A stretch of 64,000 nt of DNA, from assembly GCA_963666975.2 (NCBI GenBank), contig CAXVYR010000002.1, forward strand, positions 320,001 through 384,000, in the 5' to 3' direction. Shown piece after piece: positions 1 through 64,000 of the stretch; position 1 is the first letter of the stretch, and every line of letters starts with the position of its first letter. A program made the translations under genes and the position numbers. This stretch comes from Terriglobia bacterium (GTDB lineage: Bacteria > Acidobacteriota > Terriglobia > 2-12-FULL-54-10). The notes under the pieces were generated by a model. That model ran no database searches and was not told the origin of the DNA. It saw nothing but the letters and a program-made list of their open reading frames with translations.

Positions 1-985
1 TCAGCGCACTCACGTAGTACTCGTCATTATTGAAAAAGTCTTCGCGCCAATTCCAGGCCCACATGTTCCGGACCGGCATCTGCCCGCTTCGGGACAGGTC
101 GTCAAACACCCTCAGGTTGGCCGGATCGTATGCCTGCGAGGCAAAGGCGGTCATTCCATAGCCCGCCCACCAAGTCAGGCCCAGGCGCTGGACCTCCTTC
201 AACTCTTTATAGTGGTCCCGCATGACCACATCACTGAACATCCAGCGCATGGGGTTTGCCCCACCGGCCCCAGTCTCATGATCAATTTGACTGGCTACAT
301 CCTCCGGGAATGTCCGGTCAGCTATTTCCAGCGCCTTGGAATTCAAAACGAAACGAGTAAAAGCGTCCCGCAACAGGACCGGATTGTTGGCAGCCACGGC
401 ATCCAGTTGTGCTTTTGTGATCTTGAGAGGGGTACCGAACAAGCTATCGTCGAACTGGCCGAATCCGCCATTCCCTCCCGTGCTGTACTCATAGTTCTTA
501 CCCAAGGGGAAGACCAGGTAAACCCACTGTCCCGGCTTGGCCTTGCCGAGAGCTTCCCGCAAGATTGCGGGATACGCCTGGAGTTGTTCCTGGGGACTGC
601 CCTCCAGAACCCGTGTAACTACAATATCGTCCGTGAGGACATGCCGGATGACGTAGGGATTGACGGGGCTCCAATCAAAAGGGTGTTCGTGAACGCTGAT
701 CAGTCCGGGCAGAACCGTGCGGCCCTTCAGGTCAATCACCCGTGTGTTGGGCCCGGCCATAGCCCGAATCTCGGCGTTGTTGCCCACATGCAGGATCGTA
801 TCCCCTCTGACGTGCATGGCCTGCGCAATGGTTCCGAGGGAAGAGGTGTAGCTCGTGTCGTCCACCGTGACAATTTTCGCGTTGAAGTAAATCGTGTCGG
901 AATCTTGTTGTGCCTGGCTGACGCGCCCAGACAACAGCAAGATACTCAGCAGAAGCAAAAAACACCCGCTCCTTCTGTTACGCAT
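1..985 (-). CDS. Exported metal-dependent amidohydrolase (amidohydrolase_3/YtcJ-like), partial, runs off the window start
   Basis: Hand translation from ATG 985: signal peptide MRNRRSGCFLLLLSILLLSGRVSQAQ, then IYFNAKIVTVD...VIDLKGRTVLPGLISVHEHP (HxH metal motif). The frame is open to base 1. Paralogous to 8996-10927. Not in the ORF track. Confidence 0.85.
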   Translation of the reverse strand, partial: MRNRRSGCFLLLLSILLLSGRVSQAQQDSDTIYFNAKIVTVDDTSYTSSLGTIAQAMHVRGDTILHVGNNAEIRAMAGPNTRVIDLKGRTVLPGLISVHEHPFDWSPVNPYVIRHVLTDDIVVTRVLEGSPQEQLQAYPAILREALGKAKPGQWVYLVFPLGKNYEYSTGGNGGFGQFDDSLFGTPLKITKAQLDAVAANNPVLLRDAFTRFVLNSKALEIADRTFPEDVASQIDHETGAGGANPMRWMFSDVVMRDHYKELKEVQRLGLTWWAGYGMTAFASQAYDPANLRVFDDLSRSGQMPVRNMWAWNWREDFFNNDEYYVSAL

Positions 986-1043
986 GGTCACTTCCTTAAA
1001 CTTCAGATGTAATGAACGGAGTTTGTAAACCGATTCTCTGTGC

Positions 1044-1084
1044 AAAAAAGGTGGGCAAAGATTTGGCTAACCAAATCTTTGCCC
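1044..1084 (-). terminator. Rho-independent terminator-like hairpin after the TonB receptor gene
   Basis: Perfect 14-bp stem gggcaaagatttgg-ctaa-ccaaatctttgccc, followed on the minus strand by a T6 run. Confidence 0.7.
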
Positions 1085-1102
1085 AAGCAAGGCCCAATCC
1101 AA

Positions 1103-4100
1103 TCAGAAGGCGAACTTCAACCCGAACTGGATCTGCCGTGTCGGCAGGCCGGGGAGGGTTTGTGAGATCACTCCGGCGCCACCCCGATCAATTTGCGCAA
1201 ACGGGGGTCGGAAGTGGGCAGTGTTGGTGAGGTTGAAGAACTCCGCCCGAAACTCAAAGTTTCGTTCCTCGCCAAAGGGGAAATTTTTGACTATCGACAA
1301 GTCTAAGTTACGGAGTCCCGGACCGATGAGCGTGTTTCTGCCCGTGGTCCCGTAGAATCCCGTCGTTTGCGGTACGAAGGAACTGGGGTCAAAGTACTGA
1401 TCGATACTTCCCCCCGTCGGGTTATTGTCGGCCCCCTGTACGAGATCCGGGCGGGTGCTGTGAATGATCGCGCCATTATTGGATCGGTTGGTACCCATTC
1501 TTACCGTAAACGGGTTGCCCGGCGATAGCTTCACGATTCCATTTAATCGCCAGCCGTTAATCAATCCTCTGGCGAATAGGTTATCGAAGTCGCCGGTGGG
1601 AAACTCGTAACCAAAACTGGTCACAAAGTTGTGTCCGATGTGATAACTAGCCAAGCTGCGATCGTTCTTGTGGTCATCCGGGTCCTGAGAGCCACCGACC
1701 CCATTGGTAGCGGACGATATTGTATCCCATCGATCAAAACTCTCATCGATAGTCTTGGACCAGGTATAAGCGACCGCCACTTGAATTCCCGACTGGAAGC
1801 GGCGATTCAAATTCACTTGTAACGAGTTGTAAAACGACTGCGCCCAACTGGATTGCCGTGCATCCCAAATAACGCTGGAATTTCGACGGACTGTGGTGCC
1901 GCCGGCGCACCCATCCATTGGTTGAAAGCACCTGCGGCCATCAGAAAACGTCCCCGGTTCCTTAGTGTTGGCAGCTCTCAGAAAGTCCAGGTGATTTCCT
2001 CTGGACCCTGCGTAAGCCACTGTCAATGAAGTGCCCGGTATTAGCTCGCGCTGCAGCGTCAGGTTGTACTGCATGAGGTAGGCGTGGTCGCGGTCATAAT
2101 CCATTGTCTGAACTCCCGGCCTTCCGGCAGCGCGAGGGTCTATCCCTCGGAAGACTCCCAAGAAGGTCGGGTTAGTGACGTTCCCAATGGTGTAAATGGG
2201 AGGTTGGCGAACCGCCGTGATGAACCAAGTGTTGGAAAGCATATGCATTCGGAAGGTTCCGAACCCCCCGCGCAGAGCGGTCTTGCCGTCTCCTTTCAAA
2301 TCCCAGGCGAAGCCGACGCGCGGCTGAATATTGATGGCCTGCGAGGCGTTCTTATAGTACGGTCCGATGGTGGGCTCTAGAGCCCGTACGTGCCGAAAGT
2401 TTGCTAAACGGTTATGATTTTCTGTTGGAACCGTGGACATCTCCCATCGCACGCCCAAGTTCAAAGTGAAGCCCGGTTTCACTTGCCAACTATCATCGAT
2501 AAACGTCCCAATCATCCACTGGCGCATACTCCGGACCGCGGCGCCCCTGGGGTCTCCACTCCCCAAGGCACCCTGCCATAGATCCGGCATGCCTTGCAAG
2601 AACGCCACCACATTGGGAAATCGGTAGGCTCCTCCCAAATTCTGGGGTGCGGCGAGATTGCTCTGATATCGCTTGAGGAGCGCTCCAAATTTAAGCTGGT
2701 GTGACCCTTGGGTGGTAGTCAGGTCGTCCTGGTAATGGAAGTTGTTTGCTATGTAGATCTTCGGCAAGTTGGTAGCAGTCCCAATAGACGTCAGAGCGCC
2801 ACCCAGGAAACCGATGCCGGCACTTTGGCCAAAGGGGAGCCCGGTGGGCGGATTAAAGGAAGGCAGGCCCTCCGCGAAAAGCGGTTCGTCGTCCACATTG
2901 TAGTTCATGCGGGTGAAGCCAACCCTAGCCGTATTGATCCATGTGGGAGAGAAGATGTGGTTCCACTCCGCCGTAGCGTACTGCCATCTGTTTCTTCCCA
3001 AGCCCTCGGCTATAGCGATGTTATTACTCGGAAATTTCTGGGTGGAGTGGTCAAAGGTGTAGCGGACAAAGAAATTATCGGAATCCGAGAAGCGGTGATC
3101 CACGCGGGCCATCCAATAAAATTGATCGATCGGCTCGCTAAAAGAGCTTACAAACTGTGCTGTGCCATCCCCAAAATTTCTCCCATTCGCCTGCGGCGTG
3201 AGAGCGATGAACGGCGCGATATCCGGAGCGACACCGACATTCCCACCTGCCGAATCCGGAAGGATACCCATCCGGGCGTTGGCATCCAGGACTCTCCCTA
3301 TGACGGCTTCGCCCCTGCGTTGCCGCAAAAGTTCAACCGTCGAAAAGAAGAACGTCCGGTCTTGGATAACGGGCCCTCCCACAGCGCCCCCGAACTGGTT
3401 GCGCTTAAACCCTGGCCTTTCCTTGCCGGCGGCATTGAGGAAATAGTCGTTGGCATCCAACTGGCTGTTGCGGTGAAATTCGAACAACGAGCCGTGAATC
3501 GAATTGGTGCCGGACATCGTGACCGAATTGACTACCGCTCCGCCCTGGCTGGGGTGGGCGGCGCTGTAGCTATTGGTCAACAGAGAAAACTCTCGAACAG
3601 CTTCGATGCCCAATCCGCCGCCCGTCACTGCTCCTGGGGTTTGACGGTGAACATCCATGACCTCCGTTCCATCCACCAAGTACAGATTGGCGCTCACCCT
3701 GGCCCCGCTTACGGAAATTCTTTTTCCGGAACCGGTGCCGGTGTTTTGCCGAGTCGTACCTCCCGTGCTCAATGCCTGATTCGCGCCCGTTTGCAGGAGC
3801 ACAAGCTGGGTAAAATCGCGGCCATTCAAGGGCAAATTGCGAATCTGTTCATCGTCAACCAGAGCCGAAAGAGTGGAGGTTGTGGTCGCCACCACGGGAG
3901 CTTCTCCTGTTACCTCCACACTCTCCGTGACCGCCCCTACGCGGAGCGAGATATTGACGGTCGCTTCCAGGCCAACCGTTAATCTGATCCCTGGCCGAAC
4001 AGCAGCTTGAAATCCCTGCAGTTCCACTCTCAGTTCATAGGTTCCAACCGAAAGCAGCGGCAGGTGATAGACACCTCTGGCGTCTGTCTCCGCGCTGCGC

Positions 4101-4282
4101 GTGGCCCCGGTGTTTTCATTTGTGGTGGTCACAGCCGCCCCAGGAATGACTGCCCCGGTGCCGTCGGTAACCGTGCCGGAAAGCGTTGCGCTGGTTACTT
4201 GGGCATGCCCGATAGAGAAGGGGAGCACCAAAAGAAGCGTCAACAGAATCGGAGTGAAACGCAAAATCCGCCGAGTAGACAT
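1103..4282 (-). CDS. TonB-dependent receptor, Oar-like, with N-terminal carboxypeptidase regulatory-like domain
   Basis: Signal peptide, GTVTDGTGAVIPGA, LPLNGRDF, GTNSIHGSLFEFHRN, RNQFGG, C-terminal RQIQFGLKFAF. Start taken at MSTRR, downstream of an AGG-rich RBS. Confidence 0.92.
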   Translation of the reverse strand: MSTRRILRFTPILLTLLLVLPFSIGHAQVTSATLSGTVTDGTGAVIPGAAVTTTNENTGATRSAETDARGVYHLPLLSVGTYELRVELQGFQAAVRPGIRLTVGLEATVNISLRVGAVTESVEVTGEAPVVATTTSTLSALVDDEQIRNLPLNGRDFTQLVLLQTGANQALSTGGTTRQNTGTGSGKRISVSGARVSANLYLVDGTEVMDVHRQTPGAVTGGGLGIEAVREFSLLTNSYSAAHPSQGGAVVNSVTMSGTNSIHGSLFEFHRNSQLDANDYFLNAAGKERPGFKRNQFGGAVGGPVIQDRTFFFSTVELLRQRRGEAVIGRVLDANARMGILPDSAGGNVGVAPDIAPFIALTPQANGRNFGDGTAQFVSSFSEPIDQFYWMARVDHRFSDSDNFFVRYTFDHSTQKFPSNNIAIAEGLGRNRWQYATAEWNHIFSPTWINTARVGFTRMNYNVDDEPLFAEGLPSFNPPTGLPFGQSAGIGFLGGALTSIGTATNLPKIYIANNFHYQDDLTTTQGSHQLKFGALLKRYQSNLAAPQNLGGAYRFPNVVAFLQGMPDLWQGALGSGDPRGAAVRSMRQWMIGTFIDDSWQVKPGFTLNLGVRWEMSTVPTENHNRLANFRHVRALEPTIGPYYKNASQAINIQPRVGFAWDLKGDGKTALRGGFGTFRMHMLSNTWFITAVRQPPIYTIGNVTNPTFLGVFRGIDPRAAGRPGVQTMDYDRDHAYLMQYNLTLQRELIPGTSLTVAYAGSRGNHLDFLRAANTKEPGTFSDGRRCFQPMDGCAGGTTVRRNSSVIWDARQSSWAQSFYNSLQVNLNRRFQSGIQVAVAYTWSKTIDESFDRWDTISSATNGVGGSQDPDDHKNDRSLASYHIGHNFVTSFGYEFPTGDFDNLFARGLINGWRLNGIVKLSPGNPFTVRMGTNRSNNGAIIHSTRPDLVQGADNNPTGGSIDQYFDPSSFVPQTTGFYGTTGRNTLIGPGLRNLDLSIVKNFPFGEERNFEFRAEFFNLTNTAHFRPPFAQIDRGGAGVISQTLPGLPTRQIQFGLKFAF

Positions 4283-4363
4283 AGACTGACCTCCAACATT
4301 AGATAAGATTTTCAATGCTTTTACCAATTATACATATAAAATGTCAAGCTCTTTATCCTCATT

Positions 4364-4517
4364 TGTCGTTAGCATATGATATGTCCGGTGGAAATAGCAA
4401 GTGAAGTGTCCGCTTGGAAGGCGGTCTGGGGTAAGAGCATCTATCCAGGAGGTGGAGATGGAGTCATACCCGAGGGCCGCGATGGAGCGGGCAATGAAGA
4501 TACAAGAAGTAATCTTT
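4364..4517 (+). mobile_element. Left end of an IS (ISNCY/IS481-like) plus the first ~20 codons of its transposase
   Basis: TGT terminus; two subterminal repeats (tagcatatgatatgtccg / tagcaagtgaagtgtccg); RBS ggaggtgg; ATG 4458 MESYPRAAMERAMKIQEVI, which resembles the N-terminus of a common acidobacterial transposase. Confidence 0.65.
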
Positions 4518-6257
4518 TCGTCCCTCCAGAGGGCAATATCATGAATACCTTTCAGTTTGCCGACGATGTAGTGCTCCAGAAGGGAGCCCACGCGCTGAAG
4601 TTTGGATTGGAAATTCATCGCTATCGCTGGCACGTGTTCTCGAACTGGGCCAGAGCGGCTCAATGGTCATTCAACAGCCTGGACAGCTTTCTCCAGGGAG
4701 GTTTGCCGACGATGTAGTGCTCCAGAAGGGAGCCCACGCCTGGAAATTCATCGCTATCGCTGGCACGTGTTCTCGAACTGGGCCAGAGGGACCCGCTTGA
4801 CGGTGGCGTTACCGGGCTCGGACAACAGATAAAATTACCGGCAAACTCTGATGGGTTTCTATTTCCAGGATGCCTATGCAATGAGTCCGCGCCTGAAACT
4901 CAATTTGGGCCTGCGCTACGAGTTCACCACGCTCCTACACGACAAATTCGGCAAGAGCATTTTTCTTCCTGACCCGGTGCGGGATTCCAATGTACAGATT
5001 GGGCCTCTCCTGGAGGGCAATCCTTCGCTACGCAACTTTTCACCCCTCCTGGGCATTAGCTGGTCCCCGGGGAGCAGCGGCAACACAGTGCTCAGCGCTG
5101 GTTTTGGCGTTTACTACGATCAACTGCTGGAGTATGTGGTAGACCAGCTGAAAAGTACGGTCCCATTTTATAGCGTGGTGGTCAGAAACAACTTTGATTC
5201 CTCCACGACGTTTCCCGACGCGGTCGCGGCTGCGGCCGGAACACCGTTCCAGGCTCAGGGCCTGGATTACCGAAACACGACTACCCCGATGGTGTTGCGC
5301 TACAACTTTGCGGTTCAACAGCAGCTTCCGGGTGGCTGGCGTCTGCGGACATCTTATGTGGGAGCCAGGGGCAACCATTTGTTTCGCAACTATGAAGCGA
5401 ACCTCTTCCCGGTTCCCATCACCGAAGCCGACGGCTCGCTTTTCTTCCCACCCAATGAAGGCCCGGTAAATCCTGCTTTCGGAGGAATTAGAATTACCAG
5501 CAGTGATGCGCAATCTCTCTACAATTCGCTTCAGCTTTCTGTGAACAGGCGCCTCAGCCAAGGGATTTCTTTTCAAGCCGGCTACACTTACAGCAAGTCC
5601 GTGGATGACGCTTCTTCCTCCGGGCCTGAAACGGACGCTTCCCAGTACGGGTTGTTACGAACTCAGGACCGAAGCCTTTCGGATTTCGACATTCGCCATC
5701 GTCTCGTGATCAACTACTTCTACACCCCTCCCCTGGGAGCCGGGCGGGGACGGTGGGGTTCCGGCGTCTTTTCGCACATATTGGGAGGCTGGACTTTGGG
5801 AGGGATCACGTCGCTTCGCACCGGGGTTCCTTTTACTCCGCTGGTCCAAGTCCGTACGCCGGGATTCTTATTCTCAGCCCGCCGGCCCAACTTGCTTCCC
5901 GAACGGAAAACAAATCCCGTCCTCGGCGAACCCGATCAATATTTCGATCCCTTCGCCTATAGCTTGCCTCCGCCGGGAACCCTCGGCAATGCTGGGCGTA
6001 ACACTCTGATCGCGCCGACCGTCTTCAATATGGATGTTTCCCTCCAGAGGGAATTTTCCCTGGATGCGAAAAGGCGGCTCCAATTCCGGGCAGAATTTTT
6101 CAATTTGCTGAACCACACCAACTTTGCTCGTATTTCTGGGGGTTCGAACAACATCTTTGTGGGTGCTTCTGGCCGCCGCAATCCCACTGCCGGAAGACTG
6201 CACAGCACTGCCACCACCGCGCGCCAGATCCAGTTTGCCCTGCGGTTTTCCTTCTAA
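4518..6257 (+). pseudogene. C-terminal half of a second TonB-dependent receptor, 5'-truncated, with an internal duplication and frameshift
   Basis: NTFQFADDV...HALKFG, then GFYFQDAY...LNLGLRYEF...ARQIQFALRFSF. Segment 4555-4655 is repeated imperfectly at 4701-4788. Confidence 0.85.
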
Positions 6258-6350
6258 ACAAACGAAGCCATTGCTAAGCGGCGGCTTATTCTTCCGGAAG
6301 CAAGCTGCTTCGGCAAAGTATTGAAAGCCGCAGAAGCTCCCGTTCTCCGG

Positions 6351-6773
6351 TTACTTTTCTCCCTCAATCTCTACCGCATACCCGTCGGGATCCTGAAGGG
6401 AAAATGCCCATCCCCAGGGATGTTGTTCGGGAGGATGGGGAATGTTCACGCCCCGCCGTTTCATCGTTTGGTAAGCGGCGTCGACAGAATCCGCGTGAAT
6501 CCCGATAGTGATCGAGTTCGTCTGGATGGGCTCGGAAAATCTAGCTTTCCCGAACCATAGACCGCCCCCTTCGAATTCCACAGACTGTTCTGCACTTTCG
6601 GAGGTCACCTTGAGACCCAGCTTGTCGCGGTAGAAAGCTGTGGTTCGGCTTATATCCTTCACCCAGATGTGAATGTGCCGCACCTTCAGTTGCGTCGAGC
6701 CGGTTTGAGGGCTGGCAACGGTTGCCAGCATCGGAATCAGGAAACTTGCCAGAATTGCTGATCGAACAAACAT
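6351..6773 (-). CDS. VOC/glyoxalase family protein with signal peptide
   Basis: HIHIWVKDISRTTAFYRDKLGL...PWGWAFSLQDPDGYAVEI; hydrophobic N-terminus. Confidence 0.88.
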   Translation of the reverse strand: MFVRSAILASFLIPMLATVASPQTGSTQLKVRHIHIWVKDISRTTAFYRDKLGLKVTSESAEQSVEFEGGGLWFGKARFSEPIQTNSITIGIHADSVDAAYQTMKRRGVNIPHPPEQHPWGWAFSLQDPDGYAVEIEGEK

Positions 6774-6968
6774 GCTATTTACCTCCTTTTTGAAATTCCG
6801 AAGGCCCGGGAAACGCTACATAATTCCCATCGGCCACCCATGAAAGCATCCTCTCCAAACAGGCGGAAACCAACTATTGTCAGTTGAGTGGCTACAAGCT
6901 GGAAATGCCCGCGCTGAGAAAGGTGTCAGTGATCTTTGGGTCCTTCCTGAAGACAACAATGCAGGGCC

Positions 6969-8822
6969 TCATTTTTCTCTTGAGGCCACTATTCTATCCA
7001 TCTCCCTCGTAGGACCCACCACCTCCGCGGCAAAGCTGACCAACTCCACCGCCAGTATGTCGTCGACAAGCCCAATGGAAGGTTGACCGATGCCCTCCAT
7101 GTAGCCGATGGGGCAGCAGTGCGCGCGGTCCATGATCTCGACCAGCCGGGCCTGCAAACCCCGCTTCATAAACTCGCTATAGAACCGATGGGCCTGCTCG
7201 GGAAGAAGATAGAGGTCATGGTCGGTATAAGTGATCAGAAACGGCGGGGCGTCCGCCCTCAAATAGCGGATGGGCGAGGCTTCCGCCAGCGCTTCCCGTT
7301 CCGTGCCAAAGCCTTGCTCCCTGCCGGTCGGCACCTGTCCTGGCTCGGGCCAAGCCGCGAGATCATAGATTCCGCTGGTTGGGATTACCCCCTTGACGGC
7401 GCCCGGCGGCACCCCTTCCTGTTCCAAGTACTTCGTATTTAACCCCAACAAGGCCACCAAGTGTCCGCCAGCTGAGCTGCCGGTGATGACCATCCGATCA
7501 CGGTCGATGCTGTAGCGGGAGGCGTTTTTGTAGATCCATGCAAAGGCGCGAGCTACATCCTGAATGTGGGCCGGGTGCTTCACCGCCGGGGAGAGCCTGT
7601 AATTGGTGGACACGATCCCCCATCCCAGCCGACCGAACAGGTTGACCAAGGTCTCCAGATTGCCTTTGTCCCCGACTCTCCAGCGGCCCCCGTGCACAAA
7701 GAAAAGGACGGGGAAGTTCGTCTTTCCTTCCGGCAGGTAAAGGTCCAAAGCATGGAGCTTCGGGTCAGCGCCCGGCCCGTCGTAATACTGCACATCCCGG
7801 ACGACCTTCATCGCTGGAGCAGACATCTTGGGCACTGCCCTCGGCCCGCCCTCGGGCCACACCGCGTGGAAGCTGCTTGCAAACGAGCCGTCCTGCACTG
7901 TATTCACAAAGCGCGCCAGCGCCGGCCCCAGTAAATCTTCCACCGGGACAATCGGCATGCCGTTGATGTCATTTATAGTCACTTGCTTCCCGATTTCGGA
8001 AATCACATCAAAATGGTTGCGTGCCGGGATTTTAACCAAGTGCGCCGGAAGGTTGTTGTGCAGAAACTGCGAATAGAACGTCTTGGCCTGCTCGGCAAGA
8101 CCAAACAGATCGTTGTCGGTGTAGGTGATCAGGAACGGAGGCGTAGCAGGGCCAGCGGCGCCCACTTTCAAGGATGGCGAAGCATCCCGGAGAATCTCCT
8201 GTTCGGTCCCAAACCCCTGCTCCATCCGGCTCGGCACGACACCGGGCTCATAAAAATCCGCCAGGTCGTACACGCCGCTGCTCGAAACCACCCCTTTGAT
8301 CGCTTCCGGAGACAATCCTTCCTGTTTGAGATACTTTGGTTCGAGCGCCAGCAAGGCAACCAAGTGGCCGCCTGCCGAATGCCCCGCGACAAAAATGTTA
8401 TCGGCGTCCACGCCGTATTGAGCGGCGTTGTTGCGTATCCATGCAAAGGCACGCGCTACGTCCTGGATGTGCGCCGGGTGCTTAACAGCCGGCGAGAGCC
8501 GATAGTTCACAGAGGCAACCGCCATCCCATGACGGAGGAACAGATCGATAAACGTCCCCAGCCCCTCCGGGGACTTGTCTCCAACTCTCCATCCGCCCCC
8601 GTGCACAAAAAACATCAGAGGGACGCTGGATTTTCCCTCCGGTAAATACAGATCCAGGGAGTGAAATTTCGGATTGGCCGCCGGACCCCTGAAATACGGG
8701 ACATCCCGCACAACCCGCATCGCGAACTGAGATGGGAGGTCTTGCGCTGCAGCCAGACCCCAGAAAGCGCCTGCAACTACAATGGCAAATGCTTGCAAGA
8801 GCCATTTTCTCGGTTGCCTCAT
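6969..8822 (-). CDS. Exported tandem alpha/beta-hydrolase (two HSL/BD-FAE-like esterase domains)
   Basis: Two copies of LDLYLP-HGG-NYRLSP-HPAHIQDVA, with nucleophile motifs GHSAGG and GSSAGG; signal peptide from MRQPRKW. Confidence 0.88.
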   Translation of the reverse strand: MRQPRKWLLQAFAIVVAGAFWGLAAAQDLPSQFAMRVVRDVPYFRGPAANPKFHSLDLYLPEGKSSVPLMFFVHGGGWRVGDKSPEGLGTFIDLFLRHGMAVASVNYRLSPAVKHPAHIQDVARAFAWIRNNAAQYGVDADNIFVAGHSAGGHLVALLALEPKYLKQEGLSPEAIKGVVSSSGVYDLADFYEPGVVPSRMEQGFGTEQEILRDASPSLKVGAAGPATPPFLITYTDNDLFGLAEQAKTFYSQFLHNNLPAHLVKIPARNHFDVISEIGKQVTINDINGMPIVPVEDLLGPALARFVNTVQDGSFASSFHAVWPEGGPRAVPKMSAPAMKVVRDVQYYDGPGADPKLHALDLYLPEGKTNFPVLFFVHGGRWRVGDKGNLETLVNLFGRLGWGIVSTNYRLSPAVKHPAHIQDVARAFAWIYKNASRYSIDRDRMVITGSSAGGHLVALLGLNTKYLEQEGVPPGAVKGVIPTSGIYDLAAWPEPGQVPTGREQGFGTEREALAEASPIRYLRADAPPFLITYTDHDLYLLPEQAHRFYSEFMKRGLQARLVEIMDRAHCCPIGYMEGIGQPSIGLVDDILAVELVSFAAEVVGPTREMDRIVASREK

Positions 8823-8995
8823 GCCAAAATCCTCCTTCTTTCGTTTTGGGCAGGCCCCGAGGCGTGGCCTGCCCAAAACAAAGCGATACGCGCACCGTTC
8901 ACGCGGAAGCAAAAGACCGGCACGCGCGACACGCAGTATCTGCTGCGGCTACTGGTCGAGAAGCGGTTCCCTCTAATCCAGGAGCCCATCCAGAT

Positions 8996-10927
8996 TTAAT
9001 AGCCTGGGGCCTTGTACACTGTCTTCCCGCCCACAGAGGTTAACAGAGTCTTGATGGTGCCGATCTGGTCCGCGGGAATTGCAAAATAATCCTTGTCAAT
9101 CACGATAAAGTCAGCCAGCTTCCCCAACTCCAGCGAGCCGATATTTTCCTCGTTCATCGCCTGCTCGGCTCCCCAAATGGTAGCCGCTTTCATCAGCGTC
9201 ACCTTATCCAACATCTCGCTCCGGTTGTAGGTGATTCCGTCGTGAGGCATCACGCGGGTGGCGAAGAACTCCATAAAACCCCAGATGTTCCCGTCCCACT
9301 GCGACGGGTAGTCCATGTCCTTCGATTCGGGAAGCACCTTGTGCAAGTGCGCGTCGGTGTTGAACACCACCTTCACGCCGGCATCCGCCAGAGTCTTCAT
9401 CGGGGTCATCCAGGGCATATATTGCTCGCCGTAGGCCTTCAGGAAAGCTCCGCCCTTGATGTCGCCCTGAACCTGGTAGCCGTTGAAACCGGGCATGACC
9501 CCGTACAGGGCCATCTTCGCAGCCTGGTCGGGGCGAAGCATCGGATTGTGTTCCGTGCTGATCCGCGCGGCGCGTACTTGCTCCAGTGTCATTTTGCCCT
9601 CGGCGATCGACTGCTCAATCAGGTGCAATAGAGCATCCATCGATCCATCGCTGTAGACGTGCAGATATCCGATCCGAAGACCGGCTTCCAGCGCCGCCTT
9701 CACATTCCGATAGCCGCCGTACTGCTCGTAGCTAGCCTTTGGATCCGAACAGGACATGAAAAGTTCCACCGGGTTAGCGGGGTTCGGCTCGGCGGCGGTG
9801 CAAGTGCCTATACCGCCTTCACCCTGAGGTCCCCATTCCCAACCTTCATCGGCCACCCCGGCGTTCCAAATGTAGTCGTTCCCAATTCTTTGGAAGTTTC
9901 CCAAATTACGATACGTGAGACTGAGATCGTAATCGCTGCTCCAACCCTGTCCGCCGCCGCCCATGTACCAAGCCCACCGGACGGGCAGTTCACCCCGTTG
10001 GTAGAGCAAATTATAGGTCTCCATGATGGAGGGGGAGCCGTAGTAATGGTTCCCGAAGGTGGTGATTCCCTGGGCCGCTATACATTCGAGCAGCTCCCGC
10101 TTGAGGAAGTCCATCTTCTCCTCGGTTCGCCCCTGGAAAAGAATGTCGTAGGTGACCGAAGTGCGCGCGTACAACCCTACTCTTTCCATACCCAGAATCC
10201 TCAGCATCTCCTCCCTGGCTCTGGTGTTGTTGGCGCCGGGCCCGATGGCCTCTCCAACCATCACCATGAGGGGGTTGTTCGGGGCCAGCGTATCCAGGAA
10301 TTCCCGGGTCAGGGGCGCGCTCGCACCACCCTGCTCATAGCGAGGATCCAAATTCGGAAAGAGAGCGTAGACAATCTTTCTCGACTCGACCAAGCTGTTC
10401 CCCCCAAACAAGCTGACCCAAATCCACTTGCCGGGGCCCAACAGACTGGTCCGCTCCCGAACAATCCGCTCCAGCTCCCGTAGCACCGTAGCCTGGTCAT
10501 TGCCCTTGGCATAGAAGATCTGCAGTTGGGGATCGTTGTACCTCTTGGCCGCAAAATCCCCTTCCGAACCGAGCCAGTGCTCCACAGCCCAGAGGTGCGG
10601 ATGGGTGTGACCGTCAATCAGACCCGGCAACACTCTCCGTCCTTTTGCGTCCAACACCTCTGTGTTGGGACCGGCCAGAAACCGTATCTGGTCATTGGTT
10701 CCCATCTCCAGAATCCGGTTGTTCTTCACCGCCATAGCCTCGACCTCGGTCAGCCGCTCATCCATGGTGGAGATCTTGCCATTGACAACGATGATCTCCG
10801 GATAGGCCTGAAGTCTTTCCAGCTTGCTCCTCAAATCGCCTGCGCTTTGCCCTTGCGCCCTCCCCGGCACCAAAAGAAAAACCAGAGCCAGCAAAATCGC
10901 GTAGCTCGAAGAAGTAGTTCTTTTCAT
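8996..10927 (-). CDS. Exported amidohydrolase_3 (YtcJ-like) protein
   Basis: Signal peptide; DAKGRRVLPGLIDGHTHP; C-terminal IGSLELGKLADFIVIDKD. Confidence 0.9.
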   Translation of the reverse strand: MKRTTSSSYAILLALVFLLVPGRAQGQSAGDLRSKLERLQAYPEIIVVNGKISTMDERLTEVEAMAVKNNRILEMGTNDQIRFLAGPNTEVLDAKGRRVLPGLIDGHTHPHLWAVEHWLGSEGDFAAKRYNDPQLQIFYAKGNDQATVLRELERIVRERTSLLGPGKWIWVSLFGGNSLVESRKIVYALFPNLDPRYEQGGASAPLTREFLDTLAPNNPLMVMVGEAIGPGANNTRAREEMLRILGMERVGLYARTSVTYDILFQGRTEEKMDFLKRELLECIAAQGITTFGNHYYGSPSIMETYNLLYQRGELPVRWAWYMGGGGQGWSSDYDLSLTYRNLGNFQRIGNDYIWNAGVADEGWEWGPQGEGGIGTCTAAEPNPANPVELFMSCSDPKASYEQYGGYRNVKAALEAGLRIGYLHVYSDGSMDALLHLIEQSIAEGKMTLEQVRAARISTEHNPMLRPDQAAKMALYGVMPGFNGYQVQGDIKGGAFLKAYGEQYMPWMTPMKTLADAGVKVVFNTDAHLHKVLPESKDMDYPSQWDGNIWGFMEFFATRVMPHDGITYNRSEMLDKVTLMKAATIWGAEQAMNEENIGSLELGKLADFIVIDKDYFAIPADQIGTIKTLLTSVGGKTVYKAPGY

Positions 10928-10981
10928 TAGTTTTTTCCTCCCCTCTCAGATCTTCATCGTGCGAAATAGTATATTGACTCG

Positions 10982-11160
10982 ACAGATTGTTGAAAGAATG
11001 GTCTCATGAATCGCTTGATAACGCGCGTGGCTTGGTGAATGCCGAAATATCAATCCTCCCATTCCGAGCCGCGACCGGAGTGGGATCCCCAGCGCGCCGC
11101 TTTCAGCGCGTTGGGGTGCTCGTAAGGGAGCGGTTTTCCGGGGTTCCTCAGCAAGCTGCC
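10982..11160. repeat. MITE-like element carrying a REP-like doublet with a nested hairpin
   Basis: Degenerate terminal repeats acagattgttgaaa / ttcctcagcaagctgcc; internal cgcttgataacgcgcgtggc and ccgagccgcgacc...gtaagggagcgg shared with the elements at 30835, 45639 and 46985. Confidence 0.6.
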
Positions 11161-11381
11161 AAGAAACACTTGCCCACTCTAGAGTCTTCCGTGCAGTTGC
11201 AAGCAGAATTCCCTACTCTCAATTTTCGTCTTGGTAGATAATGATACACTCAGTTTCTCAGCTGTCCTAAAGGTTTTTCTTGCCTTCATCCCCCTCCGAG
11301 TTTGCCAGGCAACTGGCAAGGGCTTCTGCAAGAAGGCAGCAACATGAATCCCAAGGGACAAACTCCTGACCAAGCGCCTGC

Positions 11382-12114
11382 TAAGGTTTCCCAGTCTGCT
11401 TAGTCTCGCAATGGTGGCAGGGTCTTGGTGATCCAATATTCACTGTGTAAATTAGGAAGAGGTGCAGGTGTTTTTTTGCATCAAGCAAGACCGCTTCCTA
11501 TTGAGGACCTCATAATATATAGTGAATCTTCTCTGTCCTGCTGGAGTCTTCTGTGGGATGGGAAATTCAGCCGGAGTGTAACGAGACTTCACCTGCGATT
11601 CCGAACGCCTGGCGCGCTTTCAGCGTTAGGCATGACGGGTTAGCCTCGCTGAGCCATTTGCTCTGCGCGAGATGACGGGTGGGTGAAATCCGGAAGATCA
11701 ATCAAACCTCGCCCGGCCCGATCAATCACCTCATGCTATGATCCACAATCTGGAAGATTCAGCGGTTTGCGCCTCCTTCTCGAGGCGCCTTACCCGCCGG
11801 TGGGTTAAGGTTTCCCAGTCTGCTTAGTCTCGCAATGGTGGCAGGGTCTTGGTGATCCAATATTCACGGCAGGTGTTTTTTTGCATCAAGCAAGACCGCT
11901 TCCTATTGAGGACCTCATAATATATAGTGAATCTTCTCGTCCTGCTGGAGTCTTCTGTGGGATGGGAAATTCAGCCATAACGAGACTTCACCTGCGATTC
12001 CGACGCCTGGCGCGCTTTCAGCGTTTGACGGGTTAGCCTCGCTGAGCCACCATTGCTATGATCCACAATCTGGAAGATTCAGCGGTTTGCGCCATCGACG
12101 CCTTACCCGCGGTG
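11382..12114. repeat. Imperfect tandem duplication (11382-11802 and 11806-12114)
   Basis: The second copy repeats the first with multiple small deletions; non-coding; probable consensus or assembly artefact. Confidence 0.85.
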
Positions 12115-12160
12115 TTACCGGACGAGGCGGCGTGTGTAGCAAATCCGTCATGGGAGGAAC

Positions 12161-14065
12161 ATGAGGAGAGGCGCTTTTCAGGCCGCATTTGATCGCTCCA
12201 TCAGAGATCCGGAAGGTTTCTGGGGCGAAGCGGCAGAGGCCGTCCATTGGTACAAGAAGTGGGACAAGGTCCTGGACGACAGCAACAAGCCATTTTATCG
12301 CTGGTTCGCCGGCGGCGTGGTGAATACATGCTACAACGCGCTCGACCTGCACGTTGAAAATGGACGGGCGGACCAGCTCGCGCTGATCTGCGACAGTCCC
12401 GTCACCGGAAAAATCCAGACGTTTACTTACCGTGAGCTGCGCGACGAGGTGGCCACTTTTGCCGGCGTCCTCGCCGGACTGGGCGTGGGTAAAGGCGACC
12501 GTGTCATCCTCTACATGCCCATGGTCCCTCAGGCGGTCGTGGCGATGCTTGCCTGTGCGCGCCTGGGCGCGGTGCATTCCGTGGTGTTCGGCGGTTTTGC
12601 CGCCAACGAGCTGGCGGTGCGCATTGATGATGCCAAACCGAAGGTTGTTGTTTCCGCTTCCTGCGGCATCGAAGTCAGCCGGATCATTTCTTATAAGCCG
12701 CTGCTCGATGAAGCGATTCGGCTCGCCAAGCACAAGCCTGAAAAATGCATCATCTTGCAGCGCCCTATGCAGCCCGCCGAAATGATCGCGGGCCGCGACC
12801 TGGACTGGGAAGAAGGGATGGGGGCGGCAAAGCCGCACGACTGTGTGCCGGTCGAGGCGACTGCTCCTCTTTATATTCTCTATACTTCCGGAACGACCGG
12901 GCAGCCGAAGGGTGTGGTGCGCGACAACGGAGGCCACATCGTGGCCTTGAAGTGGACCATGAAAAACATTTATGGCGTCGATCCCGGCGACGTGTACTGG
13001 GCGGCTTCCGACATCGGCTGGGTGGTGGGCCATTCCTACATCGTCTACGGGCCGTTGTTCCACGGAAACACGGCGATCCTCTATGAAGGCAAGCCGGTCG
13101 GGACGCCGGACGCCGGAGCATTTTGGCGCGTCATCTCGCAGCACAACGTAAAAGCGCTGTTTGTGGCTCCCACGGCCTTGCGCGCCATCAAGAAGGAAGA
13201 TCCCAACGGCGAGCTTCTAAAGAACTATGACCTCTCCGGTTTCAAGACATTGTTTCTGGCGGGCGAACGCGCCGACCCCAACACCCTGCAATGGGCGGAA
13301 AGCCACCTCAAGGTGCCGGTCATCGACCACTGGTGGCAGACCGAAACCGGCTGGCCAATCTGTTCCAACTGCCTCGGCATCGAGCCGCTGCCGATCAAGC
13401 ATGGATCTCCCACCAAACCAGTGCCCGGCATGGACGTGCGCGTTGTGAACGCGCAAAACCAGGAGGTGAAACGCGGCAAGATCGGCGCCCTGGTCATCAA
13501 GCTGCCGTTGCCGCCGGGAACGTTTCCGACACTGTGGAATGCGGATGAACGCTTCGTGGAGTCCTATCTTTCTGAATTTCCCGGCTACTACAAGACCGCC
13601 GACGCAGGATACATAGACGAGGACGGATACGTGTATGTGATGTCACGAACCGACGATATCATCAACGTGGCAGGACACCGCTTATCCACGGGCGGAATGG
13701 AAGAAGTCCTGGCCGCGCATCCGGACGTGGCCGAGTGTGCCGTGATCGGCGTGAATGATGAGATCAAGGGCCAGGTTCCGCTCGGATTCCTGGTGCTGAA
13801 GGCCGGGGTACACCGGGATCAAAGCGAGATCCTCCAAGAGGCGGTGCAACTGGTGCGGACGAAAATCGGCCCCGTCGCCGCTTTCAAGACTGCAACCATC
13901 GTCGAGCGGCTTCCCAAGACCCGTTCCGGCAAAATCCTGCGCGGCACAATGCAGAAGATCGCCAATAGCGAGCAATACACTATGCCCGCTACTATTGAGG
14001 ACCCGGACACTCTGAGCGAGATTATGGAAGCATTGAAACAAGCAGGGTACGCTAAACCCACATAA
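12161..14065 (+). CDS. prpE: Propionyl-CoA synthetase (AMP-forming acyl-CoA synthetase)
   Basis: LYILYTSGTTGQPKGVVRDNGG, IDHWWQTETGWPI, RTDDIINVAGHRLS, LPKTRSGKILR. Confidence 0.88.
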   Translation: MRRGAFQAAFDRSIRDPEGFWGEAAEAVHWYKKWDKVLDDSNKPFYRWFAGGVVNTCYNALDLHVENGRADQLALICDSPVTGKIQTFTYRELRDEVATFAGVLAGLGVGKGDRVILYMPMVPQAVVAMLACARLGAVHSVVFGGFAANELAVRIDDAKPKVVVSASCGIEVSRIISYKPLLDEAIRLAKHKPEKCIILQRPMQPAEMIAGRDLDWEEGMGAAKPHDCVPVEATAPLYILYTSGTTGQPKGVVRDNGGHIVALKWTMKNIYGVDPGDVYWAASDIGWVVGHSYIVYGPLFHGNTAILYEGKPVGTPDAGAFWRVISQHNVKALFVAPTALRAIKKEDPNGELLKNYDLSGFKTLFLAGERADPNTLQWAESHLKVPVIDHWWQTETGWPICSNCLGIEPLPIKHGSPTKPVPGMDVRVVNAQNQEVKRGKIGALVIKLPLPPGTFPTLWNADERFVESYLSEFPGYYKTADAGYIDEDGYVYVMSRTDDIINVAGHRLSTGGMEEVLAAHPDVAECAVIGVNDEIKGQVPLGFLVLKAGVHRDQSEILQEAVQLVRTKIGPVAAFKTATIVERLPKTRSGKILRGTMQKIANSEQYTMPATIEDPDTLSEIMEALKQAGYAKPT

Positions 14066-14140
14066 CGCAGTTCACGAAACCAGGCCTCAAATCCCCCATG
14101 AAGTAAAACAACAACAGGAATGAACGGTGATAAACGATAT

Positions 14141-14571
14141 TGACCTGCCCCCATAAAACGGTCCAGTTGATAAGTTAGAGTTTAAGGTTTGGACTGAACT
14201 TGGAAAGGGGGCGAGGATGCCGAAGAAACGATATACAGCCGAACAGATCATCCGACATCTACGAGAGGCGGAAGTGGAACTGACTAAGGGCCAGACAACC
14301 GGAGAGGTCTGTCGGAAGTTGGGAATCACGGAGCAGAGTTTCGAGACGAGTTTTTGAATGGAGAGATTTTCTACACCTTGCGGGAAGCAAAGGTGTTGAT
14401 TGAGGGATGGCGGCGGGAGTATAACAAGGTTCGCCCGCACAGCGCGTTGGGCTACCGGCCGCCAGCCACGGAAGCGATCCTGCCGTTACCGCCGGGTTCC
14501 GTTCCGCTCCGCCCGGCTGCAACGGCGTATGGACTAACATAGAAAGTGGACCAACAACCCGGGGCCGGTCA
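14141..14571 (+). mobile_element. Internally deleted IS3-family element
   Basis: Inverted ends tgacctgcccc...ggggccggtca; orfA start MPKKRYTAEQIIRHLREAEV joined directly to the orfB C-terminus (RDEFLNGEIFYTLREAKVLIEGWRREYNKVRPHSALGYRPP). Confidence 0.88.
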
Positions 14572-14590
14572 CAGTGATGAGGCAGTTCGT

Positions 14591-16219
14591 TTATTGACTC
14601 GGAACCGCCCTTGGATTTAACGGGTAGGGAATCTTTCCCGTTCCCTTGTCATCGACCCGGTATTCGCTGCCTCTTTGCACTGGAACTATATCCTCGACAG
14701 ACAGAGGCACGGCTCCCAATTTGAGAAGCAGATCTGCCGTGCTCTTGTGGAGACGCAGCGAGCCTTGTTGATTTACAACCGGGGCAATGGCCTCAGCAAT
14801 AGTCCACGGCGTCTGCCCGTTGGCAGCCGTTGCGTTCACGCTAGCCCCCTTGTCCACCAAAAACTGCACGATAGAATCGGATCCCGTGAAGGCGGCTGCA
14901 TGTAACGCAGTCTGGCCTGTCCTTCTGACAATCGTAGCTCCGCCACCAGCACCGCCCATCTCCGCATTGATGCTGGCTCCCAGTTCCACCAACAGCTGGA
15001 CGGCTTCTAGTTGGCGGGGTTCCTCTCCCTCCAGGAAATCCTGCGCCCGGCCCATTCCTGCCGCTACCATCAGCGGCGTCACATTTGCCACTGTCCCCAG
15101 GCTTGGATCGGCTCCGCTCGCCAGCAGAACGCGCATGAGGCTGGCATCGCCGGATGTCGCTGCCAGAAAAAGCGGGGTCGCCCCAATCACACTCATTGAA
15201 TTTGTTTGTCGGAAGGGCGCCCGAGTATGTGAAGGATAGTTCTTTGCGATTCGGGCGTTCGGGTTCGCTCCACTCGCCAGGAGCGCCTTGACAAGCTCCG
15301 ACATGTTGGGCGGGGGCAAGCGGTAGGGTGTGTATTCGAAAAAACTAAGGTTCGCAAGTCCTTTCTGTATTGCATAATGTAAAGCAGTTCTTCCATAGGC
15401 GTCCGAAGCGTTTGGATCGGCGCCCTTCTCCAACAGAAATAAGGCTGCCTTTTCATGGCCGCTGGCGGCCACGACCACCAAGGGAGGGCCGTCTTCCGGC
15501 GCGGCCTGGTTCACATCCGCTCCCATTTCGAGCAGAACCCGGATCAATTCCATATCTCCGTTCCGGGCAGCAAACAGCAACGGCGTGAAACCACTTTTTG
15601 AACGGGCGTTGATGTCCGCGCCGTGCTCGACGAGGAGGGGGGCAACTTCCAGATGTCGTTCTGCGACAGCCCACATCAGCGCCGTCTGCCCCTGCCAGGT
15701 TTCCTTCGCGTTCACTTCCGCGCCGTGGGCCACCAGCAATTTCACCGCCCCCAAGCTTCCCGTGCGCGCGCAGGCCATCAAAACCGTCTCAGCCGTGCGT
15801 ACCAACGCCGCGTTCGCATTCGTCCCAGCCCTCAACAGCTTCTCGACGACGGCGGCATTCCTGTTCTGGCAGGCGAGAAAGAGAGGAGTGACGCCGTAGG
15901 CGTTCGCGGCGTTAACGTTTGCCCCAGCCCGAATCAGCAGTTCCACCACCTCAAAATCATCCCAGTGGACCGCCCAATGGAGCGCTGTCGAGCCATCGGC
16001 AAGGGGTACGTTTACGTCGGCTTTCTGGTTCAGCAAGGAAAAGACTGCGTCCTTCCTGCGTTCTTTGACCGCCTCTACCAGCCGAAGATCACCGCTGGCG
16101 AAGGCAAGAGCGGCAAGACTAAAACTCCACGCGAGGACTACCACCAACCCGCCACGCAGATTCCTGAGCATCATCGCTAACTCCGCACCCCTCCGACTGA
16201 TCTGTTGGGATTTCATCAT
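14591..16219 (-). CDS. Exported ankyrin-repeat protein
   Basis: Many G-TPL/ALHxA...GA-VNA repeats; hydrophobic N-terminal segment; exact start uncertain. Confidence 0.92.
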   Translation of the reverse strand: MMKSQQISRRGAELAMMLRNLRGGLVVVLAWSFSLAALAFASGDLRLVEAVKERRKDAVFSLLNQKADVNVPLADGSTALHWAVHWDDFEVVELLIRAGANVNAANAYGVTPLFLACQNRNAAVVEKLLRAGTNANAALVRTAETVLMACARTGSLGAVKLLVAHGAEVNAKETWQGQTALMWAVAERHLEVAPLLVEHGADINARSKSGFTPLLFAARNGDMELIRVLLEMGADVNQAAPEDGPPLVVVAASGHEKAALFLLEKGADPNASDAYGRTALHYAIQKGLANLSFFEYTPYRLPPPNMSELVKALLASGANPNARIAKNYPSHTRAPFRQTNSMSVIGATPLFLAATSGDASLMRVLLASGADPSLGTVANVTPLMVAAGMGRAQDFLEGEEPRQLEAVQLLVELGASINAEMGGAGGGATIVRRTGQTALHAAAFTGSDSIVQFLVDKGASVNATAANGQTPWTIAEAIAPVVNQQGSLRLHKSTADLLLKLGAVPLSVEDIVPVQRGSEYRVDDKGTGKIPYPLNPRAVPSQ

Positions 16220-16408
16220 TTAGCCTGCTTCTAGCCTGCTTCCGCTTCTATCGCCCTCCGCATGCTAAATATTGAAGCTGATTCCCGGCGCGACGCGTGA
16301 TTTCCACGCACGTCTCTCAACTGGAGTTGGTTTGCCACGGCAAACCTGATACCCGCCGTATGCCAACAAAACCAGAATCCGCGACCCTTCGACCCTTCTA
16401 TCCAACTA

Positions 16409-17752
16409 TCAAACCGAGATCAGATCGAGCTTCCCCTTGCTGTCGCCGAAGTTTTCCAAAGCAATACCGAGCTTATCCAGCATCGTCAAAAAGAGATTGG
16501 ACATCGGCGTGTTCTTTGGATACCGCAGGTGACGTCCTCCTTTGATCCGGCCCGACGCGCCACCTACCAACAGGGTCGGCAGGTCCTGGTGCAAATGAGC
16601 ATTCCCGTCGCTGATTCCGCTACCGTAGAGAATCATGGAATGGTCCAGAAGGGATCCATCCCCATCGGGCGTTGCGCGCAGCTTTTCCAAGAACTCAGCG
16701 AACAACTTGGCGTGAAAGATGTCGATCTGGATCACCTTCTCGATCTTCGCAGGATCACCCGCGTGGTGCGACATCGGATGATGTGCATCAGGAATTCCGA
16801 TCTCGCGGAAGGTTCGGTCGCTTTGTTCGCGGCCCATCATAAAGGTGATGACGCGGGTCAGGTCGCTTTGGTACGCCAAGACCATCAAATCAAACATTAA
16901 CCTTGCGTGGTCATCAAATCGGGCCGGAATGCCCGCCGGCCGGTCCACCACCGGCAACTCCCGCGCCGACTGTTCCTCCGCCATCTGGATACGCCGCTCG
17001 ACATCGCGAACGGCATCCAAATACTCGCTGAGCTTGGCGCCGTCCCTGGCGCCTAGTTCCCCTATGAGATGCGCTGCAGCCTCTCTCACAGAGTCCAAAA
17101 TGGTGGCATCCTTCTTGATTCGAGCGAGTCGCTCTGCCGTGTCCGTACTGTTGGTGTCCCCGAACAGGCGTTCGAACAACGCACGGGGCTGGTTTTCAAC
17201 GGGCAGTGGGGTCGTGGGCGTCCGCCAAGAGAGCGTGTGGCGGAAGGCGCAATTCCAGTTGCGTTCGCATTGGCCTATGACATTGTTGATGTCTAACCCG
17301 AGTTCCAGCGACGCGAGCTGAGTTTGCCTGCCCATCTCCTTCGCAGCAATCTGGTCCACCGAGATTCCCGCAATGCCTTCCCTCTTCACATGAACGCCCG
17401 TCAGATAGGAAGCACTGGCGCGGTCATGTGGCGCGACTTCGCCTTCACCGGGGAAAGGATCCGCCATATCGTGGTCCAGCCCGGTCAGCACAAGAAATTG
17501 ATCCCGAAACGAAGCCAGCGGTTCCAGAATCTCGGTTAAATCAAAATTCGCGCCGTCCGTCGCCGGGGTCCATTTAGACATGATCTGCCCGTTCGGAACA
17601 TAAACGAACGCCAGGCGAGTCGCCGGGTTTGCCGCTTTGTCAATCCCGGCGCCTAAAGCCGGAACCATTGAATCCAGCAGCGGCAAGGCCAACGTTGCGC
17701 CGACACCGCGCAAGAACGTCCGGCGCGGGATGGATTTCCTGAAGATCATCAT
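16409..17752 (-). CDS. DUF1552 domain protein with Tat-like signal
   Basis: IPRRTFLRGVGATLALPLLDSM, FVYVPNG, SVDQIAA, HHPMSHH, GNAHLHQDLP. Confidence 0.9.
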   Translation of the reverse strand: MMIFRKSIPRRTFLRGVGATLALPLLDSMVPALGAGIDKAANPATRLAFVYVPNGQIMSKWTPATDGANFDLTEILEPLASFRDQFLVLTGLDHDMADPFPGEGEVAPHDRASASYLTGVHVKREGIAGISVDQIAAKEMGRQTQLASLELGLDINNVIGQCERNWNCAFRHTLSWRTPTTPLPVENQPRALFERLFGDTNSTDTAERLARIKKDATILDSVREAAAHLIGELGARDGAKLSEYLDAVRDVERRIQMAEEQSARELPVVDRPAGIPARFDDHARLMFDLMVLAYQSDLTRVITFMMGREQSDRTFREIGIPDAHHPMSHHAGDPAKIEKVIQIDIFHAKLFAEFLEKLRATPDGDGSLLDHSMILYGSGISDGNAHLHQDLPTLLVGGASGRIKGGRHLRYPKNTPMSNLFLTMLDKLGIALENFGDSKGKLDLISV

Positions 17753-20220
17753 AATTCTCTCGACCTCCTCATCTGAAACGGTGGGCTCTTCACTATAGCC
17801 TGAACCAGCGACGACCAGCGGTAGCCGCTGGGAGCGGTCTCTCGCTTGATCCTCCGGATGGCCGGAGCGTCGTAATATTCCACTCCCCGGCCCAGCGCGT
17901 ACGTAAGAAGCTTTTCTGTGAAGGTGGAGACAAAACCCTCCTGTTTGGTCAGCAATACTTCACGAAGACCGGCCGGGCCTTCAAACTGGGTGCCGTCGGG
18001 GAGTAATCCAGACGGATCGATAGCCGTGATTCCCTCGGTGGTTCTCCACCGGCCGATCGCATCAAAGTTTTCCAGCGCGAAACCCAGCGGGTCCATCAAC
18101 TTGTGGCAACTCGCGCAGACTGGATTCTTTCTGTGCTCCTCCATCCGCTGGCGCATGGAAAGGCCCATCACAGCCTTTCCTTCCGGCAGAGACGGAACGT
18201 TGGGCGGCGGCGCCGGCGGCGGCGTACCCAGGATGTTCTCCAGCACCCACTTGCCGCGCAGAACCGGGGAGGTCCGGTTGCCGTATGACGTCACCGTCAT
18301 GATGCTACCTTGGCCTAGCAATCCTCTTCGATTGGGATCGTTGAGCACGACGCGCCGAAAATGGCTGCCATAGACGTTCGGAATCCCATAGTGCCGGGCG
18401 AGGCGTTCGTTCACGAACGTGTAATCCGCCTCCAACAAGTCCACCACGCTACGATCCTCTCGGATAATGCTTTCGAACAAAAGCTCCGTCTCGCGCTGGA
18501 ATGCCCGGCGCAGGTTATCGTCAAATTCTGGAAATATCTCTGGGTCTGGCCTGACTGCATGCAGATTGCGAAGATACAGCCACTGATCGGCGAAATTGGC
18601 CACCAGGGCTTTCGAACGCGCGTCGGCGAGCATGCGCTGCACCTGCTTCTCCAGAATCGCTGGTTCTCTCAGCTTGCCGCGTTCTGCCAAGTCCAGAAGC
18701 TCGTCGTCAGGTATGCTGCTCCACAAGAAGAACGACAAACGAGAGGCCATCTCCAGGTCGCTGACTGGGTAGGGAGTGTCTGGCGGGAGGTTCGCCGGAT
18801 CCCGTTCAATGCGGAACAAAAATTCCGGACCCGCGAGTATCCTTTCCACCGCCATACCGATTCCCGCTTCGAAGCCGCCGCTGTTCTGCCCGGTCTTGAA
18901 CAAGCTGAAAAGAGGTTTCATGTCCTGGTCAGTGACAGGGCGCCGATAAGCTCGGCGTGCCAGCGTGGCGAGAATCTTTCGAGCGCAAGGCTCTTCCTTG
19001 TCGCTAGTGTCTGGGTAACACAGAAAAATCTTGCGGCGGCTGGCTGTGTCCCCAACCCCTTTTAGATCGTAAGGCCCACCGATAGCAACGCTGTCTACTT
19101 CAGGCTCCCCCCCCTTATAGGAAGCTTGGTCGATTTCTGGAAGGCGCGGAAGAGATTCCGGCTTGCTATCAACAAATTGAAGCGCGCCTTCACGCGCCCA
19201 TGTCTCCTTGAGAAAAGTTACCCCAACCACCTGCATACCCGCCTGGGCCGGAAAGCGAACCTCTAAGACTTCGTCCGCCGTAAGTTCATATTCTTCCTGA
19301 GCAGGATCCCCTTGTCCCGCGGTTGAGAACACTGGAGCCGACTTGCCCCTCCTCTCACCCCCGATGGCGAATAGTTTAATTCTGGCGCCATCCAAGCGCA
19401 CATCGAGCTCGTAGAGGTCGCCCAGACCACGGATACGATCTCGGTTGTCTCTTTGCAGCCGGATCTTGATGACGTACTGGCCGTCCGCCGGGAAGTAATG
19501 CCGAATGGCAATTCCGCCCCGCGACCCGAACGGGAGATCTTCACTCATGCGGGCTTCCTGACTGAGATACTTGGACAACTCATACGTCTCGATCACAGGA
19601 CGAATGGCTGCATCTCCTATTGCGAGACGGCTAATCTTCTTTGCCGCTGACAGGTACTTTTCCATCCGCAGCGGCGACACCGAAAGCGCGTCACCGATGT
19701 TGTCAAAACCATAGTTCGATTCGTCGGCAGGAAGAAGCGAGCCGACGTCAATCACGACTGCGAGCAAGTCCCGGATGGCGTTCTTGTATTCGGCCTGATT
19801 GAGGCGATGAACGGCCGCTGATCTGCCGGGATTAGGCTTGGCAGCGGCGGCACGGTCAATTTCGGTTTCCAGGTACGTGATGAGGGACTCATAGGCGGAC
19901 CTGTCTGGTCTCGGCATACCCGGAGGCGGCATGGAACCGGCTCGCAGCTTGCGGATGGCTTTTTCCCACACTTCCGCACCCGCCGGAACCTGCTTGAGAT
20001 CCATCTTGTCGAGCATCAGCCCCGCTGTTTTTAATCTCTCGTTGTGGCAGGTGACGCAATATTGGTTGACAACTGTACGGTACGCCAAGGAAGGTTCTGC
20101 TGCTGGGCTCGCGGACTCCGGCATCGCAGCCTGAAGAGAGCCACTCCCCGCGATGAGTATCCCCATCAAGCCCAGGAACATTCGCAACATCATGCCCGCC
20201 TCCCGTCCTGCCATCCCCAA
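17749..20220 (-). CDS. DUF1592/DUF1588/DUF1585-type protein with two c-type heme motifs
   Basis: CVTCH and CASCH; HRLNQAEY; ASRLSFFLWSSIPDDEL; RTSPVLRGKWVL; overlaps the DUF1552 start by 4 nt. Confidence 0.9.
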   Translation of the reverse strand: MGMAGREAGMMLRMFLGLMGILIAGSGSLQAAMPESASPAAEPSLAYRTVVNQYCVTCHNERLKTAGLMLDKMDLKQVPAGAEVWEKAIRKLRAGSMPPPGMPRPDRSAYESLITYLETEIDRAAAAKPNPGRSAAVHRLNQAEYKNAIRDLLAVVIDVGSLLPADESNYGFDNIGDALSVSPLRMEKYLSAAKKISRLAIGDAAIRPVIETYELSKYLSQEARMSEDLPFGSRGGIAIRHYFPADGQYVIKIRLQRDNRDRIRGLGDLYELDVRLDGARIKLFAIGGERRGKSAPVFSTAGQGDPAQEEYELTADEVLEVRFPAQAGMQVVGVTFLKETWAREGALQFVDSKPESLPRLPEIDQASYKGGEPEVDSVAIGGPYDLKGVGDTASRRKIFLCYPDTSDKEEPCARKILATLARRAYRRPVTDQDMKPLFSLFKTGQNSGGFEAGIGMAVERILAGPEFLFRIERDPANLPPDTPYPVSDLEMASRLSFFLWSSIPDDELLDLAERGKLREPAILEKQVQRMLADARSKALVANFADQWLYLRNLHAVRPDPEIFPEFDDNLRRAFQRETELLFESIIREDRSVVDLLEADYTFVNERLARHYGIPNVYGSHFRRVVLNDPNRRGLLGQGSIMTVTSYGNRTSPVLRGKWVLENILGTPPPAPPPNVPSLPEGKAVMGLSMRQRMEEHRKNPVCASCHKLMDPLGFALENFDAIGRWRTTEGITAIDPSGLLPDGTQFEGPAGLREVLLTKQEGFVSTFTEKLLTYALGRGVEYYDAPAIRRIKRETAPSGYRWSSLVQAIVKSPPFQMRRSREL

Positions 20221-20498
20221 CTCTTACACTCGGGTATTATAACCGTGAAACAATACGAAGGGCGACTCCTCTTGATGAGCACTCGGACTCTTCGTTTCTC
20301 TCTGGCTTCCAAGCCCTTTTCGCCCTCCCGCAAGCGAAACAGGTGCCTTGATCGTATAGCGTTACGGGCCTTTCCGCAAATGCTAAATTTATATTTTTTG
20401 AGGTTTTGTTCAGGGAGATTTGAAATCGGCTGTCTTTGGCGGCCCGGCAGTTTTTCCCTGTCGTTTTAGATTTTCTATGCGTACAATTCCCTTCGGAT

Positions 20499-20760
20499 AT
20501 GCGCAACCTTTTTGACCCATACAAACAACCCGAGAATCGGCTGACACACGCGCTCGTTTCTGCTCTCGGAGCGGACTCAAGACTGCTTGGCAGGTTTGTG
20601 TGATGGATAACAGAAGAAACGGTTCCCGTCGCCAAGAAGCTAACGGTTTTGGAGCAGCGATCGCCTGGAGAGGAAGAGGCTGCAAGCGAAGAGGAAGCTG
20701 AACGATGCAGTTTGCCGGACGCATGGATTCATGACGGGATGGGCTGGGAGCCGGCTTCTT
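20499..20760 (+). pseudogene. N-terminal remnant of a PD-(D/E)xK-like protein with an in-frame stop
   Basis: ATG 20499 MRNLFDPYKQPENRLTHALVSAL...FV*WIT...SLPDAWIHDG; TGA at 20601; the frame continues into apparently unrelated sequence to 21200. Confidence 0.5.
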
Positions 20761-21802
20761 GGTCTCCCGGCTTTCCGAGTGACGTACAGGATTACGTAAA
20801 GAGTTGGGGCTTCGTTGGGGATGGCCGTTTGTTGTTTGCAGAGGTAGAAACAGACGGCCTGACTGCATTTTCTGAGCAGTATTTCTTATTTGCCGCTGTG
20901 CTCTTACTGGATCAAGGGGCCGACTCGTTTTCCAACGATGCGTTATCCGATGAACGACTCCCAGTTGGGGAGCCATTCGTAATCACGGGCAAGAGGATCA
21001 GAACGGAGATTCATGTTAGCGACGCTTTCGAAGCCAGAATTAATAACACAGCGCGAATCAGGGTCAGCTACTATCTGTACTTGCTGCCGCAGACTGCAAA
21101 AGAAGCAAAAATAGCGATGCTTGATGATGGGAACAAGGCCGGTGGACATATCATCGGAAACAGAAGAATCTACGCGGGAAAACCATTGGCCACGAACTGA
21201 TGTAGATTATTCTGCCCCTGTGCGCCCATGTACTGCCATGCAAGAATTCTATCAACTTTCCCCTGGATGACATTTGTCGATAGCGAGAACCTTGAAAACC
21301 GAGACCACAGGGTCAGGAGGGAAACATGGAATGTTTGCGCAGCACAGGCACGTTGATCGTTGCCGGACCGAGTCGCGATGGTTTGATCATTGCCGCTGAT
21401 CGGTGTGCCACACTCCCTGATGGCCAAAAATACTCCAAACACAATCTGAATTCATAAACATAGCCGACCAATGCGGAGTGGTATCGAGTAGTGTTGCCGA
21501 TACAACCCTAGAAACCTCAGAGAAGGTGTGCGTCGCAATGATCGAACTGGCCGCGAAGACCGCCGCCAGCAGTCGCTATCCGCCATCATCCGGAATAGAA
21601 CCGCCGATAGACGTTCTTTGTATCGGAGAAAAGGCGCCGCCGGTGAAACGCCAATGGGAATCATTCGACAACTAGGCATCTGAGAAATATTAGATTGAGC
21701 CGGCCAGGCGGCGGGCGTATGCTTTTGGGGGAAGGTGAAGCTCAAAATGGAAATTCCGGCTTACAGGCATGGTGCGACATCCGGAATTATTTCGGGCAAG
21801 AA

Positions 21803-22660
21803 ATGCAACTAGGAGACTTCGAGATTTCAGCAGTGACCGACGGCCACTTCCGTCTTGACGGCGGATCGATGTTCGGAATTGTTCCGCGCGTTCTTTGGGA
21901 AAAAAAGATCGCTCCGGATGACCGGCATCGCATTCGTCTCGTAGTGCGATGCCTGCTGGTGCGCAATGGCAAGCGAACCGTCCTGCTCGATGCAGGCCTG
22001 GGCAACAAATTCTCCGATGAGTTTCGCGACCGTTACGCCGTGGAGCAGCCGGTTACTCTGATTGAGAACCTCCAGAAGGCGGGAGTTCGCCCGGAGGATG
22101 TGACCGACGTCATCAACTGCCACCTTCATTTCGACCACGCCGGCTGGAACACGATACGGAAAGACGGCCAGCTTGCGCCGACCTTTCCCAATGCACGGTA
22201 TTGGTCCCAGCGCGACGAATGGGAACGGGCGCGGGACTATGCCGCGCAGCGAGACCGGGGCAGCTTTTCCCCTGACGATTTTCTCCCGCTGGAAAGAGAA
22301 CGCTGGGAGCTGGTAGAAGGCGACCATGCAATCCTGCCGGGAATGGAGCTTCTGGTCCTGCCCGGCCATACGCCTCACACGCAAGGGGTCTTGCTGACCG
22401 CCGGAGAACAGAAAGTAGCCTTTCTGGAGGACTTGATTCCCACTGCGCATCACGTTCCCTATGCCTGGATCATGGCCTTCGACCTGCACGCAGCCGGAAC
22501 GCTGGCTACCAAACGTAAAATCTTGCCGCGCGCCGTCCGCGAAAAATGGATCTGTGTCTTCGACCATGACCCTGACTTGGTGGCGGCCCGCATTGCAGAA
22601 GATTCGAGGGGAAGACTGAGTGTGATTCCGGCAGAAGGATTTTCTGACAACTCCGGATAG
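21803..22660 (+). CDS. MBL-fold metallo-hydrolase (YtnP-like lactonase family)
   Basis: FRLDGGSMFGIVPRVLW, HLHFDHAG, PGHTPH, FDHD. Confidence 0.9.
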   Translation: MQLGDFEISAVTDGHFRLDGGSMFGIVPRVLWEKKIAPDDRHRIRLVVRCLLVRNGKRTVLLDAGLGNKFSDEFRDRYAVEQPVTLIENLQKAGVRPEDVTDVINCHLHFDHAGWNTIRKDGQLAPTFPNARYWSQRDEWERARDYAAQRDRGSFSPDDFLPLERERWELVEGDHAILPGMELLVLPGHTPHTQGVLLTAGEQKVAFLEDLIPTAHHVPYAWIMAFDLHAAGTLATKRKILPRAVREKWICVFDHDPDLVAARIAEDSRGRLSVIPAEGFSDNSG

Positions 22661-22682
22661 CATCACTACACAATTTTAGGGC

Positions 22683-22814
22683 TTATTTCCTTTCTGTTAC
22701 CGTGACCGGAAAACGAAGCTCGAAATCCAGCACGGTCTCACTGGCGATAACGGCAGCTTCCCCCCGAGTGGCCAGAACAACACCCGTGCCAGCACCCGCA
22801 CCGGTAGCTGCGCC
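22683..22814 (-). pseudogene. 3' fragment of a paralogue of the glycine-zipper lipoprotein at 35456-36154
   Basis: Translates to GAATGAGAGTGVVLATRGEAAVIASETVLDFELRFPVTVTERK*; compare ...ATRGDAAVIGSETVLDFELQSPVTITESN*. Confidence 0.85.
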
Positions 22815-22866
22815 ACTGAAGTCGTGTCCTGACGAACCCCTATACATCAATCCGTAAAATGCTGTA
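22815..22866 (-). repeat. Truncated MITE end (IS630-like TA terminus) with a partial REP-like motif
   Basis: Minus strand tacagcattttacggattgatgtatagggg-ttcgtcaggacacgacttcagt; same end family as 23815, 37242 and 45639. Confidence 0.65.
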
Positions 22867-23578
22867 GTGCCACCTTACGCGCGCGGCCGTTCTTCGCCTC
22901 TGATCCACGTAGCTGGATCATTCGAGCTTCTATGTCCAGGTCAGCCCAGGACAGGGAAGCAATCTCGTCCCGCCTCCAGCCGGTGAGATATCCGAAGTGG
23001 CAAAAGTCCCGCACGTAATCTGGGAGCTTTTCTACCATGGCCATAAAACCCGCATGCTCAAAGAAACCCATCCTGACGTTATCTGATTCTGAGAGTCGCC
23101 GGATTTTAGGGGCTACGCTCAATCGGCGCCTGTCAACTGCCAGGCGGAAAGCCTGGGCCAACAGCCCGGTCTCTCGGTTCGCGGTAGCCGGCGCCATCCC
23201 TTCCACAAGCCTAGACTCAATATAGTGATCTACGGCTTCGGTTGTGATTACCATTGCCCGCCGGTCTCCGAAAGCAGCCCTTACCTGTTTCAAGTGGGAC
23301 TGTATCCCGGCCAAGCTCCGCACCTTTCTGATTCTCAGATCGGCTTCAAGGGCGTCCAACAATTCGCCTGCCAGCACGCGGTCCTGGCTTGGACCTACAA
23401 ACGCCTTCAGACCGAGCGAATCCGCGCCGACTTCTTTAAGGCGCCGCTTTAACAACCTCTCCGCGTCTTTCCTTTCGGCGGAGCTGCTGGATTCTCTGAC
23501 CTCCTTACCACGATGGCAATATGCAATCCAATAAAAGGTACTGTTCGGTCTCTTGAAAATCCTTCCATTCCCCCTCAT
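22865..23578 (-). pseudogene. N-terminal 238 codons of a tyrosine integrase
   Basis: GRIFKR-YWIAY arm-binding domain, APATANRE, catalytic R in TGWRRDEI and K in AKNGRAR; cut at ...KVAL by the MITE end. Confidence 0.88.
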
Positions 23579-23733
23579 TTTGCACCTCCTTTTCGCAGTA
23601 AGTAGTCGCGCAGTGCATCGCCAACAACGTCCTGGAAATCCCGATCCTCGTCAATTGCCCGCTTTCGCCCGTCCTTCCACAGGCTCTCAGGGAAACCGAT
23701 AGAGGTCTTGACCATTTTCTCTCCCAGCATCAT
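23575..23733 (-). CDS. Small ribbon-helix-helix-like DNA-binding protein (52 aa)
   Basis: MMLGEKMVKTSIGFPESLWKDGRKRAIDEDRDFQDVVGDALRDYLLRKGGAK; RBS gaaaggag; ATGA overlap with the integrase start; below the ORF-track size cutoff. Confidence 0.7.
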   Translation of the reverse strand: MMLGEKMVKTSIGFPESLWKDGRKRAIDEDRDFQDVVGDALRDYLLRKGGAK

Positions 23734-23759
23734 CTTCTTCTCCTTTCGTTGCTCTTTTG

Positions 23760-23809
23760 TGTCCAGGGCGGAGAAACATTAGACCAGCGGGGCGGAGAGA
23801 AATTAGACC
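23760..23809 (+). mobile_element. Isolated IS21-family terminus
   Basis: TGTCCA followed by two tandem repeats gggcggagaaacattagacc / gggcggagagaaattagacc. Confidence 0.65.
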
Positions 23810-23814
23810 CCTTC

Positions 23815-23940
23815 TAGAGCATTTCTCCCGATAGTGTATAGGCGGAATGTAGCGCCGCCATTCTGGCGGCCCAATGAGCCAGCGAAGACGCTGGCGCTAC
23901 GTGACTGCCGGAACTCTATACCTACGGGAGAAATGCTGTA
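23815..23940. mobile_element. MITE with IS630-like TIRs and a REP-like doublet
   Basis: TIRs tagagcatttctcccgatagtgtatag / ctatacctacgggagaaatgctgta; internal gtagcgccgccattctggcggc and gccagcgaagacgctggcgctac. Confidence 0.75.
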
Positions 23941-24345
23941 GAAGGGGAATTGTGGGAAATCATCGAGCGCCGGGGGAACGAGCGAAGCTACCAGAAGCCC
24001 GACGGAACTGTGGGAATGTCCCTTTATGTTTTCCACCGGAAGGGGCAGCCCATTGGTGATTTCCGAAAGGTATGGGATTCGGCACACAGGGCGGCCGGGC
24101 TTGGAGGAAAACTCTCCCACGATTTTCGCAGAACGGCAGCCCGAAATAGGAGAAGAGCCGGGGTTCCGGAAAAGGTGTGCATGGATCTTCTCGGCCATCG
24201 CACAACGTCCATGTTCCACAGGTATTCCATTACCGATGAGCAGGACATCCGCGAGGCGGTGATTAAAACCCGGCAGTACCTGAAAACCGTGTCGTCAGTA
24301 AAGACTGTGGTGCCCGTCAAGAAAGCCAGTGGAGAAAATTCCTAA
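23941..24345 (+). pseudogene. C-terminal 134 codons of the same tyrosine integrase
   Basis: EGELWEIIERR...HDFRRTAARN...LLGHRTTSMFHRY (HxxR, H and Y catalytic residues). Confidence 0.88.
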
Positions 24346-24361
24346 TGTGCCTTCCCAAGCC

Positions 24362-24385
24362 TTTTCGGACAGTTTTCGGACAGTT
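24362..24385. repeat. Direct repeat, candidate integrase arm-type binding sites
   Basis: ttttcggacag twice, between the integrase end and the tRNA 3' end. Confidence 0.5.
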
Positions 24386-24454
24386 GCACCATTGTGGTGC
24401 AATCCCGCCAACAAGCAATTCCCACCAAGTGATTGAAAAATTACGTGAAAAATT

Positions 24455-24529
24455 TGGCTCCTCAGGCAGGACTCGAACCTGCAACCCTTCGGTTAACAGC
24501 CGAATGCTCTACCATTGAGCTACTGAGGA
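24455..24529 (-). tRNA. tRNA-Asn (GTT)
   Basis: TCCTCAGTAGCTCAATGGTAGAGCATTCGGCTGTTAACCGAAGGGTTGCAGGTTCGAGTCCTGCCTGAGGAGCCA; cloverleaf with encoded CCA. Confidence 0.97.
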
Positions 24530-24649
24530 GTGGCTCGAAAAGATCGGCGTACTTATTGAAGCAGACCGTTCCTTCGCTGTCAAGCTGGCCCTCCTCCTGA
24601 ATTGGCCCCATCACTTGCCCGCCGCATCTTTATGTTATAATTAGCCATA

Positions 24650-26005
24650 ATGTCCAAGTTCGATCCTTTATGGTGCCAAGAGCGCACCTTAGAAGCGGTC
24701 CTCGACAACATCTCCGACGGGGTGCTTACCTATGACCGCGACCTCCGAATCACCGGCGTGAACCGGGCCGCCGAGGAGATTCTGGGGTATTCGGCGGACG
24801 AGATCGTCGGCGGCCAGTGCAAAGAGGTATTTCGCTGCGGAGTCTGCGAGCCTGAATGCGGCTTCGGGGTGGCGCTGGCCAGCCAGCAAAACGTAGCCAA
24901 CTCCACCGTCCGGATTCATACGGCACAAGGCCAGGAACGGCTGGCCGTCATCAACACCGCTCCCATCAAAAACGAAAACGGACATATGGAAGGGGTGGTG
25001 GTGACGTTCAAAGATGTCACCGACCAAGTGGAACCCCAGGACCGCTATTTTGTTACGGAATCTCCCCGCATGCGGCAGGTGCTCGCCTTCGTCCGCAAGG
25101 TGGCCAGCAGTGAAGCCAGCTCCATCCTGATTGAGGGGGAGAGCGGCACGGGCAAGGACCTGATCGCCAAGATGTTTCACTATCAAAGCATGCGGCAGGC
25201 CTATTCGTTCATCGCCATCAACTGTTCCGCGATCCCGGAGAACCTGCTTGAAGCCGAGTTGTTCGGCTACGAGAAGGGCTCCTTCACCGACGCCAAGAAC
25301 CAAAAGCGCGGGCTAGTGGAACTGGCCGACAAAGGCACCCTGCTGCTGGACGAAATCGGCGAGATGCCGCTGCTGCTGCAAACCAAACTGCTCCGGGTTC
25401 TGGAGGACCAGATGGTGCGCCGCATCGGCGGAGTGAAGGATTTTTCGGTGGACGTCCGGGTTATCGCGGTCACCAACCGCAACCTCCAGGAAGCCGTCCG
25501 GGTCGGCGCCTTCCGGCAGGACCTGTATTACCGCCTAAACGTCATCCAGATATATATCCCGACGCTGCGAGAGCGCCCCGAGGACATCCTGCCGCTGGTG
25601 CAGTATTTCATCACCCACTACAACAAAAAGTTCAAGCGCAAGATTCTCGGCGTGTCGCCGGAGGCGGAAAAACTCTTGCAGCGGCATCACTGGCCCGGCA
25701 ATGTCCGGGAGCTTCGCAATGCCATTGAGCGCGCCATGATCCTGGAGGACGATTCCAACCTGCAGGTTTCCAATCTTCCGATTGCGCTCAACCGCACAGA
25801 GATGCCCTCCGCCTCGGTCGGCGTGGAGATCCCCGAAACCGGCCTCTCGCTCGAGGCAACCGAACGAGAGATGATTTCCCGTGCCCTGTCCAAAACGGGA
25901 GGCAATCAGACACACGCTGCCCGCCTGCTCAGCATTACCCGAGATACCCTCCGCTACAAGATGAAAAAATTCAGTTGGGATAACTCCCGGGAGGATTTCC
26001 CATGA
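24650..26005 (+). CDS. PAS-domain sigma-54-dependent transcriptional activator (AAA+, Fis-HTH)
   Basis: GESGTGKD, LEAELFGYEKGSFTDA, LLLDEIGEM, FRQDLYYRLNV, WPGNVRELRN, C-terminal HTH. Confidence 0.95.
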   Translation: MSKFDPLWCQERTLEAVLDNISDGVLTYDRDLRITGVNRAAEEILGYSADEIVGGQCKEVFRCGVCEPECGFGVALASQQNVANSTVRIHTAQGQERLAVINTAPIKNENGHMEGVVVTFKDVTDQVEPQDRYFVTESPRMRQVLAFVRKVASSEASSILIEGESGTGKDLIAKMFHYQSMRQAYSFIAINCSAIPENLLEAELFGYEKGSFTDAKNQKRGLVELADKGTLLLDEIGEMPLLLQTKLLRVLEDQMVRRIGGVKDFSVDVRVIAVTNRNLQEAVRVGAFRQDLYYRLNVIQIYIPTLRERPEDILPLVQYFITHYNKKFKRKILGVSPEAEKLLQRHHWPGNVRELRNAIERAMILEDDSNLQVSNLPIALNRTEMPSASVGVEIPETGLSLEATEREMISRALSKTGGNQTHAARLLSITRDTLRYKMKKFSWDNSREDFP

Positions 26006-26172
26006 ATGCCCACCACATTTCCAGTTTGCAGCAATCACCAACCGAGGGGCGGTACAAATGCTCGAAGTGCTTCTTCGAGATCAACCTGAAGAAAGGGCAG
26101 ATGGTTCCGCCCTGTCCCCGTTGCGGCTCCGGGCAGTACGAAGAGTCCAGCGACACGGCGCCGTGTCCATAG
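26002..26172 (+). CDS. Small zinc-ribbon protein (56 aa)
   Basis: MNAHHISSLQQSPTEGRYKCSKCFFEINLKKGQMVPPCPRCGSGQYEESSDTAPCP; RBS ggagga; ATGA overlap with the activator gene. Confidence 0.7.
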   Translation: MNAHHISSLQQSPTEGRYKCSKCFFEINLKKGQMVPPCPRCGSGQYEESSDTAPCP

Positions 26173-26273
26173 GTTAAAATCCCGCATCTGCACGACTGCA
26201 TTCCCTTTGTCGATCTGCGGTTGACGAACGATGAAAGAATCATTACGCTGGGGCAGTTTCGTTCGGGGTCGCC

Positions 26274-27272
26274 ATGCGTATTGCTTTTTTTGAGGTCCAT
26301 GAATGGGAGCGCCAGCATCTCCAAGAAAAGCTCTCCGGACATCAGACTAGCTTTTTCCCAGACAAAATCCAGGAGGCCGATTTCAGCGCCCTGCAGGACG
26401 TGGAGGTCCTCTCGGTTTTCATCTATTCCCAGGTAACCGCACGCGTTCTGGAAATGCTGCCCCGGTTGCGCCTGCTGGCGACGCGCTCCACCGGCTATGA
26501 CCACATTGACCTCGAAACCTGCCGCGGCAGAGGCGTCGATGTCGCCACCGTTCCCAGCTACGGCGAGAACACCGTGGCCGAGCATACCTTCGCGCTGATC
26601 CTGGCCCTATCCCGGCACGTTCATAAGTTTTACGCGCGGGTCTCTGCGGGAAACTTTTCCCGCGAAGGGCTCACCGGCTTTGACCTGAAGGGGAGAACGA
26701 TTGGGGTTCTGGGCGTCGGCCGCATCGGCTTGCACGTCATCAAGATCGCCCGCGGTTTCGGCATGGAGGTGCTGGCGACAGACATTCGGCAGGACGCTTT
26801 TCTCGCCGAGTTGATGAATTTTCGCTATGTGCCGGCGGAACATCTGCTGGCGCATTCCGACATCATCAGCCTCCACATACCCTACACTCCTTCCACCCAC
26901 CACTTTCTGGACCGGGAAAAGCTGGCTCTGGTCCGCAAAGGAGCGCTGTTGATCAACACGTCGCGCGGCGGTCTGGTGGACACCTCCGCATTGCTGGCTG
27001 CCCTGGACGACGGCACGCTAGCCGGCGCCGGGCTGGACGTCGTGGAGGGAGAGCAATACATCTCGGAGGAACAAGCGATGCTCCGCGCCGAGCAGCCCGC
27101 CGAGGTGCTGCGGGAAGTCCTGCAGGATCACATTCTGTTCCGCCGCGAAAACGTTGTCTTCACTCCCCACAACGCCTTCAACAGCCGGGAAGCCCTGCTC
27201 CGCATCCTGGACACGACGGTCGAAAACATTCGCGGCTTTCTGCAGGGCGCGCCCGTGAACCTGGTGGGGTGA
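26274..27272 (+). CDS. D-2-hydroxyacid dehydrogenase (D-lactate dehydrogenase-like)
   Basis: RSTGYDHID, VAEHT, GVGRIG, INTSRGGLVD, LDVVEGE, TPHNAFNS. Confidence 0.92.
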   Translation: MRIAFFEVHEWERQHLQEKLSGHQTSFFPDKIQEADFSALQDVEVLSVFIYSQVTARVLEMLPRLRLLATRSTGYDHIDLETCRGRGVDVATVPSYGENTVAEHTFALILALSRHVHKFYARVSAGNFSREGLTGFDLKGRTIGVLGVGRIGLHVIKIARGFGMEVLATDIRQDAFLAELMNFRYVPAEHLLAHSDIISLHIPYTPSTHHFLDREKLALVRKGALLINTSRGGLVDTSALLAALDDGTLAGAGLDVVEGEQYISEEQAMLRAEQPAEVLREVLQDHILFRRENVVFTPHNAFNSREALLRILDTTVENIRGFLQGAPVNLVG

Positions 27273-27335
27273 ACCATCGGCGGGTCCGCCAATACACTAT
27301 TGAGCCATTAGCGAAGCCCGACTATACTTCAACCC

Positions 27336-28401
27336 GTGAAACCACTCGAAGCTAAGAAAGTCCTTTCGACACTCGAAGAAATCTTGGAATGGTGCCGGAG
27401 CAAGGCACGCATGCGGGTCCCAGGCGAAGGGGGAGAGAGGGCCTTTCGGGGTCGACTTAAGGAAGCACTCCTGGAAAAGGTTTTCGGTTGGCCTCCGGAA
27501 TTCATGTCACTGGGCGAAAAGTTTGACATCTTGCTTTTCGATCCAGCAGGTCAGCCCGTTGTAACCATAGAAACAAAGGAACCGGGACACATCACAACCG
27601 GAGCGGAATACAAGACATTCCTCGCCCGGCTAAAACACTACCCTAGTTTGCGGCAAGCGTATTTGACGAATGGCTCTTATTGGGAGCGCTATGAGATCGA
27701 TGCTGCGCTCATGGATGAGGAAGAAATCACTCCAGAGCACTTTGAAGAGATCGATCCGGGGGGGGACTCCCACTCTCTTTGAGGATTTTGGGGCCAGACA
27801 CAATGTCGGGAAACATGAGGAGTTGGCCCTCAACAATGCCTCTGCATCGCGAGTCGAAGAGTTCTTTACGCCGCTTGCACCTACGCTCTACCTAGACCTC
27901 AGCCGTCCAATTATACTTGCTGGTCACCGGCATAAGCTAAGTCAAGAGAATCCGCATCTGATTGAAGCGTTTAGCGAAGAGTTGCGAGATCAGATTGCCG
28001 AATTCCGCCATCTCTTCTTCAATATATTCAATCACTTCCGGATAGGCGAGGTGGGGTCAGCATTATATTCAATTCACTTCCGGATAGGCGAGGTGGGGTC
28101 AGACGTAGGAACCGTGTGCCGAGCGCCATTCCAACTGTGGTGTGAGCGCAGCTACATCGCTCACCCTGAATCCCTTCACAAGCGCGTAGAAAGGGAGTTC
28201 TCTACAGAAAACGTCTCTGCTAGCCAACTCCTGAGGCTTTTTACTAACGATTTCGGCTTTCCGAGCGAATCTGCAGTAGCAGTAGCCGAATCGCTCTATG
28301 CCGAATATAGAAAAAAAAGGTCTGCCCCAGAAAAGCGTAAAGAACTTCTCTGGCCCCTCTATGAACAGACCATCCTTAACTATGCAACGCAGACTGCACA
28401 C
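27336..28401 (+). pseudogene. HsdR-N/Type IIG-like restriction nuclease N-terminal fragment, frameshifted and truncated
   Basis: EKFDILL...VTIETK nuclease motif and YLTNGSYW; frame changes at a G8 run (27758-27765); 42-nt duplication at 28023-28102; ends at an IS-like terminus. Confidence 0.55.
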
Positions 28402-28515
28402 TGTGCCCCGTCAGGGCTTGTTGGACAGGTAGAGGGTAATAGTTAAGGTGATGTTTTTGGCTCATCGTAGAGACTGAAAGGAACGAAGATGAGACAAAAA
28501 CAAGACGACAGGGGG
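28402..28515 (+). mobile_element. Probable IS left end (IS481-like, TGT terminus) with transposase start
   Basis: tgtgccccgtcagg..., RBS gaaagga, MRQKQDDR, then an abrupt switch into the middle of the activase gene. Confidence 0.4.
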
Positions 28516-29731
28516 GCGCTCAACGAAGCGCTGGCCAAGGCCGGCGACCAGGAAAAAGACGTGAAGTACGTGGCGACAACCGGTATGGGCAGATACAACG
28601 TGCCCTTCCGGAACCTCCAGATCACCGAAATCACCTGCGCGGCCCGGGGAGCTGCTTTTCTATTTCCCAACAGCAAATGCGTCCTGGACGTGGGCGCGCA
28701 AAGCACTCGCGCCATCAAGCTGCGCGAAAATGGCAGGGTGAAGGAGTTCAAATCCAATGACAAGTGCGCCGCCGGTTCCGGGGGATTCCTGGAGCGGGCC
28801 GCCGTCTATCTGGAGATTCCCGTGGAGAAGCTGGGCTCGCTTTCGCTCGGGGCCAAAAACCCGCAGAACATCAGCAGCGTCTGCGCCGTGCTGGCCGAGT
28901 CGGAGATCATCAACCACGTCAGCTCGGGCGCGATAGAAGCTCGCTGGGACTTGATCCTTCCGGAACCTCCAGATCACCGAAAGTCGGCTCACCAAGGCGC
29001 GGCCCGTTGCCGGGAGCTGCTTTTCTATTTCCCTCAGCAAATGCGTCCTCCAAACGGACGTGGGCGCGCAAAGCACTCGCGCCATCAAGCTGCAGGGGGG
29101 CGAAAATGGCAGGGTGAACGTGCCCTTCCGGAACCTCCAGATCACCGAAATCACCTGCGCGGCCCGGGGAGCTGCTTTTCTATTTCCCAACAGCAAATGC
29201 GTCCTGGACGTGGGCGCGCAAAGCACTCGCGCCATCAAGCTGCGCGAAAATGGCAGGGTGAAGGAGTTCAAATCCAATGACAAGTCCGGTTCCGGGGGAT
29301 TCCTGGAGCGGGCCGCCGTCTATCTGGAGATTCCCGTGGAGAAGCTGGGCTCGCTTTCGCTCGGGGCCAAAAACCCGCAGAACATCAGCAGCGTCTGCGC
29401 CGTGCTGGCCGAGTCGGAGATCATCAACCACGTCAGCTCGGGCCAGACGATAGAAAACATTATTCTCGGGGTCCACAACTCTTTGGCCAGCCGCTCCAAG
29501 GGCCTGCTCGCACGGGTCGGCCTGGACGGCGAGGTCACCTTTGTCGGCGGGGTAGCCCGCCAGAGCGGCATGGTAGAGGCTTTGAAAGAAGCCATCGGGC
29601 AGAAGGTCAACGTCAGCGACGACCCCGACTTGGTGGGCGCGATCGGGGCCGCGTTGCTCGCGCTGCAACGGTACCAGAAGCTGCAAAGCTCACCCGCCGA
29701 ACCGCCGGGCGAGCGCGCTGCGCGGAATTAA
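28516..29731 (+). CDS. ASKHA-type ATPase (BcrAD/BadFG family), most like benzoyl-CoA reductase subunit D; 5'-truncated and internally duplicated
   Basis: ATTGMGR, DVGAQSTRAI, NDKCAAGSGGFLE, ISSVCAVLAESEIIN, FVGGVA, VGAIGAAL; segment 28597-28929 recurs at 29117-29443. Confidence 0.75.
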
Positions 29732-29767
29732 CGGGGATTTTTTCCTGGCGGGAGAAGAATTGATTCA

Positions 29768-30793
29768 ATGAAAGCAGCAGTTTTTCACGCCGGTCATGAA
29801 CCGCTCCACCTGGAGGAAATTCCCCGCCCCGAGCCGGGCCCGGGCGAGAATGTGATGAAGGTCGCCGCCTGCGGCGTGTGTCACTCCGACCTGCACTACA
29901 TTGATCACGATGTCAAAACATTCAAAAAGCCGCCGCTGGTGCTGGGCCACGAGGCTTCCGGACATGTTGCGGCCGTGGGCCAGGGAGTGACCTCCCCCAA
30001 GGAAGGGGACGCCATCCTGCTTCCGGCCACCTTTTCTTGCGGCTCGTGCTTTTATTGCCGCACGGGAAGGGAAAACATCTGCGCCAATCTGCGCATGTTC
30101 GGCAACGACGTGGGCGGCAGTTTTGCCGAATACGTCGCAGCCCCCGCGCGGGACACGATCCCTGTGCCGAAGGAGGTTCCGCTGGAGAACGCCTCGATCA
30201 TCGCCGACGCCATCTCCACGCCCTATTACGCCGTCAAGCATCGCGCCGCCGTCAAGTCCGGCGACACGGTCGTCGTGGTCGGCTGCGGCGGCATGGGGAT
30301 CAACGCCGTGCAGTCGGCGGCGGCCTCCGGCGCACGTGTCATCGCCGTGGACACGAGCCCTGACCGGCTCCATGTGGCCAAGCGCCTGGGCGCGGCGGCC
30401 ACGCTGAATCCGTCCGAGCATGAAAAACCTTCCAAGGTCCTCCGACAGATGTCCGGCGGCGGTGCAGACATCGCCATCGAGGCCATCGGCAAGCCGCAGA
30501 CTATCCGTCTGGCTTTTGACTCCCTCCGCAAGGCGGGAAGGCTCTGCATCCTCGGGTATTGCTCCGAGGAGATCATGCTTCCGGCCTCGCGCATCATGTA
30601 TTACGAGATGGAGGTCGTGGGGAGCCTGGGATGCCGCCCTGTCGATTTTCCGCCGTTGCTGGAGTTGGTGCGGCTGGGAAAAATTCAGCTCGAACCCATC
30701 GTCACCAACAAGCTTCCGTTGAGCGAGATCAACAAAGCGCTCGACTACACCCGCCAGGGCGTGGGTTTGCGGACGCTGGTCTTGCCAGGTTGA
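29768..30793 (+). CDS. Zn-dependent dehydrogenase, 6-hydroxycyclohex-1-ene-1-carbonyl-CoA dehydrogenase (Had)-like
   Basis: CGVCHSD, LGHE, CGSCFYC...C, MFGNDVGG, IADAISTPY; directly downstream of the Bcr-like ATPase. Confidence 0.75.
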   Translation: MKAAVFHAGHEPLHLEEIPRPEPGPGENVMKVAACGVCHSDLHYIDHDVKTFKKPPLVLGHEASGHVAAVGQGVTSPKEGDAILLPATFSCGSCFYCRTGRENICANLRMFGNDVGGSFAEYVAAPARDTIPVPKEVPLENASIIADAISTPYYAVKHRAAVKSGDTVVVVGCGGMGINAVQSAAASGARVIAVDTSPDRLHVAKRLGAAATLNPSEHEKPSKVLRQMSGGGADIAIEAIGKPQTIRLAFDSLRKAGRLCILGYCSEEIMLPASRIMYYEMEVVGSLGCRPVDFPPLLELVRLGKIQLEPIVTNKLPLSEINKALDYTRQGVGLRTLVLPG

Positions 30794-30834
30794 AGTGTTG
30801 CCAGGTTAAGCCCCCGGCCAGTGAAATCTCTGTA

Positions 30835-30975
30835 GAGCGTGTGTGAAAACTTCGGCGAAGGCAAAGCAATCCGAGCCGCGCGCGTAAGCAAGCGGACCCT
30901 CAGCCTTCGACAGCTTGCCCAGGTTTTGGAGACGTTCCCTGACGGTTGCGGCTCTGATGGTTTTCACACAAACTC
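30835..30975. mobile_element. MITE with REP-like doublet and 4-bp target duplication
   Basis: TIRs gagcgtgtgtgaaaact / ggttttcacacaaactc flanked by TGTA on both sides; internal ccgagccgcgcgcgtaagcaagcgg and cgttccctgacggttgcggctc. Confidence 0.75.
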
Positions 30976-31068
30976 TGTAGGCCTTCCTTTGTGGGCGGCA
31001 TACAGGCTTGTTTATTTCAAACACGGATGAGTCTAAAATAGGTGAGACTGAAGCAGAGCAGAGGAGTT

Positions 31069-31287
31069 ATGCAGTATACGGTCATTTTAGAGCAGGAGCC
31101 TGATGGCGGCTATGTCGCAAACATCCCTGCTCTCCCTGGCTGCGTGTCGCAAGGCGATACTCGCGAGGAAGTTATGGCGAATATCCACGAGGCCGCAGAA
31201 GCCTACATTGAAGATTGCATCCAGGCTGGCGACCCAGTTCCCACCGAAGCCGGCAAGGAATACATCGAACTCGAAACCGGCGCCTGA
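31069..31287 (+). CDS. hicB: Short HicB-family antitoxin
   Basis: YTVILEQEPDGGYVANIPALPGCVSQGDTREE. Confidence 0.9.
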   Translation: MQYTVILEQEPDGGYVANIPALPGCVSQGDTREEVMANIHEAAEAYIEDCIQAGDPVPTEAGKEYIELETGA

Positions 31288-31511
31288 TGGCAAAACTACC
31301 CGCCGACCTCTCCGGGCAGCGAGTCGGAAAAGCTCTCGAACGCGCAGGATTCGTTTATACCCGGCAGCGAGGAAGTCACATGGTTTTCCGGCGCGCGGAA
31401 CCCTTCGCGCGAACTGTTGTCCCCGACCACAAGAAGTTGCGCCCAGGAACTCTCCGCCATATTCTCAAGCAGGCGGGTCTGACCGTTGAAGAGCTAATCG
31501 AGCTTCTCTAA
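31287..31511 (+). CDS. hicA: HicA-family toxin
   Basis: LERAGF...RQRGSH...VVPDHKKLRPGTLRHILKQAGL; TGATG coupling to hicB. Confidence 0.9.
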   Translation: MAKLPADLSGQRVGKALERAGFVYTRQRGSHMVFRRAEPFARTVVPDHKKLRPGTLRHILKQAGLTVEELIELL

Positions 31512-31530
31512 CACATACTGAGGCCGCCGG

Positions 31531-33534
31531 TTACATCGCCTCCGGCACTTCAATACCCAGCAGGTCGAGCGTCGCCGTCAGGCGGCTGTCCACCATCCGA
31601 ACCAGCCACAGCAGGAACGCCTTTCGCTCTTTGTCTTGCTCGGTCAAGATGTGAAAGCGGTGGTAGAAGTTGTTGAAGCCTTGCGCCAGTTGAAAGGCGA
31701 ACTTGGCCACCGCCGCCGGCTCGGTGGTGGCGATCGCCATCTCGGCGGCGGCCTCCCACTGGCTGGCCTGCAGCAGCAGTTGCCAGCAGGGGTCGCCCTC
31801 GGGCGGTGAGAGAAAACGCTCCAGCACGGCGGGTGTGACCACGGCCGGATCGTAACTGCCGCCTGCGGCCTCGAGCTTGCGAAAGATGTTGCGGGCGCGC
31901 ACCACCGCGTACTGCACGTAAGGACCGGTCTCTCCCTCGAAGCTCAGCGCCTCCCGAAAATCAAAAGCGATCACCGCATTGCATGTGTACTTCAGCAAGA
32001 AGTAACGCAGAGCGCCGATGGCGATCTGTGTGGCGATGCGCTTCCGAAATTCACTGGATTCCTCCGGGTGGCGCGACTCCACTTCCCGAAGCGCCTCGGC
32101 AATCAGCCGGTCCACCAGATCGTCCGCCTTGATCCCCAGTCCCTTTCTGCCGGAGACCTCCACGTAGGGCCGCTTCCGGTCTTCCGGGCTCAAATCAATG
32201 CCCATCTCGGCGCAGCAGCGAGGCGAGAGCGCCACCATCTCGTAAGAAAAATGAATGGAGCGATCCGCCTGTTGCTCAAAGCCCAGGGCGCGGAGGCCCT
32301 GCTCAACGATGTTCTGCAGGTAGGATTGCCGCACGTCGATGACGTTGTAAACCTTCTGGCCCCGGCCAAAGGCGGGAACAGAGTTGCCTGCCGCCTGCGT
32401 GCCGCTGACCCAGAGGATGTGGCCGTTTGGATAAGTATGAAAGGGCTGGTAGTGGAAGTCTTTTCCAAGCAGTCCGAATTTCCATAGCTGGTAGGCGATG
32501 TCCTTGCCGACGTAAGTGACGGTGCCGTTGGAGCGCACAATCACTTTGTTGTCTTCCGGGTCGCGGGCCTGCCCGGCATCGGCTTCGGCATCGTCCTTGG
32601 AGATTTCATTCGCGCCCGGCTGGCGCATCACCCAGCAACCTTTATTTTTACCCTCCGTCTCCAGGTAGATGGCGCCCTTCTCGCGGAGCAGATCGAAGGC
32701 TTTCTCCCAGAACCGCAGGTGGAGGATTTCGCTTTCGCGCGGCAGCAGGTCGTAGCCCACGTTGAGGCGCAGCATGGTCGCGATGTGGCAGCGCACGATA
32801 GCCGTCGAGACCATCTCGGCCACCCGCGCAGCCGCTTGCTCCCCTCCTTCAATCTCCTGCAAGGTCCGTCCGCGCAGCTCCAGCCGGGAAGCATCCTCTT
32901 CGTAAAAACGTGTGATGCTGGCGTAGAGGTCCCAGCAATAGTAGTCAAAGCGCACGGAAGGGTCCCCAAGCAGCCGCGCCACCTCTTGCTCCGTTTTGCG
33001 TTGCAGGTAGAGAAACCCCACCACCACGTCGGCCACCTGGACACCTGTGTTGTCAATGTAGTTTTGCACCTCGACAAGCTCCCCGCGAGAACGCAGCAGG
33101 CGAACGAAGGTGTCGCCCAGGGCGGCGTTGCGCAGGTGCCCGATGTGCGCCGCCTTGTTAGGGTTGATGTTGGTGTGTTCGACGATTGTCTTTTTCCCCG
33201 CTGCCGCCGAGGGCGCCGGAACCGCGCCCTTAAGGGAAGACGCAAGCTGGGTGGCGTAGGCGGGGCGGTCCAGATACAGGTTCACGTAGCCCGCGCCCGC
33301 GATCTCCACGTTCGCAACCCCGGAAACCGGGCGGAGCGCCGCAGCGATCTCCTCGGCTATCTGGCGCGGCGGCCTGCGGAGCTTCCGGGCCAGCTCCATC
33401 GCCAGCGGAAGAGCCAGGTCGCCCATCGCCGGACGCGGAGGCTGGTTCGCGATGACGTTCACATCCAACTCGTACTGCCGGAGGGCGAACTCGCGGACGG
33501 CTTGTTTGATCCGTGCTTGCGTGGCGAGGTACAA
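31531..33534 (-). CDS. argS: Arginine--tRNA ligase
   Basis: VEHTNINPNKAAHIGHLRNA, RSNGTVTY, SGRKG, FEGETGPYVQYA, LLGIEVPEAM. Confidence 0.96.
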   Translation of the reverse strand: MYLATQARIKQAVREFALRQYELDVNVIANQPPRPAMGDLALPLAMELARKLRRPPRQIAEEIAAALRPVSGVANVEIAGAGYVNLYLDRPAYATQLASSLKGAVPAPSAAAGKKTIVEHTNINPNKAAHIGHLRNAALGDTFVRLLRSRGELVEVQNYIDNTGVQVADVVVGFLYLQRKTEQEVARLLGDPSVRFDYYCWDLYASITRFYEEDASRLELRGRTLQEIEGGEQAAARVAEMVSTAIVRCHIATMLRLNVGYDLLPRESEILHLRFWEKAFDLLREKGAIYLETEGKNKGCWVMRQPGANEISKDDAEADAGQARDPEDNKVIVRSNGTVTYVGKDIAYQLWKFGLLGKDFHYQPFHTYPNGHILWVSGTQAAGNSVPAFGRGQKVYNVIDVRQSYLQNIVEQGLRALGFEQQADRSIHFSYEMVALSPRCCAEMGIDLSPEDRKRPYVEVSGRKGLGIKADDLVDRLIAEALREVESRHPEESSEFRKRIATQIAIGALRYFLLKYTCNAVIAFDFREALSFEGETGPYVQYAVVRARNIFRKLEAAGGSYDPAVVTPAVLERFLSPPEGDPCWQLLLQASQWEAAAEMAIATTEPAAVAKFAFQLAQGFNNFYHRFHILTEQDKERKAFLLWLVRMVDSRLTATLDLLGIEVPEAM

Positions 33535-33688
33535 CTGCCTTGCTCCTTACCCGTTTTGAAAAAAATCGAGTATAGCACGTTGCCTGCGGAAGGCCGGGAA
33601 GTGCCGCGTGAAAAGCGGCATGGCGGCTGGGCTTGCAAGTTTAGGTAGATTTCTACGTGCTGCGGGAAAGAGATTTTTCTTCCGGAAG

Positions 33689-33856
33689 CTACTGCAACGG
33701 CTCGCTGCACACTCTGCACCGCTCCCTGCGCTTGGCGTTGAGGGAACCGCAGTGATGGCAGCGGTTGTACATTCTGCTCGCGAACAGTTGCGTCACCACG
33801 GCGCTCAAGCCGAGTATGCCCGCGAAGAACAGCAGGTTGATGAGTGTCTCACCCAT
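33689..33856 (-). CDS. Small membrane-anchored zinc-finger protein (55 aa)
   Basis: MGETLINLLFFAGILGLSAVVTQLFASRMYNRCHHCGSLNAKRRERCRVCSEPLQ: one TM helix plus CxxC-x10-CxxC. Confidence 0.7.
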   Translation of the reverse strand: MGETLINLLFFAGILGLSAVVTQLFASRMYNRCHHCGSLNAKRRERCRVCSEPLQ

Positions 33857-33996
33857 CTTCTAATTGTAATACGTGATTGTAACAAGTGATTGCAAAAGGA
33901 GATTTCAGCGCGCTTACCGAGATGCGCACCATCTAATATCTTCCGGCGAAAGGCGCTCTCCGCCGGTTTTCGTTTTCTGTTCTTGGAGTGGAGATA

Positions 33997-34466
33997 CTAC
34001 CGAATCGCCCCGGGTTTCCCCAGCAGGCGGCGCAACAGTCCGATTTGTCCGATGTGGTAGGCTTCGTGGAATTGCAGGAAGGCCAGCCGCTGACCCACCG
34101 TCTCTTTCGCGTGAGACGCGGCCAAGTCGGCTTCCGTGGTGCGCTCCAAGGCGGCGAGGATCGTATCCTGGGAGTCATCGAAGGCGGCGAGAATCTCCTC
34201 CAATGGCTGAGCCTCGGATGTATCGGCAACGGGTTGCGAGCCGCGCTGATAGCGTGATGCCGCCTTCTCGTTCCAAACGGGCGGCTCGCCGAGCAGGCCT
34301 AATGCGTTGTTCCTGCTCCAAACGATGTGCCCCAGAACCCAGTTGAGACAGTTCCCGCCGGGCAGCGGAGAAAAAAGGCTGTCACACTGTGCGTGATTCC
34401 CTCGACGTTGAGATGAAGGCGGGAGTGAGCCGCCTCAAACAGCATGGCTAGAGTTGCAGTATCCAT
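33997..34466 (-). pseudogene. DinB-family protein with one frameshift (pseudogene or sequence error)
   Basis: MDTATL...LNVEGITH / DSLFSPLPGGNCLNWVLGHIV...FLQFHEAYHIGQIGLLRRLLGK; shift near 34385. Confidence 0.8.
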
Positions 34467-35455
34467 TACGCTTCCTTTCTCCCGGCACGACGTTCCCCCT
34501 GCAATACAAATGCCCCGGTGCTATAAAAAATATTCATCACTAGATTCTCCTTGCAGCGGCTATTGCCTTACGCTATTCAGGCTGCGTGCTGGTTTAGGGG
34601 ACTATGGCCATCACCGAAGGGAAAGATCAAAAACGGCCATTAGGAAGGAAAGGTCCGAGTAGAGATCCCGATTCACCCGTTCAGGTTATTCCATCTGTCT
34701 TTGATGTCCCTTACGATCAGGCCGCGCATCCGCTCTGTCCATCCCGGACATTCCCCGCAACAGCCTGAACGTATTTCTTAAATCCAGTTTCCCGAAAAAA
34801 GTGACGGAATTTACATGATCCGCCCACAGGTCTCGGTTGCATTGGCAGCGATCCGTATGCTGCTTCTATTCGCCTTGCGGCACACGGTATTTTGCCACTG
34901 TCATAGAAGACAGCCTAGCTTATTTTCCAGCGCTGTCATGCAAGTCAACGCATGTCAAATGACTGGCAATGAAACCAAAAACCTAGGCAAACAATCCAAA
35001 TATTTCTGCCAAATGCTGAATTCATTTTTAACACATTTCTCAATAGAAACAGATTAGACGCAGATTAATTATTACTAAACCACCGGCACAGAAATCAGGA
35101 CCGCAGGTCATTCGCTTTTCACTTCGGCAGCTACGAAATGCCGTTTTGGGGAACCGTGCAGCGGCAAGCCATGAAGCTATCAAACCGGGGCGTCACACTG
35201 CAAAAGTCGCAGCATCGAAATTACATCGGAGAGATGAGGTGAGCGCCGCCCACCGTGTGCTGCTCAAGGTAAGACCGTCAGGATTGACAGCCACAGATGT
35301 TGGGCGTACAGTCCAAAACAGGAGCATAAGGAAATGAAGGTTGTCATTCGCGGGCAGCGGCGGCGGACAACAGATGCAGCGCTCGGGCAGGAAAGTTGCC
35401 AGGTAAATTCGGGGCTAAATACAGGAATACTGACCATCTGAACGGAGGGAGTTTT

Positions 35456-36154
35456 ATGAAGGTCGATAAGGCAGGTTTATTTTGGGGGATGACTTTGGCT
35501 ATTACGCTTGTGGCGTCGCAGATCGCTTGCCAGCAGACAGGCGGCCCGGCCGATGACGCCATGGAGTCCGGAGCATACGCCGGAGATTCTGCCGCTTCGG
35601 CAGGCGGCAGCGAGCGTGCCGCGCCACAGCCCCGCTCGGCAACGCTGGCGGCGGGAACCGCGCTGAGAATCCGCACCACGAGCGAGATCAGCACGGACTC
35701 GAGCCAGTCCGGAGAAAGTTTCACCGCCACGCTCGAAGAACCGCTGGTCGAAGGCACTTGGGTAGTTGCTCCCCAAGGCTCGACGGTGGAGGGACGAATC
35801 GTCGAAGCCGATCAAGGCGGCCGAGTGCAAGGCGTCGCCCGGCTCGCCATCGAGCTCACGCAGTTGCACACGGCGGACGGCCAGACGATCGAAATTTCCT
35901 CGAACACCGTCGCCGTGGAAGCAGATACCACCAAAAAAGATGACGCCACGAAGATCGCCATCGGCAGCGGAATCGGCGCAGCCATTGGAGCCATTGTCGG
36001 CGGAAAAAAGGGCGCGGGAATCGGCGCGGCTACCGGCGCGGGCGCCGGCACGGGCGTTGTTCTGGCCACTCGGGGGGATGCGGCGGTTATCGGCAGTGAG
36101 ACCGTGCTGGACTTCGAGTTGCAGTCTCCGGTCACGATCACAGAAAGCAATTAA
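35456..36154 (+). CDS. Lipoprotein with glycine zipper, function unknown
   Basis: Lipobox-like SQIAC; GSGIGAAIGAIVGGKKGAGIGAATGAGAGTG; RBS ggaggg. Confidence 0.8.
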   Translation: MKVDKAGLFWGMTLAITLVASQIACQQTGGPADDAMESGAYAGDSAASAGGSERAAPQPRSATLAAGTALRIRTTSEISTDSSQSGESFTATLEEPLVEGTWVVAPQGSTVEGRIVEADQGGRVQGVARLAIELTQLHTADGQTIEISSNTVAVEADTTKKDDATKIAIGSGIGAAIGAIVGGKKGAGIGAATGAGAGTGVVLATRGDAAVIGSETVLDFELQSPVTITESN

Positions 36155-36299
36155 GCAGCCTGCCGAATCGATTTCCTTGCCGCCGCATGCTGCGGCAATT
36201 CCTGTCGCGGGTGGATTTGCGAATTCTCCAACACCGGAGCCGATCCTGGAGCCCACACTGGAGAATGACCCACAGCGGAGACGAATCATCACAGACGAC

Positions 36300-37244
36300 A
36301 TGAGCGCCTCTCCCCGCCGGACCGGGAACTCCCGTCTATCGCGAAACGCCCGCAACCGGACCGGCGCTGTCCCGTCAACGGAGCGACCGCATCCATCGAG
36401 CGCAGCGATAGACGCTCAAGACACTACCGGCATCCTCCGCACAATTCAGAAGCAAGACGCCGGAGTCCCTGCCGCAGTCAAACGGCAAATTCCGAACATT
36501 GCCAGAGCCGTAGAGGCGGTTACAAAGGCCCTGCGCATGGGCGGGCGGCTGATCTACGTCGGGGCCGGCACCAGCGGGCGAATCGGCATGATGGACGCGG
36601 CAGAATGTCCTCCCACCTTCGGCACAGACAGCGAGATGGTGCAGGCCGTGATGGCCGGCGGCTCCCGTGCACTGACCCGGGCGCTGGAAGGCTCCGAGGA
36701 TGACCGAACGCAGGGCCGCCGCGACCTGGCCGCCCGAAAGGTTGGCCCTCGCGACGTAGTAGTCGGACTCACCGCCAGCGGCCGAACGCCTTACACGCTT
36801 GCGGCGCTGAGCTACGCCCGTTCGCGGCGGGCTGCAACCGTGGCGGTCACCTGCAACCCCGGCTCGCCCGCCACTCGCGCCGCCCGCATTGCCATTGTCC
36901 CCGCCACAGGCCCGGAGGTAATTGCAGGCTCCACGCGCATGAAGGCTGCGCTGGCACAGAAAATGGTCTTGCACATGATCTCCACCGCCGCCATGGTTCG
37001 TCTGGGCCGTGTTTACCGCAACTACATGGTTGAGGTTCGCCCCACCAATAAAAAACTGCTGGAGAGGGCTCGTTCCATTGTCGGAACTGTGACGGGAGCG
37101 GACCGCCAAACCGCAGCCTCGACGCTGGAGCGCGCCGGGAAAGACGTCAAGCTGGCAATCGTGATGTTGCAGTGCGGCCTCGCCCGCCCGGCAGCAGACA
37201 AGCTGCTGCGCCGCCACCGCCGCGATCTGCGCGCAATCGGCTAG
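36300..37244 (+). CDS. murQ: N-acetylmuramic acid 6-phosphate etherase
   Basis: GGRLIYVGAGTSGRIGMMDAAECPPTFG, GPEVIAGSTRMKA, NYMVEVRPTNKKL; start uncertain. Confidence 0.93.
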   Translation: MSASPRRTGNSRLSRNARNRTGAVPSTERPHPSSAAIDAQDTTGILRTIQKQDAGVPAAVKRQIPNIARAVEAVTKALRMGGRLIYVGAGTSGRIGMMDAAECPPTFGTDSEMVQAVMAGGSRALTRALEGSEDDRTQGRRDLAARKVGPRDVVVGLTASGRTPYTLAALSYARSRRAATVAVTCNPGSPATRAARIAIVPATGPEVIAGSTRMKAALAQKMVLHMISTAAMVRLGRVYRNYMVEVRPTNKKLLERARSIVGTVTGADRQTAASTLERAGKDVKLAIVMLQCGLARPAADKLLRRHRRDLRAIG

Positions 37245-37483
37245 AGCGGTTTACATAATGGTGTAGAGACTCGTATTCGTTGGTTCTGCTGTCAGGGCAC
37301 GGTTTCAACCGTGCCGTCACCCGGATCACGACAGTGCCTTCAGCCGCCGAGGTCGGGGTTGAATCGCTGGAACACACAGCGTTCAAAACTCACCTCAGGC
37401 GTTAAAGCGCACTTGGCTGGAGAGCGTTTCGGCACGGCTGAATCCGTGCCCTGGCGAAATACACAATTCGTAAAAACGGCCTA
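37242..37483. repeat. MITE-like element (IS630-like ends) with REP-like doublet, at the murQ stop codon
   Basis: tagagcggtttacataatggtgtag...tacacaattcgtaaaaacggccta; internal tcagggcacggtttcaaccgtgccg and cggcacggctgaatccgtgccctg. Confidence 0.65.
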
Positions 37484-37506
37484 ACCTCCGTCTCAGTATT
37501 CTGCAT

Positions 37507-38718
37507 ATGACCCTGCTGGCAATCACGGCGAAGAAACTTTTCACCCCCAGGGAAATAATCAAAGAAGGCATGGTGGTGATCGACGAGGGCGTGATCCGCA
37601 GTGTTGGGTCTCGGGAAGAACTGACGGTGCCAGCGGCGGCACGTCTGGTGGACTTGGGCGACCGGATTCTGGCTCCCGGCTTTGTGGACGTTCACATCCA
37701 CGGAGGCGGAGGCCACGACGTGATGGAGGCCACGCGGGAGGCCTTGGAAACCGTCGCCGCTATGGTCTTGCGGCACGGAACTACATGCTTTGTTCCCACC
37801 ACGCTGACGGCGGCTCCGCCGGTCTTGTCGAAATCGCTCGAAGGTCTAGGGTCCCTGATCCGGTCCTGGAAAAATCGGGGAGCCAAAACGCCCGCCCCAG
37901 GCGGCCTACTCGCCGAGCCTGTGGGGATACATCTGGAAGGGCCGTTTCTGAGCGCGGAATGCCGGGGCGCGCACCCACCGGGTGATCTGCAAGCGCCTTC
38001 CTTGCCTTTGTTCCAGCAATTGCAGGAGGCGGCAGGAGGTTGTCTTCGAATCCTCACCTTGGCTCCGGAGCTGGAGGGAGCCACGGAACTCCAAGCGGCT
38101 GCCATCCGCAGCGGAGTCCGAGTAGGATTGGGCCACTCCAATGCGACCTTCCGGCAAACCGAGACTGCGATTGCAGCGGGCGCTTCCCACGCCGTCCATG
38201 TCTTTAACACCATGCGCCGCTTCGAGCACCGCGAGACGGGAATTCTGGGCGCGGTTCTGACCGACGACCGAGTGCAGGCAGAGGTGATCGCGGATGGAGT
38301 GCACGTCTCCGCGCCTGCCCTGCGATTGCTGGTTCGCGCCAAGGGAACCGCCAACATTATGTTGATCACCGACGGCGTCAGCGCTACCGGAATGGGTCCC
38401 GGCCAGTACCGGCTGGGAGAAATGGAAATTCATGTGGAGGACGATCCGCGCACCGGTTTGCCTTCATGCCGCAACACGGAAGGGAGGCTCGCCGGCAGTG
38501 TCCTGACCCAGGATCGCGCCATCCGAAACATGGTCGATTTTACTGACGTGACATTGTGCGAAGCGGTTAGAATGGCCAGTTTGAATCCGGCACGGGTTTT
38601 GGGAATCGAACATCGGAAGGGGTCCCTTCAACCGGGCGCCGACGCCGACATGGTGGTCTTGGAGCCGGGCGGCACCGTTATGGGAGCGATGGCGCGAGGG
38701 ACCGGCAACTTCTTATAG
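37507..38718 (+). CDS. nagA: N-acetylglucosamine-6-phosphate deacetylase
   Basis: [50 protein letters not shown]. Confidence 0.95.
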
Positions 38719-38786
38719 AGAAACTGGCGCTGTTACCGCGAGCAAGGCGGCGGCAAAAAAATCGGCGGAGGTAAACAAGCTCTGAT

Positions 38787-40085
<1,299 letters not shown>

Positions 40086-40149
40086 CACTTGTCCTCATTA
40101 CTGCTGGCGCAAGGAAGAAGGAAGTATGATATCGAGGGTGGGGAGCCGG

Positions 40150-41148
40150 TTATTCAGCCGACCGCGCGTGAATTCTGACTTGAACCAAGGTCGGGGCCAT
40201 CAATACAAGATCTGCAATCGAGGCAAATCCAGCACGGCTGAGAACTCTGTAGATTGTTCTCAGAACTCGAGGAGTGGTAGGAGCATAATTGTCGATCACG
40301 TTGACCGGCGCCACCTCTGAAGCATAGCCATCCTTTTCCAGGAGGAGATTTAAATGCTTTTCTACCTCCCTGGGATCGTTCCAGTCGGCCCGGTACGAAA
40401 TAATGCCGTCCTTTCCAATAATAGAAACAGAATTCGGCCTGGCGCCATAATCTCTATTCATTGTTCCTTCAAGGTCATCAATCAAAATCGTGCGTCCAAC
40501 TGTTTCTAGCCGTTTGAGATCGTTTGCGTTGTTCACTTTCTCTGAAAAACTCTTGTGCGCTGGATAGTTTTCTCCGGGGTGAGCCTCCCGCACATACAAT
40601 ATATAAAAATCAACGCTGCCCCTGTATGTTCTCGCTAATGATTCCATCACGGGAATCATATTGATAAAAGGCGGTCAAGTAACGCTTCCAAATTCAACAA
40701 CAATTGGCCTCTCCTTCCAGAGGTCGGAGAGCCTCACCTCGTCTCCCGCCAAGGAATAGAGCGTCTCATCCAACGCTTCTCCCCCTGGAGTCACGCGCCG
40801 CTCTTCCCCGCTCAGATAGTACGAATAGTGAAATCGAGGGTAGTTGTATACGGAAACCGATTCGTAGGGAAACAGAACACCTGAGGCAACAAACACGGCG
40901 AAAGCTGCAATATACCCAAGAGCAGTAGTCCCGACGCATGTCATTATCCAGCGGACCCAGCTTGCACGTGCCCGGACGATTAGGGAATACGTCGCCGCAA
41001 GCAGCGGGAGCAAAAGTAAATATACAAGGAATGCTTCATTGATGACGAGACGGTCGCTTTGCAGGAGAGACCATCCCACAACAAGCGCCATTGCAAGAGC
41101 AGCGCCCAAGGGGAAAGCCAAATATGGATTGCGCGTGATTCTTTTCAT
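40150..41148 (-). CDS. Membrane-anchored iodothyronine-deiodinase-like selenoprotein (332 aa, Sec at residue 158)
   Basis: The two track ORFs are in the same frame, separated only by TGA (40675-40677) plus PPFIN. Read-through gives VVEFGSVT-U-PPF...FYILYVREAHP, the deiodinase active-site motifs. Three N-terminal hydrophobic helices. Confidence 0.88.
40638..40659 (-). promoter_or_regulatory. Candidate bacterial SECIS hairpin
   Basis: AUGAUUCC-CGUGAU-GGAAUCAU: perfect 8-bp stem starting 15 nt after the UGA, with G at loop position 2. Confidence 0.7.
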
Positions 41149-41302
41149 TGTACTCTCCAGACAAAAGGCTGCATTAATTACACTGCCATATTCCGGCTCG
41201 TGTCAAGAATTTTTCAGCACAGCCAAGCAGGCGGGCAACTCTGCTGACCGGCCACCCTCTTTGGGCAGCGATGCATTTCCCCGGTTTGCCGAACCGCTCC
41301 GG

Positions 41303-42664
41303 TCAATAGAGCAGGTACTCGTTCCGCATCCTCAGGAAGGCGGCGTTCTCCCCCTGCCAGTCCCGGGCGATTCGCCGGGGATCGTCGCCGTTGCGTATCC
41401 GTTCGAGCGTAGATTGATTGCCGAGAGACCGGGCAATGTCCTCCAGACGGAACCGTCCGGGGTAAAGCGCATGGAGAGCCGAGGCGATCTCAATTCCCAT
41501 CGCAACAGGCCGGAGAGCATTGCGGTCCGTAATGAGGATGCGGACACCCTGGCAGGCCTCCCCCGCAAAGACCGAACCGGACGGGGTAAACCGGACGGGA
41601 AGAAAACGCACTCCCGGAAGGCTCCTCCGGTTGAGGTAAGCGGCCAGCTCGGTTGCCTGAAGCTCTGTTGCCTGAATCTTTGTTTCCTGAATCTTTGTTT
41701 CCTGAATCCAGGGCGCTCCGAGCAATTCAAACGGGCTGCCGGTTCCGCGGCCTACCGAGACGTTTGAGAATTCCAGCAAACCCACGCCGGGGTAGAGCGT
41801 CGCCTGGCTCAGGTTGCGAATATTCGGTGAAGGGTTGACCCAGCCCAGGCCGGTGGAGTCGTGCCAGTCGCCGCGATTCCATCCCTTCATGGCGATGACT
41901 TCGAGGTCCGCGCCGAGCTGCTGTTCTTCATTGAACATCCGAGCCATCTCGCCGACGGTCATGCCATGACGAACCGGCATGGAGAAGTAGGCGATAAAAG
42001 AGCGCGCTTCCGGGTCGAGCAGAGGCCCTTCCACCTGAAGGCCGGAGATTGGGTTGGGACGGTCGAGCACCACAAAACGGATTTTCGCGCGGGCTGCTGC
42101 CTCCATCGCGTAACCGAGCGTGGTGATGTAGGTGTAAAAGCGCGCTCCGACATCCTGAATGTCAAAGACCAAGGTATCGATTCCCCGCAACATCTCCGGT
42201 GTCGGACGGCGTGTCTTGCCGTACAGGCTGAAGACAGGGATTCCAGTCCCACTGTCCCGCCCGGAAGGAACGTCGCTCTCCTCGGAACGGGCGGTCAAAC
42301 CGTGTTCGGGGCTGAAGGCGGCCACCAATTCCACGCCAGGAGCGGCAGCGAAAATATCCAAGGACCGCCGCCCCTTGCGGTTGACGCCGGTGGCGTTGGT
42401 AATCAACCCAACGCGGCGGCCGCGCAGGGACCGGAATCGGTTCGCCTCCAGCACGTCAATCCCGGTCAGGACCTCAGCCTGGAGAGAACCCAGCAGTAAA
42501 ACGAAAACCCAGGGCAAAAGGATGGCAGGGAGCCTTGCAGTGCTTCCTCTCGGCCGGAATCGAAAATTCACCCTTCTTTTATTGCTTCTTTGATTGCTTC
42601 TTTTGTTGCTTCTGGGCACGACCGGTTGTAAATTCAGTCGGTGTAGATTGGGTTGAGGTTTCAC
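41303..42664 (-). CDS. namZ: Exo-beta-N-acetylmuramidase (DUF1343)
   Basis: GLITNATG, FSPEHG, SLYG, FDIQDVGARFYTY, VLDRPNP, RHGMTVGE, PSPNI; true start is probably downstream of 42664. Confidence 0.9.
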   Translation of the reverse strand: MKPQPNLHRLNLQPVVPRSNKRSNQRSNKRRVNFRFRPRGSTARLPAILLPWVFVLLLGSLQAEVLTGIDVLEANRFRSLRGRRVGLITNATGVNRKGRRSLDIFAAAPGVELVAAFSPEHGLTARSEESDVPSGRDSGTGIPVFSLYGKTRRPTPEMLRGIDTLVFDIQDVGARFYTYITTLGYAMEAAARAKIRFVVLDRPNPISGLQVEGPLLDPEARSFIAYFSMPVRHGMTVGEMARMFNEEQQLGADLEVIAMKGWNRGDWHDSTGLGWVNPSPNIRNLSQATLYPGVGLLEFSNVSVGRGTGSPFELLGAPWIQETKIQETKIQATELQATELAAYLNRRSLPGVRFLPVRFTPSGSVFAGEACQGVRILITDRNALRPVAMGIEIASALHALYPGRFRLEDIARSLGNQSTLERIRNGDDPRRIARDWQGENAAFLRMRNEYLLY

Positions 42665-42700
42665 AACTTTTTATTTTGGCCTAAATTCTGCGGGCAGGCT

Positions 42701-43846
42701 ATGCAAGATTTTGATCTCCCGGCACAAGACCCGGCACTTAAAAAGTTCAGCAAGGCCCTGGAAATTCTGAACACCGCCGTCCGGCAGCATGCATTCCCCG
42801 GCGCCGTGCTGGCCGCAGGTCACGAGGGCAGACTCGCCATCCTGTCCGCAGGAAGGCTGGACTACTCGAAAGAGTCCCCGCCGGCGACGGCTGAAACGAT
42901 TTACGACCTGGCTTCCCTGACAAAGCCGGTGGCTACAGCGACGGCCGCCATGATTTTGGCTGACCGGGGAATGCTGCGTCTGGATCGCCCTGTCGCCGAT
43001 TACCTTCCGGACTTTCTGCAGCCCTTTGTCACCAGCGTAGACCCTTTATACGACGCCCGGAACGAGGTAACCGTGCGGCATCTGCTGGCCCACACCTCCG
43101 GGCTGCCTGCCTATGAAAAGTTCTTTGTGAGGGCGCGGGAGAAGTCCCACGTTCTGGAAGAAGCGCTGGCATTGCCGCTGGAGGAAACTCCCGGAAGGAA
43201 AACTATATACAGTGATCCGGGCTTCATTTTGCTGGGGGAGATTGTGGAGCGCGCTTCCGGCGAGCGGCTGGACGCGTGGTGCAAAAAAGAGATTTTCGAG
43301 CCGCTCCGTATGCAGGACACTTGCTTCAACCCTGCTCAGGACAGGTGGCAGCAAATTGCGCCCACGGAGTTGGACGAGAGTTTCCGGAACCGCCTGATCC
43401 GCGGCGAAGTCCAGGATGAAAACGCATGGGTCATGGGCGGGGTGGCGGGACACGCCGGACTGTTCGGCACCGCCGGGGACATGGCATCCTTCTGCCGGAT
43501 GATGCTGCAAGAAGGAAAACCAGACGGCTCCCAGTTGGTGCAACCCACGACGATCCGGGAATTCACTCAGGCCGGCCATGTTGCGGAAGGAGCATTGCAA
43601 GAAGCATCAGGCCGGGGCCTGGGATGGGACAAACCGAGCGAGCCATCCTCCAGTGGCCGCTACTTTTCTCGCCGCTCGTACGGGCATCTCGGCTTCACGG
43701 GCACGTCGCTTTGGATTGACCCGCAGAAGGCCCTTTTCGTGATCCTGCTGACCAACCGGATTCACCCCAGCCGCTCGAACGAAGCGATCCGGCAGGTCCG
43801 CCCAGCCGTGCACGATGCTGTGGTGGAAGCCCTGGAATCCGGCTAA
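42701..43846 (+). CDS. Serine hydrolase, beta-lactamase class C-like (AmiE/EstB type)
   Basis: YDLASLTK (SxxK), LLAHTSGL, YSDPGF, GVAGHAGLF, GHLGFTGTSLWIDP. Confidence 0.9.
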   Translation: MQDFDLPAQDPALKKFSKALEILNTAVRQHAFPGAVLAAGHEGRLAILSAGRLDYSKESPPATAETIYDLASLTKPVATATAAMILADRGMLRLDRPVADYLPDFLQPFVTSVDPLYDARNEVTVRHLLAHTSGLPAYEKFFVRAREKSHVLEEALALPLEETPGRKTIYSDPGFILLGEIVERASGERLDAWCKKEIFEPLRMQDTCFNPAQDRWQQIAPTELDESFRNRLIRGEVQDENAWVMGGVAGHAGLFGTAGDMASFCRMMLQEGKPDGSQLVQPTTIREFTQAGHVAEGALQEASGRGLGWDKPSEPSSSGRYFSRRSYGHLGFTGTSLWIDPQKALFVILLTNRIHPSRSNEAIRQVRPAVHDAVVEALESG

Positions 43847-44035
43847 TTCAGAAACTTCTATTCCTGCCAACTAGGAAGCTCCAATCAATTCGCTCTCGGA
43901 GCGGTACTTCTTCCAGGCGAACCAGAGGGCGGCTTTGCTTCCCCAACCTTGCGGGACAGTGTAAATTCTGGTAGAAAGGCACTTCAACTTCAATCACCAA
44001 ATCTCCTTCTAGTTTCCATCGAGAAAGAAGCGGCA

Positions 44036-45568
44036 ATGAGCTGGAAAGACCTGGCGGAAATGGCCCCGAAGCTGTCCGAGGCGGAGTTTCGCTTCGAGAA
44101 GAAGCGCCGGTTCATTGGACTGGTTCTGGGTCCGCTGCTGTTTGCTATTGCTCTTCTTGCACCCCCGTTAGAACACGTGACTCCCTTGGGCATGCGCACC
44201 GTGGGCATCTTCTTGTGGACCGTTACGTGGTGGATCTCGGAGGCGATTCCCATCCCTGCGACAGCTTTGTTCTCCATGGCCCTGCTGGTTGTCTGCGGAA
44301 TCCTCCCGGCGCAGGAAGCCTTCAATTACTGGGCCAACTGGGTCAATATTTTCCTCATTGGCGCCTTTATCATCGGACACGCCACCAGCATCCACGGCCT
44401 GACGCGCCGCCTTGCCTACCGCATGATCGCCTCGCCGCTGATCGCCGGCGACCCGTGGAGATTGCTGGTGTTATTTGGAGTTGGCCCGGCTCTATTCAGC
44501 GCGCTTATCTCCAACGTAGTCTCCACCATGATCTTTCTCTCGATCGCGCTGGGCCTGATGAAAACCCTGCAGTTCCCGCAAGAAGGCCGCTACGGCGAAT
44601 CACTGTGTCTGGCCATCGCTTGGGGAGCGGCCATGGGAGGAATTATCACCCCGGTCGGGTCGCCGCCCAATCTGATTATCCTCGGATTTCTGTCGCCGCT
44701 CGGCTACAGCATTGGGTTTGCCCAGTGGACCGCAGTCTGCCTGCCCGTCGCTGTGGCCGGGTTGGCGGCAATGTTTGTTGTGATTCGGTATATCCTTCGC
44801 CCGCAGACGACGGGCTGGCAAGTGTCACCGGAAACGCTCCGGCAGGAGTTGCAGAAGCTGGGCCCCATGAGCCGGGGAGAAAAAATAGCCGGCGGCGCGC
44901 TTCTCACCGCCGTGTTTCTGTGGGTGCTGCCGGACATGGCGCGTATCGTCTTAGGAAGAGATCACGCCTTCAGCGTCTGGCTCACCGTGCATTTGGGCTG
45001 GCAGGTAAGCGCCATTTTAGTGGCGACCGCGTTGTTTTTGATCCCGGTCGATTGGGAGAAACGAACATTTGCCATGAATTGGCCGGAGGCCGTAAGGGGA
45101 ATCGAATGGGGAACGCTGAGCTTGATTGGAGGCGCGCTGGCTTTAGGCAGCATGCTCGCTCACCGGACACTGGGACTGGGAGAGTTCTTTGCGCAAAACA
45201 TCTCTTCGCTGGCTGCCTCGGGCACTTCCCCGTTCTTCTTCGTGCTGGGGGGAGTCGTCTTTACGATCCTGCTCACCAACTTGGCCTCAAACGTGGCCAT
45301 CAGCAGCATGGTGGGCGCGCTCGCCCTGGCGGTGGCTCCTTCGACCGGACTCAACCCTCTCGCCCTGATGGTCCCCATCGCCTTGGCAAGCTCCATGGCT
45401 TTCTCGCTTCCCATGGCCACGCCTCCGAACGCCATCGTCTTCGCCAGCGGCGAGGTCCGCATCACGAACATGTTCAAGAGCGGAGCGGCTCTATCCCTGA
45501 TTTGCATAGCGATCCTCTCGCTGTTCGGTTTCATTTTAGCCGAATGGATTTTTCCCCAGGGCGGTTAA
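44036..45568 (+). CDS. DASS/SLC13 sodium-coupled anion (carboxylate) symporter
   Basis: WWISEAIPIPAT, ISNVVST, GGIITPVGSPPN, ASNVA, FSLPMATPPNAIVF. Confidence 0.92.
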   Translation: MSWKDLAEMAPKLSEAEFRFEKKRRFIGLVLGPLLFAIALLAPPLEHVTPLGMRTVGIFLWTVTWWISEAIPIPATALFSMALLVVCGILPAQEAFNYWANWVNIFLIGAFIIGHATSIHGLTRRLAYRMIASPLIAGDPWRLLVLFGVGPALFSALISNVVSTMIFLSIALGLMKTLQFPQEGRYGESLCLAIAWGAAMGGIITPVGSPPNLIILGFLSPLGYSIGFAQWTAVCLPVAVAGLAAMFVVIRYILRPQTTGWQVSPETLRQELQKLGPMSRGEKIAGGALLTAVFLWVLPDMARIVLGRDHAFSVWLTVHLGWQVSAILVATALFLIPVDWEKRTFAMNWPEAVRGIEWGTLSLIGGALALGSMLAHRTLGLGEFFAQNISSLAASGTSPFFFVLGGVVFTILLTNLASNVAISSMVGALALAVAPSTGLNPLALMVPIALASSMAFSLPMATPPNAIVFASGEVRITNMFKSGAALSLICIAILSLFGFILAEWIFPQGG

Positions 45569-45638
45569 ACCGAACCGGTTTCAGGCGCAGGGCTGCCCGA
45601 GTGGCGATGAGTACGGCTTCGCGGCTCCGCGCGCCGGC

Positions 45639-45825
45639 TACAGCGGTTTCACAAAAGGTGTATAGGACTCGACAGTCAAAGAAGCCACCCACTCGCTTAC
45701 GCTCATGGCTCGGCTTTCGATTCCCCTTTCAGGCCGAATCCGAGCCGCGACTGTAAAGGAGCGGGTTTCCGTGGATGTCGCCGCCACTGCGGGCACTGCT
45801 GTACACTATCTGTGAAAAGGCGCTA
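45639..45825. repeat. MITE-like element (IS630-like ends) with REP-like doublet
   Basis: tacagcggtttcacaaaaggtgtatag...ctgtacactatctgtgaaaaggcgcta; internal ccgagccgcgactgtaaaggagcgg. Confidence 0.65.
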
Positions 45826-45844
45826 AGCTCTGGTTCAGCTCTGG

Positions 45845-46924
45845 TTAAGCCGAGGCGTTAGCCGCCGCCGGCAGGCGGAACAGGGTTTCAAAATTCTTGT
45901 AGAAGATTTTCTTCTTGTCCGCAGCGCTCAGCGAGGATTTTTCCACCGCATCGGTGCATCCACGGATGGAAAATCTTCCCCCCTCGGCGTCAAACGGCGC
46001 GTCGGTGCCGAACAAGATGTGATCCACCCCAAAGAAATCGCAGGCGCACTCAAGGGAGGCCTTGGTGAAAGTTGACGTGTCCCCGTAGAAACACCGGAAA
46101 TATTCAATGGCGGGTTTTTTCAGCGGAGAGCCGCGTTCTGCCTCGATGAGCGGATCAAACATCCCCATCATGGCGACGATTCGGCCCGAAAAGAAGGAGA
46201 CCATGGCTCCGGTGTGGTGCACGATGATCTTTAAGTTGGGGAAATCTTCCAGGATTCCGCTGAAGACAATCCGCGCCATCGCCGCCGTGCTCTCGTAGGG
46301 CCAGCCGAAAATCTGCCAGATGCAGTATTTGGAGTGATCCTCGGCCAGATAATCGGGATGCTTTTGCGAGCGGGCCGGATGCAGCAGGATGGGCAGGTTG
46401 TAGTCCGACATCATCTGGAAGATGGGACGAAACTCCGGCAGGTCCAGGGGCTTGCCCTGCACGTTGGAAAATAGCTGCACGCCGCAGAGCTTCAGGTCCT
46501 GAATGGACCGCTCCAACTCTCTGGCGGCGGCGTCCGGCTTGTCCATTCCGAGCGAGGCCACGGCCCCGGCAAACCGGCTGGGATATTTCGCAACCAGCCC
46601 GGCCAGATCGTCGTTCAGTATTTTGGCCAGAACATCGCTGTCATTCGGGGCCACCACTTCCACGGGCGGACCGGCCACGCTCAGCACCTGCCGGTAGCCT
46701 TCAAACTCTTCCATCATCTGAAACCGGGCGTCGAGGTCGATCAGCACCTGGTAGTTTTCCATGCGCGACTTTCCGCCCTTCACATACTTGATATGCGAAG
46801 GGCTGTGCTCGACGAAATTACTTTGATCCTGCCGCTCCCACCTGGCTGTTTCGTACCCCTTCGGAAGAACATGACAAAAAACATCTACCCGCGGATTCTT
46901 GCGCTGACCCTTTCCCTGTCCCAT
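45845..46924 (-). CDS. Amidohydrolase_2 family protein (ACMSD/aromatic-acid decarboxylase-like)
   Basis: DVFCHV, LPILLHP, GWPYESTAAMARIVFSGI, IIVHHTG, ILFGTDAPF. Confidence 0.88.
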   Translation of the reverse strand: MGQGKGQRKNPRVDVFCHVLPKGYETARWERQDQSNFVEHSPSHIKYVKGGKSRMENYQVLIDLDARFQMMEEFEGYRQVLSVAGPPVEVVAPNDSDVLAKILNDDLAGLVAKYPSRFAGAVASLGMDKPDAAARELERSIQDLKLCGVQLFSNVQGKPLDLPEFRPIFQMMSDYNLPILLHPARSQKHPDYLAEDHSKYCIWQIFGWPYESTAAMARIVFSGILEDFPNLKIIVHHTGAMVSFFSGRIVAMMGMFDPLIEAERGSPLKKPAIEYFRCFYGDTSTFTKASLECACDFFGVDHILFGTDAPFDAEGGRFSIRGCTDAVEKSSLSAADKKKIFYKNFETLFRLPAAANASA

Positions 46925-46984
46925 TCGGCCTCCCCTTTGGACTATTCGTTAGACTGTTGGTTGAATTCGTAGATGGACTTCTAG

Positions 46985-47163
46985 CAGGTTGTTGCAAAAC
47001 ACCATTCGCCCGCTCCCTCACCCCTCGACTTCGCTCCCTTCGGCTATGCTCAGGGCAAGCGGGGCAGGCTCTCGCGGCTCGGAATCGGCGTGCTGATTGG
47101 GCCGTGCTTGCCGAGCCGCGCGCGTTAGCAAGCGGACCCATACACCAGTTTTTCAACAACCTC
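46985..47163. repeat. MITE (IS5/IS1182-like ends) with doubly nested REP-like hairpins, abutting the UbiD stop codon
   Basis: caggttgttgcaaaac / gtttttcaacaacctc flanked by CTAG and TTAG; nested cccctcgacttcgct[cccttcggctatgctcagggcaagc]ggggcaggc. Confidence 0.7.
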
Positions 47164-48630
47164 TTAGGAAGAGAACCCGTACTCCTTCCAGCGGCGGCGG
47201 ACTTTCTCCATTTTTTCCGGCGTAGGATCGGTGCTGGCCGGGAACGGCGCGCCATCCCTGGCATATTCCTCGAGCGGTTTGGTGGCGTCGATGCCGAGCA
47301 GATCCGACTCTCCCCGCCGGGAAGTGACCTGAGACGTATCGAGGGTGATCGACTTGCCTCCGGTCATCATGACCACGTCCCGGCAAGCCTGCACCCGCGT
47401 GGCAATAGCCCACTCGACCAGGAAGGAATTCCACGGGTCGATGTCCTCATCGACCACGGTGACGTGCTTGCAGAACAGGCTCGGGTGGCTCCAGACCTGG
47501 CACATTACGTCGCGGACATGCCCCGGATAGGACTTCCGGATGGAGACGTTCACATGAAAGCCGGCGCATCCGGCCTCGGTGACGCAGACGTCCCGGATTC
47601 CGGCCAACCCGGCGCGCCGCAAATGCTCAAAGACGGCCGCCGAGCGGCCCATGGTCCGCACGGTGGTGCTTTCGCTCGGAGGACGCCCTTCATAGGTGCC
47701 ATGGAATATGGGGTTTTTGCGGTGAGTGACCTTCTTGACCTCAATATAGAAGCTGTTCTTCACCACCCCGCCCATAAATCCGGGGAATTCCCCGAAGGGG
47801 CCTTCTTCCGGCCAGAATTTATCGATGGGCATCTCGCCCTCGATGATGATCTCCGCATGAGCCGGGACCTTCAGGTCGGAAAGCTCCGCCTTCACCAATT
47901 CCATCGGCTTTCCGCTCAGCCCTCCGGCGATGTCATACTCATCCACACCGTAGGGAACCGCCGATACGCTGGTCAGGCTGAGGTAGGGGTCCGGCCCGAT
48001 GACGACGGCGACCGGCATCGGCTTGCCGCGCTCTTTCCATTTGTCCCAGTGCATGCGGATGTGGCGATGAGGAATCAGCAGCACGTAACATCCCATCACA
48101 TCGGCCGTAAAGATTTGATTGCGATAATTGCCGACGTTGGTCCAGCCGGTGTCGGGATCGCAGGTGACGATTCCGTGCAAGGTCCCCAGTTCCGGACCGC
48201 CATCCAGTTCGTGCCATTTCGGCACAGGAAACGGTTCGGCGAAAAGGTCCACCTTGTCCAGGACAACCTCTTTGCAAGGGGCTTCCTCGCGGGGGATCAT
48301 CCTGGGTTTGACTGGATTGCTATAAGCCTGTCGCCACTTGGCCGAGATGGCCTCGATGGTAGGCTCGATACCGAGAGCCAGCGCGTAACGCTCCCTGGTG
48401 GCCAGCGCCCCTACCAGCAAAGGCGTCCGGTAGTTGCCCACCTTTTCAAACTGCAGGGCCGGACCCTGGCGGTCAAAGTTTTCGCGACAGATGGCTCCCA
48501 CTTCCCAATCCTTCTCCACGGGAACCTGTATGTGATGAATCAATTGTTTCTTTTCTAATACGGCAAGGAAGTCTCTCAAGCTGCCGATTGTGGTCTCCAT
48601 CTGGGTTTTCGTTGTGGTGACTGTAGCCAT
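47164..48630 (-). CDS. UbiD-family (prFMN-dependent) decarboxylase/carboxylase
   Basis: SLRDFL, APCKEV, WHELDGG, NVGNYR, AEIIIEG, EEGPFGEFPG, VVDEDIDP, IDATKP. Confidence 0.93.
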   Translation of the reverse strand: MATVTTTKTQMETTIGSLRDFLAVLEKKQLIHHIQVPVEKDWEVGAICRENFDRQGPALQFEKVGNYRTPLLVGALATRERYALALGIEPTIEAISAKWRQAYSNPVKPRMIPREEAPCKEVVLDKVDLFAEPFPVPKWHELDGGPELGTLHGIVTCDPDTGWTNVGNYRNQIFTADVMGCYVLLIPHRHIRMHWDKWKERGKPMPVAVVIGPDPYLSLTSVSAVPYGVDEYDIAGGLSGKPMELVKAELSDLKVPAHAEIIIEGEMPIDKFWPEEGPFGEFPGFMGGVVKNSFYIEVKKVTHRKNPIFHGTYEGRPPSESTTVRTMGRSAAVFEHLRRAGLAGIRDVCVTEAGCAGFHVNVSIRKSYPGHVRDVMCQVWSHPSLFCKHVTVVDEDIDPWNSFLVEWAIATRVQACRDVVMMTGGKSITLDTSQVTSRRGESDLLGIDATKPLEEYARDGAPFPASTDPTPEKMEKVRRRWKEYGFSS

Positions 48631-48980
48631 GATTTGATTCCTTTTCTTGAGGATCGCGCGAGCGCGTTGGAAGGGCACTCTGCCTCAATTCTTTGTTACT
48701 ATGAAGTGCAGTGCTACGCGAAAGAGGAAGGATAAATCCAAACGCGAATAAAGGCAACCACCATCAGCGAGACCCGAGAACCCACATTTTCGTAGCCAAT
48801 TTAGAACAGGCAAGCATAGAGTGCGATAGCTCCCTGGAGCGAGTATGCCGGGGTATGCTTGATACCAAGGGCCAGTTGGCGTATGATTTTGCGCGAAAAC
48901 GAGGGGAAAGCTGGGGGAGCAGTTAAACTATTCATATATTAACGCTTACCAAGAAACAACGATCAGAAAGCGGGTTCGCG

Positions 48981-50192
48981 ATGAATTCACCGGATGCTGG
49001 CTCAAAAGATTCTGGCGCAGAAAATGAGACACGGAGCGTGCCGCACGGCAGCGAAGTCGTCGAGCAGTTCGCAGAAGAAATCCGGCGATTCGTGCGCGCC
49101 GAGCTGATTCCCGCCGAGGCACAAGTCGAAGAAGAAGACCTCGTTCCGGAGCGGCTGGTAGCGATGATGAAGCAGCTTGGCCTGTTCGGCATGACGATCC
49201 CGGAGAGCTACGGCGGCCTTGGATTTTGCATGTCCGAAGAAGTTCGCGTAGTGTACGAACTCGGGTACGCCGCGCCGGCGTTCCGCTCCTGTTTCGGCAC
49301 CAACAACGGCATTGGCTCGCTCGGCCTCCTCGCCGACGGGACCGACGAGCAACGTCAGCAATACCTGCCGCGGATCGCGGCCGGCGACCTGATCGCGGCG
49401 TTTTGCCTGACCGAGCCGGACGCCGGATCAGACGTCGCCGCGCTTTCCACCAGCGCCGTGCGCGACGGGGAATCCTACCTCATCAACGGGACCAAGCGCT
49501 TTGCGACCAACGCTCCGCAGGCCGGCCTGTTCACCGTGTTCGCGCGCACCGCGCCGAAGGAAGCCGGCGCCGAGGGGATCTCGGCGTTTCTGGTCGAGCG
49601 CGCCTCGCCGGGACTCACCGTGGGAAAGCCCTATCAGAAAATGGGATTTCGGGGCTCGCATACTGCTGATGTGGTCTTCGAAGATTGCCGCGTGCCGGCC
49701 ACGGCGCTGCTGGGCGGGAAAGAAGGCGTCGGTTTCAAGTCGGCGATGAAGACACTGGATCACGCGCGCCTGCATCTGGCCGCCGTGGCGGCTGGCCTGA
49801 GCAGACGGCTCATCGACGAGGGCGTGCGCTACACCACCGAGCGCCGGCAATTTGGGCGGCCGATCGCGCAATTTCAACTGATCCAGGGCATGCTGGCCGA
49901 TTGCGAGGCGGAGGCGCTGGCAGCGCACGCCATGGTCGAACGGGTAGCACGCGATAAAGACGCTGGACACCGCATTACGAAGGAGTCGGCCTGCTGCAAG
50001 TACTTCGCAACGGAGGCGCTGGGCCGCATCGCGGACCGTGTGCTGCAGATGCACGGAGGCTATGGCTACATCCGGGAATACCCTGTGGAACGCCTCTACC
50101 GCGACGCGAGGTTGTTTCGCCTGTATGAGGGCACCAGCCAGATCCAGCAACTCGTGATCGCCCGTGAAATGATCCGGCAGACGGCACGCTGA
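48981..50192 (+). CDS. Acyl-CoA dehydrogenase
   Basis: FCLTEPDAGSD, INGTKRFATNA, RRQFGRPI, QMHGGYGY, RLYEGTSQIQ. Confidence 0.95.
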   Translation: MNSPDAGSKDSGAENETRSVPHGSEVVEQFAEEIRRFVRAELIPAEAQVEEEDLVPERLVAMMKQLGLFGMTIPESYGGLGFCMSEEVRVVYELGYAAPAFRSCFGTNNGIGSLGLLADGTDEQRQQYLPRIAAGDLIAAFCLTEPDAGSDVAALSTSAVRDGESYLINGTKRFATNAPQAGLFTVFARTAPKEAGAEGISAFLVERASPGLTVGKPYQKMGFRGSHTADVVFEDCRVPATALLGGKEGVGFKSAMKTLDHARLHLAAVAAGLSRRLIDEGVRYTTERRQFGRPIAQFQLIQGMLADCEAEALAAHAMVERVARDKDAGHRITKESACCKYFATEALGRIADRVLQMHGGYGYIREYPVERLYRDARLFRLYEGTSQIQQLVIAREMIRQTAR

Positions 50193-50424
50193 GCTGCGTA
50201 TTGTGCGGTCACGATTTCCACGTTGGCAACCGATTTGTTGGCAGGCAACGGCAGCGCTTCAATCTTACCGACCTTCTTACCGACCCTGCTGACAAACTGA
50301 CGCGGCTCAGGCTTTTCTTAGTGAGCAGCAACCGGTTGTGATACAAATAGTTGAACGGCCATCCACTCGTCATCACGAACCGCTGTTCGCCTCGGTCGAA
50401 ACCGGGAGATTCCCGGTGAATTCG

Positions 50425-50453
50425 TTGACACACCTTACGTTATAGAGTTTAAT
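50425..50453 (+). promoter_or_regulatory. Sigma70-type promoter for the UbiD/gamma operon
   Basis: TTGACA-N17-TTTAAT; palindrome accgggagattcccggt at 50401-50417 immediately upstream (candidate operator). Confidence 0.55.
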
Positions 50454-50490
50454 GAAGTGTTTTGCCGCAATAATACGGGGGGATAAACTT

Positions 50491-51963
50491 ATGAATCACA
50501 CCGCGGTGGAAGAAAAGATTCCCGTTGAAAAACAGGCTGGGGAAGTTGCCAAGGACCAGCGGAGCTTCATCGAGACGCTACGGCGCACCGGGGACGTTGT
50601 GACCGTGGACCGCGAGGTTCACTGGGATTTGGAGCTGGGGGCCATCAGCCGGCGCGCGACCGAGATGGACGGACCGGCGATCGTGTTCAAAAACATCACG
50701 GATTATCCGGGCCAGAGCATCTTTGTGAACCCCATTTCGACTTGGCGCCGGGCGGCCGTGACGCTGGGATTGCCGGCGCACGCCAAGATATCCGAAATTT
50801 ATGCGGAATACATCCGCAAGGATACCAACGCCATCCCGCCGGTTGAGGTGAAAGACGCCGTTTGCCGGGACGTGATCGTTCGCGGCAAGGACGTCGACGT
50901 GACCAACCTCGCCACTCCCATGATCCACGCCGGAGACGGGGGCCGCTATCTCGGCACATGGTGCATCGTGGTCAGCAAAGACCCCGACACCGGCTGGATG
51001 AACTGGGGCACCTACCGGTTCATGATCCATAACACCCAGTACCTGTCCGGCTGGCCCTTCCCGCCGAGCCATTGCGGAACGATTCTGCAACAGAAATACG
51101 TTCCGCAAAACAAGCCGATGCCGCTTGCCATCATCATGGGGGCGGACCAGTCCAGCCACTTGGCGGCGACCTCAACCACCCGCATCGGTCGCGATGAAGC
51201 TTCGCTCGCCGGAGGATTGGCAGGCCGGCCGATTGAAATCGCCCGCTGCCTCGACAGCGATCTGACCTTCCCGGCGTGCGCCGAGGTCGTGCTGGAAGGA
51301 GAAATTCTTCCCGACCAGATCGCGCACGAAGGCCCCTATGGAGAGTACCCTGGTTACCGCTCGGGTGAAATGGGCGCAGGCATTCTGATGAAGGTAAACA
51401 CCATCGCTCATCGCAAGAACCCCACCCTGTCAATGGATTGCACCGGATTCAAAGATTGCAGCTCGATTGTGGCCGCGCTGGGCGGCGGCGTCGGGATCCA
51501 GCGAACCCTGGAGCGGGCTGGCGTCCCGGTCACGGGCGTTTACGTGCCGTCAGAGGGCGCGGTTCACCTTTGCGTCGTCGGCGTCAGCAAGGGAGGCCGG
51601 GAAGTCACAGAGAAAGTCCTGCACGCTTTGACTGGCCGTCGCACCTATATGACCAAGATTCTCGTCTGCGACGACGACATCGACATCTTCAATCTGAATG
51701 AAGTGATCCATGCGTGGGCCACGCGGTGCCACTCGGAACGCGGCATCATCATTAAGCATGTCGAGGGAAGCGCCCAGGCGCTGACGCCCGCCTACAGCCA
51801 GGAGGAGCGGGCACGGCGCGCCGGAGCCAGCGCCGCGTTTGATGTGACCTTCCCGCCCGAGTGGGATCGCTTGGAGACCCCTGTCCGGGCGACTTTCGAC
51901 AAGATGTTCCCGGAGGAAGTCCAAAAGAAAGTGCTCGACAACTGGAAATCATACGGGTTGTAG
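50491..51963 (+). CDS. UbiD-family carboxylase, phenylphosphate carboxylase alpha (PpcA)/AbcA-like
   Basis: EVHWDLELGAI, NITDYPG, IHAGDGGRYLGTW, NWGTYR, EGPYGEYPGYR, TRCHSERGI, PEEVQKKVLDNWKSYG. Confidence 0.85.
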   Translation: MNHTAVEEKIPVEKQAGEVAKDQRSFIETLRRTGDVVTVDREVHWDLELGAISRRATEMDGPAIVFKNITDYPGQSIFVNPISTWRRAAVTLGLPAHAKISEIYAEYIRKDTNAIPPVEVKDAVCRDVIVRGKDVDVTNLATPMIHAGDGGRYLGTWCIVVSKDPDTGWMNWGTYRFMIHNTQYLSGWPFPPSHCGTILQQKYVPQNKPMPLAIIMGADQSSHLAATSTTRIGRDEASLAGGLAGRPIEIARCLDSDLTFPACAEVVLEGEILPDQIAHEGPYGEYPGYRSGEMGAGILMKVNTIAHRKNPTLSMDCTGFKDCSSIVAALGGGVGIQRTLERAGVPVTGVYVPSEGAVHLCVVGVSKGGREVTEKVLHALTGRRTYMTKILVCDDDIDIFNLNEVIHAWATRCHSERGIIIKHVEGSAQALTPAYSQEERARRAGASAAFDVTFPPEWDRLETPVRATFDKMFPEEVQKKVLDNWKSYGL

Positions 51964-51976
51964 GAGGGAAGCTCAG

Positions 51977-52267
51977 GTGGAATACCAAACCCATGCAAGA
52001 CATATGAACGACATCCAAGAGAACAAGACCCTGGCGCTGACGATCCGCGACCTCAGTCCCGGCAAGCACAAGTACACCGCCCGCGTGGCCCGCGTGCAAC
52101 TGTCGCGCAGCCTCGAAGCCTTGGCGAAGTGGGACAAGCTTTGGGTCCACTCCGTCGTGGGCATCAAGGACCCTCAGCCGTGGGGCATGAAGATCGTGGA
52201 AGAGCTGGGAATCACCGTCCCCGGCAAGCCCTACAGCGACATCTACGAAGTTCTGGCGAAGATGTAG
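51977..52267 (+). CDS. Phenylphosphate carboxylase gamma-subunit (PpcD/AbcD)-like small protein
   Basis: LALTIRDLSPGKHKYT...DKLWV resembles the LELSVRTLNPGxxKYT...DQLQV pattern recalled for Phenyl_P_gamma; RBS ggaggg; directly follows the UbiD gene. Confidence 0.75.
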   Translation: MEYQTHARHMNDIQENKTLALTIRDLSPGKHKYTARVARVQLSRSLEALAKWDKLWVHSVVGIKDPQPWGMKIVEELGITVPGKPYSDIYEVLAKM

Positions 52268-52682
52268 AATCGGGGGACGTCCGGATAGACGCCGCGATTG
52301 AAGCACGCGAGCGAGTCTTCCGGGCCGGTCGTGTTCCCAGTGCGGCTCCTCCGCTCCCAGATTGAAAATTCACAGCGGATTGATCCGTTTCAATGGAAAC
52401 GGCCTGCGGGAGGTCGGCCAACTTCCGCATCCCGGAAGACTTGTTCCCCTCGCCACAAACTAGCTTTTCGAAGCCGGATTTGACAAAAACCCGCCCTTTG
52501 GCAGTTCCCAGGGCGATACCAGGCCGGCACGCATTCATACAAGCTCCGGAACGACGCTACAACCGAAGCCTTCCTTGGACACCCAGCCCGACGCGGATCA
52601 CATCGCGGAGCTTTCGTCGAAGGCAGTTGGAGACCCTGTTGCTGGCAACTCGGAGTGTGATCCTAATCATGTCAGGAGAGGA

Positions 52683-54851
52683 GTGACCTTGACGCTGGGA
52701 AGTCAGAAAAAGTTCGATCTGGACGCCATGTTCAAGCCGCGTTCCATTGCCTTGATCGGTGTTTCCAGCAACTTCACCAAGCTCAGCGGCCGGCCGCTGC
52801 GGTTTCTCCAGGAGTACGGATATTCAGGGAAGATATACCCGGTCAATCCGAACTATAAAGAACTAGCCGGCCTCCAGTGCTACCCCAGCGTGACGGCCGT
52901 GCCCGGTGAGATTGATCTGGCGGTAATTTCCTTGCCTGCGGCTGCGGTTCCCGGGGTCGTCAAGGAGTGTGCCGCCAAAGGGGTAAAGGCGGTAACCGTC
53001 TTTACCGCCGGTTTCTCCGAAATGGACTCCGAAGGACAGCGGCTGCAGGAGGAAATGCGCCAGGCGGCGCTCGATGGAGGCGTGGCCTTGAGCGGCCCCA
53101 ACTGCGCCGGCCTGGTGAGCGTGCGGGAAAAGTCCATGGGCACGTTTATTACGGCCATGGACCGCGGGTCGCTTTTGGAAGGCCCCGTGAGCTTTGTCAC
53201 CCAAAGCGGGGCTCTCGGCACCTACATGTTTGCCGCGGCGCAGGACGCGGGCGTGGGCTTCAACTACTGGGTGAGCACGGGCAACGAAGCGGTGCTGGGG
53301 TTTGCCGACTTCGTTTCCTATTTCGTAAAACAACAGAGCACCCAGGCGATCATGGCCTACATGGAGGATGCACGGGATGGCGAGGCCTTCCAGGCTTGCG
53401 CCCTCGAAGCTCTGGATGCGGGCAAGCCGCTAATCATCCTCAAAGTGGGGGGGTCGGAGACAGGCGCCAAGGCAGCCACCTCCCATACCGGAGCTTTGGC
53501 GGGATCGGACAAGGTATACGATGCTGTATTTGAGCGGTGCGGCGTCATTAGGGCTTATGATGTGGAGGATCTGTATGACCTCGCCAACATCGCCATGGCC
53601 CAGCACTATCCAAAGGGCCCGGCGGTGGCGATGATGACGATCTCCGGGGGCGCAGGCATCCTCATGTGCGACCGCTGCGAGGAGGCGCGGCTGGAAGTAG
53701 CCAGCCTGGCTTCCGAGACGGTGGAGGAACTGCGCAAAGTTTTGCCGCCCTTCGCATCGGCTGTAAATCCCGTGGACGTCACTGCGGAACTGGTGGCCGT
53801 TCCCGGCCTGTTGAAGCGATCGATGGGGATCGTGCTTGCTGATCCAACGGTGGACAGCCTGGTCATCTTTCTCGGGCTACAACTGCACACCGGGACCGAT
53901 CTGGCGCGGGACATTGTGGAAGCTGCCACAGCAACGAAAAAAACGGTCGTGGTGAATTGGATTGCGCCTCCGGAAGATGCACGGGCCATCCTCAGAGAAA
54001 ACAATATCCCGATGTTTCCCGATCCGGCCAGAGGCATCCGGGCGCTCGGCGCGCTGGCGACCTACGCACAGCGGCGTCGCGGTTATCTCGAGCGGAAAAC
54101 CGCCCAGAAGCAAGCATACAAAGAATCCGCACAAGACAAGCAAAGACGGGAGAAAGCCAGGCAAGTCATTCAGGAAGCCCGCCTGCAAGGACGCCAGACC
54201 CTGGCTGAAGGGGAAGCCAAAGCCATCTTGGAACTATATGGCGTTCCAGTGCCGCAGCGGCAGATGGCCCAGAATCGAGCGGCTGCTGCACAAGCGGCTC
54301 AGGAACTGGGCTTTCCGGTGGTGATGAAGATCGCCTCGGCCGACATTACCCATAAAACCGAAGCCGGCGGCGTGCGCCTGGGAATTCAGGACGCGCAGCA
54401 GGCAGCTCAGGCTTACGAGGAGATCATTGCCAAAGCCAAAGCCTATCATCCGCAGGCCACGCTCGACGGGGTCCTCGTGGAGCAAACCGTCAGTGACGGG
54501 CTGCAGGTGATCGTAGGCTTCAAGCAAGACCCCCGGTTTGGGCCGGTGGTAACCTTTGGGTTGGGCGGCATATTCGTTGAACTGATCCGGGACATCACGC
54601 TGCGAGTGGTCCCGCTGTACGAACAAGAAGCGCTGGCCATGATCCGGGAAACCAAGGCCTATCCTCTCCTGACCGGCTATCGCGGCGAACAACCTCGGGA
54701 TATACGTGCCCTTTCCCAGGCCATATTAGCCGTGAGCCAGCTTGCCCAAGAATTCAAAAATGAGTTGGCCGAGCTGGATATTAATCCGCTTATAGTCTTG
54801 CCTGAGGGAAAGGGGGTCAAGGCTGTCGATGCGTTCATGGTGGTCAAATGA
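52683..54851 (+). CDS. ADP-forming acyl-CoA ligase (acetate--CoA ligase family, fused alpha-beta)
   Basis: PRSIALIG, YPVNP, GPNCAG, QSGAL, STGNEA, phospho-His in SHTGALAG, HKTEAGGV, LDINPL; GTG start after aggagagga. Confidence 0.92.
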   Translation: MTLTLGSQKKFDLDAMFKPRSIALIGVSSNFTKLSGRPLRFLQEYGYSGKIYPVNPNYKELAGLQCYPSVTAVPGEIDLAVISLPAAAVPGVVKECAAKGVKAVTVFTAGFSEMDSEGQRLQEEMRQAALDGGVALSGPNCAGLVSVREKSMGTFITAMDRGSLLEGPVSFVTQSGALGTYMFAAAQDAGVGFNYWVSTGNEAVLGFADFVSYFVKQQSTQAIMAYMEDARDGEAFQACALEALDAGKPLIILKVGGSETGAKAATSHTGALAGSDKVYDAVFERCGVIRAYDVEDLYDLANIAMAQHYPKGPAVAMMTISGGAGILMCDRCEEARLEVASLASETVEELRKVLPPFASAVNPVDVTAELVAVPGLLKRSMGIVLADPTVDSLVIFLGLQLHTGTDLARDIVEAATATKKTVVVNWIAPPEDARAILRENNIPMFPDPARGIRALGALATYAQRRRGYLERKTAQKQAYKESAQDKQRREKARQVIQEARLQGRQTLAEGEAKAILELYGVPVPQRQMAQNRAAAAQAAQELGFPVVMKIASADITHKTEAGGVRLGIQDAQQAAQAYEEIIAKAKAYHPQATLDGVLVEQTVSDGLQVIVGFKQDPRFGPVVTFGLGGIFVELIRDITLRVVPLYEQEALAMIRETKAYPLLTGYRGEQPRDIRALSQAILAVSQLAQEFKNELAELDINPLIVLPEGKGVKAVDAFMVVK

Positions 54852-55108
54852 ACACTTCGTGCTCGATCCAAACAGATATGTTTCACTCTCCCCTGGGTCC
54901 ACCGCAAGCCTCAGCCTCTTCCAAACAATTCATCCATAATACCTTAAGCCACGGCGCTCTCCGCTTACAGAAGCCCGGACCGGCAAGTCTGCTGGACAGC
55001 CAAAAACATATCCAAGTCAACAATTCTCCTATATAACTGCTAATCATCCCGCCCGCATCTGCCGATGAACTATATGGTGGTATTGCACAACGTGATATTG
55101 CACTAACT

Positions 55109-56365
55109 ATGCGAAGAATCCTATTTGTAGATGACAAACCGAAGACCTTGGAAGAACTGAAGGTCGTCATGCGCCCGCAACAGGAGCAGTGGGAAATGGC
55201 CTTTGTTGCCGGCAGTGAGGCTGCTCTGGCCATGCTGGAAGCCACGCCTTTCGACGTGATCGTTACGGACCCCAGGCTGGCAGGGGTCAAAAAAACCAGC
55301 CTGCTGAACTTCGTTAAGGACCGGTTTCCCGGAGTGGTCCGCATCGGGCTTTTGGATCAAGGCGATGCCGCATTGCAGGAAGCTCCCATAGCCCATCAAT
55401 TCCTCACCAAGCCCTGCGAACCTTCCGAACTGAGGGTGGCGGTGGAGCGGTCCTGCAAGCTGCGGGATCTGCTGAATGACGAGTTCATTAGCCGCGCCGT
55501 GGGCTCGATGTCCGATCTTCCTTCGCTTCCCAAGGTCTATGAAGAACTCACCAGCGCCTTGAGAAATCCCAACATCTCGCTGAATAAAATTGCCAAAATT
55601 GTGGAGCAGGACGTGGGCATATCGGCCAAGTTGCTGCAACTGGCAAACTCCGCTCTGTTCGGGACCGTGCGGGACATGAACACGGTTCACATGGCGGTCA
55701 GCTACATGGGCCTGGATGTGATCCAGCACATGGTGCTTTCCCTGGAAGTTTTCCGAAGCTTCGAGGGACTCGGAAAAATCGAAGGCTTTTCTCTGGAAGC
55801 AACGCAAGAGCACGCTCAGCTCACCGCCAAAATCACCGCGCGCCTTCTCCCGGCCAAGTACATGGCGGATACGGCGATTGTGGCCGCTCTGCTGCATGAT
55901 GTGGGCAAGCTGGTATTGGTCTCGAAAATGCCCGGCCGTTTCAAGCGGTGCCTGGAAACTTCGCGGGAACAAAACCGTCCCTTGTACCAAGTGGAAGAAG
56001 AGCTGGGCGGGATTACCCACGCGGAGATCGGAGCCTATCTGCTGGGCTTGTGGGGGCTGCCGTATTCGGTCGCCGAAGCCGTGGCGCACCATCACAAGCC
56101 GACGCGCGTGCCGCATCAGAATTTTGACGCGGTGGGAGCGGTTTACGTAGCCAACCTGCTCGCCCATGCTCATGCCCCCGAGGCAAAGACTTCCTGGGAT
56201 GTGGAGGATCCCATCGATGTGGAATACCTTCAGGCCGTCGGCGTAGCGGACCAACTCGAAGGATGGCAGGCGATGGCCAAACAAATGGCGATGCCCCAAC
56301 AGAACGAAAACGAACAGCAGGAAGCGGACGGAGAAAAGCGTGTCCTCAAGCACACTGGCGGATAG
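55109..56365 (+). CDS. Response regulator with REC and HDOD domains
   Basis: ILFVDD, DVIVTD, LPSLP, KLLQLANSALFG, ALLHDVGKL, THAEIGAYLLGLWGLP. Confidence 0.92.
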   Translation: MRRILFVDDKPKTLEELKVVMRPQQEQWEMAFVAGSEAALAMLEATPFDVIVTDPRLAGVKKTSLLNFVKDRFPGVVRIGLLDQGDAALQEAPIAHQFLTKPCEPSELRVAVERSCKLRDLLNDEFISRAVGSMSDLPSLPKVYEELTSALRNPNISLNKIAKIVEQDVGISAKLLQLANSALFGTVRDMNTVHMAVSYMGLDVIQHMVLSLEVFRSFEGLGKIEGFSLEATQEHAQLTAKITARLLPAKYMADTAIVAALLHDVGKLVLVSKMPGRFKRCLETSREQNRPLYQVEEELGGITHAEIGAYLLGLWGLPYSVAEAVAHHHKPTRVPHQNFDAVGAVYVANLLAHAHAPEAKTSWDVEDPIDVEYLQAVGVADQLEGWQAMAKQMAMPQQNENEQQEADGEKRVLKHTGG

Positions 56366-56774
56366 CGGCAACAAAGTCGAAATTTCTCGCCTGCGCGCTT
56401 TTGAACTGTTCGAGGGGCTGGACGAGAAACAACTCGGCGATCTTGCCCAAAACTTTGTTCAAACCACAGCCCCAGCCGGTGCCGTCATTATTCAGCAGGG
56501 GCAAGTAGGCAAGGAAGTTTACTTGCTGGAAGAAGGGTCCGTGCGCGTCTATCGCGGGGAAAGCGACACGGAGGGATTCCTCACCGACCTCCAGGCTCCC
56601 ACGCTTTTAGGAGAGTCGGCACTGCTCGACCCGGAGCGCATCCGCACGGCCAGCGTGAAGGCATTGAGCGACGTCCGTATGTTAACCATCCAGCTCAGCC
56701 CTTTTCTTTCCATTCTGCTGAGCTTCCCATCGGTGAAGGAAAACTTGCGGCAGATGATCGCCTCGCGGCGCTAA
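56340..56774 (+). CDS. Stand-alone cyclic nucleotide-binding domain protein
   Basis: LFEGL, IIQQGQVG, YLLEEGSVRV, LGESALL, RTASVKA. Confidence 0.88.
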   Translation: MSSSTLADSGNKVEISRLRAFELFEGLDEKQLGDLAQNFVQTTAPAGAVIIQQGQVGKEVYLLEEGSVRVYRGESDTEGFLTDLQAPTLLGESALLDPERIRTASVKALSDVRMLTIQLSPFLSILLSFPSVKENLRQMIASRR

Positions 56775-56956
56775 ACCCGCGGCGCTAAACCAGCGATAGC
56801 AATTTCCAGCCCGGCATGCTCCCGCCCGTCACAATTCAGATCATTCGCAGACACCGCGACCGCACATTGCCTTTATTTTACAAAGTGCCGTCTTGCAAAA
56901 TGGCATTTTACAAAATCGCCTGAATGGAAAGCTTGTTTTGAGGAACTCCAGCGGCG

Positions 56957-57030
56957 CCCTACGGAAGCGGGGCCGGGAGGTTGGAGCGAGCTTCGTCGAT
57001 GGCCCAGACGATAAGCGATTGACCGCCCCC
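56957..57030 (-). repeat. Diverged, internally deleted duplicate of the gltD 3' end
   Basis: 29-bp identity between 56957-56985 and 57609-57637; encodes [21 protein letters not shown]. Confidence 0.85.
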
Positions 57031-57070
57031 ATGCTACAATCAACCCAACCTGAAGCGAGAGGGACCGTGA

Positions 57071-57368
57071 ATGCCCACCAAGGAAAAGCGCGCGGCGCGC
57101 CGGCAAAGAAAAACGGTAGAGATCGATGAGGTAGCCATCCGCCTTCACATTAAAGCGCTGAAGGGAGGCGGGTATCTGGCAACCAGTCCTGACGTGCCTG
57201 GTCTGGTTGCAGAAGGGCACAGCGTAACGGAGGCTGCCGGAGATTGCTCAGGGGCTAACCCGGAAGATCGTTGAATCGTGCATGGAGCACGGAGACCCTC
57301 TTCCTCCCGCGCTAGCCAAGCTCACGCTAGGTCCGCTGGAGCTCCGAGTGCCGGTAGCAATCCGCTGA
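57071..57368 (+). pseudogene. hicB: HicB-family antitoxin with a +1 frameshift
   Basis: GGYLATSPDVPGLVAEGHSVTEAA / EIAQGLTRKIVESCMEHGDPLP; one extra G near 57239. Confidence 0.8.
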
Positions 57369-57591
57369 TGGGACGCCTGGCTGGTTTCGCCTATCGCGAG
57401 GTTGTGAGGCGTCTGCGAACGTTTGGTTTCTCTTCGACTGGCAGGGTCCTGGAAGCCACGAGATCTGGCGTCATTTCTCTACTGGCCGCAAAGTTACAAT
57501 TCCCCATCATCCGCGCGACATGCCAGAAGGTACCCTGCGCGCCGTCCTCCGCGAAGCGGGGATTGCTGTGAACGAGTTTTTGAAGGCATGA
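57368..57591 (+). pseudogene. hicA: HicA-family toxin with a frameshift
   Basis: MGRLAGFAYREVVRRLRTFGF / FDWQGPGSHEIWRH...IPHHPRDMPEGTLRAVLREAGI. Confidence 0.8.
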
Positions 57592-57610
57592 GCCGCAAGC
57601 GTTCCGCTCC

Positions 57611-59062
57611 CTACGGAAGCGGGGCCGGGAGGTTGGATGTGCCCATCAGGAAGAGGTCCATTCCACGGGCGGCGGAGCGCCCTTCTGCAATGGCCCAGAC
57701 AATTAATGACTGGCCGCGCTGCATATCGCCTGCCGTAAAAACGCCCGGAACATTGGTCATCCAGTTTTTGTCCCTCGAAACGTTCCCGCGGTCTGTGAGC
57801 TTTACGCCCAGCTCATCGAGCATCCCGTTTCTTTCCGGACCGAGGAAGCCCATGGCCAGCAGCACCATGTCCACGTCCATTTCCGTCTCCGATCCCGGCG
57901 CCTCAGGAAACGACATACGCCCCTGCGGGTCTATTACCATCTCGACCCGGACGGCATGAAGTTTTTTCACACGGCCGTTCTCGCCGGTGAAGCGTTTTGT
58001 GGAGATGGAGAACTCCCGGAGCCCGCCCTCTTCGTGAGCCGAGGAAGTTCGGAAAATGTTCGGCCACAGCGGCCACGGGTTGCTGCCGGAATCCCGGGAA
58101 TCGGGAGGCCGCGGGAGCAGCTCGAACTGGTGGACCGAAAGCGCCCCTTGCCGGTGGACGGTGCCGAGACAGTCGGCCCCGGTATCGCCTCCGCCGATGA
58201 TGACCACTCGCTTCCCTTGAGCCGTGAGGAACTCCTCATCGGAAATCCGGTCGCCTTCGCATCGCTTGTTCTGGAGGGTGAGGTAGTCCATGGCAAAGTG
58301 GATGCCTTGCAGCTCGCGGCCCGGGATGGGAAGGTCCCGGGGCCAGCGAGATCCGCCCGCCAGCAGGAGGGCATCGAATCCCTCCTGGAGATCTTTGGCA
58401 GGAACATGGCCGCCGATGTCGCAATTGGTTTGGAAGACGATGCCGCTCTCCTCCAATAGACGAATTCGCCGCTCCAAAAAATGCTTCTCCATCTTGAACT
58501 CGGGGATGCCGTAACGGAGGAGCCCTCCGATCCGGTCCGCGCGCTCGAAAACCGTCACCCGATGGCCCGCCCGGTTCAACTGCTCCGCCGCCGCCAGGCC
58601 CGCAGGCCCGGAACCGACCACGGCAACCTTCTTGCCGGTGCGAACGGCGGGCACGGCCGCCTGCACCCATCCCTCATGGAACGCGCGGTCGATGATGGAG
58701 ACCTCGATCTGCTTGATCGTCACCGGGTCATCGTTGATGCCGAGCACGCAAGAGCCTTCGCACGGGGCCGGGCAAAGCCGCCCGGTAAACTCCGGAAAGT
58801 TGTTGGTGGCGTGAAGACGGGCGATGGCTTCCTGCCAGCGCTCCCGGTAAATCAGGTCGTTCCAGTCCGGGATGAGGTTGCCGAGTGGGCAACCCTGATG
58901 GCAGAAGGGAATGCCGCAGTCCATGCAGCGCGCAGCCTGCTTCCGGAGCTTGCCGTTCTCAAAAGGGAGGTAGACCTCCTGCCAGTCGCGAATTCGCCCA
59001 TCCACGGGACGGCGGCTGGGGGTCTCTCGGGGAAATTCAATAAAGCCGGTTGGTTTAGCCAT
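57611..59062 (-). CDS. gltD: Glutamate synthase small subunit
   Basis: [61 protein letters not shown]. Confidence 0.97.
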
Positions 59063-62000
59063 GGGCGCCTTCCATTACAGCTTCCTCCCATGGCACGCCC
59101 ATCTCATGGGATTTTTTCATGGCAAGCATGGCCCGTTTGTAATCTCGCGGCATGACCTTCACAAACCGAGGCTGTGTCTCCTCCCAATGGAGCAGCACTT
59201 GCTCGCCCACCGCGCTCTGCGTGTAGCGGATGTGCCGCGTGATGAGGTCTTTTACTTCCTCGATGTCTTCGGCCTCGGCCAGTGGCTCCAGGTCCACCAT
59301 TCCCAAATTGCAGTGGTTCGGGAAATCCCCCGCCTCGTCCAGCACATAGGCGACGCCGCCCGACATGCCGGCGGCGAAATTCCTTCCCGTCTTCCCCAGG
59401 ACAACGACTTTCCCTCCCGTCATGTACTCGCAGCCGTGGTCGCCGACGCCTTCCACCACAGTGCCGGCCCCGCTGTTGCGGACGGCGAACCGCTCGCCGG
59501 CCACGCCCCGGAAGTAGGCTTCCCCGCTGGTGGCTCCGTAGAGCACCACGTTGCCGATGAGGATGTTCTGCTCGGGCACGAAGGTAGCCTGCCGCGGCGG
59601 GAACACGACGATCTTGCCCCCGGAGAGTCCCTTGCCGAGATAGTCGTTGGAATCCCCCTCCAGCGTGAGCGTAATCCCCTTGGGAATAAAAGCGCCGAAG
59701 CTCTGCCCCGCCGAGCCGGTGAAGTAGAGTTGGATGGTATCCTCGGGAAGACCCTCGGCTCCGTGCCGCTTCGTTAGCTCGTAGCCCAGTATTGTGCCGA
59801 CCGTGCGGTTCACATTCCGGATCGGGAGGCTGTGTTCCACGGGGACCTTGCCTTCCAGAGCTTCCCGGCACAACGGCACGAGCGTGGTTCTGTCGAGCGA
59901 GCGCTCCAGGCCATGGTCCTGCTCGCGCACTTTGTGGATCGCCACTTCCGGGCCCATCTCGGGCCGGTAAAGAATATTCGAAAAGTCCAGTCCGCACGCC
60001 TTCCAGTGATCCACCGCTTTCCGGGCATCGAGCCGGTCGGAGCGCCCGATCATGTCGTCCATGGCGCGGAAGCCGAGCTTCGCCATATACTCCCGCACCT
60101 CTTCGGCCAGGAAGCGGAAGAATACCTCGACGAACTCGGGCTTTCCGGCAAACTCTTTCCTCAGTTCCGGGTCCTGCGTGGCGATCCCGACCGGGCAAGT
60201 GTTCAGGTGGCATACGCGCATCATGATGCATCCCACCACCACCAGCGGCGCGGTCGAGAAACCGTACTCCTCGGCCCCCAGCAGCGCGGCGATGACCACA
60301 TCCCGCCCGGTTTTCATCTGCCCGTCGGTTTGGACCACGATCCTGTCGCGCAGTTTGTTGAGAACCAGGACCTGCTGCGTCTCGGCGAGGCCGAGCTCCC
60401 ACGGCACCCCGCCGTGTTTGATGCTGGTGAGGGGCGAGGCTCCGGTTCCTCCGTCGAATCCGGAGATCAACACCACGTCGGAATGGGCCTTCGCAACCCC
60501 GGCAGCGACGGTTCCCACGCCGATCTCGGCCACCAGCTTCACGTGAATGCGAGCCTTCGGGTTGGCGTTCTTGAGATCGTGGATCAACTGCGCCAAGTCC
60601 TCAATCGAATAGATATCGTGGTGAGGCGGCGGGGAGATCAGCCCGACGCCCGGAGTCGAGTAGCGAACCTTGGCGATCCATGGATAGACTTTTTGTCCCG
60701 GAAGCTGGCCGCCCTCGCCGGGCTTAGCTCCCTGCGCCATTTTGATCTGCAAGTCATCGGAGTTTACCAAGTATTCGCTGGTCACCCCGAATCGTCCGGA
60801 GGCCACTTGTTTGATGGAGCTGCGCCGGGAGTCGCCGTTCGGGTCCGGAATGTAGCGCGCCGGGTCCTCTCCCCCTTCGCCGGTGTTGGACTTCCCTCCC
60901 AGCCGGTTCATGGCAATCGCCAGCGTCTCATGAGCCTCCTGGCTGATGGAGCCGTAGGACATGGCTCCGGTCGCAAACCGCTTCAGGATCGACTCGGCCG
61001 ATTCCACCTCTTCGAGCGGAATCGGCTTCGGGGCCCATTTGAACTCGAACAGACCCCGCAAGGTAGCCATGTTCGTGCTCTGGTCGTCCACCAAGTTCGT
61101 ATATTCCTTGAATATCTTGTACTGGCCGGAGTGCGTGGCATGCTGGAGCTTGAAGACGGTATCCGGATTGAACAGGTGGTATTCCCCGTCTCTCCGCCAC
61201 TGGTATTCGCCGCCCCATTCGAGATCGGGCTGCCCCACAGGGCGTTCCGGGTAGGCTTTTTGGTGGCGCAGGAGCGCTTCTTTTGCAACCACATCGATTC
61301 CCACGCCTTCAATGCGCGAGGCGGTCCAGGTGAAATAGCGGTCCACGAATTTCTTGTTGAGCCCGATGGCCTCAAAGATCTGTGCTCCGCAGTAGGACTG
61401 GATTGTGGAGATGCCCATTTTGGAGAGGACCTTGAGGATTCCCTTGTTGAGGGCCTTAATGTAGTCGCGGACGGCTGCCTCGTGGTCCATCCCTGACAGA
61501 CTCCCCTGGCGCAGCATGTCGTCGAGGGTCTCAAAAGCCAGGTACGGGTTGACGGCGCTCGCCCCGTAACCGATCAGCAGCGCCACGTGATGCACTTCGC
61601 GGGCTTCGCCGGTCTCCACCAGCAAACCTGCTTTCGTCCGCGTTCCTTCCCGCACCAAGTGGTGGTGCACGCCGGAGGTTGCCAGCAGCGCCGGGATGGG
61701 AACCATGCGCGCGTCCACGCCACGGTCCGAGAGGATCAGGATGGTGGCGCCGCCGGTGACCGCCTCGCCGGCCTTTCGGCTCAGCTCTTCCATGGCGGCT
61801 GCCAGCCCCTCGGCCCCTTCCGTTACGGGAAACAGCGCGGGGAGCGTGACGCTTTTTAATCCCGGACGGTCCGCGTGGAGGATTTTGGCCAGCTCGTCGT
61901 TGTCGAGAACCGGCCCCGGAAGCTTGATCTGGCGGCAGCTCTCGGGCTCCGGTTTCAGAAGATTGCGCTCCGGCCCGGCAGGAATGGACAACTGGGTAAT

Positions 62001-63617
62001 CAATTCCTCGCGAATCTGATCCAGAGGCGGGTTGGTCACCTGCGCGAAGAGTTGCTTGAAGTAATCATAGAGCAGGCGCGGACGGTTGGAGAGAACAGCC
62101 AGGGCGGTGTCTGTGCCCATCGAGCCCACCGGTTCTTCCTTCCTCTCGGCCATGGGTCCGAGAAGGATTCGGAGGTCTTCGTGCGTGTAGCCAAAAGCCT
62201 GCTGCCGCTGGAGCACGGTGGCGTGGTCCGGCTCGGGCACGTGGGAAGCTTCGGGAAGATTTTCCAGAGCGACCAGGTGTTTGCGCAGCCACTCTCCGTA
62301 GGGATGCTCGGAGGCGAAACGATGTTTGATCTCCTCGTCGTCCACAATGCGTCCCTCGGCCGTATCCACCAGGAACATGCGTCCGGGGTGGAGGCGTTCC
62401 TTAAGCAGGATATTTTCCGGCGGAATGTCCAGGACCCCGACCTCGGATGCCATCACCACCAGCCCGTCCTTGGTCACCCAGTAGCGGGAGGGCCGGAGGC
62501 CGTTGCGGTCCAGCACCGCTCCGATGACCGTGCCGTCGGTGAAGGCGATGGAAGCAGGGCCATCCCACGGCTCCATCAAACAGCCGTGGTACTCGTAGAA
62601 CGCCTTCTTTTCCTCGCTCATGGATTCGTGTCCGCTCCACGGCTCGGGAATCATCATCATGACCGCATGGGGGAGCGGGCGTCCCGCCATCACTAAAAAC
62701 TCCAGAACGTTGTCGAAGGTGGCCGAGTCGCTGCCGCCCTCGAGCACAATCGGGAGAATTTTTTTCAGCTCGGGCAGCCGGTCGGAGGCGCAAAGCGCCT
62801 CGCGGGCGTGCATCCGGTTGATATTGCCTCGCAGGGTGTTGATCTCGCCGTTGTGGGCCAGATAGCGGTACGGGTGGGCCAGCGGCCAGGACGGGAACGT
62901 GTTGGTGGAAAAACGCTGGTGAACCAGCATCAGAGCCGAGGCGAAGTCGGGCTCCACGATGTCGGGAAACATGGGCTCCATCTGGTTGGCCGAGAGCATT
63001 CCCTTGTAGATCATCGTCCGCGCCGAGAGGCTGGGAAGGTAGAACAGCTCGCGCTGCGGAATCCCGGAGTTCCGTATGGCGTGCTCCACGCGCTTGCGGA
63101 TCACGTAGAGCTTCCGCTCGAAGCTCTCCAGGTCCGGGACCTGTTTCGAGCGGCCGATAAAAACCTGCCGGATATGCGGTTCAGAGGCGCGGGCCGAAGG
63201 ACCGATGGGCGAATCGTCGGTCGGCACGTCCCGCCAGCCGAGCAGCGTCTGCCCCTCCTCGCCGATGATTTGCTCGAAAGTCTCCTGGCAGCGGGCGCGC
63301 TCTCCGGAGTCCTGGGGAAGAAAGACCAGTCCGGCGCCGTATTCCCCCTCGTTAGGAAGCGCAATGCCGGCCGTGCCGGTGACCCGCTTCAGGAAGACGT
63401 GGGGTATCTGAAGAAGAATTCCCGCGCCATCGCCGGTGTTGACCTCGCAGCCGCACGCGCCGCGATGCATCAGGTTTTTGAGCACCGTCAGCGCCTGCTC
63501 CACCAGCGCGTGCGACTTGCGCCCTTGAATGTCCACCACAAAGCCCACCCCGCAGGCATCGTGCTCGTGCCGGGGGTCATACAGCCCTTGTGCCGGTGGA
63601 AGCCCCAACCGGTTCAT
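59055..63617 (-). CDS. gltB: Glutamate synthase large subunit
   Basis: [64 protein letters not shown]. Confidence 0.98.
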
Positions 63618-63775
63618 CGTTCGTCCTCCGTCCTCCGTCCTCCGTCTTTCTGTTGCTGTTACCTGTGCGATGCCATCAAACGCGGCTTGCGTTCTCCGCA
63701 CGGCACAAACTGCGCAATCGGGTTAGGGTACACGAAGTTAACCCATAACCCAAGGCGAAAATGAAAATTCTTTAC

Positions 63776-63790
63776 ATTAGTTTTACTTAT
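63776..63790. promoter_or_regulatory. Candidate LysR box in the gltB/LysR divergent promoter
   Basis: ATTAG-TTTTA-CTTAT near-palindrome containing T-N11-A. Confidence 0.4.
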
Positions 63791-63818
63791 ATTATAAACC
63801 GTGCTATAAAAGAGTGCC

Positions 63819-64000
63819 ATGAATCTGGAAACCCTTCACTTGTACTGCGAAATCGTCCGCGTGCACAGCTTCTCGCGGGGAGCGGCGGACAATGGGGTTT
63901 CGCAGTCGGCAGCCAGCCAGGCCGTCCAGCAACTGGAAAGCGAATTGCGCGTGCAGTTGCTGGACCGCAGCAAGCGCCCTTTTGCCCTGACCCTGGAAGG
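63819..64000 (+). CDS. LysR-family regulator, partial, divergent from gltBD
   Basis: MNLETLHLYCEIVRVHSFSRGAADNGVSQSAASQAVQQLESELRVQLLDRSKRPFALT. Confidence 0.9.
   Translation, partial: MNLETLHLYCEIVRVHSFSRGAADNGVSQSAASQAVQQLESELRVQLLDRSKRPFALTLE

Follow-up and report, generated by a model that had tools for sequence, protein, structure and literature searches.

Selenoproteins related to the vertebrate iodothyronine deiodinases were described in bacteria in 2005 (Zhang, Fomenko and Gladyshev, PMC1088965). That paper recognizes such genes by an in-frame UGA that aligns with Cys in homologues, together with a downstream hairpin that has a G in its small apical loop. Reviews give the motif of the family as UxxC (PMC9312934, PMC13188914). 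No assigned function for any bacterial deiodinase homologue was found in the literature searched. For the deiodinases themselves, PMC11592359 names a set of relay and hydrogen-bond residues (Ser, Thr, Tyr, Glu, His, His) and cites a Cys mutant of Dio whose activity is about 1000-fold lower.

A gene of this type is present in the window, i.e. the whole 64,000-nt stretch of Terriglobia bacterium DNA analyzed here. The initial annotation proposed that the locus is a hidden selenoprotein gene, and this is borne out by the Sec/Cys pairing among homologues, a conserved SECIS and the Sec machinery of the genome, as shown below. Novelty was overstated there, as bacterial selenoproteins of the deiodinase-like kind were already published in 2005 (PMC1088965). 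The locus shares with that account the PF00837 domain, the UGA/Cys pairing, a hairpin with a G in the loop and the Sec machinery. It differs from the published description in its three-helix anchor (with a domain probably outside), in having UPPF with no resolving Cys, and in lying within a 1.2-kb single-gene insertion. Taken jointly, the data are very probably best explained by one PF00837 selenoprotein gene that is decoded with the help of a SECIS, encodes a three-part membrane protein that may act as a Sec-based reductase, and was inserted horizontally. The coordinates of the features are shown in Table 1.

Table 1. Features of the selenoprotein locus (positions are those of the window).
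Feature	Position	Strand	Basis
Single gene, 332-aa selenoprotein	40150..41148	minus	One open frame with TGA=U; ATG 41148..41146, stop 40152..40150
Shine-Dalgarno-like GGAGAG	41153..41158	minus	GGAG core ends 6 nt before ATG; by eye from sequence
Three predicted N-terminal transmembrane helices, residues 8–27, 35–58, 64–92	40873..41127	minus	AlphaFold secondary structure, hydropathy, charge pattern
UGA codon 158, read as Sec	40675..40677	minus	Cys/TGA pairing in homologues; TGA in all contigs compared
SECIS-like hairpin, 8-bp stem, CGUGAU loop	40638..40659	minus	Starts 15 nt 3′ of UGA; conserved in Sec orthologues
Deiodinase-type thioredoxin/peroxiredoxin-like catalytic domain, residues ~113–275	40324..40812	minus	PF00837, Dio2/Dio3 sequence and structure matches
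C-terminal helical pair, residues 293–306 and 308–331	40156..40272	minus	AlphaFold model; family-invariant R305, G307, D313
Low-GC insertion of ~1.2 kb, this gene only, between murA and namZ	40090..41270 (approximate boundaries)		GC step, same-genus comparison

Two open reading frames, 41148..40675 (157 aa, ending in EFGSVT) and 40659..40150 (169 aa), lie in a common frame on the minus strand and are parted by a single TGA. Translation with TGA=U places U at residue 158 within FGSVT-U-PPF, and LYVREAHPG at residues 183–191; both the frame relationship and the two read-through motifs agree with the initial annotation. Its suggestion that gene callers split such genes is also confirmed: the database holds N-terminal halves ending in FGSIT and C-terminal halves beginning with MESLA. 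A miscalled TGC or TGT, i.e. a sequencing or assembly error at the TGA, is extremely improbable. Contigs from four runs belonging to four studies, assembled independently but possibly derived from one strain or source, show no differences over positions 40562..41250, TGA and hairpin included. Among the sequencing runs listed as containing this stretch, none is of RNA.

The homologues show that codon 158 is a Sec/Cys position. Cys occupies column 158 in 18 of 19 aligned homologues. Among 27 rows of orthologues having the same architecture (three of them contig-end fragments), 21 have TGC or TGT at this codon and six have TGA, namely this gene and five other full-length genes. These five display only 51%–56% identity to it, and the six Sec orthologues group together with a support of 100/99. 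The full-length Cys orthologues align with residues 1–329 of the 332-aa protein. In a wider set of distinct family genes, an in-frame TGA is present in 135 of 155, a sample biased by the use of patterns of this gene's clade to fetch the loci. The Sec genes of the fetched loci comprise 49 with UPPF and 72 with UPYC, and the UxxC motif of the reviews thus covers only part of the family.

These data bear on the possibility that the locus is a pseudogene in which a Cys codon has mutated to TGA, the two open reading frames being remnants or separate genes. One base change suffices to turn TGC or TGT into TGA. However, neither half is disrupted, conservation extends over the full length of each, and the TGA stands at the same codon in five diverged orthologues of one clade. 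The sequence comparisons indicate that 41148..40150 is a real selenoprotein gene; that it is a pseudogene is very unlikely.

The hairpin consists of the arms ATGATTCC and GGAATCAT around the loop CGTGAT, and its perfect 8-bp stem and its distance from the UGA are exactly as initially described. Taken alone, this hairpin is not unusual, a point that could favor a pseudogene. An equal or better hairpin within the same search range follows 159 of the 1713 TGA trinucleotides in the window (~9%), and 57 of the 1713 have one at a comparable position with a G in the loop; a 71-nt fold gives a z-score of only −0.5 against shuffled sequences. The conservation of the hairpin in Sec orthologues and its absence from Cys orthologues raise the signal above chance. 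It is retained in all six Sec orthologues, 15–17 nt downstream of the TGA, where 91.7% of the cells pair, and it is missing in the 21 Cys orthologues. The median energy of the best hairpin is −10.6 kcal/mol in Sec genes versus −2.1 kcal/mol in Cys genes. Compensatory changes are found at two pairs, although the covariation rests on six Sec orthologues and its score was reached by 23 of 500 shuffles. Synonymous sites with identical codons are 3 of 4 within the hairpin versus 9 of 77 elsewhere (Fisher p = 0.009). Restriction of the hairpin and of this synonymous-site conservation to TGA forms argues further against a pseudogene.

An Rfam scan of positions 40100..41300 at E ≤ 1 gave no match; we know of no general bacterial SECIS model in Rfam. 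Among the soluble relatives with UPPF or UPYC, the hairpin begins 9–10 nt past the UGA and its loop is 3 nt long, whereas in this clade the distance is 15–17 nt and the loop is CGUGAU. The position of the SECIS within the open reading frame is bacterial and sets the gene apart from vertebrate Dio2/Dio3. Eukaryotic SECIS elements are located in the 3′-UTR.

The genome (98.9% complete) has all components of the Sec system that the initial annotation had listed for a check. selA (563 bits), selB (372 bits), selD (349 bits) and tRNA-Sec (72.8 bits, anticodon TCA) were all found above their cut-offs. The selD gene has an in-frame TGA of its own, with a GGU-loop hairpin 13 nt later. A complete Sec system is a further point against a pseudogene. 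UGA-158 would be decoded as Sec by the cell's own SelA, SelB, SelD and tRNA-Sec, the signal being the SECIS in the coding sequence 15 nt downstream.

The read-through protein is a member of PF00837 (T4_deiodinase), with 62.2 bits against a gathering threshold of 27 over residues 112–253. A six-frame search of the genome with this model gives 56.5 bits with one TGA inside the match. Sequence searches yield Dio3 (4tr3, E = 1.6e-12) and Dio2 (9h48, E = 2.9e-11). The AlphaFold model (pLDDT 89.3, pTM 0.84) is closest to the same two proteins: Foldseek ranks 9h48 and 4tr3 first and second (E = 1e-10 and 2.5e-10), and VIA-align places Dio2/Dio3 on top with Z = 19.3 and 18.5 (28% identity over 157–161 aligned residues), the next match having Z = 15.7. 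This establishes the deiodinase homology that was proposed initially. It also bears on the pseudogene reading, in that a break at the TGA would leave strand 1 and helix 1 of the thioredoxin fold on separate pieces. The NCBIfam model NF038285 (deiodinase_rel) gives 73.3 bits, under its cut-off of 250, and aligns only at profile positions 181–325 of 347. PF00578 (AhpC/TSA) is also below its cut-off (22.5 bits, cut-off 26), as are the Thioredoxin and Redoxin Pfam models.

Residues S155, T157, U158, Y185, E188, H190 and H198 align with S167, T169, U170, Y197, E200, H202 and H219 of Dio3. (It should be noted that residue 170 is Cys in the crystal construct, and that, of the Dio3 numbers, all but 170, 202 and 207 are derived from the chain offset.) The protein thus shares with vertebrate Dio2/Dio3 the FGSxT-U-PPF motif with its catalytic Sec, the Tyr/Glu/His/His relay, the PF00837 domain and an N-terminal membrane anchor. 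There are also several differences. Relative to Dio3, loop-D lacks 9 residues and Tyr195 replaces Trp207, so the full deiodinase insertion is absent. The regenerating Cys residues of Dio3 are lacking as well, V156 standing at the proximal Cys168 and R219 at the distal Cys239. An invariant Arg187 is found where deiodinases have Glu/Asp. The anchor has three helices versus one, there is an extra C-terminal helical pair, and the catalytic domain is predicted to lie outside the cytoplasm.

The three N-terminal hydrophobic helices noted initially are supported as a predicted membrane anchor by hydropathy (Kyte-Doolittle peaks 1.95–2.32) and by the AlphaFold model. No Pfam match at E ≤ 1 was found in this region, and PDB matches are confined to residues 113–275. 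The architecture had been called unusual, and it is indeed a minority form. In 10 of the best 150 representatives, the match begins at the start of the N-terminal region; most bacterial relatives are about 230 aa long and have no N-terminal helices. In 24 orthologues, the mean numbers of K+R/D+E are 2.0/0.3 at the N-terminus, 0.5/1.2 in loop 1–2, 3.2/0.25 in loop 2–3 and 1.0/2.75 after TM3. By the positive-inside rule, on which the assignment is based, the N-terminus is probably cytoplasmic and the catalytic domain periplasmic or otherwise outside. The C-terminal extension of the initial annotation is seen in the model as two helices, the first Arg-rich (293–306) and the second moderately hydrophobic (308–331, Kyte-Doolittle peak 1.57), and these could alter the predicted topology. 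The ~230-aa relatives match up to about residue 327, and thus the extension is shared by the family and does not distinguish this protein.

The gene lies in a segment of 47%–51% GC between flanks of 58%–65% GC. Two genomes of the same genus (G002 and G001) have murA–namZ gaps of 49 and 40 nt, and junction alignments show that the insertion is absent from them. No convincing terminal direct or inverted repeats were found at the insertion ends. These comparisons indicate that the gene entered the genome as a horizontal single-gene insertion. A recent low-GC insertion might be decaying, which is one more consideration in favor of a pseudogene. Scans of positions 39950..41450 for promoters and terminators gave sites no more frequent than in shuffled sequences.

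There is no recurrent partner among 70 flanking open reading frames at 18 orthologue loci. The neighborhoods are not conserved, and thus the peptidoglycan-recycling context in the window is incidental, in agreement with insertion. MsrA adjoins two near-identical orthologue loci, and a DsbH-like protein (at locus L040), a GST and MerR/MerC were seen once each.

As to the chemistry, the U158 selenolate would be held in the conserved deiodinase hydrogen-bond network (S155, T157, Y185, E188, H190, H198) and would attack a substrate close to the membrane at an electrophilic atom, giving Se-OH or Se-X. In the read-through protein, Cys is found only at position 71 (in TM3), apart from 158, where C stood in for U. 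With no second Cys in the catalytic domain, the reductant that regenerates U158 would have to be an external thiol. There is no obvious reductant for a one-Sec enzyme outside the cytoplasm.

Our favored guess, held at somewhat less than even confidence, is that the protein may reduce hydroperoxides, possibly lipid hydroperoxides, in a cycle like that of a “1-Sec peroxiredoxin”. It resembles the 1-Cys/Bcp-type peroxiredoxins (AhpE, Bcp1/Bcp4) in a fold with an N-terminal beta module (Z ~14–15) and in a lone redox-active chalcogen with no resolving residue in the chain. It differs from them in its sub-threshold PF00578 score and in the Thr directly before Sec. The peroxiredoxin motif is PxxxTxxC.

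Reductive dehalogenation, which the initial annotation put first (possibly on halogenated aromatics), is a less probable but appreciable alternative. Here the selenolate would take X+ from a halogenated phenolic compound, the Glu-His-His relay would protonate the ring, and thiols would reduce Se-X. Conservation extends to all six residues of the deiodinase relay and to the S-x-T-U motif, and the Dio2/Dio3 structures are closest by about 3 Z units over thiol-disulfide oxidoreductases and peroxiredoxins. The predominance of Sec in the (biased) sample of fetched family genes fits a reaction for which Se is far superior to S. However, the shortened loop-D (a gap between GENY and PAH) is the one that recognizes thyronine, and its Trp207 is replaced by Tyr. 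No dehalogenation-related neighbor was seen in the window or around the 18 orthologues, and the 2005 paper (PMC1088965) expects a general redox role. The relay would also be equally useful to a peroxidase; nothing in the present data tells peroxidase and dehalogenase chemistry apart.

An unlikely third possibility is extracytoplasmic thiol/selenol-disulfide exchange of the ResA/CcmG/TlpA kind, in which a selenylsulfide would form with a partner protein and no small molecule would be turned over. The protein shares with ResA, CcmG (DsbE) and TlpA the core fold (Z 14–15.7), an N-terminal anchor and, as predicted here, a domain on the outside. The structural matches (VIA-align) that follow Dio2/Dio3 are membrane-anchored oxidoreductases of the periplasm, of the DsbE, ResA, CcmG and Etrx types, and the DsbH-like neighbor at L040 is a thioredoxin protein. 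Unlike these proteins, which have CxxC, the present one has UPPF, i.e. neither CxxC nor UxxC, with one Sec, no partner Cys in the domain and deiodinase-specific relay residues. The Thioredoxin and Redoxin scores stated above also argue against exchange, and neither a cytochrome-maturation nor a DsbD/CcdA neighbor was seen in the window or at the 18 orthologue loci.

The gene offers a clean case for testing, with a near-complete genome, a full Sec system, a well-defined SECIS and Cys orthologues for easy expression. The architecture suggests that the substrate is found on the outer side of the membrane. For the family, the in-frame TGA in most of the (biased) fetched genes means that these are split by gene callers. 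The locus also shows that a selenoprotein gene can be transferred by itself, as a cassette whose open reading frame includes the recoding signal. It is conceivable, though rather doubtful, that this is a membrane-anchored, periplasm-facing, horizontally mobile Sec enzyme that performs the ancestral deiodinase reaction, in which halogens are reductively removed from naturally occurring halogenated phenolics on the surface of soil Acidobacteriota cells. If ancestral dehalogenation is true, it would be the first function for bacterial deiodinase homologues, and deiodinase chemistry would be older than thyroid hormones.

An in-frame TGA on the minus strand separates two open reading frames of the same frame. 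When 41148..40150 is translated with TGA as selenocysteine (U), a single product of 332 residues is obtained, with the motifs FGSVT-U-PPF and LYVREAHPG; GGAGAG lies a short way 5′ of its ATG. Both reading frames, the TGA, both motifs and a hairpin 15 nt further on had been listed in the initial annotation, and all are found. The 71-nt fold at the hairpin gives z = -0.5 relative to shuffles, and a hairpin at least as good follows 159 of the 1713 TGA trinucleotides of the window within the range searched here; taken alone, the hairpin is weak evidence for recoding.

Features of the deiodinase-family gene, its product and its neighbours (nt positions in the window; aa positions in the read-through product)
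Feature	Position	Strand	Remarks
SIS/MurQ-like protein	35766-37244		
NagA-like amidohydrolase	37507-38718		
MurA	38787-40085		
Downstream ORF	40659..40150	minus	169 aa, starts MIPVMESL
Hairpin ATGATTCC-CGTGAT-GGAATCAT	40659..40638	minus	begins 15 nt 3′ of TGA-158
UGA codon 158 (U158)	40677..40675	minus	in-frame TGA between the ORFs
Upstream ORF	41148..40675	minus	157 aa, ends PIVVEFGSVT
NamZ, exo-muramidase	41303-42664	minus	
Beta-lactamase-fold protein	42653-43846		
N-terminal helices	aa 8-27, 35-58, 64-92		AlphaFold model
Thioredoxin-type alpha/beta domain	aa about 120-271		AlphaFold model
C-terminal helices	aa 293-306, 308-331		AlphaFold model

The genome (4 contigs, 98.9% complete) has selA, selB and selD, each over its cut-off in profile searches, and a tRNA-Sec (72.8 bits, anticodon TCA), i.e. 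the machinery whose absence would speak against a selenoprotein is present. The selD gene (L010, contig 4) itself has an in-frame TGA (AAG-U-ASK, locus position 1528) and, 13 nt after it, the hairpin GUCCAAA-GGU-UUUGGAC (7 bp, GGU loop). Therefore selenocysteine decoding is in use in this genome, with the same signal layout as in the window gene.

Seven full-length homologues (44%–51% identity) have Cys at aligned position 158, and so have 18 of 19 sequences of a wider alignment, which is the Cys/UGA pairing sought at this residue. Protein databases contain N-terminal halves ending in FGSIT and C-terminal halves starting with MESLA; judged by their sequences, these are Sec orthologues bisected by gene callers.

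Scans of genomes and metagenome contigs gave 27 orthologue rows of this architecture. The window gene is one of them, and three others (L137–L139) are fragments at contig ends in which the N-terminal region is missing wholly or in part; one more locus (L122) escaped the search pattern and is outside this count. Codon 158 is TGA in 6/27 and TGC/TGT in 21/27. In a tree the Sec genes, six in all, group together (support 100/99), although their proteins are only 51%–56% identical to that of the window. The hairpin xxGxUUCC-CGUGAU-GGAAxCxx is kept in all six, with 91.7% of cells paired and both-sided changes at two pairs. The codons CCC-GTG-ATG-GAA are identical across the six genes, and conserved degenerate positions have identical codons at 3/4 sites in the hairpin vs 9/77 elsewhere (Fisher p = 0.009). 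The Cys genes have different amino acids at this site and the hairpin is absent. Family-wide, in a sample of fetched loci biased by the fetching method, TGA is present in 135 of 155 distinct genes, and the best hairpin has a median energy of -10.6 kcal/mol in Sec genes vs -2.1 in Cys genes.

Contigs of four sequencing runs from four studies show zero differences over 40562..41250; none has TGC or TGT at this codon. Sequencing error is thus very unlikely, as is a pseudogene: both are opposed by the Sec machinery, the Sec/Cys pairing, the conserved hairpin and the TGA recovered in four studies. These four lines of sequence evidence agree that UGA-158 is selenocysteine; together with the database half-proteins, they bear out the proposal of a hidden selenoprotein split by gene callers.

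At 40559-40591 the assembly graph splits off a 33-nt piece in all four runs (depth 11-31 vs 8-11 in the flanks). It encodes the most conserved motif, VREAHPGENYPA, and its exact words probably recur in other related genes of these samples. Six fetched loci of other bacteria (L047, L140, L148, L154, L185, L192) each contain two deiodinase-like selenoprotein genes, one of UPPF(V) and one of UPYC type, each with its own TGA and hairpin.

The read-through protein matches Pfam T4_deiodinase (PF00837) with 62.2 bits (cut-off 27); the AhpC/TSA, Redoxin and Thioredoxin models each score under their own cut-offs, and NCBIfam deiodinase_rel (NF038285) gives a partial match (73 bits, cut-off 250). A PDB sequence search yielded only mouse Dio3 (4tr3, E = 1.6e-12) and Dio2 (9h48, E = 2.9e-11). 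Foldseek likewise places Dio2 and Dio3 at the top for the AlphaFold model (20-sequence alignment as input; pLDDT 89.3, pTM 0.84), and VIA-align gives Z = 19.3 for Dio2 and 18.5 for Dio3, vs ≤15.7 for DsbE, ResA and other thiol-disulfide oxidoreductases and about 14-15 for peroxiredoxins. The assignment as a deiodinase homologue is thus upheld.

The three hydrophobic helices and the C-terminal extension described initially are seen in this model, the former also by hydropathy; the last helix of the protein, in the C-terminal extension, has a hydropathy peak of 1.57, slightly under the usual threshold. A representative protein library gave 1783 matches at E ≤ 0.001 (558 at E ≤ 1e-10). The best 150 of the 1783 are mostly about 230 aa long and match residues about 100-327, so the C-terminal helices are typical of the family. 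Only 10 of these 150 cover the three-helix anchor from its start; this rarity is in keeping with the remark that the multi-TM architecture is unusual.

Mean K+R and D+E counts in 24 orthologues are 2.0 and 0.3 at the N-terminus, 0.5 and 1.2 in loop 1-2, 3.2 and 0.25 in loop 2-3, and 1.0 and 2.75 after TM3, the third helix. By the positive-inside rule, this charge pattern suggests that the N-terminus is cytoplasmic and that the catalytic domain rather likely lies beyond the cytoplasm.

In the PDB sequence alignment with 4tr3 (Dio3 numbering derived via the chain offset, except for 170, 202 and 207), S155, T157, U158, Y185, E188, H190 and H198 correspond to Dio3 S167, T169, U170, Y197, E200, H202 and H219. 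The catalytic Sec170 and the six hydrogen-bond/proton-relay residues of deiodinases (PMC11592359) are thus all conserved. V156 and R219 stand in place of the proximal (C168) and distal (C239) Cys, and Y195 replaces W207. The thyronine-recognising loop-D is longer by 9 residues in Dio3, and vertebrate deiodinases have an acidic residue at the position of Arg187, which is invariant here (20/20 aligned sequences). Among the Cys positions of the read-through protein, none in the domain provides a partner for U158.

At 40394, the contigs of 2 of the 4 runs (X5, X7) have C instead of the window's T. The coding-strand codon of residue 252, in the strand directly ahead of the conserved RADW, thereby changes from TAC (Tyr) to TGC (Cys), which would give the domain, otherwise without one, a second Cys.

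The sequence presents a single selenolate, a conserved deiodinase/peroxiredoxin-like pocket and a membrane-tethered domain. In the proposed one-Sec cycle, the selenolate of U158 would attack an electrophilic oxygen or halogen to give Se-OH or Se-X, from which an external thiol would restore the selenolate. Hydroperoxides are the leading, if tentative, candidate substrate; halogenated phenolics rank second and are rather unlikely, and a protein-thiol partner, ranked third, is improbable.

The region 35766-43846 looks like a peptidoglycan-recycling cluster. No neighbours are common to the orthologues among the flanking genes of their loci, and since the gene sits in an insertion, its recycling neighbours appear incidental to its function. 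The translated NamZ ORF displays short tandem peptide repeats, KIQETKIQETKIQATELQATEL within the protein (window about 41640-41730) and SNKRSNQRSNKRR close to the N-terminus (ORF 5′ end).

In two same-genus genomes, the counterparts of the flanking murA and namZ (91%–92% and 79%–83% identity) are separated by gaps of 49 and 40 nt; in the window the two genes are about 1.2 kb apart, with this gene as sole cargo. No terminal repeats were found at the ends of the insertion. The gene lies in a GC trough (47%–51% vs 58%–65% in the flanks; gene 49.5%, window 58.0%) and is the only PF00837 gene of its genome. A search of 60 relatives with this query gave no orthologue of this architecture; of 14 weaker matches there, 12 are to different deiodinase-like genes that contain a TGA in frame. 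The gene is read as a recent, single-gene horizontal acquisition. Its deletion in both same-genus relatives is less likely, as the low GC counts against it. In one of these relatives (G002), two further deiodinase-like genes (L028, L035; 30%–34% identity to the window gene) contain an in-frame TGA.

The first bacterial deiodinase-like selenoproteins came from Sargasso Sea data, with four Sec sequences, Cys homologues and bacterial SECIS elements, and a redox role was proposed (PMC1088965); the GOS study gave 22 Sec and 21 Cys sequences (PMC2398784). The passages on this family in reviews of 2022 and 2026 give its motif as UxxC, without a function (PMC9312934, PMC13188914), whereas the window protein has UPPF. 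Literature searches for deiodinase with Acidobacteria and selenocysteine returned no papers, and those for bacterial deiodinase homologs nothing related, judged by titles and abstracts. The main texts of openly accessible papers yielded no account of the three-helix UPPF form. From its sequence, the gene is a genuine mis-split selenoprotein of a known family, with an architecture undescribed in this literature and a recent arrival in the genome. This would not surprise selenoprotein specialists; the gene is a good handle on the role of bacterial deiodinase homologues, a question dating from 2005.

Follow-up and report, generated by a model that had tools for sequence, protein, structure and literature searches.

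A predicted two-subunit UbiD-type (de)carboxylase of the PpcA/PpcD lineage from a Terriglobia bacterium and its probable link to CoA ligation

Which reaction would be catalysed by a UbiD-type protein whose gene is followed by those of a 96-aa protein and a CoA ligase, and do these genes act together? This question is raised by a window of 64,000 nucleotides, the whole stretch of DNA that was analysed, on contig C2 of the genome of a Terriglobia bacterium. The gene list of the initial annotation was borne out by ORF calling and by Pfam and NCBIfam searches, with every gene present where it had been placed. The ORF of the DASS symporter starts at 43949, and the position 44036 given for it before lies 29 codons inside this ORF. 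The features are as follows.

43949-45568, + strand: DASS-family anion symporter (TIGR00785, 214.1 bits, cut-off 198.6)
45845-46924, - strand: Amidohydro_2 protein of the metal-dependent decarboxylase group (PF04909, 110.4 bits)
47164-48678, - strand: UbiD2, a divergent UbiD paralogue with all three UbiD Pfam domains
48981-50192, + strand: acyl-CoA dehydrogenase (ACAD), upstream of UbiD1, with three ACAD domains
50425-50453, + strand: promoter-like motif (TTGACA, 17 nt, TTTAAT), recognised by eye, just 5' of the probable UbiD1 start
50452-51963, + strand: UbiD1, large prFMN-type (de)carboxylase subunit with UbiD_N, UbiD and UbiD_C (probable start ATG 50491)
51977-52267, + strand: 96-aa small subunit, Phenyl_P_gamma family (PF09662)
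52268-52688, + strand: spacer of 421 nt from the small gene to the ligase gene, read directly
52689-54851, + strand: ADP-forming (NDP-forming) acyl-CoA synthetase, ORF open from 52575, with CoA_binding_2, Succ_CoA_lig, Ligase_CoA_2 and ATP-grasp_5

UbiD2 and the amidohydrolase are encoded on the strand opposite to UbiD1, and UbiD2 is transcribed away from the ACAD gene. The gap of 13 nt noted between UbiD1 and the small gene is exact: the stop codon ends at 51963 and is followed by GGAGG and, at 51977, by the GTG start. The start of UbiD1 is probably ATG 50491, since relatives align from approximately residue 10-13 and a G-rich stretch lies just 5' of it. The promoter-like motif, seen by eye only and not reported by the sequence scan, is a weak candidate for the UbiD1 promoter.

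The small protein, previously considered gamma-like, matched Phenyl_P_gamma with 27.5 bits (gathering cut-off 25) and is encoded by the only gene of this type in the genome. All 29 aligned small proteins matched PF09662 at E ≤ 0.01, and residues R24, D25, L26, P28, G29, K32 and Y33 are invariant in the alignment. In a set of related loci from which near-duplicates were not removed and in which ORFs were called crudely, the small gene was located 3' of UbiD in 64 of the 74 loci with at least 330 nt downstream (55/58 in the clade of 49-57% identity and 9/16 in the clade of at least 70%). No small gene was seen downstream in the remaining seven of these 16 close orthologues, which was counted against the pair.

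All three runs predicted a complex of UbiD1 and the small subunit with a score of 0.90, against 0.01 for the best of 3 controls; 116 of 157 solved complexes and 2 of 215 mismatched pairs reached this mark, a benchmark that is rough, since own alignments were used. Contacts agreed at 100% between the three runs and the pLDDT of the small partner was at least 93. The predicted interface comprises residues 160-165 and 285-295 of UbiD1, E293 included, and, in the small subunit, residues 24 and 29-37 of its invariant motif. Neither sequence searches (best E 0.17) nor fold searches of the PDB found a like complex, and the high score is thus unlikely to reflect a structure already known to the predictor. 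The family match, the recurrence of the pair and the complex prediction uphold the proposal that the pair is a genuine two-subunit unit belonging to the PpcA/PpcD lineage, and UbiD1 and the 96-aa protein would form one heteromeric prFMN-dependent (de)carboxylase. According to the model, the small subunit would be placed against the loop of the catalytic glutamate E293 and the HxGDGGRY stretch of UbiD1, and may shape or gate its active site.

Among solved structures, UbiD1 was closest to 7pda (215.5 bits); HudA (7abn, 4ip2) and Fdc1 followed at approximately 194 bits and 6da6, which we take to be TtnD, at 191.6 bits. The identity between UbiD1 and UbiD2 was 29%. Residues N184, R189, H207, E249, E293 and E298 of UbiD1 align with N168, R173, H191, E233, E277 and E282 of Fdc1, which have catalytic and metal-binding roles there, and these Fdc1-type residues are retained in 26 aligned sequences. 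The metal-binding and Glu-Arg-Glu positions align with PhdA, HudA and Fdc1, whose solved entries, however, contain no Phenyl_P_gamma partner; these enzymes are not known to be coupled to a ligase. The single paper retrieved for 7pda deals with the phenazine-1-carboxylate decarboxylase PhdA.

The best curated family for UbiD1 in NCBIfam was phenyl_P_alpha (PpcA), at 352.8 bits against a cut-off of 564.6. The Thauera aromatica phenylphosphate carboxylase, with an alpha-beta-gamma core and a delta phosphatase, resembles the pair in its alpha subunit, and also in a partner of approximately 10 kDa of the same Pfam family, PF09662. According to the introduction of PMC7500099, the alpha-beta-gamma core carboxylates and gamma had to be co-expressed with a UbiD subunit, consistent with a tight complex. 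On the other hand, alpha and gamma here are far below the equivalog cut-offs (26.7 vs 135.55 bits for gamma), no beta paralogue, HAD delta subunit or phenylphosphate synthase is adjacent, the recurrent neighbour is a CoA ligase and not a kinase, and the host is capable of oxygen respiration, without the benzoyl-CoA markers searched. The absence of pps, HAD subunit and ubiX genes from the window was confirmed, the candidates found being all on contigs C3 and C4. The genome contains a single UbiX above its cut-off, on C3; two HAD subunit matches, both on C4 and below cut-off (best 136 vs 281.95); and a single PPDK_N protein, of 901 aa, on C4, with no second PEP-synthase-type protein found. UbiD2 scored 221.9 bits against the beta subunit (cut-off 468.95). 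With regard to benzoyl-CoA ring-attack markers, neither AFOR_N nor HGD-D gave a match in the genome, and nothing scored above the cut-off for Oah or BoxB; the genome encodes two haem-copper oxidases, and the host can respire with oxygen. An ordinary phenylphosphate carboxylase with its remaining parts scattered in the genome, to which the PpcA-like best match and the gamma-family subunit would point, is contradicted by these scores and is extremely improbable. UbiD1 was rejected as the alpha subunit of such an enzyme, in agreement with the initial annotation.

The likely start of the window ligase is TTG 52689, preceded by AGGAGAGGAG, which leaves a spacer of 421 nt after the small gene. This spacer gave no Rfam match and no terminator-like site on the + strand, and it is poorly conserved in comparison with the 239-nt spacer of locus L030. 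The ligase has fused alpha and beta domains, and its closest solved relative is 8wzu, a 4-hydroxybutyrate-CoA ligase (ADP-forming), with 437.2 bits. Ligases of related loci were found by BLASTP with three representatives. An ADP-forming ligase was repeated in only one of 19 close loci (L030, 82% identical, in the same order after the small gene), and a ligase of any type was within 2.5 kb in only two of the 19, which was counted against ligase coupling. In the 49-57% clade, a CoA ligase was present within 2.5 kb in 41 of 63 loci, and in 22 of the 28 with adequate flanks on both sides; 17 were PaaK-like and directly upstream, 24 AMP-binding, mostly directly 3' of the small gene, and one ADP-forming. 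Among the loci examined, three unrelated ligase types occupy the place adjacent to the pair, a ligase adjoins it in all ten long loci by Pfam scan, and in L051 and L072 the small gene and the ligase gene share 4 nt. The proposed link to CoA ligation is thus supported by gene order for the wider family, but was not supported for the ADP-forming ligase in the close loci.

The 10.8-kb stretch of seven genes had been viewed as one cluster, but this arrangement is not conserved: orthologues of 74-94% identity have unrelated neighbourhoods, beside LpxB, AbiJ, DAHP synthase or a phytoene-desaturase-family oxidoreductase. These neighbourhoods also fit a merely coincidental adjacency, in which the pair would be its own transcription unit, ACAD and the ADP-forming ligase a separate module of acid activation and beta-oxidation, and the true partner ligase, if any, would be elsewhere. 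Spacers of approximately 298 nt and of 421 nt flank the pair, together with the promoter-like motif; the ligase orthologue of genome G402 (70% identical) is on a different contig; and 12 AMP-binding and two PaaK-like tblastn HSPs were obtained elsewhere in the genome. In L066, two ACADs, an enoyl-CoA hydratase and an ADP-forming ligase make up a separate module beside the pair, which has its own PaaK-like ligase; this arrangement, like the 421-nt spacer, was counted against the window ligase as partner. Nevertheless, the order conserved in L030, the ligases adjoining the pair across most of the wider family, and the ACAD near the pair in L092 and L066 speak against coincidence, which we consider somewhat unlikely. 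The adjacent ADP-forming ligase is a candidate partner of the pair.

With respect to direction, we lean weakly and tentatively towards decarboxylation: the substrate may be an imported polycarboxylic acid, aromatic or heteroaromatic, that loses one carboxyl group before or after thioesterification of the other, in series with CoA ligation. Counted in its favour were three neighbours, the DASS symporter, the 6h6v-like UbiD2 and the ACMSD/LigW-type decarboxylase. The solved relatives of the latter, the amidohydrolase, were the uncharacterised hydrolase 3ij6 (154.8 bits), ACMSD (109.9 bits), gamma-resorcylate decarboxylase (106.8 bits) and 5-carboxyvanillate decarboxylase (94.5 bits). A DASS paralogue, 49% identical, adjoins another UbiD at C4:835256, forming a second UbiD-DASS pair in the genome. 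Close to genes of the family, TctC receptors were seen in 12 loci, IclR regulators in 5 and a gentisate-dioxygenase-like cupin in L050 and L051, and the oxidases and missing ring-attack markers were likewise counted in favour. Counted against decarboxylation were PpcA as the top-scoring curated family, the lack of UbiD1 matches to solved phthaloyl-CoA decarboxylases at E ≤ 1e-10 and the presence of transporters near a minority of family loci only. In addition, to our knowledge, the sole biochemically studied enzyme with a Phenyl_P_gamma-type subunit is a carboxylase.

Decarboxylation followed by ligation on an imported dicarboxylate is also the logic of the HmfF/HmfD route, in which, as reportedly described by Koopman et al. 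in 2010, furan-2,5-dicarboxylate is converted to furoate and furoyl-CoA. The closest solved relative of UbiD2 is 6h6v (231.1 bits), presumably HmfF, and a xanthine-dehydrogenase-type enzyme is next in some family loci; UbiD1, however, reached only 129.4 bits against 6h6v, and HmfF is not known to have a small subunit. A precedent with a small protein is the isophthalate system of Syntrophorhabdus aromaticivorans, likened here by description: in the excerpt of PMC9516798, a PaaK-like isophthalate-CoA ligase, encoded beside UbiD, acts with a UbiD-type isophthalyl-CoA decarboxylase, plus an unexplained small protein. The 17 loci with a PaaK-like ligase directly 5' of the pair are alike in this, whereas the small protein of that system is of 15 kDa and reported there without known relatives, and its host is a strictly anaerobic fermenter degrading benzoyl-CoA.

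In the opposite direction, which the initial annotation proposed, CO2 would be added onto a ring that is phenolic, heteroaromatic or unactivated and has not been phosphorylated beforehand, and the CoA ligase would trap the acid and pull the reaction. The PpcA and Phenyl_P_gamma affiliations and the carboxylating core of phenylphosphate carboxylase favour such a carboxylase, as do the tight coupling to ligases, with some genes overlapping, which is what trapping a scarce product requires, and the AMP-forming majority of the family ligases, which would give a strong pull. Xanthine-dehydrogenase-type enzymes with 4-hydroxybenzoyl-CoA-reductase-like scores in L051 and L072 (the L051 FAD subunit scoring best against 4-hydroxybenzoyl-CoA reductase beta) would be compatible with carboxylation by a route of the phenol type. 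On the contrary, known benzoyl-CoA routes, a second pps-type protein and a HAD subunit over cut-off are missing, two haem-copper oxidases are encoded, and the neighbours include carboxylate transporters and proteins of decarboxylase type. ADP-forming ligases are near equilibrium and give little thermodynamic pull. For this reason, the pull of the window ligase would be weak against the +14 kJ/mol quoted for naphthalene in the excerpt of PMC12016498. Overall, carboxylation is considered somewhat unlikely. PMC12016498 also gives 45-48% similarity among the benzene carboxylase, the N47 naphthalene carboxylase and PpcA. AbcDA with benzoate-CoA ligase (putative benzene carboxylase, culture BF) and the N47 naphthalene carboxylase, likened by description, share the logic of a PpcA-like UbiD clustered with a small subunit and an aryl-CoA ligase, but belong to strict anaerobes with aryl-CoA reductases; no such reductase was found here, and the ligase here is ADP-forming.

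A non-aromatic alpha,beta-unsaturated acid or CoA ester could also be the substrate, by Fdc1-type cycloaddition, with ACAD making the double bond after the ligase activates an imported aliphatic dicarboxylate. Fdc1 and 6da6 are among the closest solved relatives, and ACAD, the ligase related to 4-hydroxybutyrate-CoA ligase and the DASS symporter are adjacent. ACAD, whose best NCBIfam match was the acryloyl-CoA reductase AcrC (361.2 bits, cut-off 640), was nevertheless near the pair in only two of 82 loci, L092 (69% identical) and L066 (26-32%), and the family neighbours are of aromatic-acid type (the gentisate-dioxygenase-like cupin, IclR and the DHB-AMP-ligase-like ligase of L034, 549.9 bits). 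We know of no precedent for a route from enoic acid through ACAD and UbiD, and this substrate is improbable.

Whichever the direction, it is quite probable that, jointly, the small subunit is placed on the prFMN-binding domain, UbiX, encoded elsewhere in the genome, provides the prFMN cofactor, and a CoA ligase acts in series with the enzyme, which would make an aryl-, heteroaryl- or acyl-CoA the pathway intermediate. The pair formed by UbiD1 and the 96-aa protein represents a separate, uncharacterised branch of the PpcA/PpcD lineage that is widespread.

The seven genes proposed for this cluster in the initial annotation (44036..54851) were all recovered in the ORF list and family scans of the window, on an assembly of 4.23 Mb in 4 contigs (98.88% complete). 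They are the following:

43949-45568 (+), DASS symporter
45845-46924 (-), Amidohydro_2 protein
47164-48678 (-), UbiD2, a divergent UbiD paralogue
48981-50192 (+), acyl-CoA dehydrogenase
50452-51963 (+), UbiD1, the large UbiD subunit
51977-52267 (+), 96-aa Phenyl_P_gamma protein, the small subunit
52575-54851 (+), ADP-forming acyl-CoA synthetase (ORF)

The gap of 13 nt between UbiD1 and the small gene was exactly as first described and contains a GGAGG. The likely start of UbiD1 is ATG 50491, about 298 nt past the stop of the acyl-CoA dehydrogenase gene, and that of the ligase is TTG 52689, preceded by AGGAGAGGAG, leaving a spacer of 421 nt after the small gene; given these spacers, close packing is limited to UbiD1 and the small gene. 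The 421-nt spacer was poorly conserved against that of L030, a close orthologue locus. A TTGACA-17-TTTAAT motif is present at 50425-50453, the promoter and terminator scan gave counts not above those in shuffled sequence, and no Rfam match was obtained in 43000-56500 at E ≤ 0.1. Directly past the ligase, a response-regulator receiver fused to HDOD and HD domains is encoded (55109-56365, +), and just upstream of the DASS gene (41303-43846) a NamZ-type exo-beta-N-acetylmuramidase (-) is divergent from a beta-lactamase-family protein (+).

Both UbiD proteins exceeded the cut-offs for UbiD_N, UbiD and UbiD_C (66.2, 165.6 and 60.5 bits for UbiD1; 55, 207.3 and 94.8 bits for UbiD2). UbiD1 residues N184, R189, H207, E249, E293 and E298 align, with a constant offset of 16, with N168, R173, H191, E233, E277 and E282 of Fdc1 (chain 8crd), of which we take N168, H191 and E233 to be the metal ligands and R173, E277 and E282 the Glu-Arg-Glu catalytic set. 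Among 26 sequences N184 is nearly invariant and the other five are invariant. The best curated family for UbiD1 was PpcA (TIGR02723), at 352.8 bits and short of the equivalog cut-off of 564.6. UbiD2, on the opposite strand, scored 221.9 bits against a cut-off of 468.95 on the Ppc beta-subunit model TIGR02724; its best solved relative was 6h6v (231.1 bits), presumably HmfF, and it matched the solved Pcd phthaloyl-CoA decarboxylases with 52.7 bits. The ligase carries CoA-binding, flavodoxin-like Succ_CoA_lig and ATP-grasp_5 domains in a single chain (85, 159.9 and 254.8 bits), and by this composition is assigned to the NDP-forming acyl-CoA synthetase type. It matched 8wzu with 437.2 bits and reached no NCBIfam equivalog cut-off (best 518.2 vs 1300).

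The small protein passed the Pfam model PF09662 (27.5 vs 25 bits), as anticipated, but scored only 26.7 against 135.55 on the equivalog model TIGR02725; by its profile scores it is a member of the Phenyl_P_gamma family and not an equivalog of the Ppc gamma subunit. All 29 aligned members matched PF09662 (best E 1.3e-11), and the alignment contains the invariant motif R-D-L-x-P-G-x-x-K-Y. When 1.84 billion representative proteins were searched with a profile, only 152 clusters (50% identity) were returned at E ≤ 0.001. Since none of the 100 representatives scanned, of 150 listed, reached the TIGR02725 cut-off (best 127 bits), the canonical gamma subunit appears as a small twig of a diverse and mostly unstudied family. 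The fold of the small subunit was predicted with a pLDDT of 88.6, and no Foldseek match was found for it (best E 0.24); the best VIA-align Z over 48,161 chains was 2.8.

The complex of UbiD1 and the small subunit was predicted with a score of 0.90 in three of three runs, the best of three controls reaching 0.01. The runs agreed in at least 100% of contacts, with a partner pLDDT of at least 93. A score this high was obtained for 116 of 157 solved complexes and for 2 of 215 mismatched pairs, counts that are only rough because our own alignments of each protein were used as input. No related solved structure was found by sequence or by fold, so that recall of a known complex by the prediction is unlikely. 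On UbiD1 the predicted interface comprises the invariant GDGGR stretch at residues 160-165 and residues 285-295, E293 among them; on the small subunit it comprises residues 24 and 29-37. In this model the small subunit would help to form or gate the active site.

To determine the conservation of the pair, relatives of UbiD1 were collected from proteins, genomes and metagenomes. Among 8000 candidates scored in the protein search, 433 were UbiD1 relatives; the best 120 were all at least 53% identical and, where named, belonged to Acidobacteria/Terriglobia, Binatia and Desulfobacterales MAGs, the closest public loci being labelled Acidobacteria MAGs. Relatives were encoded in 593 metagenome stretches, of which the best 80 were examined together with two of three genome loci. 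Where at least 330 nt of sequence followed the UbiD gene (74 loci), the small gene was present in 64. Orthologues without a downstream small gene did not differ at the predicted interface (identity 0.76-0.83 there vs 0.78-0.85 elsewhere), and in these cases the small gene may be encoded at another place in the genome. Among 400 other genomes from the phylum of the window, no UbiD1 orthologue was found at E ≤ 1e-100 and ligase relatives at E ≤ 1e-150 occurred in only three, with 38-40% identity, which makes the phylum-level context uninformative. A further locus, L112 (G401:C67:405-4844), has two adjacent UbiD-like stretches on the same strand, 33-35% identical to UbiD1; in a TIGR02723 search of 401 genomes of the phylum of its host, G401, none was over the cut-off, and the only match, at 362.7 bits and located at L112, came from G401.

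The stretch as a cluster was not conserved. Orthologues with 74-94% identity adjoin LpxB, AbiJ, DAHP synthase, UvrB or a phytoene-desaturase-family oxidoreductase, and the acyl-CoA dehydrogenase, UbiD2, amidohydrolase and DASS genes were not found beside them. The phytoene-desaturase-family FAD oxidoreductase (TIGR02734, 168 bits, under the cut-off) directly follows the UbiD gene in the close orthologues L020, L022, L023, L024 and L032; in L022-L024 it begins 50 nt past the UbiD gene, the small gene being absent between them. Among the close orthologue loci, the ADP-forming ligase beside the pair was repeated in L030 only (82% identical); in L034 a DHB-AMP-ligase-like enzyme lies directly upstream (549.9 bits), and in the genome G402 the ligase orthologue (70%) and the pair are on different contigs. 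It is quite possible, if on balance doubtful, that the acyl-CoA dehydrogenase and ADP-forming ligase of the window constitute a separate module, arranged as in another of the loci, L066.

In the wider clade (49-57% identity to UbiD1), a CoA ligase was found within 2.5 kb in 41 of 63 loci, and of the 28 loci whose flanks were adequate on either side, 22 had one; in these counts near-duplicate contigs were retained, ORFs were crudely called and ligases were detected by BLASTP. Seventeen were PaaK-like and directly upstream, 24 were AMP-binding and mostly directly after the small gene, and one was ADP-forming. A Pfam scan confirmed the arrangement of ligase and pair in all ten long loci scanned, and L051 and L072 each contain genes that overlap by 4 nt. 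Across loci, three unrelated ligase families occupy the same place, which is the best argument for an enzyme acting in concert with CoA ligation. For the wider family, the proposed tie to a CoA ligase is supported.

Loci with a PaaK-like ligase (L039, L041, L049, L053, L058 and others) often carry one to four ornithine-cyclodeaminase/mu-crystallin-family genes (14 loci) and SsuA/NMT1-type binding proteins (11 loci); there are hints of a nitrogen-containing substrate in this subgroup. In L050 and L051, a bicupin similar to gentisate / 5-aminosalicylate 1,2-dioxygenase lies directly upstream of the UbiD gene. Next to the UbiD gene, small gene and ligase, molybdenum enzymes of the xanthine-dehydrogenase type are encoded in L051, where the MoCo and FAD subunits were seen, and in L072, where all three subunits are present.

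The rest of the genome was searched for accessory functions. Only one UbiX was over the cut-off (TIGR00421, 228.6 vs 108.9 bits; C3:1248377-1248922), eleven UbiD-domain matches were obtained, and the Phenyl_P_gamma gene of the window is the single copy. One of the UbiD genes, at C4:835256, has a DASS symporter at a distance of 721 nt, with 49% identity to the one in the window. No HAD-type phosphatase subunit (TIGR02726) was over the cut-off (best 136 and 133.1 vs 281.95 bits). PF01326 matched in three pieces, all within one 901-aa frame, so that the genome has one PPDK_N protein; phenylphosphate synthase was not found in this nearly complete genome. AFOR_N and HGD-D gave no match, and Oah (best 86.4 vs 464.45 bits) and BoxB (best 197.1 vs 499.1 bits) stayed under their cut-offs. 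The BoxB-model match is a 392-aa frame (C4:67004-67981, -) that might encode a di-iron epoxidase of a related kind, for example PaaA. A PaaK-like query gave two tblastn HSPs. Two haem-copper oxidases are encoded, and the host is an oxygen-respiring acidobacterium. Judged by the markers searched, this genome offers no visible next step for a route from benzene or phenol to benzoyl-CoA.

The pair was compared with the known systems. An ordinary phenylphosphate carboxylase PpcABCD, including one with ppcBC and pps genes elsewhere in the genome, was rejected: the alpha (352.8 vs 564.6) and gamma subunits are under their equivalog cut-offs, and no beta subunit, HAD subunit (136 vs 281.95) or phenylphosphate synthase (one PPDK_N protein) accompanies them. 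In contrast to PpcABCD, the pair lacks a second UbiD-type subunit reaching TIGR02724. Unlike the setting of the putative benzene carboxylase AbcDA, in connection with which accession ADJ94002 is given in a figure legend of PMC7976604, the genome is without AFOR_N, HGD-D or an Oah or BoxB over the cut-off for benzoyl-CoA. UbiD1 also differs from the phthaloyl-CoA decarboxylase type, having no sequence affinity with the only solved Pcd enzymes compared (8oz5, 8pmk; no match at E ≤ 1e-10). A literature search that did not extend to some 1.7 million articles in PubMed Central or to most journals behind subscription yielded neither a work joining phenylphosphate carboxylase with Acidobacteria nor a description of a module of UbiD, small subunit and ligase. 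Of the initial interpretation, a heteromeric UbiD of the PpcA/PpcD lineage with CoA ligation in the wider family is retained, but a conserved gene cluster is not. The pair is probably a heteromeric UbiD (de)carboxylase of this lineage that is coupled to CoA ligation; its host is an acidobacterium that respires oxygen.

With respect to direction, decarboxylation of an imported polycarboxylate is tentatively put forward. The DASS symporter near the pair and the second one beside the UbiD gene at C4:835256 count for it, as do the aerobic host and, near family members, TctC receptors (12 loci), IclR regulators (5 loci) and the gentisate-dioxygenase-like cupin. The relatedness of UbiD2 to 6h6v and of the neighbouring amidohydrolase to solved ACMSD/gamma-resorcylate/LigW-type enzymes would point the same way. 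An ADP-forming ligase pulls weakly, which is also counted for decarboxylation. By analogy, the PaaK-like isophthalate-CoA ligase that works with isophthalyl-CoA decarboxylase (PMC9516798) may serve as a precedent.

That the pair is a carboxylase pulled by CoA ligation, as first read, is considered somewhat less likely; the homology of UbiD1 to PpcA and of the small subunit to gamma, their close association with ligases that are mostly AMP-forming, and the 4-hydroxybenzoyl-CoA-reductase-like scores of the xanthine-dehydrogenase-type enzymes of L051 and L072 argue for it. More specific, and less probable still, is a phosphorylation-independent carboxylation of aromatic C-H bonds by the PpcA/PpcD-like pair and a CoA ligase in bacteria of soil and groundwater that respire oxygen (Acidobacteriota, Binatia and others), the ring being enclosed in the active site by the small subunit; if true, the activation of phenolic or heteroaromatic rings with CO2 would extend beyond strict anaerobes.

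UbiD enzymes are in demand as biocatalysts for CO2 fixation and for decarboxylation and, to our knowledge, their small partner subunits are poorly understood; the predicted binding site of the small subunit provides a testable model. The relatives in 593 metagenome stretches define a sizeable unstudied branch, in which the PpcA-like subunit occurs jointly with a Phenyl_P_gamma partner and a CoA ligase in organisms other than the classical anaerobic degraders. If its members carboxylate, the known range of aromatic CO2 fixation would widen; if they decarboxylate, they would point to aromatic polycarboxylates being processed in soil bacteria by a route linked to CoA.
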